A DNA stretch of 64,000 nt from an uncultured virus (IMG/VR IMGVR_UViG_3300010885_088079) (IMGVR_UViG_3300010885_088079), one strand, 5' to 3'. Shown: positions 1 through 64,000, counted from the stretch's first letter. Numbers and translations: made by a program. Notes: generated by a model not told the origin, from the letters alone.

Positions 1-1
1 A

Positions 2-1438
2 GACCAAAATGGTGACGGTTGCATAAACCATGTTCAATATGAGTCTGGACAGATTGATATAGGAGCTCCACCTTGCGATTTAGTAGAAAGATACTTCTGG
101 ACAGGAAGTGCGGGATCGGGGGGTTCATGGAACGCGTCCAATTGGTACTCTGATGCTGCCCATACAGTTTCGACGTCGGCACCAGATCAGTATACAGGTT
201 TAGTTGTAGTAGATTCTCCTTTAACTCACACTAGTAGTATAACACCACCTACAATTCTAAACTTGGTTGTAAACGCTGAGCTCGCGATAGGTTTAACGGT
301 TAATGGCACAGCTAACTTCAACAACAACGCATTACTTTCTGGCGACGGAGCAAACTATGGAAAATTATACATGATAAACAATCCTGTTGTCTTTAACGAT
401 AGTTCAAAGTGCGTTTCTATAGTGACCAACGATTACCCTATAGTCGGTGACGCAATATTTAACGACAACGCAGTGTGTCAAGGCACTGTATCGGGAAATG
501 CAACCTTTAACAACGATGCCTCGCTATCGAACGAACACGGAGATAACTTTTATGGCATAATAAATGGTAACGCTACATTTAATAACAACTCTATTATGAA
601 CGGAAGAGTTAAAGGAAATGCAACATTTAATGACAATTCATGTGCAGGTTTTGGTGGTAACAACGGTGGTGAGCCTTGGATAGGCGGTGTAATAGAAGGA
701 GACGCAACATTTAACAACAGCTCTGCTGCTGGGACGTATAATGGCGGAGTTAGTGACGTAAATTATGTAACTGTTAATCAAAATGCAACCTTCAACGATA
801 CCTCTGTTTTTAATTACGGTACAGTTCAAGGTAATGCAACATTTAATAACAGCTCTCGCATTGGACGAGACTTTGAGGTAGGAAATTGTGGAGTAGTAGC
901 AGGAAACGCTACTTTTAATGATTCTGCAATAAACTTAGGACAAGTTAATGGAAACGTTACATTTAATTATTTGACTTCGAACGAATATGGTGTTGCGGTA
1001 GATGTTACTGGCTATGCAAACGGAAGTGTTGGAGGACTAACTTATGTTAATAATGCTGGTGGTGGGGATGCAGAGATTACTACTTGGGAGTTTCGTAATA
1101 CATCAAACATTGGAATCGTTACAGGAGCGGCTCGGTTTTACACCTACAATAACAACCATGGCTTTACAAATGGAATAACCTCATTCTATGATAATTCAAA
1201 AAATTATAGAGACAACAACGTTCGTTACCTTGGAGGAGTTGTTAACGGAAATGCTACTTTCTATGATAATTCTGTTAACTACGACGGAACTTCAATTGTT
1301 AATGGTAACGCTATATTTAATGGCACATCAGTTAACGAGGGAACTATCAACGGAAATGCTACCTTTAATAATGCGTCCAATAATATAGGAACCGTTTCAG
1401 GAACAGTAACCTGTAATACTACAGGTACATGTAGTTAA
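2..1438 (+). CDS. 5'-truncated Asn/Gly-rich repeat protein (GNATFNxxS beta-solenoid repeats); probable tail fibre or adhesin
   Basis: The frame is open from nt 2 (DQNGDGC...YFWTGSAGSGGSWNASNW...), so the start lies outside the window. More than 10 copies of GNATFN(D/N)xS. Confidence 0.7.
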   Translation, partial: DQNGDGCINHVQYESGQIDIGAPPCDLVERYFWTGSAGSGGSWNASNWYSDAAHTVSTSAPDQYTGLVVVDSPLTHTSSITPPTILNLVVNAELAIGLTVNGTANFNNNALLSGDGANYGKLYMINNPVVFNDSSKCVSIVTNDYPIVGDAIFNDNAVCQGTVSGNATFNNDASLSNEHGDNFYGIINGNATFNNNSIMNGRVKGNATFNDNSCAGFGGNNGGEPWIGGVIEGDATFNNSSAAGTYNGGVSDVNYVTVNQNATFNDTSVFNYGTVQGNATFNNSSRIGRDFEVGNCGVVAGNATFNDSAINLGQVNGNVTFNYLTSNEYGVAVDVTGYANGSVGGLTYVNNAGGGDAEITTWEFRNTSNIGIVTGAARFYTYNNNHGFTNGITSFYDNSKNYRDNNVRYLGGVVNGNATFYDNSVNYDGTSIVNGNAIFNGTSVNEGTINGNATFNNASNNIGTVSGTVTCNTTGTCS

Positions 1439-1445
1439 AAATAGA

Positions 1446-1709
1446 TTAAGACCTACGATATCTCTTTTTAGATATTTTGTGGGAGGTCATAGTTGTTCCT
1501 GTTATGGGGGACACATGGGTTGGACCTACGTAAACGTAGCTAGAAGACTTGTCGCCGTTAAAAGCTATGAGAGCTCCGTTTCCGTCTGGGTGCATCCCCA
1601 TGAACGTACCGACTCCCCTCTCGCCCAATTTAATTTTCTTTCCTTCTTTAGTGAGATAGTAAGGTCCGCCAGAAACCCTTACCTTATCTCCCTCTTTAAG
1701 TCTTTTCAT
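1446..1709 (-). CDS. hypothetical protein (KOW/SH3-like start, LKEGDKVRV)
   Basis: 87-aa ORF overlapping the end of the upstream gene. Confidence 0.6.
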   Translation of the reverse strand: MKRLKEGDKVRVSGGPYYLTKEGKKIKLGERGVGTFMGMHPDGNGALIAFNGDKSSSYVYVGPTHVSPITGTTMTSHKISKKRYRRS

Positions 1710-2376
1710 TTATAAAATCTTCGAAAAGTGGACTTAAAAACTTTCTTAGTTCAAAGCCAAATCCAAAAAACTTAATGCAAAAAACATTATCGTGATGACT
1801 AAAGCTGAACTTAAAACCAAAGTCAAAGTTTTCTAGCATTAGTCCATAAGAATAGCAACCTCTAAAATCTCTTTTTCTAAGAAGTATCAATTTGGGCGAG
1901 TACAAAGAAATTATAGTGTTATCTTTTTCGAAGACACCAAGCCATTTAGACTTCAACCCAATAAAGCGGACAAAGAATGATTGCAGTCTTAAAAAAATAT
2001 TTTTTCTTCTTTTCTCTTCCCTATCCTTCAAAATCTTAAATTTTTCTTTTGTGCTTTCATGAAAAAACTTTTGGAATCTATGTAATTTAACTTCTACTAA
2101 GGTACCGTCTGTGTATTTTGCTCTAAAATCGATCAAGTAATCAATTAAGTCAGTTGTGTAATACGCACCAAAGTCTAGGACTCCATGAAACTGCTTATTG
2201 ACTAGTTTGCCGTCTTCTAGCAAGTACAATCCATCTTTTTTAAGAATGTAATCAGAAAGGCAGTTTTCTAAACATTTTGTTTGGAATTCAAGTTCAGAAA
2301 AATCGAAATTTCCAAAATCGTTAGGATAAGGAAGAGCAATTTCCTTGTGGACTTCTATTCGATCAAACATACCCAT
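1696..2376 (-). CDS. conserved phage hypothetical protein (MGMFD...FQTK.L)
   Basis: 226-aa ORF with SD GAGGA and an upstream sigma70-like promoter. Confidence 0.7.
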   Translation of the reverse strand: MGMFDRIEVHKEIALPYPNDFGNFDFSELEFQTKCLENCLSDYILKKDGLYLLEDGKLVNKQFHGVLDFGAYYTTDLIDYLIDFRAKYTDGTLVEVKLHRFQKFFHESTKEKFKILKDREEKRRKNIFLRLQSFFVRFIGLKSKWLGVFEKDNTIISLYSPKLILLRKRDFRGCYSYGLMLENFDFGFKFSFSHHDNVFCIKFFGFGFELRKFLSPLFEDFINEKT

Positions 2377-2397
2377 AAAAGAATCCTCTTAAAAAGT

Positions 2398-2425
2398 ATT
2401 TTAACATATAAAAGCCATGCGTCAA
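2398..2425 (-). promoter_or_regulatory. sigma70-like promoter
   Basis: TTGACG-16nt-TAAAAT with extended -10 TG, just upstream of the ATG at 2376. Confidence 0.55.
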
Positions 2426-2591
2426 ATGCTTTTTGAAAATAGGTAAAAGCCCGCAGACCAAGCAAGAGGAGGAACAAATAAAAGTTTGTATAATGAAGGT
2501 TGCCTTCTAACGTTCATCAAAAATAGAGTTTGGTCGTCATCTGTAAGGCCACATTCCATAAAAATAAGTAAAAAGTAGCTGATTGTCAAAC

Positions 2592-2626
2592 AAAAAAACC
2601 CCTGCCTTTTTAGGGCAGGGGTTTTT
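2592..2626. terminator. intrinsic terminator (possibly bidirectional)
   Basis: AAAAAAACCCCTGCC-loop-GGCAGGGGTTTTT, a GC stem with T-tracts on both strands. Confidence 0.85.
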
Positions 2627-2647
2627 GAGATCTAAAAATAGGTAGCT

Positions 2648-3025
2648 TTACTCTTTTTTAGACGCAACAGCCGAAACAAAATCCTTCATATCCATGGAAC
2701 CCTTAACGTAATCCATTGAGTTTGGAAAAGAGCGTCTAGCCTTTGTAACATAAGAATCGGAATCATTAGACTCGTAGGAGTCATCAGACTGCTCGTCCAT
2801 ATGCTGCGATAGTCTTTCAAACTGCCTGTTGTCTAATTGGTCAATGAGATGAGTCATCGCAGAAGCGAGTCTATGGCCCAAGGCCATAAGCTGTTTGTCT
2901 TCTGTTCTCGATGCCTTAATAAGTTCACCAAGTCTCATTGCAACATGAACTTCGATGTTGACGTTGCAACAAAGATCTACCTTAAAGGGCGGATTAACGT
3001 TAGGTCTGGGTTCAAAGTGGGACAT
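2648..3025 (-). CDS. hypothetical protein
   Basis: 125-aa ORF with SD GGAG, followed by a terminator. Confidence 0.7.
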   Translation of the reverse strand: MSHFEPRPNVNPPFKVDLCCNVNIEVHVAMRLGELIKASRTEDKQLMALGHRLASAMTHLIDQLDNRQFERLSQHMDEQSDDSYESNDSDSYVTKARRSFPNSMDYVKGSMDMKDFVSAVASKKE

Positions 3026-3092
3026 TTTAAATCTCCGATTCTAAATTGTGAAATTGAGTGTGAATTAACGAAGTAACAATAAAAGCAAGGAA

Positions 3093-3665
3093 CTAGAACA
3101 TAATATCACCCCCAGTTTCAAAAGATAAGTTGTGGTTCTCTCTAATTTTTTTAAGGCTTTTCTTGATTCTGTTGTATATCGTCACTCTTGTTGTATTGTA
3201 CTTTTTTGAAAGCTCGGCAACACTTCTTCCTGTGAGGTAGTGCTCCATAAGAATCATTCTGTCCTGAACGTCTCTAGGAGAGTCTTGAGAACATTCTGCC
3301 AAAAGAGTAGGAAGCAAATCAGTAGAGACAACATTGTTTGAACTAGGCTGGGGAAGGTTGTTTATATCTTCTTGGTCCATTGAAAAACAACCATGACATC
3401 TCTTCTTTCTTTTCGACCTTCTTACAAAATCTATGGCTTTGTTAAAAAGGTGAGAAGAAAGGTACTTATCAAAGGATGCTTTGGAGGGATTGAATCTTAA
3501 ACGGCAGGAGACCAGCTCTTGTGAAAGATATCCGTAGATTTCAGAGTCTCTAATGCTTCTTACGCGTTCGGAGTTAAACTTGTTCGATATTGCTTCGACC
3601 ATATAAAGGTAGTCTTCAACGTTTATATGGCTCTGTTCGTAACAGGGCTTTGGTTGGCAACTCAT
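3093..3665 (-). CDS. sigma-70 family (region 2 + region 4) RNA polymerase sigma factor-like protein
   Basis: Region 2-like RFNPSKASFDKYL...AIDFVRR; region 4 HTH GRSVAELSKKYNTTRVTIYNRIKKSLKKIR. Confidence 0.75.
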   Translation of the reverse strand: MSCQPKPCYEQSHINVEDYLYMVEAISNKFNSERVRSIRDSEIYGYLSQELVSCRLRFNPSKASFDKYLSSHLFNKAIDFVRRSKRKKRCHGCFSMDQEDINNLPQPSSNNVVSTDLLPTLLAECSQDSPRDVQDRMILMEHYLTGRSVAELSKKYNTTRVTIYNRIKKSLKKIRENHNLSFETGGDIMF

Positions 3666-3773
3666 TTTAGTATCCTGCTAAGACAATAGTAGCAGGACGC
3701 ATCGGGAAAAACAGGTGTAAAAAGTAATGAAGCAAGTTTTTATTACAAGTGCTTTTAAAACAAGGACTTATAA

Positions 3774-4523
3774 CTAACCAAGAAGTTTGTTTTCCATGTG
3801 ACATCTAATTTCACTGAAGCTCCAAGGGGTTCCAAATGGAACACCCTCTCTCTGGTTATCCACGCCAACATCGAGTGCAAAAAGTTTCTTTCGAAATATG
3901 CTAGAGATAGAGTTATATGCAGTGTTAATAGACGACTCATCAATAGATGGGCAGGAAGAACCAACCAAACTTTCTAGTGCATTTTTAAGAGCAGAAGACT
4001 CTGTGTCTGATAGAAGCCCATTATCTTGATGACATAATTGGTTGTGTACATGGCCATAAAGCATCCAGCTTCCATAAGAAGATCTATACCAAGATTTGCA
4101 AGGGTAGTGCATGGCAAATATATGCTGACCTTCTATGTGAAATACATATTGATCATATGTTGCCTTAAAAAAAGGTAAAAAAGTCTGTCTGTTATCGTGA
4201 TTTCCCCATATCAGATAAAGATTTTTACATCTTAACTTAGACACTAAATCACGAATTTGATCTTTAGGAGTAGAAGTCCAACAAAAGTCACCTAAAATTA
4301 CCAAGTTATCGGTTTCACAAACAACATTGTTTGTTGCTTCTATTATTGAGTTATTCATTCTATCTAAAGATTCTTGACTTATCTTAATGCTCTTTAAGGG
4401 TATTAAGCCTTTATAAGCAGATTCAATTAGCTCTTTTTCTTCGATGCTTGTGAAGGGTCGGTTACAGTACTTAATGATGTTAGAGTGGTTTAGATGCCAG
4501 TCAGAAGTAAAATACCATGCCAT
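3774..4523 (-). CDS. calcineurin-like metallophosphoesterase
   Basis: Motifs SDWH, LGDF, GNHD, HYP, GHVH, DVGVD. Confidence 0.9.
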   Translation of the reverse strand: MAWYFTSDWHLNHSNIIKYCNRPFTSIEEKELIESAYKGLIPLKSIKISQESLDRMNNSIIEATNNVVCETDNLVILGDFCWTSTPKDQIRDLVSKLRCKNLYLIWGNHDNRQTFLPFFKATYDQYVFHIEGQHIFAMHYPCKSWYRSSYGSWMLYGHVHNQLCHQDNGLLSDTESSALKNALESLVGSSCPSIDESSINTAYNSISSIFRKKLFALDVGVDNQREGVPFGTPWSFSEIRCHMENKLLG

Positions 4524-4589
4524 ATTGGAGTATAACAGAAAAAGGGTGCGTGTAAAATGGGTATTTTGACTAATTCAAAATTAGGATTG

Positions 4590-5633
4590 TTAAACCCACC
4601 AAGGGTTATCTAAAGTCCATCTAACGATCCTCTCTAAGCCCCTTAGAAAGGGCACAGGAGCAGTCCAGCCCATTTCCCTGAGTTTTGATCCATCAAGGGC
4701 ATATCGCTTATCGTAGCCCTTTCTAACAGACTCAGAAGAAACTATACGGTATTTAAGCTTCTTTCCCATAATTTCAGAAACAAGCTCCGCCATATCAAGG
4801 TTGCTTAATTCAACATCGCCAACAACGTTATATCTATCTGGCAATGGGTCTCCGTCTTCATAAGAGGAAAGCGGCTTGTCTGCCAACCAAACAAAAACGT
4901 CAGCATGGTTTTGAGCGTGCAAGTAGAACCTAGTACCTGTTTCGTAATGTCCTGACTGATTCTTTTCGCCGTAGATTTCCATTTCTTGGTTTGTTGCAAC
5001 TTTCCATATAATTTTAGGCAAAAACTTTTCTTTGTCTTGCCATTCGCCTATTGTATTCATCGTGTTGGTAATAACAACAGGAACACCGTATGTACGCCAG
5101 TAAGATATAGCAAGAGCTTCCTGTGCTGCTTTGGACGCAGAATATGGATTGGAAGGAATTATAGTGTCCCACTCAAAATGAGAGCTATTGGGAGGGCAAT
5201 CTCCATAAACCTCATCAGTAGAAACTTGAAAAAAAACCTTAGGTTTAACTTTTCTTGCAAATTCAAGAACGTTAAAAATTAAGTTGCAGTTATTGGACCA
5301 ACAAGAACCAGGATTTAAAACAGATCTTTCCACGGCAGAATCTGATGCCATGTTTATAACGTAATCTATTTTAGAGCTTAGCACCAAACCAGATGGATCG
5401 ATGGATCTTGCTAAAATCTTGTTTTCTAGAACCTCATCTAGTGGAACCGACAAATCATGATTTAAGATGCAAACCCTGTCTTTTGGAATATCAATTTCGG
5501 AAAGCCTGGAGTAAGTGCCTTTGTGACGAAAAGAGTCTATTGCCACAACAAACCAGTCGGTATTTTCAATAAAATACTTTAAGCAATGTGTTCCTATAAA
5601 GCCGCTGGCCCCTGTTAATAGCACTCTTTTCAT
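4590..5633 (-). CDS. NAD-dependent sugar epimerase/dehydratase (dTDP-glucose 4,6-dehydratase-like)
   Basis: GASGFIG Rossmann motif, STDEVYG, YSASK. Confidence 0.9.
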   Translation of the reverse strand: MKRVLLTGASGFIGTHCLKYFIENTDWFVVAIDSFRHKGTYSRLSEIDIPKDRVCILNHDLSVPLDEVLENKILARSIDPSGLVLSSKIDYVINMASDSAVERSVLNPGSCWSNNCNLIFNVLEFARKVKPKVFFQVSTDEVYGDCPPNSSHFEWDTIIPSNPYSASKAAQEALAISYWRTYGVPVVITNTMNTIGEWQDKEKFLPKIIWKVATNQEMEIYGEKNQSGHYETGTRFYLHAQNHADVFVWLADKPLSSYEDGDPLPDRYNVVGDVELSNLDMAELVSEIMGKKLKYRIVSSESVRKGYDKRYALDGSKLREMGWTAPVPFLRGLERIVRWTLDNPWWV

Positions 5634-5923
5634 AAAGACCTTTCAAGAGAAGATTGGGTTTGAACTCCTACAAGAGTTTCAAGAAGCTTAAAGTTTTTGA
5701 AGAATAGATAAGAAGGAGTTATTTTAACTTGATACTTCTCTGCGAATTCTTCATTGTCTTCTAAGTTAACTCTAAAAACGCAAACACCCCTATTGTGCTT
5801 TTGAAATTTTTCTAGATGTTCAACATCGAAGCAATCGCCACACCAAGCAGACCAAAACTGCAGGATGCAGACCTTGCCAGACTTTTGAAGTGAATCAAAC
5901 TTTTTTTTGTCAAAACTCTTCAT
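5630..5923 (-). CDS. thioredoxin-like protein
   Basis: FWSAWCGDC CxxC motif and cis-Pro TP; start set at ATG 5923. Confidence 0.8.
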   Translation of the reverse strand: MKSFDKKKFDSLQKSGKVCILQFWSAWCGDCFDVEHLEKFQKHNRGVCVFRVNLEDNEEFAEKYQVKITPSYLFFKNFKLLETLVGVQTQSSLERSL

Positions 5924-6506
5924 GATAAAGCCCAATAAACTTTTTATACCAATTCATGTAATCTTCTTCAATAGGAGCAAGAAAACCTTTTTTCCACGCA
6001 CCAAGCATATGGTCAAAAGAAGAAGAGGAAGTCAATTCAGAAAGAGAGGCAAGCCTTTCTGAGGGGGTTGCGGTGGGGTCTAAAGTTTCAAAAAGCTTTT
6101 TCTTTACAAAGGTTGATTGGTTTAAAAACAAACATTCATTTACAGAAACAAAAATTTCCCACGCAGATAATAAAGATTCACTATCATAAACAGGACGCAA
6201 CCCTTCTAAACTAGGTTTCCATTTGTAAAAGAATTCCTCATATTCAAACCAAGATTTTTCAACAAAAAAATGAGTCTTGTCTAAGTGTAAAAGATTTTGC
6301 GGAATAACGTTGTTATAAGGTGACCTTAAGCAAATTTTGTACATTCCAGGATGATGCGGATTAGAATTCCACACCACAGTCAAAACACACAATTTTGCGT
6401 TCCATTTTCTTTTGTCTGATTCAAAAATAATCAAAGATGAGGAAGTATGATAAGCTATTGGATAGCTTATTTTTTTACGAGATGCGTACTCTTCAAAAAC
6501 ATTCAT
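5910..6506 (-). CDS. hypothetical protein
   Basis: 198-aa ORF in operon-like packing. Confidence 0.6.
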   Translation of the reverse strand: MNVFEEYASRKKISYPIAYHTSSSLIIFESDKRKWNAKLCVLTVVWNSNPHHPGMYKICLRSPYNNVIPQNLLHLDKTHFFVEKSWFEYEEFFYKWKPSLEGLRPVYDSESLLSAWEIFVSVNECLFLNQSTFVKKKLFETLDPTATPSERLASLSELTSSSSFDHMLGAWKKGFLAPIEEDYMNWYKKFIGLYHEEF

Positions 6507-6715
6507 AGATCAAAATCTTGGAATAAGTAAGGATCGTTTGTGGTAATCCACCTGTATTCCTCTTCAGACCAAACTATTGGAAACTTCTTAGGAAATGAGT
6601 CGAGCATGTCAAAAAGCTCTGCGTCGTTCTTTGCTCGGCCTACACACCGATTAAAAACTAAAGGGTGCACATCATATCTTTGTCGAAGGCTTTCTACTAA
6701 GTCTTTAGTTAACAT
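6503..6715 (-). CDS. hypothetical protein
   Basis: 70 aa from ATG 6715 (MLTKDLV...). Confidence 0.6.
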   Translation of the reverse strand: MLTKDLVESLRQRYDVHPLVFNRCVGRAKNDAELFDMLDSFPKKFPIVWSEEEYRWITTNDPYLFQDFDL

Positions 6716-6968
6716 TTTTTGAAGAATACCAACGAAGAAAAGCAAAAAACACAACAGCTCCAATAACAGACATAAAAAGACCTGCGGGTCTAAAGTCCGA
6801 TAAAGTTCCGTACAGCGTATAGTTGACTAAACCTCCTACAAAGGAGCCGACCACGCCACCTATCAAAGAAGGGATAATCCCAACAGGGTCCTTTCCAGGA
6901 TGTATGTATTTTGCAACGATCCCTACTAAAAGACCGAACAAAATCCAGCCAAATAAATAAAACATCAA
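6705..6968 (-). CDS. GlsB/YeaQ/YmgE family (transglycosylase-associated) membrane protein
   Basis: GWILFGLLVGIVAKYIHPG...GVVGSFVGG...SVIGAVV, three TM segments. Confidence 0.85.
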   Translation of the reverse strand: MMFYLFGWILFGLLVGIVAKYIHPGKDPVGIIPSLIGGVVGSFVGGLVNYTLYGTLSDFRPAGLFMSVIGAVVFFAFLRWYSSKNVN

Positions 6969-7804
6969 TCAACTCCTTTCACAATAAAATAAAAGTCAGG
7001 AACCGTGTTAATCTTAGTTAACAAGTCATTGCAATACATTTTATATTTAGACTCAAAATCAGCCATGTCTTTGTATCCATAAACTTTACGAATATTGGAA
7101 TTAAAATCGGAACCATCTAAAAAAGACAACAGCTTAATTTGGCCAAGTTCTTTTCGAAGCATCAGGCAAAGAAGTAAAGACTGCGTATCGAAAGACTCTT
7201 TTTTGTCTTTAGATAAAGAGCCGTACTGTTCTGCTGTAAAAGAGAGAATGCTCTCACAAGAGAGGCCTAAGTCCTTTGTACGAAGTTTAGATTTAATAGA
7301 TGCCAAAGGGGAGTTCATTATCTCTGCCCCTCTAACAAACCAAACTGGTTTTGAAGATTGGGAGAAAAGTATGTGAGTTAAGTAAGGAGCAACCGATTCT
7401 TTGTTAAAAGATTCTAAGCTCAGCCAAATCACATTAATACTTATTGAACCATCCGTATTTCGTCTAACTTCTGCTTTAGAATCTTCTATGTTAAATAGTT
7501 TCTTTAATAAATGATTAGAGGGAACACAAAATATCCTGCACTCTTTCGATAGTGGTATGTCTTTTAACCCCCACCTACCTGTACACCATTTTGATACCAG
7601 GTCAATATTATCAATTAGCCATCTTCCTTGGCTTTCATCGATGCTAAGAACAACGTAATCGCCCTTTACATATCTGTTCCATTGCAAATTCTTAAGTTCA
7701 GGATCTTCATCTGCTACGGTAGAAGAAGATCCTTTGGGCGTAGCTTCTTGGGCAAAAGACTGTTGAAGGAGCAGAAAGCAAGCCAAAAAGTAAAATATTT
7801 TCAT
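6965..7804 (-). CDS. secreted protein with degenerate peptidase-MA-like domain
   Basis: Signal peptide ending SFA. PYLTH...PVWFVRGA aligns by eye to PHExxH...PxWxxEGxA. Confidence 0.55.
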   Translation of the reverse strand: MKIFYFLACFLLLQQSFAQEATPKGSSSTVADEDPELKNLQWNRYVKGDYVVLSIDESQGRWLIDNIDLVSKWCTGRWGLKDIPLSKECRIFCVPSNHLLKKLFNIEDSKAEVRRNTDGSISINVIWLSLESFNKESVAPYLTHILFSQSSKPVWFVRGAEIMNSPLASIKSKLRTKDLGLSCESILSFTAEQYGSLSKDKKESFDTQSLLLCLMLRKELGQIKLLSFLDGSDFNSNIRKVYGYKDMADFESKYKMYCNDLLTKINTVPDFYFIVKGVD

Positions 7805-7847
7805 AGTGATTCTCCTGCGTGTATTCTAGTAAATTGCATGGATAAAT

Positions 7848-8120
7848 TCAAGACTCTATAGATTCAAAAACGACCGGCTTCCTTCTAGAACCCCATCTTA
7901 TTTCTCTTAGATAGTCTCTCATTGCTCCAATTATTCTGAATTTAGCAAAAGACCTAAACCCATTATTTGGGTTTGATTTAAACTTGTTTGCTGCCTCTAC
8001 CAATCCAAGATAGGCTGCGGCTTGGAGTTCATCATAAGATACTAAATAAAACCTCTTTTTGAAATCAGCAGCCAATAGGTCAGCAAAGTATATATTGTCA
8101 ATAATTAAGTCATTTATCAT
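7848..8120 (-). CDS. short sigma-factor region-2-only protein (FliA/SigB-like region 2)
   Basis: YDELQAAAYLGLVEAANKF...FRSFAKFRIIGAMRDYLRE; ends at 90 aa with no region 4; SD AAGGAG. Confidence 0.75.
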   Translation of the reverse strand: MINDLIIDNIYFADLLAADFKKRFYLVSYDELQAAAYLGLVEAANKFKSNPNNGFRSFAKFRIIGAMRDYLREIRWGSRRKPVVFESIES

Positions 8121-8159
8121 AGTTCTCCTTAGTTAATTTTAGTTAAAGTTAGTAAAAGT

Positions 8160-9125
8160 TTACTTAGTATCTAGTGCCTGTTCATTCAAAAAAGACAACT
8201 TTTTTTTAGCCTTTTTTTTATAGAACTCTGGGGCGTTTAGGACCAAACGATTAAGCAACCAATTTCTAGTATCGAAAAGATCTTTGCTGAATATGAAGAA
8301 ATTGTTGTCCTTATGATTCAATCCAACAAATGAAAGAAAATCATCTATTGTGGAGCAAGGAACAAGATCGGAAGGCATAGGTTCATCTTTACAGCACTCT
8401 ATAAAGTTTAAAAAAAAGTAAAGCCAATTCTTTATCTCGTTATAATCTAGTGTTCCCTCTGGACATCTAAGCTCTAAGGTTCCTCTAGGGTTGCTTGCTT
8501 CTGGGAAAAGGACGTATTTTACATAGTTGACTAAATTCAAACAAACTCTTCTTTCTTCATTTTCAAACGTGGCTAAATTTTTAGGAGCAAATAAAACAAA
8601 AAGATCATGAGGCTTCCAAAGCTTAGACTTGTCAAAAGTTTTTAGCCCACAAAGAGACCTACAATATTTACTATTTCTCCTTTGAGGCGAAATCATGCTT
8701 TCAACCCAAGGTTCAATTTTTAACCATCTAGCCAATAAAATACCAGCATTGTTAATATCGAAGTCTTTTACTTCTGCGTGAATGTGGTATCCACAATTAG
8801 AGTTTGTTTTGCACCCAGACATAGACAACATTCTTCCGACAAAAGAAATGTGGTCTATGTCATCTAAACTCTCACCAACGTACGATGCAACTTCAACGCC
8901 CTTAGGACCGTTTTTGCCAAATATGCCGCAAGTTGAATCGTCTTTAACATGCCAGTAATTGTTGTTAGAACTTAACTTGTAACCAGTGCAAACAACAGGC
9001 TTGTCGGAAAAGCTTTTAATGATATTAGACACCCTAGATTTAGGAACGGTGTGACCCATTTCTAGCTCAACACCGAACCTCCTTTTAGACCTAAGATCTA
9101 AATATTTTACCGAAGTATATTTCAC
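8160..9125 (-). CDS. putative amidoligase (Amidoligase_2-like COOH-NH2 ligase)
   Basis: FGVELE, WHVKDDS, EVAS, CGYHIH, TLELR motifs. Confidence 0.8.
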   Translation of the reverse strand: MKYTSVKYLDLRSKRRFGVELEMGHTVPKSRVSNIIKSFSDKPVVCTGYKLSSNNNYWHVKDDSTCGIFGKNGPKGVEVASYVGESLDDIDHISFVGRMLSMSGCKTNSNCGYHIHAEVKDFDINNAGILLARWLKIEPWVESMISPQRRNSKYCRSLCGLKTFDKSKLWKPHDLFVLFAPKNLATFENEERRVCLNLVNYVKYVLFPEASNPRGTLELRCPEGTLDYNEIKNWLYFFLNFIECCKDEPMPSDLVPCSTIDDFLSFVGLNHKDNNFFIFSKDLFDTRNWLLNRLVLNAPEFYKKKAKKKLSFLNEQALDTK

Positions 9126-9385
9126 AATTCACCATCAGCACTCTGCCGTAGTCTTCTTGAAACAATTTCAACCTCTTCTTCGTATTTCTCATCCCATGTT
9201 TTAGGTTTTGCGTCTACTAATTCTTGTGAAACAGGATGCTGCTTTACACGTAAGGAATCAGCTAAAAAGCTCATTAAATCCAGCCTAAATCGCACTAAAA
9301 AAGCAGAAACAAAAAACAAAATGACCAAATTTGAAAAAGATAAAACAAAAAATAGGGATAAAACCCAATAACTTACGTTCACCAT
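9122..9385 (-). CDS. membrane protein, hypothetical
   Basis: N-terminal TM helix. Confidence 0.6.
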   Translation of the reverse strand: MVNVSYWVLSLFFVLSFSNLVILFFVSAFLVRFRLDLMSFLADSLRVKQHPVSQELVDAKPKTWDEKYEEEVEIVSRRLRQSADGEL

Positions 9386-9410
9386 AAAGTATAGACTCCT
9401 AAACTATATT

Positions 9411-11513
9411 TTAGGGAAGTAAAGGAGATAAATCAACAGTTTGATATTGCGGAGAAACTGCTGACCTAGATATCCTAACGTCCAACCAAGGATCAGCGGT
9501 CCAAGTGGCATCTTTAAAAACACCAATTTTGTCTGATATGGAAACGAGATCTGTGACGTCTACGGTGCTATTGTCTACGTAACCTGTGATGGTGTTAAGA
9601 CTAAATGATAGGTCTACAGACAAATTGTTTATAAGACGGCATAGCTCCTGGGGTGGAAATGTAACATTAATTCTAGTATCAAAATCCTTACTTGAAAGTG
9701 ATCTGTTAATAAACATAGAGTACTTCCAATAAGGACTTGAGCTTTCACCGCCTATTTGATTTAAGCACGACCAGCTTAGGACGAAGTTCCAATTTTCTAT
9801 GCCAGAATCACCATAGCCTGAGAACTGATAGTTCGAAGTCCAAGATTTAAGCAAAGTGCTATAATACAAAGGAAAGTACTTTGGAAAGTTTATAGAATTC
9901 TTGCCTATCAATCTAGAAAGAAGATAGGACCTATCTAGATTAGTGTAACAATACATTGTAGATGGCATAGAAGTGCAAGATCCACACAAAGTTGATATTG
10001 TCGAAGAAGCTCCTACTAAAGTAGCAGTTGGTTGCTTAAATGATTGCACCGCCTCAATAAAGGTAATGTTAAAACTAAAATTTAAATCAACATTTAATAG
10101 ATCTTCCCAAGAACTTTCTACAAAAGCTTCACCCCCAACAGACAGCCCTCCATGTCCATTATAAGAATACAAGGATAGCCCAGGTTGAGAAAAGCTAAAC
10201 GAGGAGTTTCCCTCTAAATTCAAGCCACCAGAACCGGAATACTGAAATGAGGAGTAAACACGATCAGAATAGGATATCCTAACAAGGGTATCAGTGTGAA
10301 TTGAAACCTCTATACACTCAGGGTAACCAGCAAAAGGCACTTCAGTTAGTGTGTTGCAAGAATCTAATGCAGGACCAGCGGGATTGCTGTAAACTTGTAT
10401 GCTACAGACCTGCCACTTCATGTTGTATTGATTTAGTTGTCTACATACGTCCGCTACGCTGGTTGCCAATATGTTTTGAATAAAACGTTGCTTACCAGAA
10501 GCCCCAATACATTTGGAATCAGACGACTGAAAGTTTGATATATCGCATCCGCCCGCAAAAGAAGGTCCTGAAATTCCATACCCAGAGCCCTGCTTTGTTG
10601 GAAAAATGCAACAGCCTTCAACTCTGTACCATTTTTCTACACCCAGACCTACATTCCAGACTACGGCCGAGCCAACAGATATAATTTTGTCAACATTCCA
10701 AACAACTGGTTGAAAGAATCCAAAGTAATTTATGGCAAGAGAAGGGTTTAGACCTTCTTGAGAAGGTATGCCTCCCAAATTGTATAACATTGATAAAATC
10801 AAAGACCCATATCCGGAATCATAAATTCCAGGTAGACCTATAAACCCATCAACATATAAAGAACCAAGAGACTCTTGACTTGATAATCCTTGCTGTGAGA
10901 TTAAAAACAAACAAGCTAAATCACCTGCGTAATCATTGTTTTGTAAACCTAAGAGCGAGGCTGTTGCGGAAATTGTGAAGGATCCTACAGCACCATCAAA
11001 AAAGCCTTGGTTGTTAACTGTGTCTATGGCATTTAATATGAACATTTGTTCATAAGCATAATCGCCCTGCTCAGCTCTTACTCTTATCAGATACGTGTTT
11101 TTATCAAGAACGGAATAAATTAAAAGATTGTTATCTACTATTGTAAAATAACCATTATCATCGGAGCCTAAACCAGAAACAAGCGAATAAGAAAACTCAC
11201 CGTCTAGGCTAACAGAAAAGTATCCTAACTCAGTCCCAATAGGAAGACCATTTTCAATATTTAGAGTATAAGAAGAGAAGCTAAGGGGTGATCCCAAGAA
11301 CAAAAGACCAAACTCATTTTGAGTATCTAATGAGTTTGGGTTTAGGATTGATTCCAAGGAAAAAAGACCAAAATCATTTTGAGTTTCTACTGAGGTTGGG
11401 CTTAGATAGGAAACGGAAAGAAGGGACACAAAATCGCTACTGTCTGCTTGATCAACAGACAAAGTGCCGAACAGGTTTGGCTCTCCTATACCTCTAAGCT
11501 CAACAAAATCCAT
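9411..11513 (-). CDS. probable virion structural protein with cadherin-like domain
   Basis: ENGLPIGTELG...SYSLVSG.GSDDN.YFTI...YLIRVRA cadherin-like segment; 20-aa internal repeat (ETQNDFGL/DTQNEFGL); ATG 11513 after GAGGG. Confidence 0.65.
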   Translation of the reverse strand: MDFVELRGIGEPNLFGTLSVDQADSSDFVSLLSVSYLSPTSVETQNDFGLFSLESILNPNSLDTQNEFGLLFLGSPLSFSSYTLNIENGLPIGTELGYFSVSLDGEFSYSLVSGLGSDDNGYFTIVDNNLLIYSVLDKNTYLIRVRAEQGDYAYEQMFILNAIDTVNNQGFFDGAVGSFTISATASLLGLQNNDYAGDLACLFLISQQGLSSQESLGSLYVDGFIGLPGIYDSGYGSLILSMLYNLGGIPSQEGLNPSLAINYFGFFQPVVWNVDKIISVGSAVVWNVGLGVEKWYRVEGCCIFPTKQGSGYGISGPSFAGGCDISNFQSSDSKCIGASGKQRFIQNILATSVADVCRQLNQYNMKWQVCSIQVYSNPAGPALDSCNTLTEVPFAGYPECIEVSIHTDTLVRISYSDRVYSSFQYSGSGGLNLEGNSSFSFSQPGLSLYSYNGHGGLSVGGEAFVESSWEDLLNVDLNFSFNITFIEAVQSFKQPTATLVGASSTISTLCGSCTSMPSTMYCYTNLDRSYLLSRLIGKNSINFPKYFPLYYSTLLKSWTSNYQFSGYGDSGIENWNFVLSWSCLNQIGGESSSPYWKYSMFINRSLSSKDFDTRINVTFPPQELCRLINNLSVDLSFSLNTITGYVDNSTVDVTDLVSISDKIGVFKDATWTADPWLDVRISRSAVSPQYQTVDLSPLLP

Positions 11514-11526
11514 ATCCCTCCTTAAA

Positions 11527-12231
11527 TTAGCTCTCAAGCCTCTCAAGCATGGAAGCAATCAAAGGATGCCTTACAATTGAACTGGCTTTGAAGTAGATGA
11601 CGCCCACTCCATTAAGGTTCTCCAGCTTTTTTACCGTATTCATTAGAGCTTGATCTTTAATGTGCAAGTCACTCTGTAGTGGGTCTCCTGTGACGATAAT
11701 TTTACTATTTGTGCCAAATCTTGTAAGGAAAAGCTTTAGTTGTGACATCGTAGCATTCTGTGCTTCATCAAAAATGCAAACCGAGTCGTGAAAAGTTCTA
11801 CCTCTTAAATAAGCCAAAGGAGCAACTTCAATAGATTTAGATATTATCTCTCTTTGAGGGCCATCTCTTCCAACACAACGATCTATGCAGTCATACATTG
11901 GCAACATGTATGGATTAACTTTCTCCTCGAAAGTTCCAGGAAGGTATCCCAAGGATTCTCCAGCCTCTACTATTGGACGAGTTAGTACTATCTTCTTTTT
12001 CTTCTTAGAAACTATTTCACTTATGCCAAAAGCACAAGCTAACATTGTTTTTCCACATCCTGCTGGACCTATTAGAAAAAGCACATCATGCTTATCAAAG
12101 GCTTCCCAGGCTAGTTTTTGTGCTTGATTCAAAAACTCTAGATGGAAGGACTTGTTCTTTGAGTCATGGTCATAAGCTCTTTGGTTGTCGTTTTGTGTTT
12201 TTTCCTTAGGCTTCTGCTTTCTTCTCTTCAT
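11527..12231 (-). CDS. phoH: PhoH family ATPase
   Basis: GPAGCGKT, LGYLPG, YLRGRTF, DEAQN, GDPLQSD. Confidence 0.95.
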   Translation of the reverse strand: MKRRKQKPKEKTQNDNQRAYDHDSKNKSFHLEFLNQAQKLAWEAFDKHDVLFLIGPAGCGKTMLACAFGISEIVSKKKKKIVLTRPIVEAGESLGYLPGTFEEKVNPYMLPMYDCIDRCVGRDGPQREIISKSIEVAPLAYLRGRTFHDSVCIFDEAQNATMSQLKLFLTRFGTNSKIIVTGDPLQSDLHIKDQALMNTVKKLENLNGVGVIYFKASSIVRHPLIASMLERLES

Positions 12232-13109
12232 GTGCTCCTTAAAATGGATGATAGTTCTTCGTCTGTAATATTGGGAAACTTTCCCTTTATTGACTTTAGT
12301 ACAGATTCTTTAGAGAGACCTTTTTGTAACAATCCTCTAGCCATAGCAACAGGATCATTAAAGGACTTTTGTCTACTAGCTGTCTTTTCTTGATTTTGCT
12401 TTTGTTTAATGGATTCATTAGAGCAGTCAAGAAGCTTACGTTCGTTTTCGCTCATTGCCTTATTAACAGATTCTGGTGTTCTGCCCATTTTGTCTGCCCA
12501 CATCAAAACAAGCAGAAGTTTAAGCTTTTGAGTGTTTATGGCCTTTCCATTATTAAAATGCTCTCTTATAAAAGATTTTGGAAATTGACCTAATTGCATG
12601 TGATGGTCAATTATAAAATCTATGACGTCCTTGTTTTCTTCGTAAAGAGCTTTTGTCTCAGGTGGAGCGAAACCTCCAAGCCTGTTAATTAAAGGGGAGT
12701 AGTGTGCCGGAAGATCGTGTCCAACAGACTTTATCTTAGAGGCATCATTTTGATATTGAATGTCCATCTGCCTCAAGAACTCATAATTTACCCCACCTAT
12801 TGTTGTTGCGGTCGCCTTGCCTACATCGTGCAGCCAAGCACTTATGTAAAGTATCTGTAGCTCTTTTGGTGTTAAACTAAAGTCCATATCTTCAAGAATG
12901 TTAGAAAACGGTGGTGTGTTCTTTAGAACATTTAATCTACGTATAGCACCTGGGATGGCTTTTCTAACAAGCTTAACATGGGTAAGAACATCACCTTCAG
13001 GATGATGTTCCTTGTCTTGGGGGACGTTCTTGAGAAGACCAGCATAAACTTTTGCTAAACTTCTTGAGTCTTCATCCAAAAGCCAGAATTTAAAAGAGAG
13101 CTTTGACAT
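12228..13109 (-). CDS. HD-domain phosphohydrolase with capsid-targeting-like N-terminus
   Basis: HHPEGDVLTH, LHDVGK, GHD, HHM, ADKMGR; start reassigned to ATG 13109 (MSKLSFKFWLLDE). Confidence 0.8.
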   Translation of the reverse strand: MSKLSFKFWLLDEDSRSLAKVYAGLLKNVPQDKEHHPEGDVLTHVKLVRKAIPGAIRRLNVLKNTPPFSNILEDMDFSLTPKELQILYISAWLHDVGKATATTIGGVNYEFLRQMDIQYQNDASKIKSVGHDLPAHYSPLINRLGGFAPPETKALYEENKDVIDFIIDHHMQLGQFPKSFIREHFNNGKAINTQKLKLLLVLMWADKMGRTPESVNKAMSENERKLLDCSNESIKQKQNQEKTASRQKSFNDPVAMARGLLQKGLSKESVLKSIKGKFPNITDEELSSILRST

Positions 13110-13161
13110 ATATGTATTTACCCATGTAGGCGTAAAAAGATTGCAGGAGCATAAATACCAT

Positions 13162-13593
13162 ATGATGAATTTTAAGCTTTTTATAGAGGCAGAAGAAAAA
13201 GAAAACGTAGACCAGCTTATTTCTGCACTTCCCAAGAAGCATCAAGAAATACTCAACAAGTTTAAGTTTACCTATACCCCTAAAAACACTCTAAAAGGGG
13301 ACGAGGATCATATTGGCTATGTGCACAAGAAGAAAATAGTGGTAGCAGCACCGTGGAATTATTCAAGAAAGTTCACAACGCTACACGAAATAGCACACAT
13401 GGTATGGGAACACCTAATAGACAAAAGCAAGAAAAAAGAATGGTCAAAGATAGTTAAGGGAACAAAAAATAGGCAAAAACAAAATGACGAAGAGCTATTT
13501 TGTATGGCCTATGCTTGCTTCTATTCTGGGGATCATTGCCCTAGGATCCACGATCACGAAGAATGGAACAAATTCGTCTCTTCGCTTAAATAA
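13162..13593 (+). CDS. zincin-like metallopeptidase (HExxH) protein
   Basis: TTLHEIAH...EELFC; starts MMNFKLFIEAEE after CATAAATA. Confidence 0.7.
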   Translation: MMNFKLFIEAEEKENVDQLISALPKKHQEILNKFKFTYTPKNTLKGDEDHIGYVHKKKIVVAAPWNYSRKFTTLHEIAHMVWEHLIDKSKKKEWSKIVKGTKNRQKQNDEELFCMAYACFYSGDHCPRIHDHEEWNKFVSSLK

Positions 13594-13901
13594 CCCTTTA
13601 CATCACCATTTTGCTCTATCTTTTTGTCTTCATATGGTGAAGCGACTCTACGGTAAAACTCTTGCTTAACGTTCTCAAGAACGCCTGTAATAATGGCTAC
13701 CTTAGCATACGTTGGTTTGTTTACGAGCAAAGAAGAACAAATTCTGGTCATGACGTAATTTAAATTACCAGAACAGTTCAGTAAATCATTTGCATCAAAT
13801 TCTGATATGTCCTTTTCCGAAACAGCATTGAACAAAGAGTCCACTAGTTTCTCTATGTGTATATCAAGTCTTTTTCTGAAGCTGTTTTCAATGTAGGGCA
13901 T
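13554..13901 (-). CDS. conserved phage protein (MPYI...GNLNY...EFYRR...PYEDKKI..NGDV)
   Basis: Recognisable phage hypothetical family motif. Confidence 0.75.
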   Translation of the reverse strand: MPYIENSFRKRLDIHIEKLVDSLFNAVSEKDISEFDANDLLNCSGNLNYVMTRICSSLLVNKPTYAKVAIITGVLENVKQEFYRRVASPYEDKKIEQNGDVKGYLSEETNLFHSS

Positions 13902-13902
13902 A

Positions 13903-14568
13903 TCAATCTTTCTTTTTGTAAAAGAAGGCTACTACAGAACGACGAAGAGCATCACCGGCAGAAGCATCAACTCTGTTGATGGCGTGCCAAACTTTTCCTT
14001 TTGTAAAAACAAGTCTGTTTGGAAGAGGAGAAATATATTGGCCAAGGCCATATTCATTTAATAGCTCTGGCATATATGATCGATCAATAGCATCGGATGG
14101 CTGAGAGGTGAGTCTGGCGTCCGACTCCGGAGAAGTCTTTGCAATAAAAAGTTCACCGCCCCAGTGGGGATCCCAAAAACTATGGGTGTAGAATATGGCA
14201 GCAGCTGAGTATCCATAGTCATTATGCCATGATATCTTTGTGTTAACAGGATATATGTATGGCGTTAAGAGAAAATCATCCCAATCTTCTCCCTTTTTTC
14301 CCACTATGGTTTCTAAGTGCTGTGTGGCCAATGTGTTTATAACTTCTATCATTCCGTCCATCATACAGTTATGAGGACCTTTAGAAGCATAGTACGGTGA
14401 GCCTGCTAAAACCTGGCCGTCTGAGATTCTCCAGACCTTCTGCCAGCCTGTGAGGGAGCGATACGCAAAGTCTAAGGTGTTAAAGTAGTGACAGAATTGC
14501 TTAAAATAAGCATCATCTAGCACCGAATCTAGAACGGCGTAGTTGTTGTCTTTGACAAGTAGTTTCAT
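13903..14568 (-). CDS. 2OG-Fe(II) oxygenase (prolyl-hydroxylase-like)
   Basis: WHND, WGGEL, PNRLV, WHAI, R. Confidence 0.85.
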   Translation of the reverse strand: MKLLVKDNNYAVLDSVLDDAYFKQFCHYFNTLDFAYRSLTGWQKVWRISDGQVLAGSPYYASKGPHNCMMDGMIEVINTLATQHLETIVGKKGEDWDDFLLTPYIYPVNTKISWHNDYGYSAAAIFYTHSFWDPHWGGELFIAKTSPESDARLTSQPSDAIDRSYMPELLNEYGLGQYISPLPNRLVFTKGKVWHAINRVDASAGDALRRSVVAFFYKKKD

Positions 14569-15306
14569 TTATATTGCCCTCGACTGTACATCGGTCATAA
14601 GTTTTGGAATATGAGACATAGCGTGTTCGGTCATTCTCTCGAATTCGCTTACATCTAGACTAAACATTCTGTAATGGTGTATAATCGGGTTCTTTACCAC
14701 CTGCGGCTTGTGACCCTTAGCTTGAGCTTTCATGGTCATGATAAAGGAATGACCGATCATTGGCAGTTCTTCTGGCCAGGGGCCAACGTCTTTCCAAGCT
14801 TCTTTAGTAAACAACAAGATATGATCTTGGAGAAAATCGACTTTTTTGTTGCTTATCATGTAAGATTGAGTGTCAACACCTATCACTCCAGATTGCTGTG
14901 CTTCAGAAACATTTATCAAAAGATCAATCCAAGCTGGGTTTAGAATTACAACATCGCAATGAAGAAAAATATAGTACTTAGAGTTCTTATCTGCTGCCTG
15001 AACGCCTTTATTGCAGGCACCAGACCAATAAAGATTGGTGTCATTTCTAACAACCTTTACTTCATTTTCTATGTCTGATAAAAAGTCTTGTGAGTCTTTG
15101 CCGCTATTATTATCAACAACAATTATTTCGTAATTATTGTTGAAAGAGGTAACAGCAATAGATTGAAGGCATATGTTCAAGTATTCTGGTCTGTCTTTAT
15201 GAACAATAATTATAGAAACGTGCTCATCTGTACTTTCGTGCAGTTTTATATTTAGTTCTGGCCTGTCGCCTTCTAGGGGATTATGTGGTGTTATTGGGGT
15301 GCTCAT
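14569..15306 (-). CDS. glycosyltransferase family 2
   Basis: SIIIVH, EIIVVDNNS, N.G, FLHCD. Confidence 0.85.
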   Translation of the reverse strand: MSTPITPHNPLEGDRPELNIKLHESTDEHVSIIIVHKDRPEYLNICLQSIAVTSFNNNYEIIVVDNNSGKDSQDFLSDIENEVKVVRNDTNLYWSGACNKGVQAADKNSKYYIFLHCDVVILNPAWIDLLINVSEAQQSGVIGVDTQSYMISNKKVDFLQDHILLFTKEAWKDVGPWPEELPMIGHSFIMTMKAQAKGHKPQVVKNPIIHHYRMFSLDVSEFERMTEHAMSHIPKLMTDVQSRAI

Positions 15307-15356
15307 GATTGGTTCTCCTTGGTATCAAATAATTGTAACAAAAAAATAAAAGTTGA

Positions 15357-15566
15357 TCAATCCTCTATATCGATCTCAAAAATGCCTCTTTCACAAACGC
15401 AATCTATTGGACCATTTGGAGTCGATATTGTTTCGGCATATCTTTTGGAAAGGTTTTTTGCATAGGATTCAGCAAAAGAAGAGTCTTTGTATGCCTTTTC
15501 TATTTTAACTACACAATATTCTCCATCAACTTGTCTAGCAATGGATATGATTGCAAAAGCTTTCAT
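15357..15566 (-). CDS. hypothetical protein
   Basis: ATG 15566 after AAGGAG. Confidence 0.65.
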   Translation of the reverse strand: MKAFAIISIARQVDGEYCVVKIEKAYKDSSFAESYAKNLSKRYAETISTPNGPIDCVCERGIFEIDIED

Positions 15567-16150
15567 ATATTGTTCTCCTTGCAAACGTCAAAAGCACTAG
15601 AACCCTCTTCGTTCACCACCTCAATGATGGGCTCAGGATCAGAGTTTTGCGAAGCTTCAACATGATCAGATGCTTCAACATGATCAGATGCTTCAAGCTC
15701 TGTTGGCGTCTCTACGTTGCTTATAAGGCCATCTGCTTCTAGCTCATTACCTAACAAATCTTCATTTTCAAGCCCTTCATCTAGTTCTTCATCCTCAAAA
15801 CCAGAAAAATCGGACGCCCTCATTTCAACATGCCTTGAAAGATCTTCTTTCTTATCTTCTAGAGGTTTAACCTCAGGCTTCAATAAATTCTTTTTCTTTC
15901 TTAATCTAGAATGTGCCTTTGAAAGATGTTTATCAAAATCTCTTTGCCAGGCAGGAAGAGCTTGGTGGGGAAATCTTGAAGCACTTCTTTTCAGCTCAGC
16001 TTTTAAAAAGCTACTAACTTGCTGAGCATCTATCCAAGAAAATAATTTTTTCAAAGTTAAATTCGTAAAGTCACAGGGCACACGAGAGTCCACCTCGTCT
16101 CGACCGGTCTTAATTTGAACCTTAAAGTTCTCAGGATTCCCTACTGTCAT
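15563..16150 (-). CDS. hypothetical protein with acidic C-terminus
   Basis: ATG 16150 after GGAG; EASDHV repeat. Confidence 0.65.
   Translation of the reverse strand: MTVGNPENFKVQIKTGRDEVDSRVPCDFTNLTLKKLFSWIDAQQVSSFLKAELKRSASRFPHQALPAWQRDFDKHLSKAHSRLRKKKNLLKPEVKPLEDKKEDLSRHVEMRASDFSGFEDEELDEGLENEDLLGNELEADGLISNVETPTELEASDHVEASDHVEASQNSDPEPIIEVVNEEGSSAFDVCKENNI
15654..15696. repeat. 18-bp coding tandem repeat (~2.4 copies)
   Basis: GCTTCAACATGATCAGAT x2 plus a partial copy. Confidence 0.9.
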
Positions 16151-16463
16151 TGTTTTCTCCATTAATTTGATAATCGTCCATAAAAGAAGTAGCATAATTT
16201 CCCGATCTAACTTCTTTAACTTTCTCCAAATAGTCATAATAGACATTTGGAATTTCTACTACCGGAGGCTTAAAATAGTCAATGATTTGCCTCTCCAGAG
16301 CCTTAAGGTCTAAACCTTCAGGGGGATCTTCAAAATAAACCTTCTCATTTCTATAGTCTATTTTTACGTTCAAAAATTTTGGTGGTTCCGCGTCTTGTTC
16401 GTCTCTGATCTCTACGGACAGAGGGACTAAAGATGAAACAGATAAAATATTGTAGTTTTTCAT
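16131..16463 (-). CDS. hypothetical protein
   Basis: 110-aa ORF. Confidence 0.6.
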   Translation of the reverse strand: MKNYNILSVSSLVPLSVEIRDEQDAEPPKFLNVKIDYRNEKVYFEDPPEGLDLKALERQIIDYFKPPVVEIPNVYYDYLEKVKEVRSGNYATSFMDDYQINGENNDSRES

Positions 16464-16493
16464 AAATATCTAAGAGTAATAGAGTAATAAACC

Positions 16494-16838
16494 ATGCAAT
16501 TTAACAAATTCCTAGAGATATCAGAGAATATACAAGAAGTTAAGTCTCTATGCATAGAGGAAAACTTCCTTTGGGCAAAAAAGATACACCTGCCTAGCTT
16601 GGATCTAGGTCTGCCTAGTGTCGAAAAAAAGTCTAAAATATCCATATTAAATGATAAAATAAACCCAATTTATATGCAACTAGAAGATGGGTCAAAGCTA
16701 TTCTTCACATACGATGAATTTAAAAGAATACAAGGAACGCCTTTGATTGGTAAAGTTATGCAACTAACAATGCAAAGGCTTGGAAATGATACCTCTGTGT
16801 ATCCTTCAAAAATAACAGCATGTAGAATTATAAACTAG
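16494..16838 (+). CDS. hypothetical protein with capsid-targeting-like N-terminus
   Basis: MQFNKFLEISE; CATAAATA upstream. Confidence 0.65.
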   Translation: MQFNKFLEISENIQEVKSLCIEENFLWAKKIHLPSLDLGLPSVEKKSKISILNDKINPIYMQLEDGSKLFFTYDEFKRIQGTPLIGKVMQLTMQRLGNDTSVYPSKITACRIIN

Positions 16839-17040
16839 GATCGACCTTTATGTTCACCTTGTTTAGATCTATCTTATCAGGATCTATGGTTGGACCATAC
16901 GGAGAAGGCGAATAATCCTGTTTTAGCTTTTGGATTACACGGTCTGAGACCTTGTCTACAAAAAAGTTGATCCCAAGACTAAAAGTCAGAATCAGACCAG
17001 TTAAAGCTAAAAAAACATAAACCAGCTTGTTTGTACTCAT
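16828..17040 (-). CDS. small membrane protein
   Basis: ATG 17040 after AAGGAG; one TM segment. Confidence 0.65.
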   Translation of the reverse strand: MSTNKLVYVFLALTGLILTFSLGINFFVDKVSDRVIQKLKQDYSPSPYGPTIDPDKIDLNKVNIKVDPSL

Positions 17041-17044
17041 AATT

Positions 17045-18106
17045 TTACTCCTTTTGTGAATCACCAAACTTTTCGTTCCAGCTACTTCTACCAAGAGTTA
17101 TATACTTTTTCTCAAAAAAAGAAAGTCCTTCTAAATGCTTTTTGTATTCTTCGTCAAGTTCTTTAGGAACTTCAAGCCTTAAAGAAACTATCATGTCTCC
17201 AATATTTCCCTTGTAAGGAAGACCCTTGCCTCTTACTCTAAACTTGGAATAAGGTTGAGTAAATTGCGGAACTTTCAAAACAATTCTTTCGCCAGAAACG
17301 CATGGAATTGTTAAAGAACAACCTAAAACTATTTGTGTATAAGAAACAGGAACCTCTAAAAGGATTGATGCCCCATCCCTCTTAAAAAGAGGATCAGGTT
17401 TTACAACAACCAAGACTATGAGGTCACCGCTTTCACCGCCTTTAAGAGAAGGCTCCCCGCCTCCACTAATAGTTATTGAAGTACCATGTTCCACACCCGG
17501 TGGTATGTTAACCTCAACCGAGTCCTCTTCGTAAGAAGAGTAACCCATGCCAGAGCAAGAAGAACACTTTTTAACGTTTATCTTTCCTGTGCCTCCACAG
17601 AAGCCACAGGGACGATTTAAAGAAAATGGTGGCTGAAGTACCTGAGAAATTCCTTTGCCTTCGCATCGTTCACAAAATACGTAGTCTGTGAACCCCTCAC
17701 CAGAGCAGGAAGAACAAACAGTCTTCTTCTTTATCTTGATATTCTTTTTAACACCAGTTAAAACCTCTAAAAAGTTAACTTCTACTTTTGACTGTATGTT
17801 CCTTCCCCTGAATAGGGAGTTAGAGAAGAAGCTATTTAAATCTACTTCAACACTGTCATTAAATTTTGACTTGGAGCGGAACTTCATCCGCTCATCAAAG
17901 TCAAAAGCCGATGAGTTAGAAGTTTTTACTTTTTTAAGAATCTCATAGGCAGACTGAACATCTTTGAACTTGTCCGCTGCACCTGTATCCTCCGGATTAA
18001 GGTCAGGGTGATACTTTTTTGCAAGATCCCTATAGGCTTTTTCTACATCTTTTATCGAAGCAGAATTCTTAAGGCCAAGAACTTCATACGGATTCATTTT
18101 GTTCAA
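17045..18106 (-). CDS. dnaJ: DnaJ chaperone
   Basis: J-domain HPD, four CxxCxGxG repeats, C-terminal domain. Confidence 0.95.
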   Translation of the reverse strand: MNKMNPYEVLGLKNSASIKDVEKAYRDLAKKYHPDLNPEDTGAADKFKDVQSAYEILKKVKTSNSSAFDFDERMKFRSKSKFNDSVEVDLNSFFSNSLFRGRNIQSKVEVNFLEVLTGVKKNIKIKKKTVCSSCSGEGFTDYVFCERCEGKGISQVLQPPFSLNRPCGFCGGTGKINVKKCSSCSGMGYSSYEEDSVEVNIPPGVEHGTSITISGGGEPSLKGGESGDLIVLVVVKPDPLFKRDGASILLEVPVSYTQIVLGCSLTIPCVSGERIVLKVPQFTQPYSKFRVRGKGLPYKGNIGDMIVSLRLEVPKELDEEYKKHLEGLSFFEKKYITLGRSSWNEKFGDSQKE

Positions 18107-18401
18107 GTAGAACGCTCTTTATAGAAGTTGGCTCCATAAAAAATCTATCTCTGTGTGAACTGTCGTAATTAGGTGCCATTACACCAGTCCCAGAGATAAG
18201 AACCCTATCTCCAACGTCATAGCCCCAAGACTCTGCCTTGAAAGAAGGACCTACTGCTTTTACATAACCTTGGAGTGGGACCTTGAGATCTACCTTGTCT
18301 GTAATTGCCAAACTTGTTCCCATCAACTCGTTGGGAGTCAATATCTCTACTAGAACCTGGGAGCCTGTTGGCTTAACACCCGCAACCTTTGGAACGCTCA
18401 T
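18084..18401 (-). CDS. groES: GroES/Cpn10-like co-chaperonin
   Basis: KPTGSQVLVE...G.V.AVGP...VGDRVL. Confidence 0.7.
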   Translation of the reverse strand: MSVPKVAGVKPTGSQVLVEILTPNELMGTSLAITDKVDLKVPLQGYVKAVGPSFKAESWGYDVGDRVLISGTGVMAPNYDSSHRDRFFMEPTSIKSVLLEQNESV

Positions 18402-18412
18402 ATAAACCTTTC

Positions 18413-18829
18413 TTAAAAATTGTGAAAAACATGAACTTCATTGCTATCAACGAGGATTTCTTCATCGTTTCCTATAACTTCATTAATAGTATTCCCAGAA
18501 GAATCTGCTTCGTTAAAAAGCAACAATTGTTGTTCAGTGGGGTTTGCTTCCCCAATTACATAGTTGGTTTGTCCAACTGTGCAGCTAAATGAAGGGTCAA
18601 ACCCGACAAAGTATTGCGAATTTTGTGGATTAGATGAAATAAATGTCATATTAGAAGTTGAAGAGGCAACAGAAATAGAAAAGTCTTTTTCAAGCGAATT
18701 AAAAAAACTATTAGTTTCTCCTATACAAACAGAGTCCTCTAAGTCGCAATAGCCATTTAAAGCCTGTTTGTATATCAACCTAGCAAAATCAATAAGGCCA
18801 CTTTTAGATACTTTTGCAAAATTTGACAT
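18413..18829 (-). CDS. hypothetical protein
   Basis: 138-aa ORF coupled to the ALDH stop. Confidence 0.6.
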   Translation of the reverse strand: MSNFAKVSKSGLIDFARLIYKQALNGYCDLEDSVCIGETNSFFNSLEKDFSISVASSTSNMTFISSNPQNSQYFVGFDPSFSCTVGQTNYVIGEANPTEQQLLLFNEADSSGNTINEVIGNDEEILVDSNEVHVFHNF

Positions 18830-20307
18830 TATTTTAATCCTTGTGGGAAAGAAAGTTCACCATAATTAACGGTCCAAGAAACCTTATGGACAATGCTGTC
18901 GAACAGTCCAGCAGCAGACGGTTGACCGTTCCCAGACTTTTTAACTCCACCAAAAGGAAGGTGAGACTCTGCTGCTATGCTTCCACCATTCCAGTAGCCC
19001 AAACCAAAATCACAATTGTCCCTGACTCTCTTGGCTTTCTTAAAGTCATTGGTCACCACGCCCAAGGAAAGGCCATACTCAGTGTCGTTATATATTTTTA
19101 TAGCATCCTCAATAGTATCAAAAGGTATTATGGCGACATGAGGACCAAAGACCTCCTGCTTCAAAAAGGCCTTATCTGACCACTCACACTGGTAAACAAA
19201 AGGAGAGAGAAAGTACCCTTTGTCTACGGGTGTCGAATTGTGATAAAGCACGGTGCAGTCTTTATCTTCCAAAACCATTTTGTTGAAGCTTTCAACACGA
19301 AGTTTTTGCTCATTGCTAATTAAAGGCCCAAAAGCGACAGAACAAACGCCCGGGACACTAGCAAAGGGATCTCCAACATGACACCTAGAGACTTCAGCAA
19401 CAAATTTCTGCTTAAACTCTTCAAGTATGCTTCTTTGTATAAGAAGACGACCCGAAGAAACACAACGTTGTCCACTAAGCTTAAAAGCACTGTTTACACA
19501 AGCAGGAATTGCCAAATCTAAATCAGCGTCATCAAAAACCATAACGGCAGACTTGCTGCCCATTTCACAACTACAAGTCTTATGCCAACTTTCTGCACAG
19601 GCTATTCTTATAAGTCTTCCTACCTCAGCACTTCCTGTGAAGCAAATGTGATCAACAAGATCATTTTTAACTATCGACTCACCAACCGATCCGTCGCCAT
19701 GAACAAGGTTAAAAACCCCGGCGGGAAAACCAGCTTCATGAAAAAGTTCAGCGGTTATTTGGCCGACCAAAGGAGTAAGCTCACTAGGCTTAAAAACAAC
19801 GGTATTGCCCTCAAGCAGAGAAGGACCGGCACACCAAAATCCACCAATTGCAAAAGGGAAGTTCCATGGGGCAATTATAGCCACAACCCCCTTAGGCTTC
19901 CTTATAACATTGCAATCTCTTTCTGCTATCTCTGATGGAACTATCTCGCCGTTGCTAATTCTTGCTTTTCCAAAACAGTATTGAGCCATATGCAAAGCTT
20001 CTATTGCTTCTGCTTTGCTCTCGTTGAGCGTCTTACCAGTTTCTAGCGATATCGCTTTTGATACATAATCAATTCTTTTCTCAAGAATATTACATAAGTT
20101 CCAAAAGTACTCAGCACGTTTTAACCTTGAGATTTCTTTCCAGCTTGAGAATGCGGTTTTAGCAACCTGTATTGTTGTACTGACCTCATCCACAGTGGAC
20201 TGCGGAAAATATCCTATTGCTGATTCGTCCGAGGGGTTCAAGCTAGGAAAGTCATTCCTCTGCTCACAGAACTTTCCGTTAATGTAATTAAAACCATTTC
20301 TTAACAT
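18829..20307 (-). CDS. aldehyde dehydrogenase
   Basis: PWNFP, KPSE, FTGS, CEMGSK, GQRC, EVFGP, PFGGVK. Confidence 0.95.
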   Translation of the reverse strand: MLRNGFNYINGKFCEQRNDFPSLNPSDESAIGYFPQSTVDEVSTTIQVAKTAFSSWKEISRLKRAEYFWNLCNILEKRIDYVSKAISLETGKTLNESKAEAIEALHMAQYCFGKARISNGEIVPSEIAERDCNVIRKPKGVVAIIAPWNFPFAIGGFWCAGPSLLEGNTVVFKPSELTPLVGQITAELFHEAGFPAGVFNLVHGDGSVGESIVKNDLVDHICFTGSAEVGRLIRIACAESWHKTCSCEMGSKSAVMVFDDADLDLAIPACVNSAFKLSGQRCVSSGRLLIQRSILEEFKQKFVAEVSRCHVGDPFASVPGVCSVAFGPLISNEQKLRVESFNKMVLEDKDCTVLYHNSTPVDKGYFLSPFVYQCEWSDKAFLKQEVFGPHVAIIPFDTIEDAIKIYNDTEYGLSLGVVTNDFKKAKRVRDNCDFGLGYWNGGSIAAESHLPFGGVKKSGNGQPSAAGLFDSIVHKVSWTVNYGELSFPQGLK

Positions 20308-20340
20308 AATTCACCTCAACAATATTCTACAAAATATAAA

Positions 20341-21303
20341 TCAGGAAACAAGGTCTATAAAATATAATTTGTTACTTTTTTCCCCAACAAGTACAGACTT
20401 AAAGACCTTATTTTTTACAAAAAACCTTAAAGCTTCTTTTTGATCTTTATCAGGAATCTTAACGGCACCACAACATGTGGGAACTATAAGTGCAAATACG
20501 TCAAAGATTGGTTTGCCATCAGCTTCTGGTAAGCCTTCTAAACAAGCAATTTTATCTTTTATAACAGGAGGAACATCATACAATATATCTTCTACAGGAC
20601 ATATAAAAGGACAATATTTTAGCTTGCCTTCTACAAAGATCCCGTGTTTATCAAAATAAAAGCCAAGCATTCGTGCTAGAATGACAGAAGCTGTTGTGGA
20701 CTTAATTTGATGAAAACCATAATGAGACTCAGCGGATCTCTTTATTTCATTTATGTCTTTATCAGCTTCTTCTGCTAAAGAATAAAAGCCTAAAGAAAGA
20801 TATGTATCTTTTTTGCTAAGAAGATCAGACACCTTCTGTTCATATAGTAAGCTATTTCTTTCATAATAGTCGAAACACTCAGGATAATCGTGCCAAAACT
20901 CAGAAGAAAAAAGGTAGTCTAGGTTTATCGCCTTATATTTTTTAAGAGACCTCATTTCTCGCCTTTGAGAGGAACTTTTCAGCAACCTGATGTTTGACAT
21001 CTTGTTGAGTAACTTTCCCCTAAAGAAAGAATTTAGTTTTTCTTCAAAAACTCCGGCTGAACTAGAGAAGCCATTTTGATTAGCGTACTTAATTGTTTTA
21101 ACGAATTCAAAACATCTATCTAGGAAAAGACCGTCCTCAGTATAAAACTCTTCGAAAAGAGCATTGAGTTCAGGATGGGTTAAGTCGGCAGCACCAACGA
21201 ATCTTTTAAGACCAAGACCGAAATCGCCCATAATACGATAGACAAGGTCTTCGTCAGACTCTGATATCTCTCTAAGAAGTTTGTACGCAGTAGCTTGGCT
21301 CAT
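20341..21303 (-). CDS. hypothetical protein
   Basis: 320-aa ORF with ATGA overlap to infC. Confidence 0.65.
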   Translation of the reverse strand: MSQATAYKLLREISESDEDLVYRIMGDFGLGLKRFVGAADLTHPELNALFEEFYTEDGLFLDRCFEFVKTIKYANQNGFSSSAGVFEEKLNSFFRGKLLNKMSNIRLLKSSSQRREMRSLKKYKAINLDYLFSSEFWHDYPECFDYYERNSLLYEQKVSDLLSKKDTYLSLGFYSLAEEADKDINEIKRSAESHYGFHQIKSTTASVILARMLGFYFDKHGIFVEGKLKYCPFICPVEDILYDVPPVIKDKIACLEGLPEADGKPIFDVFALIVPTCCGAVKIPDKDQKEALRFFVKNKVFKSVLVGEKSNKLYFIDLVS

Positions 21304-21836
21304 TTCTTAATCTGAACTTTAGGAGAAATAACACAAGTTATACAGTTTCCATCAAGCCTAGGATTTCTTTCGACCAAACCAGCATCTGATAGGCTCTCTA
21401 TAATTTGTTTAATAACAGAAAAACCCTGTTCTTTGTGAGACATCTCACGTTGTCCCTTGAAAACAATATTGAACTGTACTTTAGAGTTGTCCTCTAAAAA
21501 CTTCCTTGCCTGTGATATTTTGACTTCCATATCATGCTTTCCTATAACAGGTCTAAGTCTAAGTTCCTTAAGATTCACCTGAGAGGTTCGTTGTTTTTTC
21601 AACTGCTCTTTCTTTTTTAATTGTTTCTCGTACCTAAACTTGCCATAATCTGTTATTCTACAGACTGAGGTGCCATTGATAGGAGGAGAAACTTCTACCA
21701 AGTCTAGATTGGCGTCCTGCGCCATCTTTAAGGCTTTTTCAAAAGGAAAAACGCCTAGCTGCCTATCTTCTAAAATTACACGAACCTGGCGACTTCTTAT
21801 CTGTCTGTTGACAGGAAGGTCTTCTTCAAAAGACAT
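21300..21836 (-). CDS. infC: translation initiation factor IF-3
   Basis: NRQIR..VRVI, LDLVEV, DYGKFRYE, KELRLRP.I..HD...K...ARKFL; starts with ATG. Confidence 0.95.
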   Translation of the reverse strand: MSFEEDLPVNRQIRSRQVRVILEDRQLGVFPFEKALKMAQDANLDLVEVSPPINGTSVCRITDYGKFRYEKQLKKKEQLKKQRTSQVNLKELRLRPVIGKHDMEVKISQARKFLEDNSKVQFNIVFKGQREMSHKEQGFSVIKQIIESLSDAGLVERNPRLDGNCITCVISPKVQIKK

Positions 21837-21850
21837 TTTTAATAAATACC

Positions 21851-23398
21851 TCAGACTTGAGATGAAACATCGAGAACAACATTGATAACGGATAAGGACT
21901 TTTTCTTAAGACAGGCGTTAATTGCATTATCAAGCTCTGTCTCATCGTTTACGAGATAACCAACTCCTCCAATTGTATCACATATTTTTTCGTAATTCCA
22001 ACTTTTAATTGAATTTTTTTTCTGATTGATAACAAAAATTATTGGATTTAAATTATTTTGTACAAGGGTGCTAATTTCCATAGAAGAAGTTTGAAAAGAG
22101 TCTTCGCTAACAACCACTAAGGGACGAATGCCCGCATTAAGCAGTTGGACGCTCATTGCACCGGGCAAAGCCAAGCCAGTGCTGCAGTAAAAGGCAGAGC
22201 TTATAAAACGATGATGTGGCACAACAAGCTCAGCGGCATCAAGCATGTACTCACCGATATCAGCTAACACAACAAAGTTTTCGTCTAATATACTATTCAA
22301 TTTTTCAAAAAATCTTTTTAAACTTATCCCTTGTCCTTCTATGGGAACAAACTTTGTTCTATTGCTCTTAGTCGAAGAAACAAATTCTTTTTTTCCTAAA
22401 TCAATTCTAAAAAAGTCTTTGCAAAAGTCAATGAACCTAATTCCACAATAAATGTGGTTTTTAACTCTTAAGTTTTCTATAGAGCAAAAAATAGTATTGC
22501 TGTTGTCAAACTTGGGCGTAACAAACCCAAAGCCAGTATCAGTTAGCATTTCTCCAAATATCAGCAAGCAGTCTGATGACTCTACGCGATTCTTAACCTC
22601 TAAATTACGGGTTTGTTCGCCAAAATAAACACCAGAAAATAATGGATGGGTTTCACAAATAGAAGACTTACTCAAAAAGGTTGTAACTATAGGGATATTA
22701 TGCTTCTCTGCAAACTTGATTAAAGAGTCCTCAAGATTAAACCTTGTGATTTGAACTCCCATAATTATAACGGGATTTTTAGAAGATTTTAGGTAGCTAG
22801 AGACATCTTCTATAGCTTCTTTTAAACTGGCTCCATCGCTTTTATCGTTATTAGGGGTGCCTTGCGTATAAACGTCATACTTTATAGGTTGTGAAGCAAC
22901 ATCCCTTGGAATTTCGATATAAACAGGTTGCTTTGTTTCTTTTAAAATATTGAGAGCGTTATCAATCTTCCAGCCAGCTGTTGTTGCATTATCTAAAACG
23001 ACACTATGTGCGGTAATGTGGTCGAACATCTCTTTTTGAGAACTAAAGCTTTCAACCAAATGATTAGATAGAAAGTCTTTATTCCTGTCCTTCATACCTG
23101 GGGAACCGCCTATGATAACAACAGGCGACCTTTCGGCGTAAGCACCGGCAACCGAATTGCACAGCTTTAACGCACCAACGTTGTAAGTAGCACAAACGCA
23201 GCCTATTCCATTAAATCTAGCGTACGCGTTAGCCGCAAAGCCCGCGTGGCTTTCATCAGTGTTACTGATGAACTTGATTCTGTCACTTTGAGAGATTACA
23301 TCTAAAAAATTGTTTATGTAAGGGCCTTGTACACCAAAAATGTGCTTAACGCCTGCGTTTCCCAATCTTTCGCATAAAAATTCAGATACCAATGGCAT
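21851..23398 (-). CDS. alpha-keto-acid (pyruvate/indolepyruvate) decarboxylase family protein with degenerate ThDP motif
   Basis: L..AGVKHIFG, E..AGFAANAYAR, AGAYAE.SPV; GDG motif appears as SEDSFQ. Confidence 0.85.
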   Translation of the reverse strand: MPLVSEFLCERLGNAGVKHIFGVQGPYINNFLDVISQSDRIKFISNTDESHAGFAANAYARFNGIGCVCATYNVGALKLCNSVAGAYAERSPVVIIGGSPGMKDRNKDFLSNHLVESFSSQKEMFDHITAHSVVLDNATTAGWKIDNALNILKETKQPVYIEIPRDVASQPIKYDVYTQGTPNNDKSDGASLKEAIEDVSSYLKSSKNPVIIMGVQITRFNLEDSLIKFAEKHNIPIVTTFLSKSSICETHPLFSGVYFGEQTRNLEVKNRVESSDCLLIFGEMLTDTGFGFVTPKFDNSNTIFCSIENLRVKNHIYCGIRFIDFCKDFFRIDLGKKEFVSSTKSNRTKFVPIEGQGISLKRFFEKLNSILDENFVVLADIGEYMLDAAELVVPHHRFISSAFYCSTGLALPGAMSVQLLNAGIRPLVVVSEDSFQTSSMEISTLVQNNLNPIIFVINQKKNSIKSWNYEKICDTIGGVGYLVNDETELDNAINACLKKKSLSVINVVLDVSSQV

Positions 23399-23400
23399 AT

Positions 23401-24078
23401 TCAAGACTCGCTGGTAAAAGTATCCGTTATCTTGATCAAGAAGCCTTCTTTGTCAGCAGGAAAACGCCTGATCCACTGATCAGGAGCAGAAACCTGTGTC
23501 ATGAGTTTAAACTCAAGGTAATAGCAGCCAGGAGCGTCTGTCTCAGGGAGCGACCACTCATGAATAAAATAACTTTCCTGTAGAACATTCTGTGTTGTTG
23601 TTCCATCTATTTCTAAAATGTCTTCGTAAACCATTTCTACCTTTGAAGGTCTATTCATAAACTTAACAATTTTAATTGGATTTCCTCTGCTCCAATCCTG
23701 TGCTGTGGTGCCGTCTTGCCCCCTATCAACATAAACTAATTTATTGTTCTCGTCAAAGGAAGTAACGAGAACTTTTTCTGAGCCTCTTGTTCTTTCTATT
23801 ATTAGCATGTCGCCAACTATTATTTGGTTAAATCCTATGTTGTCGGCTAAAGAGAGGGCAGTATCTGTGCTTGTTATGTTCGTTTTCAGTTTGGACTTTG
23901 CCCACATGGTAGACTCTAAAATTAAGTCCGTAAGGTCCATAGGCCCATTGCAGTCCTCCATAAGAACCCTGTAGTCGGGTTTGGTGTCATATCTTCTGAT
24001 TAAGAAGTCTGGGCAAATCCCGGAAGGACAGCCACATTGGTCAGAACAGGCACTATTGTTGTTGTTTGAACAGCTCAT
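23401..24078 (-). CDS. probable virion structural protein
   Basis: CATAAATA late-type motif directly before ATG 24078; V.RGQDGTTA motif typical of phage structural proteins. Confidence 0.55.
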   Translation of the reverse strand: MSCSNNNNSACSDQCGCPSGICPDFLIRRYDTKPDYRVLMEDCNGPMDLTDLILESTMWAKSKLKTNITSTDTALSLADNIGFNQIIVGDMLIIERTRGSEKVLVTSFDENNKLVYVDRGQDGTTAQDWSRGNPIKIVKFMNRPSKVEMVYEDILEIDGTTTQNVLQESYFIHEWSLPETDAPGCYYLEFKLMTQVSAPDQWIRRFPADKEGFLIKITDTFTSES

Positions 24079-24092
24079 AATGTATTTATGCA

Positions 24093-24506
24093 TTAGTTAA
24101 AAATATCAAAACTCTTCATCAAAGCCACCTTGTCTCTAATCCAATTTATGTTGCCTTGAAATCTTATGAACTCAAATTTTGTAAAGCTTGCCTCTTCGGT
24201 ACAAAGAGGGTTTGTTTCAAAGTAAACAATTCTTCGAGGCAGAAAATGAGATAGATGATTAAGGACTACAACTGAAGGTGTGTGGTCTAAATAAATCTCG
24301 TAGTTGGAAAGTGAGTCGCTAATACTGCACGTAGCAAGAAATTCTGCACTGCCTTCTAACGGACCCAAGAGATCTACGCTGCTGAATCCTGAGGATATGA
24401 TTCTCTTCTTTTTGACAACCAAGCAAGCTTGCGGTCTTTTATCTTTTGAGAGAGAAGAAAAAAGAAAGCAAAGGCCTAAGAAGAAATCGGGTTCATTCAG
24501 ATTCAT
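24093..24506 (-). CDS. dCMP-deaminase-like protein lacking zinc ligands
   Basis: SKD..Q.C.VV...RIISSGF; SAE in place of HAE, PSVVV in place of PCxxC; RRIVY. Confidence 0.65.
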   Translation of the reverse strand: MNLNEPDFFLGLCFLFSSLSKDKRPQACLVVKKKRIISSGFSSVDLLGPLEGSAEFLATCSISDSLSNYEIYLDHTPSVVVLNHLSHFLPRRIVYFETNPLCTEEASFTKFEFIRFQGNINWIRDKVALMKSFDIFN

Positions 24507-24919
24507 ACATTAGGGTCCAACATTTGAATGTAAAAAGAAGAGACTTTTACATCAAATTTAGAGAGGAAGCTTTTTATTTCCCTCTTATGTTTTAAGCTTA
24601 AATGTCTTTTAATTATTTTCTCAGGCAAAGGAATCTTAACACTCCAACCGGGACAGTTTTTCATTGTGGCAATGATGCTTATTGGTATGGTTGCAACTTC
24701 TAGACAACCAATACAGCTAACAACATAATTATCAGACTTAGAATCATAAACCAAGTTACTAAGGGGCAAAAGATTTTTACAACTTAAGAACCTAGTTTCA
24801 TTTAACTCTTTAACTTCACTATAAGCAGCGAGAAATATACGTGTCCCACAACTATCTAGGACAGAAAAAACCAGATCGTTTTTTATTGGACTAACAATCT
24901 TATTGTCGGCAGCATTCAT
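24503..24919 (-). CDS. hypothetical protein
   Basis: 138-aa ORF. Confidence 0.6.
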   Translation of the reverse strand: MNAADNKIVSPIKNDLVFSVLDSCGTRIFLAAYSEVKELNETRFLSCKNLLPLSNLVYDSKSDNYVVSCIGCLEVATIPISIIATMKNCPGWSVKIPLPEKIIKRHLSLKHKREIKSFLSKFDVKVSSFYIQMLDPNV

Positions 24920-25263
24920 TACTTAGTATCTTCTTTGGCTTCTTTTTGCTTTTTACCTTTTACGGAAGGTTTCTCAAGCTTCTTTTCGTCTTTCTTTTTT
25001 ACGTCTTGCTTTTTCTTGTCTGTTTGAGAGGACTTTATTTTTTCTAATTCTTTTGAAGGTTCCGTCTGCTTTTCCTTGGTATCTATCTTACTCTTGCCTG
25101 TGGGGGTTTTTAACTTGGAAATCTTTTGCTTAAACTTCTCTTTTGCCGATTTGAGCTCTTCTATAGACTTAGATAGTTTGTCTACAGCGATAAGCCATCT
25201 GTCTATCTGTGTGTTTATGCCCAGCGTGGCTTTTCCTTCAAACCAAGGTTTATTGTTTTCCAC
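24919..25263 (-). CDS. Lys-rich hypothetical protein
   Basis: GTG start after AGGAGG. Confidence 0.65.
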   Translation of the reverse strand: MENNKPWFEGKATLGINTQIDRWLIAVDKLSKSIEELKSAKEKFKQKISKLKTPTGKSKIDTKEKQTEPSKELEKIKSSQTDKKKQDVKKKDEKKLEKPSVKGKKQKEAKEDTK

Positions 25264-25591
25264 CGTTCCTCCTAATCTTATATTTTCCAGATTCTATCTT
25301 CAATAGAGTTTCTAGGTCTACATTAGATTTCGCTTCCCTATGTAATGACTCTAGGCTGATTAATTTATTGTGGAGTATTTTAAGCCATCTAGTTTGACAA
25401 TAAAAGCCGGTATGGTCCACAAAGTTGTCAAAACTATTAAACGCAAAGAAATATCTAATAAATTTCTGTTGGATTTCTTTTCTAAAGTATTTGAAAAGAT
25501 AGTTTTTTTCTTTAGGCAGATCAATTTCATCAAAATTACCTGCTAAGAATAGTAGATCTCTTTTGCTAACCAATATGAACCCCCTCAACAA
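25250..25591 (-). CDS. hypothetical protein
   Basis: ORF; the start may be TTG near 25573. Confidence 0.6.
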   Translation of the reverse strand: MLRGFILVSKRDLLFLAGNFDEIDLPKEKNYLFKYFRKEIQQKFIRYFFAFNSFDNFVDHTGFYCQTRWLKILHNKLISLESLHREAKSNVDLETLLKIESGKYKIRRNGGKQ

Positions 25592-26006
25592 ACTTAAGAT
25601 ACAAAATAATCATACCCCCAGCAAACTGCTGTGGTATGTTTGCTGCCGAAAGTTTGTTCAATATATCCACAACCAGCCTTATGTCTTCTTGGGAATCTGT
25701 GTAATCTTGTGAAACATCATGCGTTTTTAAAGAATGGTAGGCAAGATCAACCCCTCTGATAATATCATAGTTTATTACCATAGAAAGATTAGAGTTATCA
25801 TTTAATAATGCATAAGGTATCTTTCCACCTTGGTGAAAGCTCTGTTGAGCAAAGAAATCAACCATATACTTTTTAGCAATATATTTTAACTCCCCAACAA
25901 AACTAGTGGCAAATAACAGTAACTGCCGCTCTAAATCTGGGTTATAATCTGCGGTTTCTAAGGAGTCTTCTTCTAGCCCACAATCACAAAAGTCTATACT
26001 AGCCAT
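25566..26006 (-). CDS. hypothetical protein
   Basis: 146-aa ORF with SD GGAG. Confidence 0.65.
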   Translation of the reverse strand: MASIDFCDCGLEEDSLETADYNPDLERQLLLFATSFVGELKYIAKKYMVDFFAQQSFHQGGKIPYALLNDNSNLSMVINYDIIRGVDLAYHSLKTHDVSQDYTDSQEDIRLVVDILNKLSAANIPQQFAGGMIILYLKFVEGVHIG

Positions 26007-26072
26007 TGTCTATTTTCTCCAATAGAGGCAAAAGATTTGACAAAAAATCCAATAGATAACAAAGGAGGAAAT

Positions 26073-26573
26073 ATGAAAGCAATAAAAGCTCTATGCTTGG
26101 TTTTATCGATAATGGTTTTTTCTGGGTGTTCTGTAAGTCCCTTTAGCCCAAGAAACCAACAAAAAATAAACAATAGTAATGGTAAAATAGAAGAGATTAA
26201 ATCAAACCAAAACGGGCTGATGGCAGAAGTAGGGAAACTAAAACAAGACTTTGACTTAATTAACAGCCAATTAAAAGAAGTACAGAGTGGATTGCTTAAT
26301 ATTAACGGTACATTATCTAGAAATGAGAATAGCGGTATACAAATTTTGCAAGGGGATGGATCACTAATACTTGTATTTTCTATGTTTATCGTAGGTGCAA
26401 CGCTTTGGTACAGAGTAAGAGCAATAAAAAGCGAGAAGAATCTTTCTATAATTGCTAAAGAGGTTGCAAAACACAACCTAGTAGAATTAAATGACGACAT
26501 AATAAAAAGTGCTATAAAAGCAGGACAAGGAAAGCAAGTATTCAAAATTTTGAACCAGGCTGTTATTGACTAG
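26073..26573 (+). CDS. lipoprotein with coiled coil and second TM segment (u-spanin-like topology)
   Basis: ATG after AAGGAGG; lipobox FSG-C; TM LILVFSMFIVGATLWY. Confidence 0.7.
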   Translation: MKAIKALCLVLSIMVFSGCSVSPFSPRNQQKINNSNGKIEEIKSNQNGLMAEVGKLKQDFDLINSQLKEVQSGLLNINGTLSRNENSGIQILQGDGSLILVFSMFIVGATLWYRVRAIKSEKNLSIIAKEVAKHNLVELNDDIIKSAIKAGQGKQVFKILNQAVID

Positions 26574-26845
26574 TTTTTATCGTAACCCTGCTCTTTATTG
26601 CGAAGAATAACATACCCAGAACAATTGTTCCCTATTGGAACATTCTGTCTTTTGGGGTCTTTTCCTTTCATTTGCATTTCTGCTAAGAAGTCTTGAACCT
26701 CAATGTCTATATCCTTGGCCTTGGACGACTTTTTTAAACAGTGGTACTTTCCTGCTTCATTCTCGTCTTCTGCTAAGTACCTGCACTTATTGTGGTTGTT
26801 GCTATCTACCAAACAAACATCTTTGAGATGGTTTTTACTAAGCAT
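26570..26845 (-). CDS. Cys-containing hypothetical protein
   Basis: 91-aa ORF with CRYL...CLK...NC motif. Confidence 0.6.
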   Translation of the reverse strand: MLSKNHLKDVCLVDSNNHNKCRYLAEDENEAGKYHCLKKSSKAKDIDIEVQDFLAEMQMKGKDPKRQNVPIGNNCSGYVILRNKEQGYDKN

Positions 26846-26846
26846 A

Positions 26847-27320
26847 TTAAGAGAGATAAATTTCTTTACCTATGTCCTTGATGAAGATACCAAAAGAATG
26901 GTCTATTTCGTGCTGGAAAACTATAGAATAGAGTCCAACTTCAGTTGAATTAAAGTCCTCGACATCAACTCCATTCAAACGCTGGCCTTTTACAATAACG
27001 CTAGAGTGTCTTTGAACCTCAAACCTTCTTATGGAACCAGATTCATCTAGCAAAGAAAGACAGCCCTCAATAGAATGAACCTTATCTCCTGCTGGTTCGT
27101 ATCTACAGTTCAAATAGTACTCGTAAGATTCATTTCTATTCAAAACAAAAAGGTCCAAGGGAAGCCCAACCTGAACCGCTGATAGACCTATACCATTATT
27201 GTCTCTGCAGACCTTTTCCATTTGGTTACAGATTTTAAAAATTTCTATTGGCCCCATGCTCTCCAAAGGATTTTTTGTAGAGGGGGGTATATCTTTGAGT
27301 TCAACTAGCCTGTATTGCAT
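26847..27320 (-). CDS. def: peptide deformylase
   Basis: GIGLSAVQ, EGCLS, QHEIDH. Confidence 0.95.
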   Translation of the reverse strand: MQYRLVELKDIPPSTKNPLESMGPIEIFKICNQMEKVCRDNNGIGLSAVQVGLPLDLFVLNRNESYEYYLNCRYEPAGDKVHSIEGCLSLLDESGSIRRFEVQRHSSVIVKGQRLNGVDVEDFNSTEVGLYSIVFQHEIDHSFGIFIKDIGKEIYLS

Positions 27321-27359
27321 CCTTGCATTTTACAAAAAAAATTTGAAAAATCAATAGCT

Positions 27360-27626
27360 CTATTTTGAAGTTAAATTCTTTACGATTAATTCGACCCTTG
27401 GCTTAAGCCAATTATTCAGGGTTTCAGAGTCGGCCTTAGCCTCACTGGGAACTTTGAGAATTATCGTATCGTAAACAGTGCCATCGTTTGATTCAGGAGG
27501 CAGACTCTTTTCTACAATGTCACGAATAAGCTTAGAAACAGAAACATCCTTCCTCTTGGCCTCTTTCTTGACCCTCTCTTGAAAATCAGTGTCTATTGAT
27601 AAACTTAAAATCTTATTAGAACTCAT
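27360..27626 (-). CDS. ribbon-helix-helix DNA-binding protein
   Basis: ILSLSID...VKKEAKRKDVSVSKLIRDIV. Confidence 0.7.
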   Translation of the reverse strand: MSSNKILSLSIDTDFQERVKKEAKRKDVSVSKLIRDIVEKSLPPESNDGTVYDTIILKVPSEAKADSETLNNWLKPRVELIVKNLTSK

Positions 27627-27871
27627 TATTCACCGTATCTTTCTGGAAAGTTTTCTCTTAACTTAGACTTTAGTATTTGATTTTGCTGTTCCTTCTTTTT
27701 TCTTCTTCTTTTTTCACCTGGACTCTCATAGAACTCTCTCTTCTTATATTCTTGAAGAATCCCAGCGTCTACAACAGCCTTTTTAAATATAGAAAACATC
27801 CTTTTGAACGCGTACTCTCTATCTTGAGAACTAGCATTTGCTGGGAGATCTTTCTGGTAAACTTTAACCAT
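27626..27871 (-). CDS. rpsU: ribosomal protein bS21
   Basis: FKK.V..AGILQEYKKREFYE.P.EKRRRK. Confidence 0.9.
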   Translation of the reverse strand: MVKVYQKDLPANASSQDREYAFKRMFSIFKKAVVDAGILQEYKKREFYESPGEKRRRKKKEQQNQILKSKLRENFPERYGE

Positions 27872-27880
27872 TTATTTTCC

Positions 27881-29017
27881 TCATTCTTTTGGTACTCTTA
27901 ACAATTTAGTGCCTAACTTCCTAAGTTTTAACTCTCTAACTTTGTCGTAAGACACGATTTCAAAAGACTCGCCGGTTGAAGGAAGCGAATCCCTATCAAC
28001 CTCTGGAAGCAACTTTTCGATCTTAGAGGAAACAATCTTAAAGAGATCATTTCTCCAGTTAAAAGGACTTCCGTTAATTAATATAGTAGAAAACGTAAAA
28101 ATATGATTATTTTTAACACAAGGAAACAAGTCCTCTAATTCATAGTCCTTTTGTAAAAAGTACCTCGGACGTTCGTCAAAAGAGATACAAGGACATCTAG
28201 CCATAAGGGAAAAATAGGACAAATAGCCAAAGAAATCTAGGCAAAGACCGGTAGCTCTCATTGCAGGTAAAACCCTAGAAATATCGTTTTCTCTAAAAAA
28301 TATGCATTTATTGTTTGTTTCTTCTTGTAAGTTATATGAAAGATAATTTTGCCACACCACGGGTGTGCAGTTGTTTGAAACCAAATAAGAAATAAGCTCC
28401 TGCCAAAAGTCTTTACTCAAAGGTGTAATTTGTGCCTTGCCATTATTCCATCTATTAAAAGTAAATGATGGGTGTATAAAAACCTTATAGCCAGGATAGG
28501 TTGAAAGATCCTTCAGAAACTCTCTTCCAAGAACAGCAGATGAAGCGACAAACGGCAAAAACCTTTCAACAGATTTGAACTTATCAAAAAAGTTATCTCT
28601 AAATCCATTGATATAGAATTCTGAGAAAGACTTGGGGTTTATGACATCTCGAAAAAATTCATTTAGGTTTCTTGAAAAGATAGTATTTAAATCAGTATCG
28701 TTAGAAAAACCGTCCGCCCCCTCATAGAACCTTTTAACCTGTGAGAAGTCGTTGATAGACCAATACTCATCAACGTAGGGAAATAAACTCTGCATTCCGG
28801 GCCAAGATGCTAATACAAAGTACTTAGAAGACTTAAACTGCTTCCTATAGCTCGAAAGCAAAAAGGAAGAAAGAACAAAAGAACTTCTTATATCCCCAAA
28901 AAAAGGAAGGATGCTAATTCCAGAAAAGTCGGTGGGTATCCTTCTTTCCTCAAACCTTTCTCTGTTAAAGCCGTTTCTATCGGCAGCTCTTTTTAAAAAG
29001 TCAGCAACTGAATTCAT
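27881..29017 (-). CDS. GT9 (heptosyltransferase)-like fold protein
   Basis: GDI...PYVDE.W and FIHP motifs; appears related to the neighbouring gene. Confidence 0.55.
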   Translation of the reverse strand: MNSVADFLKRAADRNGFNRERFEERRIPTDFSGISILPFFGDIRSSFVLSSFLLSSYRKQFKSSKYFVLASWPGMQSLFPYVDEYWSINDFSQVKRFYEGADGFSNDTDLNTIFSRNLNEFFRDVINPKSFSEFYINGFRDNFFDKFKSVERFLPFVASSAVLGREFLKDLSTYPGYKVFIHPSFTFNRWNNGKAQITPLSKDFWQELISYLVSNNCTPVVWQNYLSYNLQEETNNKCIFFRENDISRVLPAMRATGLCLDFFGYLSYFSLMARCPCISFDERPRYFLQKDYELEDLFPCVKNNHIFTFSTILINGSPFNWRNDLFKIVSSKIEKLLPEVDRDSLPSTGESFEIVSYDKVRELKLRKLGTKLLRVPKE

Positions 29018-29018
29018 T

Positions 29019-30176
29019 TTACCTCCAAGACTCCTGTTTCTGGAGCATGTTTTTTATCACACCAGGATTCTCCACAGGGCCTATGATATCGTCCCAATTA
29101 TTCGACTCTAGATCGCTTATAGCCTGATCTAGGTACTTAAAAGCTATAGATTCATTCTCAGCAATGTTCTTATATTGTGCTAGAATTAGCTTCCTTTTGT
29201 TAAAGTCAGATGTAAGGGCAATTCTTAAGCCCTCTTGACCATTACCTACTATTTGGTCAGGAGACTCAAACAATATCCAAGGAGTGTCAACCATGGATGC
29301 TAGTCTTGTAGAAGCAGTCCAAAACTGCACGGTGAACTTCAATTTTGATATTAATGCTAATGTAAGTTCCAATTTTGAAGCATCTTCAGTAACGCTAAAG
29401 TCTGTTACATCAGAAACAGGACATGGAAGAATGCTCTGTTTCTCTCCTAGCCAGATTGGATCATACCCTTTTGATCTAAGAAAGTTTATAAGTTCAACAT
29501 AAAAGTCTTTACTTAAGTTTCTGCCCCAACAGGCTCTTCCTCTTGCGAAAATACCGACTGAATTTGTTTTTAAGTACTTTGCTACATGGTCCAAACAATC
29601 TTTACTAGGCGAAGGGATCTTGATAGCTTTTGACTTATTGCTCTTTACATCATTAAGTATTCCCCATTCTGTGTCGCTAGATCCGCACTTAGTACAAGGA
29701 AGTTTAGATTTATACCAAACATTACCACAAGACTTGCATTTATTCTGGAAGCATATGGCCGAGAAGTGATAATGGTTACACAGCCTGCCGTACTTTGAAA
29801 GGCTCTTCTCTAAATTAACAATGTTCTTTGAGCTGTTTTTAAGTCCATTTGAATACTCCCTCATCCATTGATACTCTTTTTTAACGCCCCAAAATTCATC
29901 GACCAAGTGTCTATAAAGATACTCCCTGCCATGCCAACCGACACAAATGGTATAATAATTGGTGTCTTGAACGATTCTAGGTATGCAATACATCAAAGCC
30001 ATAGACTCACAGCCAAACTCACCAAAACAGCTTATAAACAGAATATCCTTCTTGTCAGAAGGAGGTTGTCTGCTGGTGAATTTGAATTTATCGAATTTTA
30101 TATCGCTAAGGACCTTTTCTTCTTCTCTAGGAGAGCCACACCCCAGATTTCTTAGGGTCCGTTTAATTAGTTTCAT
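29019..30176 (-). CDS. GT9 (heptosyltransferase)-like protein with Zn-ribbon insert
   Basis: GEFG.E, LELTLALISK...TAS.RLAS.V.TP; CKSC...CTKC. Confidence 0.6.
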   Translation of the reverse strand: MKLIKRTLRNLGCGSPREEEKVLSDIKFDKFKFTSRQPPSDKKDILFISCFGEFGCESMALMYCIPRIVQDTNYYTICVGWHGREYLYRHLVDEFWGVKKEYQWMREYSNGLKNSSKNIVNLEKSLSKYGRLCNHYHFSAICFQNKCKSCGNVWYKSKLPCTKCGSSDTEWGILNDVKSNKSKAIKIPSPSKDCLDHVAKYLKTNSVGIFARGRACWGRNLSKDFYVELINFLRSKGYDPIWLGEKQSILPCPVSDVTDFSVTEDASKLELTLALISKLKFTVQFWTASTRLASMVDTPWILFESPDQIVGNGQEGLRIALTSDFNKRKLILAQYKNIAENESIAFKYLDQAISDLESNNWDDIIGPVENPGVIKNMLQKQESWR

Positions 30177-30351
30177 TCTTTGCCCTGAACATCTTGACCT
30201 TGTTGCCACATCTGGGACAAAGGAACTGTCTAGGCTTGCCGCATTTGGAGCAAGAAGACACTACCTCTTTAAGGTCATCCAATTCGTCAGAACGACCTTT
30301 AGATAGCCTAAGCCAGGAGCAAAAGTTGCATCTTAAAATAAAGTTAGCCAC
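30163..30351 (-). CDS. small zinc-ribbon protein
   Basis: Three CxxC pairs. Confidence 0.6.
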   Translation of the reverse strand: MANFILRCNFCSWLRLSKGRSDELDDLKEVVSSCSKCGKPRQFLCPRCGNKVKMFRAKNETN

Positions 30352-30371
30352 TAATTATAAGAGTAAACATA

Positions 30372-31502
30372 TTATTTCTTTATTATTTTGAATACTCTTT
30401 TTAGCTCTCTATCATTTAAGCATTCCCAAAGCTTATCGCGGGAAGAATCCTCGCTATCGTTGTCTAATGACAAGCTTCCAAGATTAAAATAATATGCACC
30501 TTTTCCTAGTTTTCCCCCTCCTCCGCCGTAACTACCGCCTAGCTCTTTGCAAAGGGACGGGACAGCCAAAGCAGCGTTGGTGCTTCTAACACACCCTTCA
30601 ACCCGAACACCATCAACTATAGCAAATGCGACAGATGTCTCTACGTTTTCCCAAGAAAGCATCTCATCCGCTACAATTGCAATCAAATCTCGGTTACTAC
30701 TTGTTATAAAACCTATACCATGAATCAAGACTCCATCTTTTATTCTATCATGAGCTTTTTGTGCAACATTTGCTCTGGCTTGAACCCAATCTCTAGGGTG
30801 TTTAAATTTTGTTATCTGTTTAAGTGCAACCGGATTGCGAAAGTTGAAAAGTTCGCTATAAGCTTTGTGATCTATTTCAGAGGTGTCATCAGAAGTTTGA
30901 TAATCTGTATCTATTATAATTCCAACAAGCAAAGCAGTGGCAACCTTTGAGTCGTTATCATTGTCCTCTTCAAAAGATAAGCCATGTTGTTTGATAAGCT
31001 GATAAACCGTAGAGCAAGCACTCCCTGCCTTAAGATTTAAATAAAGTCCTTTAAAAGAATTGCTAGGTGCTTCTTTATGGTGGTCTATAACCAAATCAAA
31101 GGAAATATTAGGAGGACATGCAGCATGAGATGGAATTACATCAATAGAAACTTTAATGTCATAAGAAGACGGATCGCACTCAGTGTACAACTTCAAATCT
31201 GGGTCTAGCAGATTCACCATTCTTTGGTTTTGTGGATGAGATATTATTCCATCGTAAAAGCAATCTACTTCTAAATTCTCATAAGATTTTTTAAGCATCC
31301 AAGCAAAACCCATAAGACCACCAACAGCATCTGGGTCTGGTGAGGGGTGCGTAAAAACGGCAACCTTGACATGGCCTCTTTCACACACAACTTTGCTAAT
31401 CTTATCAGACAAGAATTTATGACACCTAGAAACAGTTGTTTCTCTTATCTTCTTTTTAGGTCTTTCTTTTATAGAGATTCCAGATTCTTCTTCCTTCTTC
31501 AT
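30372..31502 (-). CDS. DHH/DHHA1 family phosphoesterase (NrnA-like)
   Basis: HPSPDPDA, IDHH, GI..DT, GGGG; start set at ATG 31502. Confidence 0.9.
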   Translation of the reverse strand: MKKEEESGISIKERPKKKIRETTVSRCHKFLSDKISKVVCERGHVKVAVFTHPSPDPDAVGGLMGFAWMLKKSYENLEVDCFYDGIISHPQNQRMVNLLDPDLKLYTECDPSSYDIKVSIDVIPSHAACPPNISFDLVIDHHKEAPSNSFKGLYLNLKAGSACSTVYQLIKQHGLSFEEDNDNDSKVATALLVGIIIDTDYQTSDDTSEIDHKAYSELFNFRNPVALKQITKFKHPRDWVQARANVAQKAHDRIKDGVLIHGIGFITSSNRDLIAIVADEMLSWENVETSVAFAIVDGVRVEGCVRSTNAALAVPSLCKELGGSYGGGGGKLGKGAYYFNLGSLSLDNDSEDSSRDKLWECLNDRELKRVFKIIKK

Positions 31503-31912
31503 TTGTCTACCCTGCGAGAGTTCAGCCAACTTCCTAAGCTAGTTCTTTTATTACCTAAGGTAAAATTTATTTTTAAAAGCCAAACATCATTGCTCTGTTT
31601 TTGAATTAAAACAGCTTTAGGTTTAGTTGCTTTTCTAAATAAGTCTCTAAGCTCAGAATCTGTGCAGTTAATTGCATCACAATCTATCTTTCCAACAATA
31701 GACATGGAGCTAGATTGATCCTCTAAAACTAAATCAAAAAGATTATCGCCCAAAATAGAAATTTTTCTTATATCTATTTCTTCTTCACTAAGGCTTAAGC
31801 TTTTGGCTATTATGGGGGCGCCATTTTTAGCAAGGTCAACTTGAACGTAGAGAACAACAGCGATAAGTATCCAAAGACCTAAAATGATAAAATCAAATAC
31901 CCTATTTTGCAT
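31499..31912 (-). CDS. membrane-anchored hypothetical protein
   Basis: N-terminal TM segment; sigma70 promoter upstream. Confidence 0.6.
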   Translation of the reverse strand: MQNRVFDFIILGLWILIAVVLYVQVDLAKNGAPIIAKSLSLSEEEIDIRKISILGDNLFDLVLEDQSSSMSIVGKIDCDAINCTDSELRDLFRKATKPKAVLIQKQSNDVWLLKINFTLGNKRTSLGSWLNSRRVDK

Positions 31913-31918
31913 GGAGCT

Positions 31919-31947
31919 ATTGTAATCAACTAGAAATTCAGTGTCAA
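31919..31947 (-). promoter_or_regulatory. sigma70-like promoter
   Basis: TTGACA-17nt-TACAAT. Confidence 0.7.
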
Positions 31948-32505
31948 CTAAGCAGATTTAGGATCAAACCTGTTGCCCGCTAGTGAATCACTCAATTTGT
32001 CTATTTCATTTTTTAAGGAATCTATCTTGGATTGAACCCCTTCAACCTTTGAATCTTGATCTTTAGAAACTAAAGAATTCAATTTTGATTCAAGTTCATG
32101 TAGTTCTACTTTTAGTTTCTCTAGCTCTTCTATCTCTTTGCCGCCAGACCCCCAGTTTGGAGTTACGTTTAAATCCTGGTCCTTTCCTACAGAATTAGGA
32201 TATACTGGGTTTTGAGAAGTACCTATGGCGTTAACAACGGTCTTTAAAGGATTATTCTCTTCACTCAACGGGTCTGCTTTTCTAGAAAGTATGGCCCAAT
32301 ATTTGGTATCAACTTCATTTAAAGGCTTATCTCTGTCGTAATCGTCTGCTAGATATTGACCAAAAAAGTCTGTACCTCTGTCGGTCTCTTCTTCTCTTTC
32401 TGCTTCTGTGTTAGCAGGCAATGAAGGGGCATTGAAGATGCCTTTTTGTACAGCATTATCCCATATTTTAGCAAACTTGTTAATATCGTCCATCATGTCG
32501 CCCAT
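31948..32505 (-). CDS. coiled-coil hypothetical protein
   Basis: SD GGAGG; C-terminal heptad repeats. Confidence 0.7.
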   Translation of the reverse strand: MGDMMDDINKFAKIWDNAVQKGIFNAPSLPANTEAEREEETDRGTDFFGQYLADDYDRDKPLNEVDTKYWAILSRKADPLSEENNPLKTVVNAIGTSQNPVYPNSVGKDQDLNVTPNWGSGGKEIEELEKLKVELHELESKLNSLVSKDQDSKVEGVQSKIDSLKNEIDKLSDSLAGNRFDPKSA

Positions 32506-32528
32506 AAATAACCTCCAATTAGTTAATA

Positions 32529-33095
32529 CTATATAGGCTCTACCAACAAAGAATCTATTGTCTTTTTATTAAGTCTAACCTCATAAAATTGGTCTAACCA
32601 TCCTTTTTTTGTTCCAGTATAAAGCGTATAACCCCTTAAAAACCTTTTTATGGCGTATTTAGTTGCAAGAGCATAAGGATCACTGAAAAGAGCTTTCTCA
32701 AAATTCTTCTTGCTTGGCGAATAGCTGTTACCGCATCTCAAAAGTATAGTAAATAAAGACCTTCTCATGGATCTTATGGTCCACCAAGCAGAAGGCCTAA
32801 TCCACATAATAGATTTCCTCTGTGTTGGACCGTATTCTGATGGGAAGTCTATATCCACCATATTTTCTAATCTTTCCATAAAACGAGCTACATTGTAGCT
32901 TTTATTAGGGTCGTGAGAAAAGAAAAAAAGATCTAAGTTATAAAGCTGTGGGTGGAATATATCCCTGCAGTAATGCCACTGTGGTATTCTATACTTATCT
33001 CCAGAAAAACCCTTATACCTTGCAAAGCTTCCTGGCTCTGGTCTATACGGTGTTGTTACATATAGCGTTTCATTGAACTTCCTGTTGTTGCTCAT
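32529..33095 (-). CDS. hypothetical protein
   Basis: 188-aa ORF. Confidence 0.65.
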   Translation of the reverse strand: MSNNRKFNETLYVTTPYRPEPGSFARYKGFSGDKYRIPQWHYCRDIFHPQLYNLDLFFFSHDPNKSYNVARFMERLENMVDIDFPSEYGPTQRKSIMWIRPSAWWTIRSMRRSLFTILLRCGNSYSPSKKNFEKALFSDPYALATKYAIKRFLRGYTLYTGTKKGWLDQFYEVRLNKKTIDSLLVEPI

Positions 33096-33567
33096 CCCCT
33101 TCCTTTGTAGGATTTGAATTTAACTTCGACTCCATTCTAAGTTTGTTGCCTGACTTGTCTAGGAACTCATCTAAGTTCGCTATGCCGATTAAGGACCAAT
33201 GGGGATCGTCTAATGGTACGAATTCCTTTTTCGTATAATAGAACGATTCCATTTGGTATTTATACACTTTACTCTCAACTTCTTCAGGTTTCATACCAGA
33301 AAACAGGTCTTGACATATGTCCTTACAAATACGTATAGCATCTTTTTCTGTGGCACAGCCTAATTTCCTCATAACCTGGATGGCTGCATTTACCTTGTTA
33401 TCTTTGTTGTAAAGAAGATCTATTATATCTTTCTTCATCCTGCCGTCTACGAACTCAGCGATAGCAGTGAATCTTGCCATAATGTCTCCCTTTTCAGGAC
33501 GGCAATTTCTGCAATCTCTAAAGTACTGTGTAAAGTTGTTCTCATCTATAACAAGTTCTTGGTTCAT
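33070..33567 (-). CDS. hypothetical protein
   Basis: 165-aa ORF with SD AAGGA. Confidence 0.7.
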   Translation of the reverse strand: MNQELVIDENNFTQYFRDCRNCRPEKGDIMARFTAIAEFVDGRMKKDIIDLLYNKDNKVNAAIQVMRKLGCATEKDAIRICKDICQDLFSGMKPEEVESKVYKYQMESFYYTKKEFVPLDDPHWSLIGIANLDEFLDKSGNKLRMESKLNSNPTKEGDEQQQEVQ

Positions 33568-33609
33568 AATTTTTCCTTTTGCCTATAAATAAGTTAGTTT
33601 CCAATAAAT

Positions 33610-36600
33610 CTAACTACTAAGAACAACAATCCTAATATCGTCCTTCTTGTCAGGGTACTTTTTGACGCCCTTCCATCTAAATCCGCTACTGTTCGATTCA
33701 AGTGTAAAAGTAGCGAATCCATTAGAAGGCGGCTGAAGCCTTATTCTAAGTAGATTGTTTGGAGAAAGCTCCTCGCTCCATCTTTCCCAATCGTCCAACC
33801 AAACTATTATCTTGTTCGATTGCCCTGTGACGTCTTCGGCCTGAATTTGGTAATATTCTGTGCCTTTTTTACTCTTTGTTTTCGTAGCCTTAAGTACCTT
33901 AATCTCTACTGCCCCCACAGCAACGTCTTCTGATGCTTTTAAATTGTTAAAGGTGAGATTGCCCCTATAGTCTGGGCTGTTCTCCAATGGATGTATCCAG
34001 CTAAATCCATAGTACTTATTTTCACAAAAGTCTAAGTTGCTAAGTTCTTCTTCAAGGTTTCCATCAATATCGTGTTTTGATGGATCAAAAGTTGCAAGCG
34101 TTGGACTGTCCTTTGATATGAGCTTATACCTTTCAATGGACTTGTTTCTCTTGTTCCAAAGCGATCTAAAAGCAACTAACCGATTCCAGTTTCTTCTGAC
34201 TTTAACCTTTTTATAGTACTTAACAGTCTCTTTCTCTATGGTCAAACCGCAATCCAAAGTTACTGGGGTGTTTACGACTTTTGCATAAGCTCCTTCATCA
34301 TCTTTATCACACTCAACTCTTTTCTCTATAAATTGGTCGCCGTCTGCATTGTACTTGATCCAATAAGGATCTTCAAAAGGAGAGTCTCCTTTTATATCAC
34401 TAAGCCTTATGCTCTCCTCAGGAAAAAGCTCCTTAAACTCTTCTTCGTACTTTTCTAAAGCAGCAATGTACCTTTTCTTTTTGTCTTCGTTTCTTTTTGA
34501 AAAAAGTTTATAACACTCTGAGAACTTCCACAAAGTGACCGGGTCGCTTTCATTAAAACACCTAAGGCCAATTAAAGGTTTGAGAACGTTGGCATCAGTC
34601 CCAAATCTTTCTAGAAAATCTTCAAACCCACTGAACGGTTGTAGGTCTACTATTCTCTTCGCGGGAGCTTCTCCTACTCCTTTAACGTTGGATAGTCCAA
34701 AGTATATGTCTTCACCTTGAAGATCAAAATTGACCTTTGATCGATTAACTTCTATAGGAAGCACGTTTACATCATGGAGTTTAGCCTCCATTTTGTATTC
34801 TTTTATTTTGTCGCTTAGTGTTTCACAACTAAGTATGCTGGTATAAAACTCGTGGGGATAATGAGACTTTAGATAAAGAAGATATGCAGAGACATAGCTA
34901 TAAGCAACGGCATGGCTATTACTTGTTACTACTCCATTTGGCAAAATAAAGTTGTGTGTTAGGCAGGAAACTTCAAGATCGTACATTTGTCGTTCGCCCA
35001 CGGGCACAACTCGTACAATTTTCCTAGACACCAAACCCCGGGTATTGGAGATTGGAGCATGTTCTGAAAGGTGGTCCACCATTCTAACGTCATTCTTCCT
35101 GTGCTGCTGTGGAAGCAAGACATCTCTAGCCTGGGGAACTTCTTTTTGCACTTCGACATCCAACCATCTTCTCTTCTCTTCGGCATAATTTCCTCCAAAT
35201 TCTTTTTCACAAAGAACAGAAGTCTTATTCAATATAATTTCATGGAGAGGCTTCTGTCCCTCTTGTGTGAGAAACTTATGGTCTAAAGTGCAAACTATTT
35301 TATAGCCATCATCAAATTCTACTTTATAACCTTGTAAGATCCCATGATAGTGAAGATTGACCACTTCCGTTTCTACCGTGTTGCCTAATTCATCGATACA
35401 ATAAACTATGTCCCCTTTTTGAAAATCACAAATTTTCTTAAGTCCTTTAGGCGTAGATATATATGTATCTTGGTGCATAGATTTATTGAAACCATATTCG
35501 CTAAAAGCCTCAATAGCTCGCCAAAGATCTTCAACCTCTTTTTCGTTAACGCCTAAATTCTTTTGGCCGTTACGAACAAACATCTCTTTGTACTTTATGA
35601 AGCTATCTATCTTCTTCTTGCTTATTGCTTTTCGAACAAGCTCGCAATCCTTAAGAGGAATCTCTCCAACCACGTTAAGGATTTTCATGACTTGTTCTTG
35701 ATAAATCATAACCCCATAAGTGTCGCCTAATATGGGTTCTATCAAAGAATGTAGTGAATAATCTTCCCGACCCCTTTTTCTTTCGATGTATCGTTCCTGC
35801 ATCTTCATGTTAAGAGGACCGGGACGATTCAAACTCGTATAAGCAACTAAATCTTCAAATCTGTCCACACCACCATTCTGGCACATGCCTCTTACAGTTT
35901 CACTATCAAACTGAAAGATGCCTTTGAGATCACCGGAGTTTGCCATCTCTAAAGCAACAGAGTCGTTTCGCCAGGCTTTAACGTCTGACCAGTCTGCCTG
36001 TCCCTCTAATGCACAAATACCCTTTAGGTTATGTCTGTTCTTAACTAACTCGCAGCATTTAGCTATCTGTAGCAGATTTGATATAACTAGAAGATCAAAT
36101 TTAACAAGGCCGACCGGCTGAAGGTCTTGGCCGTGCAAGCCCTCAACCCAAGCAGACGCTTGAGGGTTATCTTTTCTTTTTACAAGTGGAACTAGTTCGG
36201 GCAGTGGAGAGTTAGATATTATCAACCCTCCAGCATGAACACCCATTCCTCTATTTCTATTCAGAAGTTTTTTCGCGGACTCAGCTATCTCAGGATATCT
36301 GTCACAATACTTTTTAAGATCAGGATTCAGCTTCATGGCTGAGTCCCAAGTCATAGCCTTGCCTTCATCGTCTTTGGCATCTAAGTTCTTGGTTAAGGCT
36401 AAAATTTCATCACGGCTTTCACCATGAACACGAGCCATGTCTATTAAAGCGGACTTAATCCCGAAGGTAGTATAATTTCCTATGTTGCAAACGTACTCTT
36501 CACCGAAAGTAGAAGGAGCCCAAGTATTTTTTAAATACTCTCTCACAACCGGAATAAAATCTACGTCGATATCGGGATAATCCCCATACTCACATTTAGG

Positions 36601-36843
36601 CTCTTTGTTGATATCAACGCTAGAAACGATACCCAGAAGCCAACAAGTCAGTAAGTTATTCTCATTACTTGGATAAAAAACTTTTCTTTTGTGTAGATCT
36701 AAGAAATAGTTGGACCTATTCTTTGCCTTGATCTCCTCAAGCTCCCACCTAAGCCTTTTATAAAAATTAGGATCATTATCTAGCTTCTTGTTTTTAAGAG
36801 AAGAAACACACAATGCTTCAAGGTCTTCATCTTCTTTTGACAT
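33610..36843 (-). CDS. dnaE: DNA polymerase III alpha, C-terminal part (catalytic palm, fingers, HhH, OB-like), intein-containing
   Basis: PDIDVDF, HAGG, VKFDLL, GIFQF, RPGP, YQEQ, YGFNK|SHAVAY; no PHP domain. Confidence 0.95.
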   Translation of the reverse strand: MSKEDEDLEALCVSSLKNKKLDNDPNFYKRLRWELEEIKAKNRSNYFLDLHKRKVFYPSNENNLLTCWLLGIVSSVDINKEPKCEYGDYPDIDVDFIPVVREYLKNTWAPSTFGEEYVCNIGNYTTFGIKSALIDMARVHGESRDEILALTKNLDAKDDEGKAMTWDSAMKLNPDLKKYCDRYPEIAESAKKLLNRNRGMGVHAGGLIISNSPLPELVPLVKRKDNPQASAWVEGLHGQDLQPVGLVKFDLLVISNLLQIAKCCELVKNRHNLKGICALEGQADWSDVKAWRNDSVALEMANSGDLKGIFQFDSETVRGMCQNGGVDRFEDLVAYTSLNRPGPLNMKMQERYIERKRGREDYSLHSLIEPILGDTYGVMIYQEQVMKILNVVGEIPLKDCELVRKAISKKKIDSFIKYKEMFVRNGQKNLGVNEKEVEDLWRAIEAFSEYGFNKSMHQDTYISTPKGLKKICDFQKGDIVYCIDELGNTVETEVVNLHYHGILQGYKVEFDDGYKIVCTLDHKFLTQEGQKPLHEIILNKTSVLCEKEFGGNYAEEKRRWLDVEVQKEVPQARDVLLPQQHRKNDVRMVDHLSEHAPISNTRGLVSRKIVRVVPVGERQMYDLEVSCLTHNFILPNGVVTSNSHAVAYSYVSAYLLYLKSHYPHEFYTSILSCETLSDKIKEYKMEAKLHDVNVLPIEVNRSKVNFDLQGEDIYFGLSNVKGVGEAPAKRIVDLQPFSGFEDFLERFGTDANVLKPLIGLRCFNESDPVTLWKFSECYKLFSKRNEDKKKRYIAALEKYEEEFKELFPEESIRLSDIKGDSPFEDPYWIKYNADGDQFIEKRVECDKDDEGAYAKVVNTPVTLDCGLTIEKETVKYYKKVKVRRNWNRLVAFRSLWNKRNKSIERYKLISKDSPTLATFDPSKHDIDGNLEEELSNLDFCENKYYGFSWIHPLENSPDYRGNLTFNNLKASEDVAVGAVEIKVLKATKTKSKKGTEYYQIQAEDVTGQSNKIIVWLDDWERWSEELSPNNLLRIRLQPPSNGFATFTLESNSSGFRWKGVKKYPDKKDDIRIVVLSS
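34918..35481 (-). mobile_element. 188-aa mini-intein in dnaE (between YGFNK and SHAVAY)
   Basis: Starts SMHQDTYI; block B TLDHKFLT; block F MYDLEV..HNFI; ends NGVVTSN followed by Ser+1; no in-frame endonuclease. Confidence 0.9.
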
Positions 36844-36847
36844 ATCT

Positions 36848-37054
36848 CTACCAGTGATGGATAATACTTGCTATTACAAAAGCACACGTAATAAAATTGA
36901 CCAATACAATAAAAAACTTGATAAAAAAAGAAACCAAAGCTTCTTGCATGGTCAACACAGGTATGTCAGGTGCATCAGAATCTGTCTTCCCAACTCTATG
37001 GTCTATAGTACGGGCCAAGACCAAAAAGAAACGATATACAAAAGAATTTTCCAT
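36848..37054 (-). CDS. small phage membrane protein (C-terminal ..IIHHW)
   Basis: 68 aa with hydrophobic C-terminus. Confidence 0.65.
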   Translation of the reverse strand: MENSFVYRFFLVLARTIDHRVGKTDSDAPDIPVLTMQEALVSFFIKFFIVLVNFITCAFVIASIIHHW

Positions 37055-37057
37055 AAG

Positions 37058-37129
37058 CTGCTTGGATAAGACTCGAACTTATAACCCGCCGGTTAACAGC
37101 CGGCTGCTCTACCATTGAGCTACCAAGCA
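37058..37129 (-). tRNA. tRNA-Asn(GTT)
   Basis: Acceptor TGCTTGG/CCAAGCA, D-arm GCTCAATGGTAGAGC, anticodon arm GCCGG-CTGTTAA-CCGGC, TTCGA T-loop; CCA not encoded. Confidence 0.95.
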
Positions 37130-37138
37130 ATTTCTTTT

Positions 37139-37167
37139 ATAATAGACTATGGAGGGACAAATGTCAA
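37139..37167 (-). promoter_or_regulatory. sigma70-like promoter for tRNA-Asn
   Basis: TTGACA-17nt-TATTAT about 10 nt upstream of the tRNA. Confidence 0.65.
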
Positions 37168-37170
37168 ATC

Positions 37171-38190
37171 ATGCCCATAAAATTAAATAGAATATTTGCC
37201 CTCCAAAACTTGACCATATCAAGTCCTTTTGGTGGCTGCAAGTTCAAAGATGAAGCATTCAAAAACTCACCATCGTTCAAAATAGTGCCAATTGAAGAAA
37301 CAGTAAATTTTAAAGCACTATCTTCGAACAATTTTGAAGAATATGAAAAGTACATCAAAGAAGCTGAACAGTATGGACGAAGTAAAGAAAAGTTTCTTCA
37401 ACTAGCATCGGACATCAAAAACCTAGAAAGAGTAAAGATAAGTGTGTTTCACTCTTTAGAATTAGATAAATTTGTAATAATAGATGGACTTCATAGAATC
37501 TGCGTGTGTATAAACAATAGGTTGGTAACCGATCAGTTGAAGGAAAATAATTTTGATTTGTATTTTGATCGTCTTTCAATAGACTTTGTAGAAAAAGAAA
37601 TAAAAAAAACTTGTGGAAAGTCCGACCAAACTAATCCGTGGTTCAACAGAACAGAAAATGGGTATCATTCTTTTAACATTGGAAACATAAACCTTAAAGG
37701 ACAAAGAACACCAAAGAAAAGAATAGAAAGTCTAAAAAAATATTACAACTTCGAAGGCAAGACAGTGCTAGATCTAGGATGCAACAATGGAGGAATGCTA
37801 TTTCACTTGACTGAGATCAAAAGAGGTGTTGGTTTAGAATTTGACAAAAGATGTATAGATTGTGCAAACCAACTTAAAAAGATATTTCAATTTACGTACA
37901 ATCTTGAATTTCAAAAAAAAGACTTGAATCTGCCGCTTGACATAAAAGAAGAGTTCGATGTAGCTTTCCTGTTTTCTTTAGGATCATGGATTAAAAACTG
38001 GCGTGGCTTGTATCTTAACGTCTCTAGGATTGCAAAAACAATATTTTTAGAAACAAACAATGATAAAGAGGGATACGAACAATTAAAATATATGAATGAT
38101 TTAGGATTCAAAATCAACATGGTGTCAGACAATTCCAAAGATGATAACACAGGAAATTTTGGAAGAAAAACGTATATGTTAAATAGATAA
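37171..38190 (+). CDS. ParB/Srx-like domain fused to class I SAM methyltransferase
   Basis: IIDGLHR; VLDLGCNNG. Confidence 0.75.
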   Translation: MPIKLNRIFALQNLTISSPFGGCKFKDEAFKNSPSFKIVPIEETVNFKALSSNNFEEYEKYIKEAEQYGRSKEKFLQLASDIKNLERVKISVFHSLELDKFVIIDGLHRICVCINNRLVTDQLKENNFDLYFDRLSIDFVEKEIKKTCGKSDQTNPWFNRTENGYHSFNIGNINLKGQRTPKKRIESLKKYYNFEGKTVLDLGCNNGGMLFHLTEIKRGVGLEFDKRCIDCANQLKKIFQFTYNLEFQKKDLNLPLDIKEEFDVAFLFSLGSWIKNWRGLYLNVSRIAKTIFLETNNDKEGYEQLKYMNDLGFKINMVSDNSKDDNTGNFGRKTYMLNR

Positions 38191-38193
38191 ACT

Positions 38194-38322
38194 ATGAAAA
38201 CATTTAATCAATGGCTTTTAGAAAACCAATTAAATCAAAATCATTTTGATCAATCGTTTTACACAATTAATGGAAGTAACTACTCAATAACAGTTAATCA
38301 GGATCTGGGATGTCGCTTATAA
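38194..38322 (+). CDS. 42-aa ORF with capsid-targeting-like N-terminus (not in the ORF track)
   Basis: MKTFNQWLLENQ... directly after ATAGATAA. Confidence 0.5.
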   Translation: MKTFNQWLLENQLNQNHFDQSFYTINGSNYSITVNQDLGCRL

Positions 38323-38353
38323 CTTTTCCTAAACAACTGTCTAAACATTTAAC

Positions 38354-38390
38354 AAAAAAAGGGAGGACCACTTTTTAGTAGTCCTCCCTT
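38354..38390 (-). terminator. intrinsic terminator of tmRNA
   Basis: GGGAGGAC/GTCCTCCC stem followed by T7 on the minus strand. Confidence 0.85.
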
Positions 38391-38393
38391 TAG

Positions 38394-38742
38394 TGGAGTC
38401 GAGGGGAGTCGAACCCCTGTCCGTAAGCGTACTTGATATGGCTTCTACACGTTTGTTTCATTGTTCATAAGACTTCATTGACCACAATGAACAAAGGTCT
38501 TTGAGTCTTTCGGCCTATTTTCTCATACCAAACTAAGCCGACCAGTTTGATACCAGCAGGATTTTGCGACGAATCTTTGGACGCTTCCCGCGTGGCTTCC
38601 TAGATTCGTGGATACCTTCTCAGGCAGCCATTGCGTAAGAAACTTCGCCAGTTAAGGCTTTAGTCGATTTTTACGAGGCCATCGACCAACCTCGACGTGC
38701 CACCAATACCTCCTATCACTACGTCGATACCTTTACGACCCC
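38394..38742 (-). ncRNA. ssrA: tmRNA (one-piece); tag (A)GEVSYAMAA at 38649-38620
   Basis: 5' GGGGTCG pairs with 3' CGACTCC-A with a G3:U wobble; T-arm AGGGGTTCGACTCCCCT; tag ORF after TAACT ending in AA-stop; TGCTATAAT upstream. Confidence 0.95.
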
Positions 38743-38824
38743 ATTAATAGCATTATAGCACACAAATTAGGGCTCGTAAAATTGAATTTAGCACCATATA
38801 TATCACAAAAGGAGAAAAATCCCC

Positions 38825-40252
38825 ATGTTCAAAAGTTTTCAAGAATACATTGATCAAAACAAAAAGCTAGTAGAAAAGCCAAAAGTTGCAAAAGTAGCAG
38901 ACTTTGAAGGGAAACAACCCAGAAAACCAGAAAAGGAATCCTTGAAGAAAACCGATTGCGGTTGCTCAAGTGGTGGAAAAGGACAAGTTGGGGATGCAAG
39001 TCCTTATTCAAACGGTGAGAACGCAAAGGATCCAAACAAAGAAGACAAAAACGGATTGGTTTACAAAGGCGACCAAAAACTAGTTTACCAACCAAATGTA
39101 GATGAAAAATCAAAAGAAACAAGAACATGGCCCAAAACAGGCGTATCAGAATGGGTAAAAGATACAAAGAACCTATCAATAGCAGAACTTGCAAAAAGAA
39201 TGAAGAAAGAAAGCAATTGCTCAGAAGGTGTACACGAAGCAGCAAAAAAACTAGTTGAAGCATGTCAGTGCAATAAAAAGAACCTACTCACATTTGTAAG
39301 AGAAGCTAAAAGAGGAAAGATACTAGAAGGATTGATGAAGGAAGTTTTCAACACTCCAGAATCATACGACATACTTTCTAAGCTAATTGAAAGTAAGAAC
39401 TACTCAACAAATTTTGACAAAATGTTTAACGAAATGGTCGCTGAGCCTGTTGGTTTAGAAGATGAGGAAGGAATGGGCGATGAAGAAGGCCACAAAGACC
39501 ATGATCATGAAGGAGATGAAGATTACGAAAACGAAGACGGAGACATGGAAGACGAAGAAGGTGAAGATCACGATCATGAAGACATGGACGACGATGAAGA
39601 CCATGACCATGAAGACATGGAAGAAATGGGCGACGAAGAAGGTGAAGACCACGACCATGACCATGAAGACCATGAAGACATGGAAGATGAAGAAGGCCAT
39701 GATGACATGGACATGGGAGACGAAGAAGACCATGAAGGAGCAGGAATGGGAATGGGCATGAACATGGGACCAAATAGCAATGAAAACCCATTTCTACCAA
39801 AAGAAGCAACATGGCACCCTAGAATGATGGCATCACTAGGGAGTGTAGATGCTCCAGAAAGTGCAAGAGAAAGACTAACATCAATGAGAGAGCCATTTTC
39901 GGATGAAGAAAAAAGAACAGATGGAAGACCATACTCAAAGCTTAAGATCCAGCTAGCAGATGCAAAAAAAAGAGTAAAAGAAATAGAAGCAAAAATGGTT
40001 ACACTCGTACAAATGGGGATGGCTGATGACGTGTATGAAGCTAAAAAGTGGACCGATACTAGAGGAACAGTCGGAAAATTCACTGACGGGGGGAGCAGGG
40101 CACGTCGTGCGGCGGTTCGCGGATATTCGAACACACCAGAAGGGGCAAAGGTCCGAGAGCTTGAATCCGAACTACAGAAAGCCAAACAAAAAGTAAAAGA
40201 ACTAGAATCAAAAATGGCTAAATTACTTCAAACGAAAGGAAAAAATGCATAG
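38825..40252 (+). CDS. hypothetical protein with Asp/Glu/His-rich tract and C-terminal coiled coils
   Basis: MFKSFQEYI start; SD AAGGAG; DHDHED repeats. Confidence 0.8.
   Translation: MFKSFQEYIDQNKKLVEKPKVAKVADFEGKQPRKPEKESLKKTDCGCSSGGKGQVGDASPYSNGENAKDPNKEDKNGLVYKGDQKLVYQPNVDEKSKETRTWPKTGVSEWVKDTKNLSIAELAKRMKKESNCSEGVHEAAKKLVEACQCNKKNLLTFVREAKRGKILEGLMKEVFNTPESYDILSKLIESKNYSTNFDKMFNEMVAEPVGLEDEEGMGDEEGHKDHDHEGDEDYENEDGDMEDEEGEDHDHEDMDDDEDHDHEDMEEMGDEEGEDHDHDHEDHEDMEDEEGHDDMDMGDEEDHEGAGMGMGMNMGPNSNENPFLPKEATWHPRMMASLGSVDAPESARERLTSMREPFSDEEKRTDGRPYSKLKIQLADAKKRVKEIEAKMVTLVQMGMADDVYEAKKWTDTRGTVGKFTDGGSRARRAAVRGYSNTPEGAKVRELESELQKAKQKVKELESKMAKLLQTKGKNA
39461..39740 (+). repeat. low-complexity coding repeat (GA[TC]CA[TC]GA.. 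/ EEGEDHDHED)
   Basis: Recurring GAAGAAGGTGAAGA(T/C)CACGA(T/C)CATGA units. Confidence 0.85.
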
Positions 40253-40748
40253 CTATAATTTTTCTTTTAACGAGTGGGTTAAATCTAGAATTCTTCAGGA
40301 AAATTACCAACCAGAGCACACTGGTATACTGAAGGTCAAACCAAATCCAACCCAAATAGTAGAAATACAAAATAAAGTTCTAGAAAAGTTTCCTGACTTG
40401 AAGCCTTTGCCACAAGACAAGCTACATGTAACCATGTTACACCAACAGCTTGCAAAGCCTTTAAAAGGAGCTGTTCTGCCTCCTTTGCAGACAGAAATAA
40501 CTTTTAATCCAAGCCAAATTTATTCAGTAGAAAGAGATGGCAAAAAGTCAGTTTTTGCTGTGGTAGTCGAACAAGAAGCACTTAAAAGATACATGGAAGA
40601 ACTTGCACAGCAGACAAACATTCAAATAGAACCAAATAGAGTCTATCACGTAACCGTGGCCAATTTGACTGGCAATGTAGCCGATAGTGTTGGACACAGT
40701 GAAGACAATCCAATAATGAACGGTGCACAACAAATAAGCTTAGAATAA
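40245..40748 (+). CDS. 2H phosphodiesterase (Acb1/gp57B-like or LigT-like)
   Basis: Two HxT motifs, LHVTM and YHVTV. Confidence 0.8.
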   Translation: MHSYNFSFNEWVKSRILQENYQPEHTGILKVKPNPTQIVEIQNKVLEKFPDLKPLPQDKLHVTMLHQQLAKPLKGAVLPPLQTEITFNPSQIYSVERDGKKSVFAVVVEQEALKRYMEELAQQTNIQIEPNRVYHVTVANLTGNVADSVGHSEDNPIMNGAQQISLE

Positions 40749-40758
40749 CAGATAAAAC

Positions 40759-42525
40759 ATGAAATTAAATGAAAGCCCAGATAACTTTTATATAAATAAT
40801 GAACGTGTAGGGTATACGAGAGAAGACGCAGTATCTTTCATAGCCTTCACAGAAGGATACGTGGTCTATTCAACAGCTGGTGTTGAAGGAGCACGGGCCA
40901 ACAGTTCTAACAGTGGACACGTAGCATTAGCAGAAGCATGGGCCCTTAAGCTTAGACAAGAAAACAATATATCACTTGATGAAGATCAAGAAGATGCTTG
41001 GGAGTTTTACAAAGATCACCTAAAAACAATAGGACAAATGGGTCCTGCGGCAAAGTCTTTAGCAAAAGATTTCCTGTCTGGTGATAAATCTCCTTGGTCT
41101 TATGACGCATCAGAATTAATGTTAAAAGGAAGATTGTGGCGAGGCACAGGAATTACTGCACACAATGCTCCGGAAATGCCAGAAGAGGGCGAAGAAGTCT
41201 ACGAGGAACCACTAACAGATAAGGTAGTTTCTTTCTGGGGACTTTATTCACCCGAACAGCTCAAACCATCATTGGGGCTAATCACAAAATTAATTAAAGC
41301 TTTAGGAGAAGATCCAGAAGAGTTTTATTTTCAACTTGGAAATTCCTTTTATCCATATTCCTCAGTTTCAGCAGGAGTCGAGTCAAAAACTGACTTTGAT
41401 AAAGAGTACAAAGTCGGAAGCTCAATGTACACATATTCAGACTTTGAGAAACTTAGAACGGCAATGCATAGTGCCGGGGCGACCCTAGAAGGAAAACGAG
41501 CAAAAGAAACGTTGTGCAGAATTTTCACCCAAGAATTTGTAGAGGAAAACCCAGAGCTAAGAGGGTTTTTACCATCCAGTGATTGTATAGATATAACATA
41601 CCAAGGAGCGAAAAAAGACGGGTTATATTCTGTCAAACCAGAGATTGAGAGAGGACTCGCACCAACACGAGAACTACTTCGCCGCAAATATGGTGGTGCA
41701 GCAGCTAAAGGACAGATCAAAGGATTCATGCAAGGACGTGGTACAGAACCTGTTCTACCTACAACTTCTGAGCCGGGGCAGACAGCAGGAATGCGTGGTC
41801 GAACCCTTGGCGGATTTCGTGGAAGAACTCAAAAAGAGATAGATGCCGCATGGGACGATTTCATGAGAAAGAGAGAACAAACAAGTCCAGAACAAATAAG
41901 CTTTAAAGAATGGCTCTCTTTTCTAGAATCTTTTTTTTTTGAAGGATTAGAGCTACTAAAAGAAGATCCAAACGAAGTCTCAAGAAACCCTATTACGGGA
42001 AGGCCTAAACTCAAAGCTATAGATTCGTTTGCTGTTACGTTCATATTGTTCAAAGACTACTCAGTTTATGCACCAACTGTGAAAGGTGCATTTCATGATG
42101 ATTTATGTCATTGGTTAGCTTTTAAAGTAATAGCAAACTCATATCCTGGTGGTGAAGAACATCTCACAAACTTTGAAAAAGCGAATCCTTGGACAGGTGC
42201 TGCTAGAGAAGTAGGAAGAATGGGGCCAGGAACAATTAAAACAATAAGAAAAGTAACAGATGAACTTGAATGGACAGACGGTAGAAGTTCATTACTTCGT
42301 GTTAATCCCGAAGTTATTCTAGGTCGCTTATGGTTGGACCACAGAGTTGTTAGTTTCTGGAACTATTGGCCTTATGTTACAAAAGCATCAGAAAGAATAT
42401 TGCAATTTGTATCTATGTTCGATGATCCTAGCAAATTTGAGTACGACATCAGAAATATGCCAGCAACATACGAAGACATAGAAAAAAAGAAACCAGTACC
42501 TTCCTCTAGAAGCGTAGAAGCCTAG
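40759..42525 (+). CDS. probable head-internal protein with internally duplicated domain
   Basis: Two copies of LxE(S/D)P...AV(S/T)FI.F...H..L...GRLW...VVSFW; internal ISFKEWL. Confidence 0.75.
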   Translation: MKLNESPDNFYINNERVGYTREDAVSFIAFTEGYVVYSTAGVEGARANSSNSGHVALAEAWALKLRQENNISLDEDQEDAWEFYKDHLKTIGQMGPAAKSLAKDFLSGDKSPWSYDASELMLKGRLWRGTGITAHNAPEMPEEGEEVYEEPLTDKVVSFWGLYSPEQLKPSLGLITKLIKALGEDPEEFYFQLGNSFYPYSSVSAGVESKTDFDKEYKVGSSMYTYSDFEKLRTAMHSAGATLEGKRAKETLCRIFTQEFVEENPELRGFLPSSDCIDITYQGAKKDGLYSVKPEIERGLAPTRELLRRKYGGAAAKGQIKGFMQGRGTEPVLPTTSEPGQTAGMRGRTLGGFRGRTQKEIDAAWDDFMRKREQTSPEQISFKEWLSFLESFFFEGLELLKEDPNEVSRNPITGRPKLKAIDSFAVTFILFKDYSVYAPTVKGAFHDDLCHWLAFKVIANSYPGGEEHLTNFEKANPWTGAAREVGRMGPGTIKTIRKVTDELEWTDGRSSLLRVNPEVILGRLWLDHRVVSFWNYWPYVTKASERILQFVSMFDDPSKFEYDIRNMPATYEDIEKKKPVPSSRSVEA

Positions 42526-42935
42526 TCTTCTAGTTCGACCTTTCTAACATCCTTGTTTTTAAGAAGTAAATCAATGAGTGATGCTAAACTTTTTCTAGTA
42601 GAAAGCTTTACTTCATAAGTTGAATCGCTCTTTTGCTCAACCGAAACGACATGGTCTCCACCATCTGTTACAATCTTTGAAACTGTGTCAGGGTCTGAGT
42701 TGTTGGCGTGTAAAACAACTGTGACGTTCTGTGTGGACAACTTGTTGTAAGTCATTAATCCACTTATTCCCACAAATAGAATAGCAACAGATAGGTAAGA
42801 AGCAGCTTTTAGCCAGCTTTTTCTTGGGGAAACTATTGTGCCCATATCTACAACCATTCCATCTCCTAAAGAACCGTTTCTTTGGAGCGACTTTAGATAC
42901 TCAGGGAGATCCTCAAGAGGCATTGGGCCTTTCAT
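42522..42935 (-). CDS. membrane protein, hypothetical
   Basis: One TM segment; CATAAATA and AAGGA upstream. Confidence 0.65.
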   Translation of the reverse strand: MKGPMPLEDLPEYLKSLQRNGSLGDGMVVDMGTIVSPRKSWLKAASYLSVAILFVGISGLMTYNKLSTQNVTVVLHANNSDPDTVSKIVTDGGDHVVSVEQKSDSTYEVKLSTRKSLASLIDLLLKNKDVRKVELED

Positions 42936-42982
42936 ATGATCCTTTCTACTTGTTATTTATGAACAAACAACAGTTTTATTTA

Positions 42983-43093
42983 AAATTTACCGAACGGGAA
43001 ATTTATCACAAAATTTGTCAATATTAATTAAAAAATTCCCGTGCAGGAAAATTTAGTAACATCATATTGGAAAAATCCCGTACAGGAAGATTT
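42983..43093. repeat. three imperfect palindromic sites AAAwT(T)mCCG-NN-CRGGAA
   Basis: aaatttaccgaacgggaaattt; aaattcccgtgcaggaaaattt; aaaatcccgtacaggaagattt in an intergenic region. Confidence 0.6.
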
Positions 43094-43302
43094 TATAGCA
43101 ACAAAAAATACATAAAGCTGCTTATCCATGATATTATTGTTATAATTGTAGTAAGTGAAAATACCCAATAAGCATCTACACCATTGTTTAAACGAAATGT
43201 TTTCACTAAAGCAGCAAAAAGAAACAAAGTAGCAATCAAAACAACAAGAGAAACAGAGACCGATAGCACAAAGCTACCAATAATTTTAACTAAAGTAATC
43301 AT
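43093..43302 (-). CDS. small 2-TM membrane protein
   Basis: Hydrophobic 69-aa ORF. Confidence 0.55.
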   Translation of the reverse strand: MITLVKIIGSFVLSVSVSLVVLIATLFLFAALVKTFRLNNGVDAYWVFSLTTIITIISWISSFMYFLLL

Positions 43303-43494
43303 TCAATAAGGCCCTGTGTCTTCTGTTAGCTCGTCATAATGAAGGTTGTTTTCGAAATATTCCTCAGATTGCTCTACAATCTTAGGATAACGAGGCTCCT
43401 GCTCCTTGGGGTAAAAGATATCTATAGTAATAAAGAACATACCCAAGAATGTAACCAGTAATATTGAGCCTACTAAAATAAGACCAGCACTCAT
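43303..43494 (-). CDS. small membrane protein
   Basis: N-terminal TM segment; ATGA overlap. Confidence 0.6.
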   Translation of the reverse strand: MSAGLILVGSILLVTFLGMFFITIDIFYPKEQEPRYPKIVEQSEEYFENNLHYDELTEDTGPY

Positions 43495-43706
43495 TCATCA
43501 CACTCGGAACACAAGCCCATTATTTTAGCCCAAAAAGTGCATTTAGGAGGCTTCTCAATACTCCAACATCCGCAACATTTCTTTTCATCAATATAAGACC
43601 TGTTTGAAGCTTCAACAGACCGCTCAAAAGCTTTGACTACCTCTTCTTCGGTTAAGAGAAGGTCTAGGCACCTATCATCTTTATTAATTGTTGTATGGTA
43701 TAACAT
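43491..43706 (-). CDS. Cys-rich hypothetical protein
   Basis: 71 aa with SD AAGGA. Confidence 0.6.
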   Translation of the reverse strand: MLYHTTINKDDRCLDLLLTEEEVVKAFERSVEASNRSYIDEKKCCGCWSIEKPPKCTFWAKIMGLCSECDE

Positions 43707-43746
43707 GAATTATCCTTTCTAATCTATTAAAGTAAGTTTAAAGCTT

Positions 43747-45153
43747 TTATTGATCGTTAAAAACCTCTTTTGGGGGAAATGGGTCCAAGTTCTTAAACTC
43801 TAAGCAAATAGACCTACCGCCTCTAGCCTCACTCATAAATCTACTAAACAGTAGACCTTCTTTCACAGGGTCAACCGTAGTTATGCCCAAGCAGTAACAA
43901 GTTAAAGCACCCGCTGCAGAGCCTCTAGCAGGCCCTACAGCCTGACTTCCATCTCCCCAGCCCAAAAGACTCCTACAAACTCTTCTGGCTTCGTCGGTCA
44001 TTTTCTTTTGTATAAGGAAGTAGCTAGAAAAACCCTTTCTAGTTATTAAGGAGTATTCTTCTTTAATCCTGCCTAGGTATTCTTTGGTTCTAGGAAGGTT
44101 CTTTTCAGCAAAACCCTTCATTATCTCTTCTTTTAGTATATCATCAGCATCAGGAAGCACAGGCAACTTAAGGCTACGGTCTAATTGAACACCTTTTGCT
44201 TTGTTGCATATGGTAACGGTGTTCTTTTTTGCTTGTTGAAAGAGTTCGTATGGAATCGTGTCGGAATATTCTTCTTGCCACTTTTTATTTAGCTCTTCTT
44301 CGCTCTTCATCCAAAGGTTAGCATCCTGAAGCTCGAAGAAATCTTGCATATTGTCTTCAGCCATAGCTCGCTGAATGTCTTGAACGGTCCTATTTGTTTG
44401 AACCATCAACATAAGCCTCTGGAACTTGCTGTCTTCTTGATTGCAGTAATGACAGTCGTTGGTTAAAATCAAAGGAAGCTTATACTTTTCATGGGCCTTA
44501 ATTATAAAAGCGTCATAGGGTTTTTGTTTCTTAAAGTCTAAGAGCATTATCTCTAAGAAATAATGACTCCTACCAAACATTTCAATATAACGCTCTATAA
44601 CAGCATTAGCGGCGTCTTCACCGTGTCTGTCAAAAGCCCTGCCTACTTCACTGTTATAACAACAGCTAGTAAAGAACAGACCTTCTTTGTGCTTTAAAAG
44701 CTGATCGTAATTGACTCTAGGCTTTCTATAAAAGCCTTTAGTCCATCCCCAGCTGGTTAAGCGAACAAGGTTTTTATAACCAACGTCGCTGTAAGCTATT
44801 GCTAAAAGGTGAGCACTAGCCTTGATGTCCTTTTTTTCTTCTTCGTTTAAATCTGCAGTGAACTTCTGCATATCCTCCAAACAGCTAGACTCTGGCTGGA
44901 GCGGGTTCACATAGAGTTCTGCTGCGAATATATAGGAAAGGGTGTCTTTTCCCTTTTTTTCATTTATTTTTTCGCAAGCACGAATTTGTCTAGGGACCGC
45001 TCCCAGCATACCGTGATCACTCACGGTAAGAAATTTCTGATTTATTTGAGTTGCTCTTTGGGCAAATTCCTCTACCATGCCGAAGCCATCGAGTAATGAA
45101 AAATCCGTATGGAGATGCAAATGTTCAAAGCCAACAATTTCGCAGTTTTTCAT
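43747..45153 (-). CDS. dnaE: DNA polymerase III alpha, N-terminal part (PHP domain to RGS motif)
   Basis: HLHLHTDFSLLDG, SDHG, FYRKPR, TNDCH, GPARGSAAG...LGIT.VDP...LLFSRF; stops before PDID. Confidence 0.95.
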   Translation of the reverse strand: MKNCEIVGFEHLHLHTDFSLLDGFGMVEEFAQRATQINQKFLTVSDHGMLGAVPRQIRACEKINEKKGKDTLSYIFAAELYVNPLQPESSCLEDMQKFTADLNEEEKKDIKASAHLLAIAYSDVGYKNLVRLTSWGWTKGFYRKPRVNYDQLLKHKEGLFFTSCCYNSEVGRAFDRHGEDAANAVIERYIEMFGRSHYFLEIMLLDFKKQKPYDAFIIKAHEKYKLPLILTNDCHYCNQEDSKFQRLMLMVQTNRTVQDIQRAMAEDNMQDFFELQDANLWMKSEEELNKKWQEEYSDTIPYELFQQAKKNTVTICNKAKGVQLDRSLKLPVLPDADDILKEEIMKGFAEKNLPRTKEYLGRIKEEYSLITRKGFSSYFLIQKKMTDEARRVCRSLLGWGDGSQAVGPARGSAAGALTCYCLGITTVDPVKEGLLFSRFMSEARGGRSICLEFKNLDPFPPKEVFNDQ

Positions 45154-45178
45154 TTACTATCTCCCTTCTAGGAAGATC

Positions 45179-45207
45179 ATTTTACTAAAAGAAAGAGCCC
45201 TTGACAA
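45179..45207 (-). promoter_or_regulatory. sigma70-like promoter for dnaE-N, -35 inside the repeat
   Basis: TTGTCA-17nt-TAAAAT, then SD AAGGGAG and ATG 45153. Confidence 0.6.
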
Positions 45208-45513
45208 GAGGCGAGAGCAATCTTATCAAGGGCTTCGGTCTTACCGAACACTGAGCAACATGCTTCTTGTGCAGTTTGTGTTAGAACGCGTAACTTATAA
45301 AAAGCTAAAGTAGTATTCTTTAGAGACTAATACCAATTGTCTAAATTAGTTATAGAAAAGAAAGAGCCCTTGACAAGAGGCGAGAGCAATCTTATCAAGG
45401 GCTTCGGAATTTCCGAACACTGGATCTTATGCTTCTTGTGCAGTTTGTGTAAAAACGCGTAACTTGTAAAAAGCTAAAGTAGTATTCTTTAAAGACTAAT
45501 ACTAATTGTCTAA
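45187..45513 (-). ncRNA. two tandem 158-nt structured repeats (45356-45513 and 45187-45344, period 169); candidate omega/guide RNA array
   Basis: 14 differences in 158 nt by manual alignment; several hairpins; terminal 14-bp stem plus U-tract; the first copy begins at the tnpB-like stop codon. Confidence 0.7.
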
Positions 45514-53552: not shown

Positions 53553-55634
53553 TCAGTCCTCCGACTCGGCTAAGTCCCCCCTAGCAAATATACCGCCAAC
53601 AAAGTCCAAAACGTCTGTAGCAGAACGCTCGTTATAGCCATACTGCTTTATGAGTCTTGTTTTTATTGCGTCGATCTTTTCTTGGATGTCTTTGTCTACA
53701 ACTGTGGCACCGCTAACATTTAGTGCGGACAACTTGATGGTATCCTTTACATCCTCGAAAAGTTTGGCCTCAAGAGCCTTCTTAAGCTTAGGATTTGAAT
53801 CCCATCTAAACTGCTTGTTCTTATGAGCTAGATCACCGATAAAAGCAGCAATCTGGCGTCTAAAGTCTTCAGCACCAGTTTCTGGTATCTGAATCTTTTC
53901 TTCTATCTGCCTCATAAGCCTTTCATCCGGCTTGCGGTCTTGACCCGTGATCGGATCCTTGATCTTAGACTTATTAATATAAGCCATGACATTGTCGATA
54001 TAATTAGTACAAAGTCTAATAATTGCATCTTCGTCTCCGACCAGTGCCTTTTGCACCTCAGCTTTAAGTATTTCTGTTAGCTTCTTGAGAGCTAGATCTA
54101 CACAAGAAATATATCTACCTACTTGCTCCTTGTTTGTTAAAAGGGAGCAATTGTCTAGGCCCTCTTTCAACTCGTTAAGAACCATGAACATATTGACATA
54201 TTCATGATTGTTAGCCAAGCAATTAGATATTTTGTCCTGTAGGTATCTGACAGACACACCGCCAGACATACCCTCTTCAGGATACTTATCTCTCATTTCT
54301 TTTACAGAGTCTTCTGTCCAACCAGGCAGTAGTCTTCCATCATACAATTCTGCTTTTTCTACTAGTGTGATCTTTCCGTCTTTATCGTCATGAAGTCTAG
54401 TGAGAACAGAGAAGAGAGCAGCGATTTCCAAAGTATGTGGAGCTATATGTTGCTTGACCTTTTCAGAACCATAATCTTTTTCAAGAATCTTTAGTTCTTC
54501 TGACCAACGTAAAGTATATGGAACGTCTATCTTTGTGGTTCTGTCCCTAAAAGCTTCCATATACTGATTGCTCTTTAGCTTTTGAAACTCTGGATCGTTC
54601 GTATGAGCGATAATAGCCTCATCGATTGATACCTGAGAGAACTTCTTTGGCTTAATTGATTGTTCTTGGCTTGCACCAAGAAGATCATATAAGAACGCTG
54701 TGTCGAGCTTCAAAACCTCGATAAATTCAATCAGGCCTCTATTCCCAGCACAAAATTCACCATCAAAAGAAAATGCTCTTGGATCAGAATCCGAACCAAA
54801 GTTACCAATCTGACGGAAGTTTATATCTCCAGTTAGCTCAGTCGAATCCTGATTCTTCTCGTCCTTTGGTTGGAAGGTTGCTATTCCGCAACGGTCTGAT
54901 TCGCTGTAAACCTTCCTTACAACTCTGATGTGATTTTCTAAAACTTTTTCTAAATCTCCATCATACTTCTTAAGTAGTGCATTCATGAACTTCTTGCACA
55001 ATGGGTCAAGCTCGTCATTGCACTTGAGAGTGTAAGTATCAGACCTTTTATCATCTGATAGGGACTCTTCATATATTTCATTAATTTTCTTTACAAATGG
55101 AAGTCTCACTTCCAGTGGTAATAGCTTGAGAGGCTGCTCGTGCATGGGGCATTCGCAGGTTGTATCATTATAAATACCATCTGCACCTGTGGGTAGATTT
55201 ACCCATTTAAAGGAATACCAAGCACCGTTATCGGTCTTAGAGAACCTTTCAAGACCTCTCTTTATTAGTCTGCATATTGTTGACTTAGAGCTTCCCACTG
55301 GGCCGTGAAGCAAAAGGATTCTTCGCTCTGTGCCGTACCCACCAGCGGCTCCCTTGATAAACTTTACTAGAGCATCCTTCATAGGAGTCAAGCCGACAAT
55401 TGGTAGATCACAGTCGTCAAAAAAGTTATAGTGAACATAGGTCTTTCTATATTCTTCGACAGTCTTGCTGCCCTTCTCCATTATCATTTCATAAATATTC
55501 TGCCATGAGTTTCTAAGCAGAGAAGGCTTTTGCTTGACCAAGTCCAAATATTCACTGAAACTCATTTCAGTGTTTAATGTTTGAAACTGTTCTTTGTTGA
55601 AACTGTTGATGATTTCTTTTAGCGTGTCAGTCAT
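53553..55634 (-). CDS. prkA: PrkA/YeaG family AAA+ serine kinase
   Basis: RILLLHGPVGSSKS, CPMHE.PL, F.P.DEKNQD..EL.G, SDPRAF, NRG..EF.E; ATG 55634 after GGAGG. Confidence 0.95.
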   Translation of the reverse strand: MTDTLKEIINSFNKEQFQTLNTEMSFSEYLDLVKQKPSLLRNSWQNIYEMIMEKGSKTVEEYRKTYVHYNFFDDCDLPIVGLTPMKDALVKFIKGAAGGYGTERRILLLHGPVGSSKSTICRLIKRGLERFSKTDNGAWYSFKWVNLPTGADGIYNDTTCECPMHEQPLKLLPLEVRLPFVKKINEIYEESLSDDKRSDTYTLKCNDELDPLCKKFMNALLKKYDGDLEKVLENHIRVVRKVYSESDRCGIATFQPKDEKNQDSTELTGDINFRQIGNFGSDSDPRAFSFDGEFCAGNRGLIEFIEVLKLDTAFLYDLLGASQEQSIKPKKFSQVSIDEAIIAHTNDPEFQKLKSNQYMEAFRDRTTKIDVPYTLRWSEELKILEKDYGSEKVKQHIAPHTLEIAALFSVLTRLHDDKDGKITLVEKAELYDGRLLPGWTEDSVKEMRDKYPEEGMSGGVSVRYLQDKISNCLANNHEYVNMFMVLNELKEGLDNCSLLTNKEQVGRYISCVDLALKKLTEILKAEVQKALVGDEDAIIRLCTNYIDNVMAYINKSKIKDPITGQDRKPDERLMRQIEEKIQIPETGAEDFRRQIAAFIGDLAHKNKQFRWDSNPKLKKALEAKLFEDVKDTIKLSALNVSGATVVDKDIQEKIDAIKTRLIKQYGYNERSATDVLDFVGGIFARGDLAESED

Positions 55635-55655
55635 ATTGTCCTCCGGTACCAACTA

Positions 55656-55683
55656 ATTATAGGAATAAAAAGATCTAGATCAA
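55656..55683 (-). promoter_or_regulatory. sigma70-like promoter for the prkA operon
   Basis: TTGATC-16nt-TATAAT. Confidence 0.55.
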
Positions 55684-55700
55684 GAACCAATATCGAAAAT

Positions 55701-56036
55701 TTAATTTCCGTCCCAGGATTCGTTTTTGTTTAAATCATTAATTTCATTATAGGGGGCATTGGGCGATTTTGAAGCGATCTCTGCTTTTTTACGCTGCTCG
55801 ATTACAGATGGCAAGTTATGCTTAAACCTGTAGTCATGCCCTGAATTCTCACTATTCCACCTGTCTGTGCCAACAGGGTTGGAAAAATTGAAGTTGCAAG
55901 CGGAAGCTAATTTTTCTTTTTTATCTGAGCCGCATTTTGGGCAAATGACAGAGGGATACCCTCCTGTTTCATCGTAGCTCGTAAATTCATCAAAAATAAT
56001 ATTGCAACTAAGGCACTGAAAGTCATAGATTGGAAT
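55701..56036 (-). CDS. FmdB-family zinc-ribbon protein, ATT start (not in the ORF track)
   Basis: (M)PIYDFQCLSC...ICPKCGS, 111 aa; AGGTGAT SD; in-frame TGA two codons upstream of ATT. Confidence 0.85.
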   Translation of the reverse strand: MPIYDFQCLSCNIIFDEFTSYDETGGYPSVICPKCGSDKKEKLASACNFNFSNPVGTDRWNSENSGHDYRFKHNLPSVIEQRKKAEIASKSPNAPYNEINDLNKNESWDGN

Positions 56037-56043
56037 AAATCAC

Positions 56044-56358
56044 CTATTTTTCTTCTTGTTCTAACTCCAACAAAAGATTTAGTTTTTTGTAAACCTTTTC
56101 TATATGATTTAATCTAGTATTTAAAGAATAAAATTTCCACAAGAAGGAACCTTTTGAAAGATCTATGGCATTGAGTAGCAATTTATACTTGAGTTTCTGT
56201 GATGTCTCTCTAAATTTGGCCTCGTAAAGAACCATTTCTTCTTCCAATATTCCTTTATACTCCTCAGGTGTAATTAAATACTCTTGAGAGTCGGAGTTGA
56301 GAAACCTTTCTACTTCCTCTCTATCTGGATCTTCGTCATCAAAATCAAACCTTCTCAT
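56044..56358 (-). CDS. hypothetical protein
   Basis: SD AGGAGG; ATGA overlap. Confidence 0.7.
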   Translation of the reverse strand: MRRFDFDDEDPDREEVERFLNSDSQEYLITPEEYKGILEEEMVLYEAKFRETSQKLKYKLLLNAIDLSKGSFLWKFYSLNTRLNHIEKVYKKLNLLLELEQEEK

Positions 56359-56936
56359 TGTAAAACTCCTCCTGAAATCGTTTGGAACAACTTTAGACTA
56401 GCATTCCACAAGCTTTCAATTTTTCTTTCGTTTAAAGACATACCTTGTTTAGAAAACTTTTTCACAAACAAAAAATACAAAGGACATTCTTCCTTATGTA
56501 TCCAATCGGCCGTGATAAAATGGCCCCAACCTCTTTTGTATGAACAAAAAGAAGATGGATCATCGGAAGAGGCTTTTGAAACTAAATCCGTATCATTCAG
56601 ATAGAGCAAATCACCTTCTTTTATAGTGCCTGTATCAAACCCAGATTCTTCAAAATCTCTAACACACATACAATATGGAGGAACAATCACAGTTGGTCTA
56701 AGCTCTATAGTTTCCTCACAGGATGAACCGTTGTACATTTTAAATTGTATTCCAATCTTTTTAGTCCATAAAAACATAGTGCCAGAAACGTTGTTCCTTT
56801 TACAAACAATGTTTACCTTGGCATCAGGTAAATTTTGGTTAATCGAATACCAACATAAATAAGACATCCAATTGTGACCAGGCAAATAGTCACAGGATAT
56901 AGTTATGTTCAATCCTTCACCCAAATAAGAAATCAT
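56355..56936 (-). CDS. hypothetical protein
   Basis: 193-aa ORF. Confidence 0.65.
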   Translation of the reverse strand: MISYLGEGLNITISCDYLPGHNWMSYLCWYSINQNLPDAKVNIVCKRNNVSGTMFLWTKKIGIQFKMYNGSSCEETIELRPTVIVPPYCMCVRDFEESGFDTGTIKEGDLLYLNDTDLVSKASSDDPSSFCSYKRGWGHFITADWIHKEECPLYFLFVKKFSKQGMSLNERKIESLWNASLKLFQTISGGVLQ

Positions 56937-57051
56937 AAAATAATAGAGTTATTTTATTTTTCTTTTAGGAATAAAAGGCTTAGCAGGCTTTATAGATGTA
57001 GACATAAGCCTACCTGGCGTGTGTCCTCTCTTAATTCCGTACAGCCATTCT

Positions 57052-57354
57052 TTAAAGGCCAGAACGACCATTTTGGGCTGCCATTTGGGACTTCTTAAGA
57101 TCATCCTGCTTTCTCTTTAACGAAGAGGATATTTCTCCCTTGATAGAATCCATATCAGGCCTTAGGCCTTTTGGGGTCGCTCCTTTTAATTTGGGATCGT
57201 TCATTACAGATTTAGCTATTATATCTGGGTTTGGGTTGTTGCCAGAAGAGGCTAAAGCCTGTGCAACAGAAGCAGTTTTTTGGGAATCATATTTGGCGTA
57301 AAGGTCATTTTCGACCACGCCCTTTTTAGCCAGCCATTCTGTGAATGAAATCAT
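57052..57354 (-). CDS. hypothetical protein with capsid-targeting-like N-terminus
   Basis: MISFTEWLAKKGVVE; SD GGAGG. Confidence 0.7.
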   Translation of the reverse strand: MISFTEWLAKKGVVENDLYAKYDSQKTASVAQALASSGNNPNPDIIAKSVMNDPKLKGATPKGLRPDMDSIKGEISSSLKRKQDDLKKSQMAAQNGRSGL

Positions 57355-57400
57355 TACAAACCTCCGTATGTAAACATATATAGTACTAAGGATTCATATT

Positions 57401-58759
57401 ATGAGACTAAATTTTAAAGAATGGATGTTAACGGAGGAGACCGCGAGCACGCTCCTAACGCCAAACCCAACAAAACAAAACGATCCAAAATACGACTTTT
57501 TGGTTGTACTTAACGCAAAAGAAATATATCAGGTTCTTAAAAAATATGGATTTAGGTTTTACAAGCCAGATCTCAGCTGGAGCCTACCTAGGTTTGCATA
57601 TGAAAAGCTAGATGACAATGCAAAAAATGAGCTAAAAAGCGTAGGGGTAGAAATAGATCTGTTCAATATGGATAGACAAGCAGCCATTTCACAGGGACAA
57701 GCTAAAAAAGCACAGGCAGTTTCTGATAGAGAAAAACAAGCCCAGCAAGCACAAGCAGATGCAGAAAACAGAAAAACTTTAGACTATACAGGAAGTAAAG
57801 TTGATCAGTTAATAAAAGGAGAATTAGAAGCAGTAAAAGAACTAAGTAAAAAAGAGGATAACGAAAAAGTAGAGCAAATGCTTGATACAATAATTCATCA
57901 AGTAGCCAACATGGTAGATGAAGCCAAAAAAAGTAAAATAATAAAAGACTTTTTAGAAATGGCAAGCAGGCTTTATCAGTACTCTGCTAGAAATCAGTGG
58001 CTAATTTACGCACAAAACCCAGAAGCAACAGATGTACAAAGCAAAACAAAATGGCTAGAACTTGGCAGACAAGTAACTCCAGAAGGAGAAAAAAACGCCA
58101 TGATAATATTCAGGCCAGTAGGCGTAAGACAAAGAATAGTGAAATCAAAAGAAATAGACAAGGCAACTGGGGAAGAAAAAGAGATAAAGAAAAGAGTACA
58201 ATTTGGAATTCCGAAAAGTTACGCAGTTGAATACGTCTATGACATATCTGACACGATAGAAAAAGCTGGTGCCAAATCTGTTTATAAACCACACTCGTGG
58301 AGACAAGACAGCAACGAGCCTGTAGAAGAATTGGGAGGAATAATTGCTGGCGTTCTAAAGTACGCCGAAGACAATCAAATACCTGTAGAGTTTAAAGATC
58401 TTAACTACGGACTTGGAGGATATGCTACTAAGCACGGAGTAACAATAAACAGTAAGTTTGATGGAATCAATAAAGCGTCAACCCTAATTCAAGAAATAGC
58501 ACACAAAATGATGCACTTCGTAGGAAAGAAAACAGATATAACAAGATCAGAAGCAGAACACGACGCAGAGACAGTCGCCTTCACAGTTCTGAAGTTCTTT
58601 GGCTTTGAAAGCAAAGACTCACCAGTCTACCTTTCATTGTGGGGAGGAACAAAAGAAAAGATCAAGTTACGCTCTAAGGGAATCAAAGAAACAGTGTCTT
58701 TGTTAATTAGGGCAATACAAGAGTACTATAAATCAGAAGGAATCCAACAGACCGTATGA
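57401..58759 (+). CDS. ArdC-like ssDNA-binding domain plus degenerate zincin (polyvalent-type) protein
   Basis: YSARNQWLI..Q.P.AT...W..LGRQV..GEK...VYDISDT; TLIQEIAH...E.DAE.VAF; MRLNFKEW start. Confidence 0.8.
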   Translation: MRLNFKEWMLTEETASTLLTPNPTKQNDPKYDFLVVLNAKEIYQVLKKYGFRFYKPDLSWSLPRFAYEKLDDNAKNELKSVGVEIDLFNMDRQAAISQGQAKKAQAVSDREKQAQQAQADAENRKTLDYTGSKVDQLIKGELEAVKELSKKEDNEKVEQMLDTIIHQVANMVDEAKKSKIIKDFLEMASRLYQYSARNQWLIYAQNPEATDVQSKTKWLELGRQVTPEGEKNAMIIFRPVGVRQRIVKSKEIDKATGEEKEIKKRVQFGIPKSYAVEYVYDISDTIEKAGAKSVYKPHSWRQDSNEPVEELGGIIAGVLKYAEDNQIPVEFKDLNYGLGGYATKHGVTINSKFDGINKASTLIQEIAHKMMHFVGKKTDITRSEAEHDAETVAFTVLKFFGFESKDSPVYLSLWGGTKEKIKLRSKGIKETVSLLIRAIQEYYKSEGIQQTV

Positions 58760-59001
58760 TAGACTTTAAAGAATGGAGAAAAAAAGAAGCAACGGTAGAA
58801 GTTGGACAGTATAAAATAATACTCCAAGACATAGGGAACGGAAGAATCTTATTGTCAGCAAGTTCGTCAGAGCAGATGATAGACAGTAAAAAAGAAGTAA
58901 AACAGGTAATAGATTTAACGGAGTTAAACAAACCAATAATGACAGGACTAGCTCTGTCCGCTCCGCTCATCGAGCCATACAACAGTAGAAACAACAACTA
59001 G
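58756..59001 (+). CDS. hypothetical protein with capsid-targeting-like N-terminus
   Basis: MIDFKEWRKKE; ATGA overlap. Confidence 0.65.
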   Translation: MIDFKEWRKKEATVEVGQYKIILQDIGNGRILLSASSSEQMIDSKKEVKQVIDLTELNKPIMTGLALSAPLIEPYNSRNNN

Positions 59002-59273
59002 TCGTACTTTTCAACACCGTTTTCATCAAAATAATGTAAAACCCAGCCAGCGGTGGAAAAAAACTTTCTATCAACCTTTATAATGCCAGCATGAATTTTT
59101 CTGTGGCACAACGAGCAAACAGTGACAGTGTTGTGGTCTGTGTATTTACCGCCTTTATTGCCCTCTATTATACGATGCACGTCTAAAAGCTCATAAGTAG
59201 AACAATCACAGAACTTGCACTTTTTATCTATAAGCTTTTTTATTTTTTTATTTATAAGCTTATGCTTTTTCAT
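58998..59273 (-). CDS. HNH endonuclease family protein
   Basis: CKFC...VHRI...GG....N...VCSLCH..IH. Confidence 0.8.
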   Translation of the reverse strand: MKKHKLINKKIKKLIDKKCKFCDCSTYELLDVHRIIEGNKGGKYTDHNTVTVCSLCHRKIHAGIIKVDRKFFSTAGWVLHYFDENGVEKYD

Positions 59274-60586
59274 TAAATAGAGCCGTTAATCTGATTGCAC
59301 CATCCTTTAGATTTGCTGTGCGGCCATACAACCCATGACTTAGGCCTAACAACAGTATCAAACTGTCGCCAAATCTTGCAATATTTATCGGGGTCCCTTT
59401 TCATTACATTAATCTCATTAATATCAGCATCCTTCCTGAATATCTCTGTTCCATTTTCGTCTTTAAAAACAACAACCCAAAAATCGTAGTCATCTTCAGG
59501 AACTTGAGAATACTGAACGTCGATACAATGCTTAAAAACAAAAGAAAAACTATCCAGCCATTCCTCTTCAGATTGCGAAGGAGGATTTGGTGGGTACTTT
59601 TTATCTAAAGTGTATCTTTGAACACCTCTTTTTGAAAATAGAATACCTGCGTATTTTTCGTAGTCGCGTAAGGTTCTTTCCTTGCCAAAACCATAAGGAC
59701 CATCATGCCCTTCTTGGGCCTCACCATCCATTCCAAATAACTTCCTGTTTATTAGATGACAAGCTTGGTTCTTTTTCCACCAAGACTTATCGTCATCCCA
59801 ATGTTTAGTTCTTCCTTTTCTAGTATATTCATGCCAACAAACGATTTTGTGAGGGTGGAAAAGATCATAACCATGGGTATATGCTCTAGCAGCTATAGAA
59901 ATTTCTTCGCCATGAAAGTAGTAGTCGGGGTTGTGCTGAACTTCTTTACAAAAAGCACCTAAAGTAAAACAGAAATGAGCCGAATAAAACCTAGCTGCAA
60001 TCGGCTCAGTTAAAGATTCGTGTTGAGGTATTCCTTCTGGAAGAAAGAAAACAACCCCCTCTGGGGTGAATCTGTCAAAAACCATACGCCAAGGTTGTTG
60101 AACCCTGCCTTTGGGGTCATTATCTGGGTCAAAAGAAGAAACGTATCCGGTCAATAGAGGCTTCTTGTGCCCCTTTGCTTGTAGTTCCTTAACCATGTTG
60201 ATAAGAATCTCATCCCAGTCCTTAACAAACCTCATATGAGAGTCTATTTGAAGAGTGTATGCTTCAGAACCGTATTGCTGTTGAACAAGATTTCTTGCCC
60301 AACACACACCCTTAGACTCGTTATGATCTATATCAACAATTTTAAATCTTGCATCATTCTCAAACTCAGATAAGTTGTCCCACGCATCTTCTTTACTATG
60401 CTGCCATGATATCCCAACAGAAAGGGCGTTGGGGTTTTTGGCCTGTTGGAGCATATCCTTTAGAGTAGGCACAAGTTGTGGGTCTCTATATGCGGCAATT
60501 TGGACAAATATAGTGTCCTTAGATAAACTTTTTTTAATAAATGAAGTCAAAGATTGCATATTAAAATAGCCTGTGTGTGGGTACAA
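59273..60586 (-). CDS. GT60 / Skp1-type hydroxyproline GlcNAc-transferase-like glycosyltransferase
   Basis: IFVQIAAYRDP, GVCWAR, QIDSHMRF..WD, YF.GEE, R.YT.GYD. Confidence 0.85.
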   Translation of the reverse strand: MYPHTGYFNMQSLTSFIKKSLSKDTIFVQIAAYRDPQLVPTLKDMLQQAKNPNALSVGISWQHSKEDAWDNLSEFENDARFKIVDIDHNESKGVCWARNLVQQQYGSEAYTLQIDSHMRFVKDWDEILINMVKELQAKGHKKPLLTGYVSSFDPDNDPKGRVQQPWRMVFDRFTPEGVVFFLPEGIPQHESLTEPIAARFYSAHFCFTLGAFCKEVQHNPDYYFHGEEISIAARAYTHGYDLFHPHKIVCWHEYTRKGRTKHWDDDKSWWKKNQACHLINRKLFGMDGEAQEGHDGPYGFGKERTLRDYEKYAGILFSKRGVQRYTLDKKYPPNPPSQSEEEWLDSFSFVFKHCIDVQYSQVPEDDYDFWVVVFKDENGTEIFRKDADINEINVMKRDPDKYCKIWRQFDTVVRPKSWVVWPHSKSKGWCNQINGSI

Positions 60587-60604
60587 GCTAATTAAGTAAC
60601 AACA

Positions 60605-61990
60605 TTATATTTTTGTACTGTGAAACTCTGTCTTTGTTTCTTTTAGGGCATTTTCTACAAATTCTATAATTCTACTATTCTCAGAATTCCTTGAGTCATG
60701 CCACTCTACCCAGAGTTTTTTTATGTTATTAGGCCAACCCAACTTAACCATACGCTCCAGAACCTTATATTCAGAATGTTCTATATCCATGAACAAATAG
60801 ATTTCCTTATTTGGATCAAAGGACTTTATAAATGACAAAATATCAATTGATTCCACAATAACACTACCAAAGTAATTCCCATACCAACGTCCAGCGTCGG
60901 TCTCCTCCAACAAGGAACCTTGATTTTTGCCGTCTGTGCCGTATTGATTGAATATGGTTCGACCGTCTCTAATCCAAACAGCTTTTTTGTGCACCTTAAC
61001 CCTACAGGAGGAAAAAGCACTAGAAAATTTCTCCGTATCCACTATAGGATTTGGCTCAAATACATGAACGTCCCAACTGGAGTCTATGTCCAGCTCATCT
61101 ACTTTCTTTCGTAAAGAAGAACATTCATAAGAACCGCAGTCTATAAAAACGTTATTAGATTGATTGCCTTTCTTGTCATACAAATCAGGAGAATTTTGCT
61201 TTAGAATGTTAAAGTATGTTCTCCAGTCACATTTAATTAAATTGTACTTAGAAGGATCTTTACAATAGGTTATATCAAATATCTTTTCGTCGCTTCCAAT
61301 GTATCCATTTTCTAAGCATTCATCTACTGTTGTTTTGAACTCCTGGGCGAGGTTGTCTATTAGGTTCGAGGGAGCCATAAAAGCAGTTCCTTGAATGAAC
61401 CTGACTTGGGACAGAGCGTGCGACTCTTTGTTGTTGACAATTATATTTTTTGAGTGGCTAAAAAAAGTTACTTTTGAGTTGTCTAACTGATTAACCTTGT
61501 CCAAGGATGGCCAAATCTCACCCTTGTATTTACCTATATTATCTCTTAAACCACCAGCGTCCACCCACATTAGCAAGTCATTGTCAAAATATCTTTTATC
61601 CTTAACATCTTTCAAAAACTCTACTTTGTTAAACATAATAATGTTGTAGAGAGGACGAATCATCTCAGGAACGTCAGAGTGGGTCTTGTTTCTAAAGCCT
61701 TCTGAGTTCATCAAGTCAGAAAATTTATCATAATAGTGCTTGTAATAATAAAGCTGTTCGAGGGGCTCTTTAATTAAAACTGTATTTTCAAAAGAAGGAT
61801 CAAACTCTTTTCTATATCCCTCAATTTCTTCTATGAACTTTTCTTCTGTGTAGATGACGATCTTGCAATTCAAAGAAAGTGTGTTTCTCATCCAATGGAG
61901 ATAAGTGTCATAAGACAAACTAAAAGAACTCCATCCATCCCTCCCTATATCGTAGAGGGACATCACCAATACAGGACTATTTATAGCCAT
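60605..61990 (-). CDS. HtrL/YibB-like glycosyltransferase fused to FkbM-type methyltransferase
   Basis: LYDIGR..W, Y...MFNK, WVDAG; then FIDCG, FEPNP, AVW, MDIE.SEY, VEWH. Confidence 0.8.
   Translation of the reverse strand: MAINSPVLVMSLYDIGRDGWSSFSLSYDTYLHWMRNTLSLNCKIVIYTEEKFIEEIEGYRKEFDPSFENTVLIKEPLEQLYYYKHYYDKFSDLMNSEGFRNKTHSDVPEMIRPLYNIIMFNKVEFLKDVKDKRYFDNDLLMWVDAGGLRDNIGKYKGEIWPSLDKVNQLDNSKVTFFSHSKNIIVNNKESHALSQVRFIQGTAFMAPSNLIDNLAQEFKTTVDECLENGYIGSDEKIFDITYCKDPSKYNLIKCDWRTYFNILKQNSPDLYDKKGNQSNNVFIDCGSYECSSLRKKVDELDIDSSWDVHVFEPNPIVDTEKFSSAFSSCRVKVHKKAVWIRDGRTIFNQYGTDGKNQGSLLEETDAGRWYGNYFGSVIVESIDILSFIKSFDPNKEIYLFMDIEHSEYKVLERMVKLGWPNNIKKLWVEWHDSRNSENSRIIEFVENALKETKTEFHSTKI

Positions 61991-64000: not shown

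Follow-up and report, generated by a model that had tools for sequence, protein, structure and literature searches.

Does a virus that carries its own initiation factor 3 (IF3) use rare start codons to bring some of its genes under the control of that factor? The question is raised by a 64,000-nucleotide stretch of DNA (the window, written as one strand, 5' to 3') from an uncultured virus (IMG/VR IMGVR_UViG_3300010885_088079), in which a sequence-only reading had noticed an infC gene starting at ATG together with two genes that appeared to start at ATT. From this combination it had proposed that the phage IF3, having escaped the feedback acting on bacterial infC, could switch AUU-led genes off or, if its fidelity were relaxed, on.

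Genomic context of the window

Apart from 12 mismatches, the window equals G000:C1:5009-69008 read as its reverse complement, and it runs co-linearly with the initial 64 kb of the IMG/VR record G001; CheckV places the completeness of the G000 and G001 records at approximately 25–26%. Relatives sharing the same gene module are as large as 381 kb (G004), 511 kb (G016, which has terminal repeats and is rated 100% complete) and 595 kb (LR756511.1), which identifies the window as part of a huge-phage genome. The nearest relative among phages, LR756511.1, shows 47.6% identity in IF3 and 54.7% in YeaH, and a megablast search with 6 kb of sequence against cultured and deposited phages returned no match. 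Sequencing runs with matching sequence are labelled as freshwater metagenomes. The GC content is 38% in the window, 34–38% in the subclade that uses ATT starts and 33–56% among the relatives, the latter spread implying different hosts. The nearest bacterial IF3s (approximately 45% identity) are scattered over several phyla and gave no usable host signal.

Pfam annotation, which covered 85 ORFs with a separate run on five genes around IF3, revealed split DnaE, PhoH and sigma-factor pieces as well as DnaJ and GroES-like proteins. Profile matches (Pfam; NCBIfam) further identified homologues of ribosomal protein bS21 (27626..27871, minus strand) and peptide deformylase (26847..27320, minus strand), while a tmRNA gene (38391..38742, minus strand) was recognized by Rfam model RF00023 with 131 bits at a gathering score of 47, and ARAGORN and Rfam located tRNA-Asn and tRNA-Pro genes. 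This is the same set of translation genes (IF1, IF3, S21, peptide deformylase, tmRNA and tRNAs) as reported from huge phages in the available part of PMC7162821, LR756511.1 being one such record. Both ATT-led genes lie in a conserved FmdB-like/PrkA/YeaH/SpoVR module on the minus strand, where they flank prkA (53553..55652; AAA_PrkA and PrkA C-terminal domains in Pfam) and where a spoVR-like gene (50497..52095, Pfam) is the last member.

The phage IF3 gene starts at ATG

The phage infC gene (21300..21836, minus strand) encodes a two-domain IF3 of 178 residues. Both domains score far above their Pfam cut-offs (IF3_N, PF05198, 88.7 bits against 26.9; IF3_C, PF00707, 92.1 bits against 34.8), as does the whole protein against the NCBIfam infC model TIGR00168 (158 bits against 60). 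The best PDB match (E = 9.8e-38) covers residues 5–174, giving an end-to-end alignment with solved bacterial IF3s, and in the AlphaFold2 model (mean pLDDT 86.9) the N- and C-terminal domains are joined by a long helix spanning residues 64–87, with the Lys-rich linker characteristic of the family. The residues corresponding to E. coli R25, Q33, R66 and Y75 (R19, Q26, R60 and Y69 in the phage protein) are invariant or nearly so in the alignment; these N-terminal domain positions, which apart from Y75 are described as initiator-tRNA contacts, raise AUU initiation approximately 5-fold when mutated, according to the available part of PMC9723500.

The start of infC was correctly read as ATG by the sequence-only reading. 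Upstream of it, 23 codons remain open, but they overlap the end of the preceding gene and have a non-coding score (-0.40 per codon). The near-cognate codons in this leader are two ATC and one CTG, none of them led by a Shine–Dalgarno (SD) sequence, and an upstream near-cognate start was rejected since the leader is non-coding and lacks an SD. The gene thus has no AUU, AUC or AUA start of the infC autoregulatory type and, as had been supposed, escapes the near-cognate-start feedback that limits bacterial infC. This is not peculiar to the window: 11 of the 12 IF3 genes of the clade have ATG at the expected N-terminus (G016 being ambiguous), and the IF3 genes of three cultured jumbo phages are annotated with GTG, GTG and ATG starts. 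Given that neither the 11 clade genes nor the three from cultured phages have one, phage IF3 genes seem usually to lack the bacterial type of near-cognate start.

The genomic neighbourhood of the phage gene is also its own, with a gene for a ThDP-dependent enzyme upstream and one for a 320-residue protein matching no Pfam family downstream. The infC-rpmI-rplT operon, in which bacterial infC resides, has no counterpart around the phage gene.

Two genes of the window start at ATT

The yeaH/yhbH-like gene (52097..53317, minus strand) encodes a 406-residue DUF444 protein from an ATT at 53317-53315. Its reading frame is open for 107 codons above the first ATG, GTG or TTG (at 52996), and the ATT-led leader scores as fully coding, at 0.30–0.34 per codon compared to 0.26 for the gene. 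Upstream of the ATT, at an aligned spacing of 6 nt, lies the SD sequence TAAGGAGGTG (53321..53330, minus strand); the 122.8-kb genome has 75 anti-SD matches of at least 7 nt, and this one is the longest. In a codon-by-codon alignment, the ATT coincides with the start in 39 relatives and in LR756511.1; at the 41 loci compared, the aligned codon is ATG in 18, GTG in three, TTG in two and ATT in two, with an ATG one codon earlier in the remaining 16. The second ATT-led locus is that of G002 (97% protein identity to the window phage), where no in-frame canonical start is present within the 19 open codons 5' of the ATT. The protein matches PF04285 over its full length, N-terminal region included (207 bits, cut-off 27), and NF003711 pairs its residues 3–334 with profile positions 3–327. 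As the latter score (313 bits) lies below the equivalog cut-off of 388, YeaH is a member of the DUF444 family rather than an equivalog.

A 72-residue ORF (53333..53551, minus strand) lies between prkA and yeaH, and its TAG stop is located 15 nt 5' of the yeaH ATT. In the window this TAG is in frame with yeaH, and read-through from the ORF into yeaH was considered. It was rejected as a coincidence, because the upstream ORF of G002 terminates in a different frame, with the ATT and its SD retained.

The FmdB-like gene (55701..56036, minus strand), directly upstream of prkA, encodes a 111-residue FmdB-family zinc-ribbon protein from an ATT at 56036-56034. An in-frame TGA is found two codons above the ATT (TGA-TTT-ATT), and the first in-frame canonical codon occurs 74 codons downstream, past the CxxC zinc-ribbon motif. 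The SD AGGTGAT (56040..56046, minus strand; aligned spacing 6 nt) overlaps the TAG stop (56046-56044) of an upstream 104-residue ORF, and the resulting stop-to-ATT distance of 7 nt has the geometry of translational coupling. The protein has the N-terminal MPxYxF/Y-xCxxC ... CxxC ribbon of FmdB proteins, its residues 2–52 match TIGR02605 positions 2–49 with 41.5 bits (cut-off 31.3), and the score against Pfam Zn_ribbon_8 (PF09723), 34.2 bits, falls just under the cut-off of 34.4. Among the 37 aligned loci, the codon at the position of the ATT is ATG in 26, ATT in six, TTG in four and GTG in one, and none of the six ATT-led genes has an in-frame canonical start upstream.

The results confirm that yeaH and the FmdB-like gene start at ATT, as the sequence-only reading had suggested for both: the starts are real because no canonical in-frame start exists upstream and because the ATT codons fall on the starts used by relatives and on the first position of the family profiles. 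Among the approximately 163 genes predicted genome-wide, these are the only two that need a non-canonical start.

The ATT codons are maintained

Both ATT codons are kept in the independent contig G002 and in a sequencing run from another study (X2), in which the pieces 52898-53442 and 55105-56290 show no differences from the window. Between G001 and G002, yeaH has diverged with a dN of 0.026 and a saturated dS of 2.2 (dN/dS 0.011), and yet the ATT and the 10-nt SD are identical in the two. Pairs of FmdB-like genes within the ATT clade similarly show dN/dS values of 0.03–0.16 with saturated dS. Because start and SD are identical at saturated dS and dN/dS is low, the ATT codons are held by selection, or at least not selected against, and the genes are not decaying.

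A YeaH tree was calculated from 38 rows with the start codon excluded. The records with an ATT-led FmdB-like gene comprise G001, G002, G003, G004 and G012, which form one clade (SH-aLRT 94), and G019. The latter represents a second origin of the ATT start, since its sister G009 has ATG.

ATT starts do not follow the distribution of IF3

Twelve records were scanned for codons situated behind an SD match of at least 5 nt at an aligned spacing of 4–9 nt and at least 15 codons upstream of the first canonical codon, with the intervening stretch coding and free of overlap with another gene; the scan is thus blind to ATT starts less than 15 codons from a canonical codon. Two ATT hits each were obtained in G000 and G002, three in G004 and one each in G012 and G001, the FmdB-like gene falling below a filter in G001 though its sequence is the same. 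No ATT hits were obtained in G006, G015, G028 and G033, in which IF3 is present (855 predicted genes), nor in G010, G034 and G035, in which IF3 was not found (899 predicted genes). The other near-cognate hits were a putative ATC start in G028 and an ATA in G004 that lay on the antisense strand and was spurious. A simple tally of the codons behind SD motifs was set aside as too noisy, being dominated by internal SD-like sites.

The scan of G004 added two further genes. In a GATase-like gene, reading ATT-TGT-GGA, the ATT is followed immediately by the N-terminal CGIAG, which matches the beginning of the GlmS and AsnB profiles (residue 1 corresponding to GlmS position 1), and at the position of the ATT four homologues have ATG or GTG, the G001 copy among them with ATG. 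In a gene for a 'PTENERKY' protein, the ATT aligns with the ATG of two homologues. Four different genes have accordingly acquired ATT within one subclade, each with the ATT at an aligned distance of 6–7 nt behind a strong SD and, in the window phage, 7 and 15 nt past the preceding stop.

IF3 was found in 12 of the 38 records sharing the module, and in 10 of the 14 that reach at least 100 kb; most records without it are short fragments and all but one record are fragmentary, so absence here means not found only. Both ATT-bearing records large enough to judge (G001 and G004) carry IF3. So do G006, G015, G028 and G033, whose yeaH and FmdB-like genes start at ATG, GTG or TTG. ATT starts are restricted to one subclade and G019, and they do not co-vary with the phage IF3. 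What these records show directly is which genes are present, where they start, how far the starts are conserved and in which records IF3 occurs; judged by them, IF3 is a clade-wide trait and the ATT start a subclade trait. Since IF3 occurs throughout the clade, including four relatives with no ATT starts, its co-occurrence with ATT gives no support for a dedicated circuit. The comparison that the sequence-only reading had itself offered as a check, namely counting ATT starts in phages with and without infC, lent no support to the circuit but did not refute it either: no association was seen, with zero ATT starts in both groups scanned outside the subclade.

Within the subclade, the enrichment in ATT (four origins in approximately 921 genes, compared to 0 in 1754 genes in the others) is suggestive, but set against the AT-rich relatives alone (0 in 463 genes) it is not significant, with roughly p = 0.2. 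An initiator tRNA able to read AUU was also looked for, and the incomplete fragments G000 and G001 yielded only tRNA-Asn, tRNA-Pro and tRNA-Thr. A tRNA(CAT) of G004 was dismissed as an initiator, since its paired 1-72 end and A/T-rich anticodon stem are not initiator-like.

A clade-specific insertion in the start-codon-inspection motif

In the C-terminal domain, the E. coli motif 129-RFRGR-133 is replaced in the phage IF3 by V-F-K-G-Q-R (V125 to Q129-R130), that is, the motif plus one inserted residue, Q129. All 36 of the closest IF3 homologues (51–90% identity, all metagenomic) carry this one-residue insertion after the Gly, between the equivalents of G132 and R133, in the pattern F[KRH]G[QKH]RE and with the Arg/Lys residues kept. 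It occurs in none of the 84 remaining hits, nor in any of the three solved bacterial IF3s in the alignment, that of E. coli included. Of the IF3s from the 12 module-sharing relatives, eight have the insertion, two read FKGRE and two are other variants. Since the fold and the family scores remain those of IF3 despite the changed motif, the phage protein is a variant member of the IF3 family.

The RFRGR motif has been described, in the available part of PMC11775629, as contacting positions +2, +3 and +4 of the start-codon region, and the same text reports a bias towards non-AUG initiation for E. coli R131P, for mitochondrial KKGK and for the R131 variants of mycoplasma. As the clade IF3s differ exactly at this motif, E. 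coli-like behaviour towards AUU cannot be assumed for them, and on sequence grounds the alteration keeps open the 'relaxed fidelity' branch of the original proposal. The insertion is, however, shared by G006, G015, G028 and G033, in which the scan found no ATT starts, and as far as these genomes indicate neither the presence of IF3 nor the motif insertion is sufficient for ATT starts. The IF3s of the subclade (G001 and G004) differ from the other ten of the clade in having a short acidic N-terminus and Gln as the inserted residue, while the other ten have an extension of 11–24 residues, basic in most, before the conserved core. Being a single phylogenetic event, this difference proves nothing.

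Possible roles of the ATT starts

We give about an even chance to the explanation that the ATT codons are selected attenuators with only a generic connection to IF3. The phage IF3, made from an ordinary ATG and free of near-cognate-start feedback, would here be an unregulated takeover factor; separately, in one subclade, a few genes would have exchanged ATG for ATT and kept it under selection. AUU would lead to low initiation dependent on the SD and on coupling, and in turn to a low, set output of the ATT-led proteins. AUU initiation and re-initiation are the steps most sensitive to IF3 dose, and the ATT-led genes should constitute the most IF3-sensitive output of the genome. As IF3 accumulates, their output should in principle fall, along with that of a host infC that also has a near-cognate start; if the altered RFRGR loop tolerates AUU, the effect would be the opposite. 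We infer both the size and the direction of any IF3 effect on these genes, and a fall in AUU initiation caused by the phage IF3 would follow from the biochemistry of IF3 in general and would not by itself demonstrate a dedicated circuit.

This biochemistry is documented for bacteria. Extra IF3 halves the translation of an AUU mRNA in extracts from rich medium and cuts it by more than 60% in extracts from minimal medium, with little effect on AUG or UUG (PMC5499595), and re-initiation after an upstream ORF is reported to be markedly lowered by IF3 overexpression (PMC2268962, available part). A non-AUG start does not always entail low expression, infC itself being abundant (PMC5499595). Precedents for a rare start as attenuator and IF3-sensitive control point, as proposed here, are Streptomyces sigR with GTC (PMC5472188) and E. 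faecalis ebpA with ATT (PMC4447247); as described in the available parts of these sources, both are cellular genes under the cell's own IF3, whereas here the virus supplies a second one.

The limitation of ATT to one subclade speaks against attenuation as the full explanation. Attenuation alone does not account for it, because the relatives obtain weak starts through TTG and GTG.

A dedicated repression, which is the 'off' branch of the original proposal, we consider unlikely. It holds that the feedback-free IF3 builds up in the infected cell and acts as a timer by silencing the ATT-led phage genes, and that through a near-cognate host infC it also stops the synthesis of host IF3, which the phage IF3 then replaces. 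The ATG start of the phage infC fits this scheme, as do the conserved N-terminal residues R19, Q26, R60 and Y69, equivalents of the positions whose mutation raises AUU initiation some 5-fold (PMC9723500, available part), and both informative ATT-bearing records carry IF3. IF3 moreover represses AUU specifically and autoregulates through the AUU/AUC start of infC (PMC5499595), F. johnsoniae infC starts at ATA (PMC7797042, available part), and the available part of PMC5472188 offers a precedent in the IF3 control of sigR with its GTC start. What weighs against such a scheme is that IF3 and ATT starts do not co-vary: the four IF3-bearing relatives have no ATT start among 855 genes, and their yeaH and FmdB-like genes begin with ATG, GTG or TTG.

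The ATT starts could instead be a near-neutral drift or an effect of the host lineage, reflecting the translation apparatus of the host and AT mutation pressure with no involvement of the phage IF3, which we judge to be quite unlikely. ATT use does follow phylogeny rather than IF3 presence, the subclade is AT-rich (34–38% GC) and the GC range of the relatives (33–56%) implies different hosts. Still, the ATT codons and their SDs have been kept while synonymous sites diverged to saturation and so are no neutral passengers, and the AT-rich relatives G028 (32.6% GC) and G015 have no ATT starts.

A more far-reaching reading, which we hold to be improbable, would be that this huge-phage lineage reprogrammes start-codon selection. 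A feedback-free IF3 with the clade-specific insertion in RFRGR, together with SD-boosted ATT starts fixed in several unrelated genes of the lineage, would then define a phage-private class of AUU genes, either permitted or timed, while the near-cognate host infC would be repressed and the host IF3 replaced on the ribosome.

Similarly improbable, in our estimation, is a permissive IF3, the 'on' branch of the original proposal, in which the altered codon-inspection loop tolerates AUU, efficient translation of the ATT-led genes is confined to infected cells and the lineage is free to gain ATT starts. The insertion is found in 36 of 36 of the closest homologues and in none of the 84 other hits, it affects the loop that inspects the start codon and in which R131P, KKGK and the mycoplasma R131 variants relax selection against non-AUG codons (PMC11775629, available part), four different genes gained ATT in the subclade, and the two subclade IF3s are alone among 12 in having the short acidic N-terminus. 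However, G006, G015, G028 and G033 have the insertion and no ATT starts, the N-terminal fidelity residues are intact, and compared to the AT-rich relatives ATT is not significantly enriched (four origins in approximately 921 compared to 0 in 463 genes, roughly p = 0.2). Moreover, ATT is used in only two of approximately 163 and three of approximately 540 genes, and no start was verified at ATA, ATC or CTG, unlike what a general relaxation would produce.

Finally, sequencing errors or start-less pseudogenes, for which nothing but the rarity of ATT starts could be advanced, are extremely unlikely, given that the ATT codons recur in independent assemblies and runs, that the reading frames run uninterrupted for 406 and 111 codons and that purifying selection is strong.

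Relation to known systems and implications

Phage-encoded IF3, ATT starts and the IF3 sensitivity of ATT starts are all known. In the literature searched, which was limited to sources outside subscription, nothing linked a phage IF3 to ATT or AUU starts, and no demonstrated function was found for phage-encoded initiation factors, although these are catalogued. Within that literature, three observations appear new: ATT starts that are selected and recur within one subclade of huge phages, an insertion peculiar to the clade in the motif with which IF3 inspects the start codon, and the joint occurrence of the two in the same genomes. The catalogue of huge-phage translation genes cited above does not use the term 'start codon' in its available part (PMC7162821), and it is extended here by the ATT starts and by the insertion in RFRGR.

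Compared to the autoregulation of bacterial infC (E. coli, and F. johnsoniae with its ATA), the phage system involves the same protein family and the same IF3-discriminated codon class, AUU. It differs in that the IF3 gene starts at ATG and has no self-feedback, that AUU resides on unrelated phage genes and that the infC-rpmI-rplT context is missing. The phage IF3 likewise resembles E. coli R131P, mitochondrial KKGK and mycoplasma R131P/F/Y in being changed in the loop that contacts the start codon, though it carries a one-residue insertion after the Gly and retains the Arg/Lys residues (PMC11775629, available part).

The four homology-verified ATT-led genes with strong SDs constitute natural substrates for start-codon fidelity, and the IF3 with a single-residue insertion in its start-codon-reading loop constitutes a natural factor; together they bear on whether a virus can retune this fidelity. 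Rare phage start codons can evidently be stably selected and need not be errors, and with standard gene callers such genes will be truncated or missed, at the cost of 107 residues of YeaH and of the entire FmdB-like gene.

Start-codon turnover in yeaH, the FmdB-like gene and other genes of related phages

The module comprising the FmdB-like gene, prkA, a small ORF, yeaH and spoVR (window 50497–56036, minus strand; loci L003–L043 and L062–L098 in the related records) was found in all of the 38 related records searched (38/38). The start codon has often been switched in both yeaH and the FmdB-like gene, with five changes on the tree for each, and within the five-record ATT subclade the yeaH starts are ATT, ATT, ATG, TTG and TTG. 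The TAG stop codon of the 72-aa ORF preceding yeaH (window 53333–53335) shares its frame with yeaH, which was put down to chance since the two frames do not agree in G002.

Two further ATT-initiated genes, both verified by homology, are carried by the 381-kb relative G004. The first encodes a GATase-like protein (L101:5769–6908, plus strand), in which ATT immediately precedes the N-terminal CGIAG, and the second a 180-aa 'PTENERKY' protein (L099:3116–3655, minus strand) that lacked any Pfam or NCBIfam match. The sole ATC candidate was predicted from the sequence of the IF3-bearing relative G028 (L175–L183, forward-strand index 35331), where the putative start has an AGGAG at 6 nt spacing, lies 87 codons upstream of the first canonical codon and would open a hydrophobic N-terminus. 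The IF3 gene of the 595-kb relative LR756511.1 could itself start at either of two codons, since an in-frame ATT lies 7 nt after an AGGAG and two codons ahead of the ATG (L002, approximately 2925–2932), while the ATG is 13 nt from this Shine-Dalgarno (SD) sequence.

SD usage and tmRNA

Throughout G000, the genome containing the window, an SD match of at least 4 nt occurs at just 66 of the 164 predicted first canonical starts, although a few genes possess very long SDs. In Bacteroidetes ribosomes, bS21 has a role in hiding the anti-SD, according to PMC7797042; because the phage encodes a bS21, SD-dependent translation itself might be modulated in this phage. The seemingly gene-free gap at 38190–38825 is occupied by a full-length tmRNA gene (38391–38742, minus strand), which matches Rfam RF00023 with 131 bits though it was absent from the ARAGORN output.

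Other features of the window and contig

The IF3 gene is flanked on one side by an aldehyde dehydrogenase (18829–20307, minus strand; 419 bits), from which it is separated by a 320-aa ORF of unknown function, and on the other by a ThDP-dependent enzyme (21851–23404, minus strand); these two enzymes may represent auxiliary metabolic genes.

DNA polymerase III alpha is divided into two pieces approximately 7 kb apart; the stretch that separates them contains genes on the plus strand as well as the tmRNA and a tRNA-Asn. In the first, the PHP domain shares a single ORF with the N-terminal portion (43747–45153, minus strand), and the remaining piece (33610–36843, minus strand) carries an intein-like insertion at residues 474–641. 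Immediately upstream of the first piece is a TnpB/Cas12f-like ORF (45510–46958, minus strand), and the 357-nt gap behind it (45154–45509) could be the site of its guide RNA.

Two small minus-strand ORFs weakly match sigma-70 region 4 (3093–3665) and region 2 (7848–8120), respectively, and may represent a phage sigma factor that is split or divergent. Outside the window, the G000 contig begins at one end with GGT/GGC triplet repeats and closes at the other with tandem copies of an 18-base unit; the assembly probably breaks within repeats.
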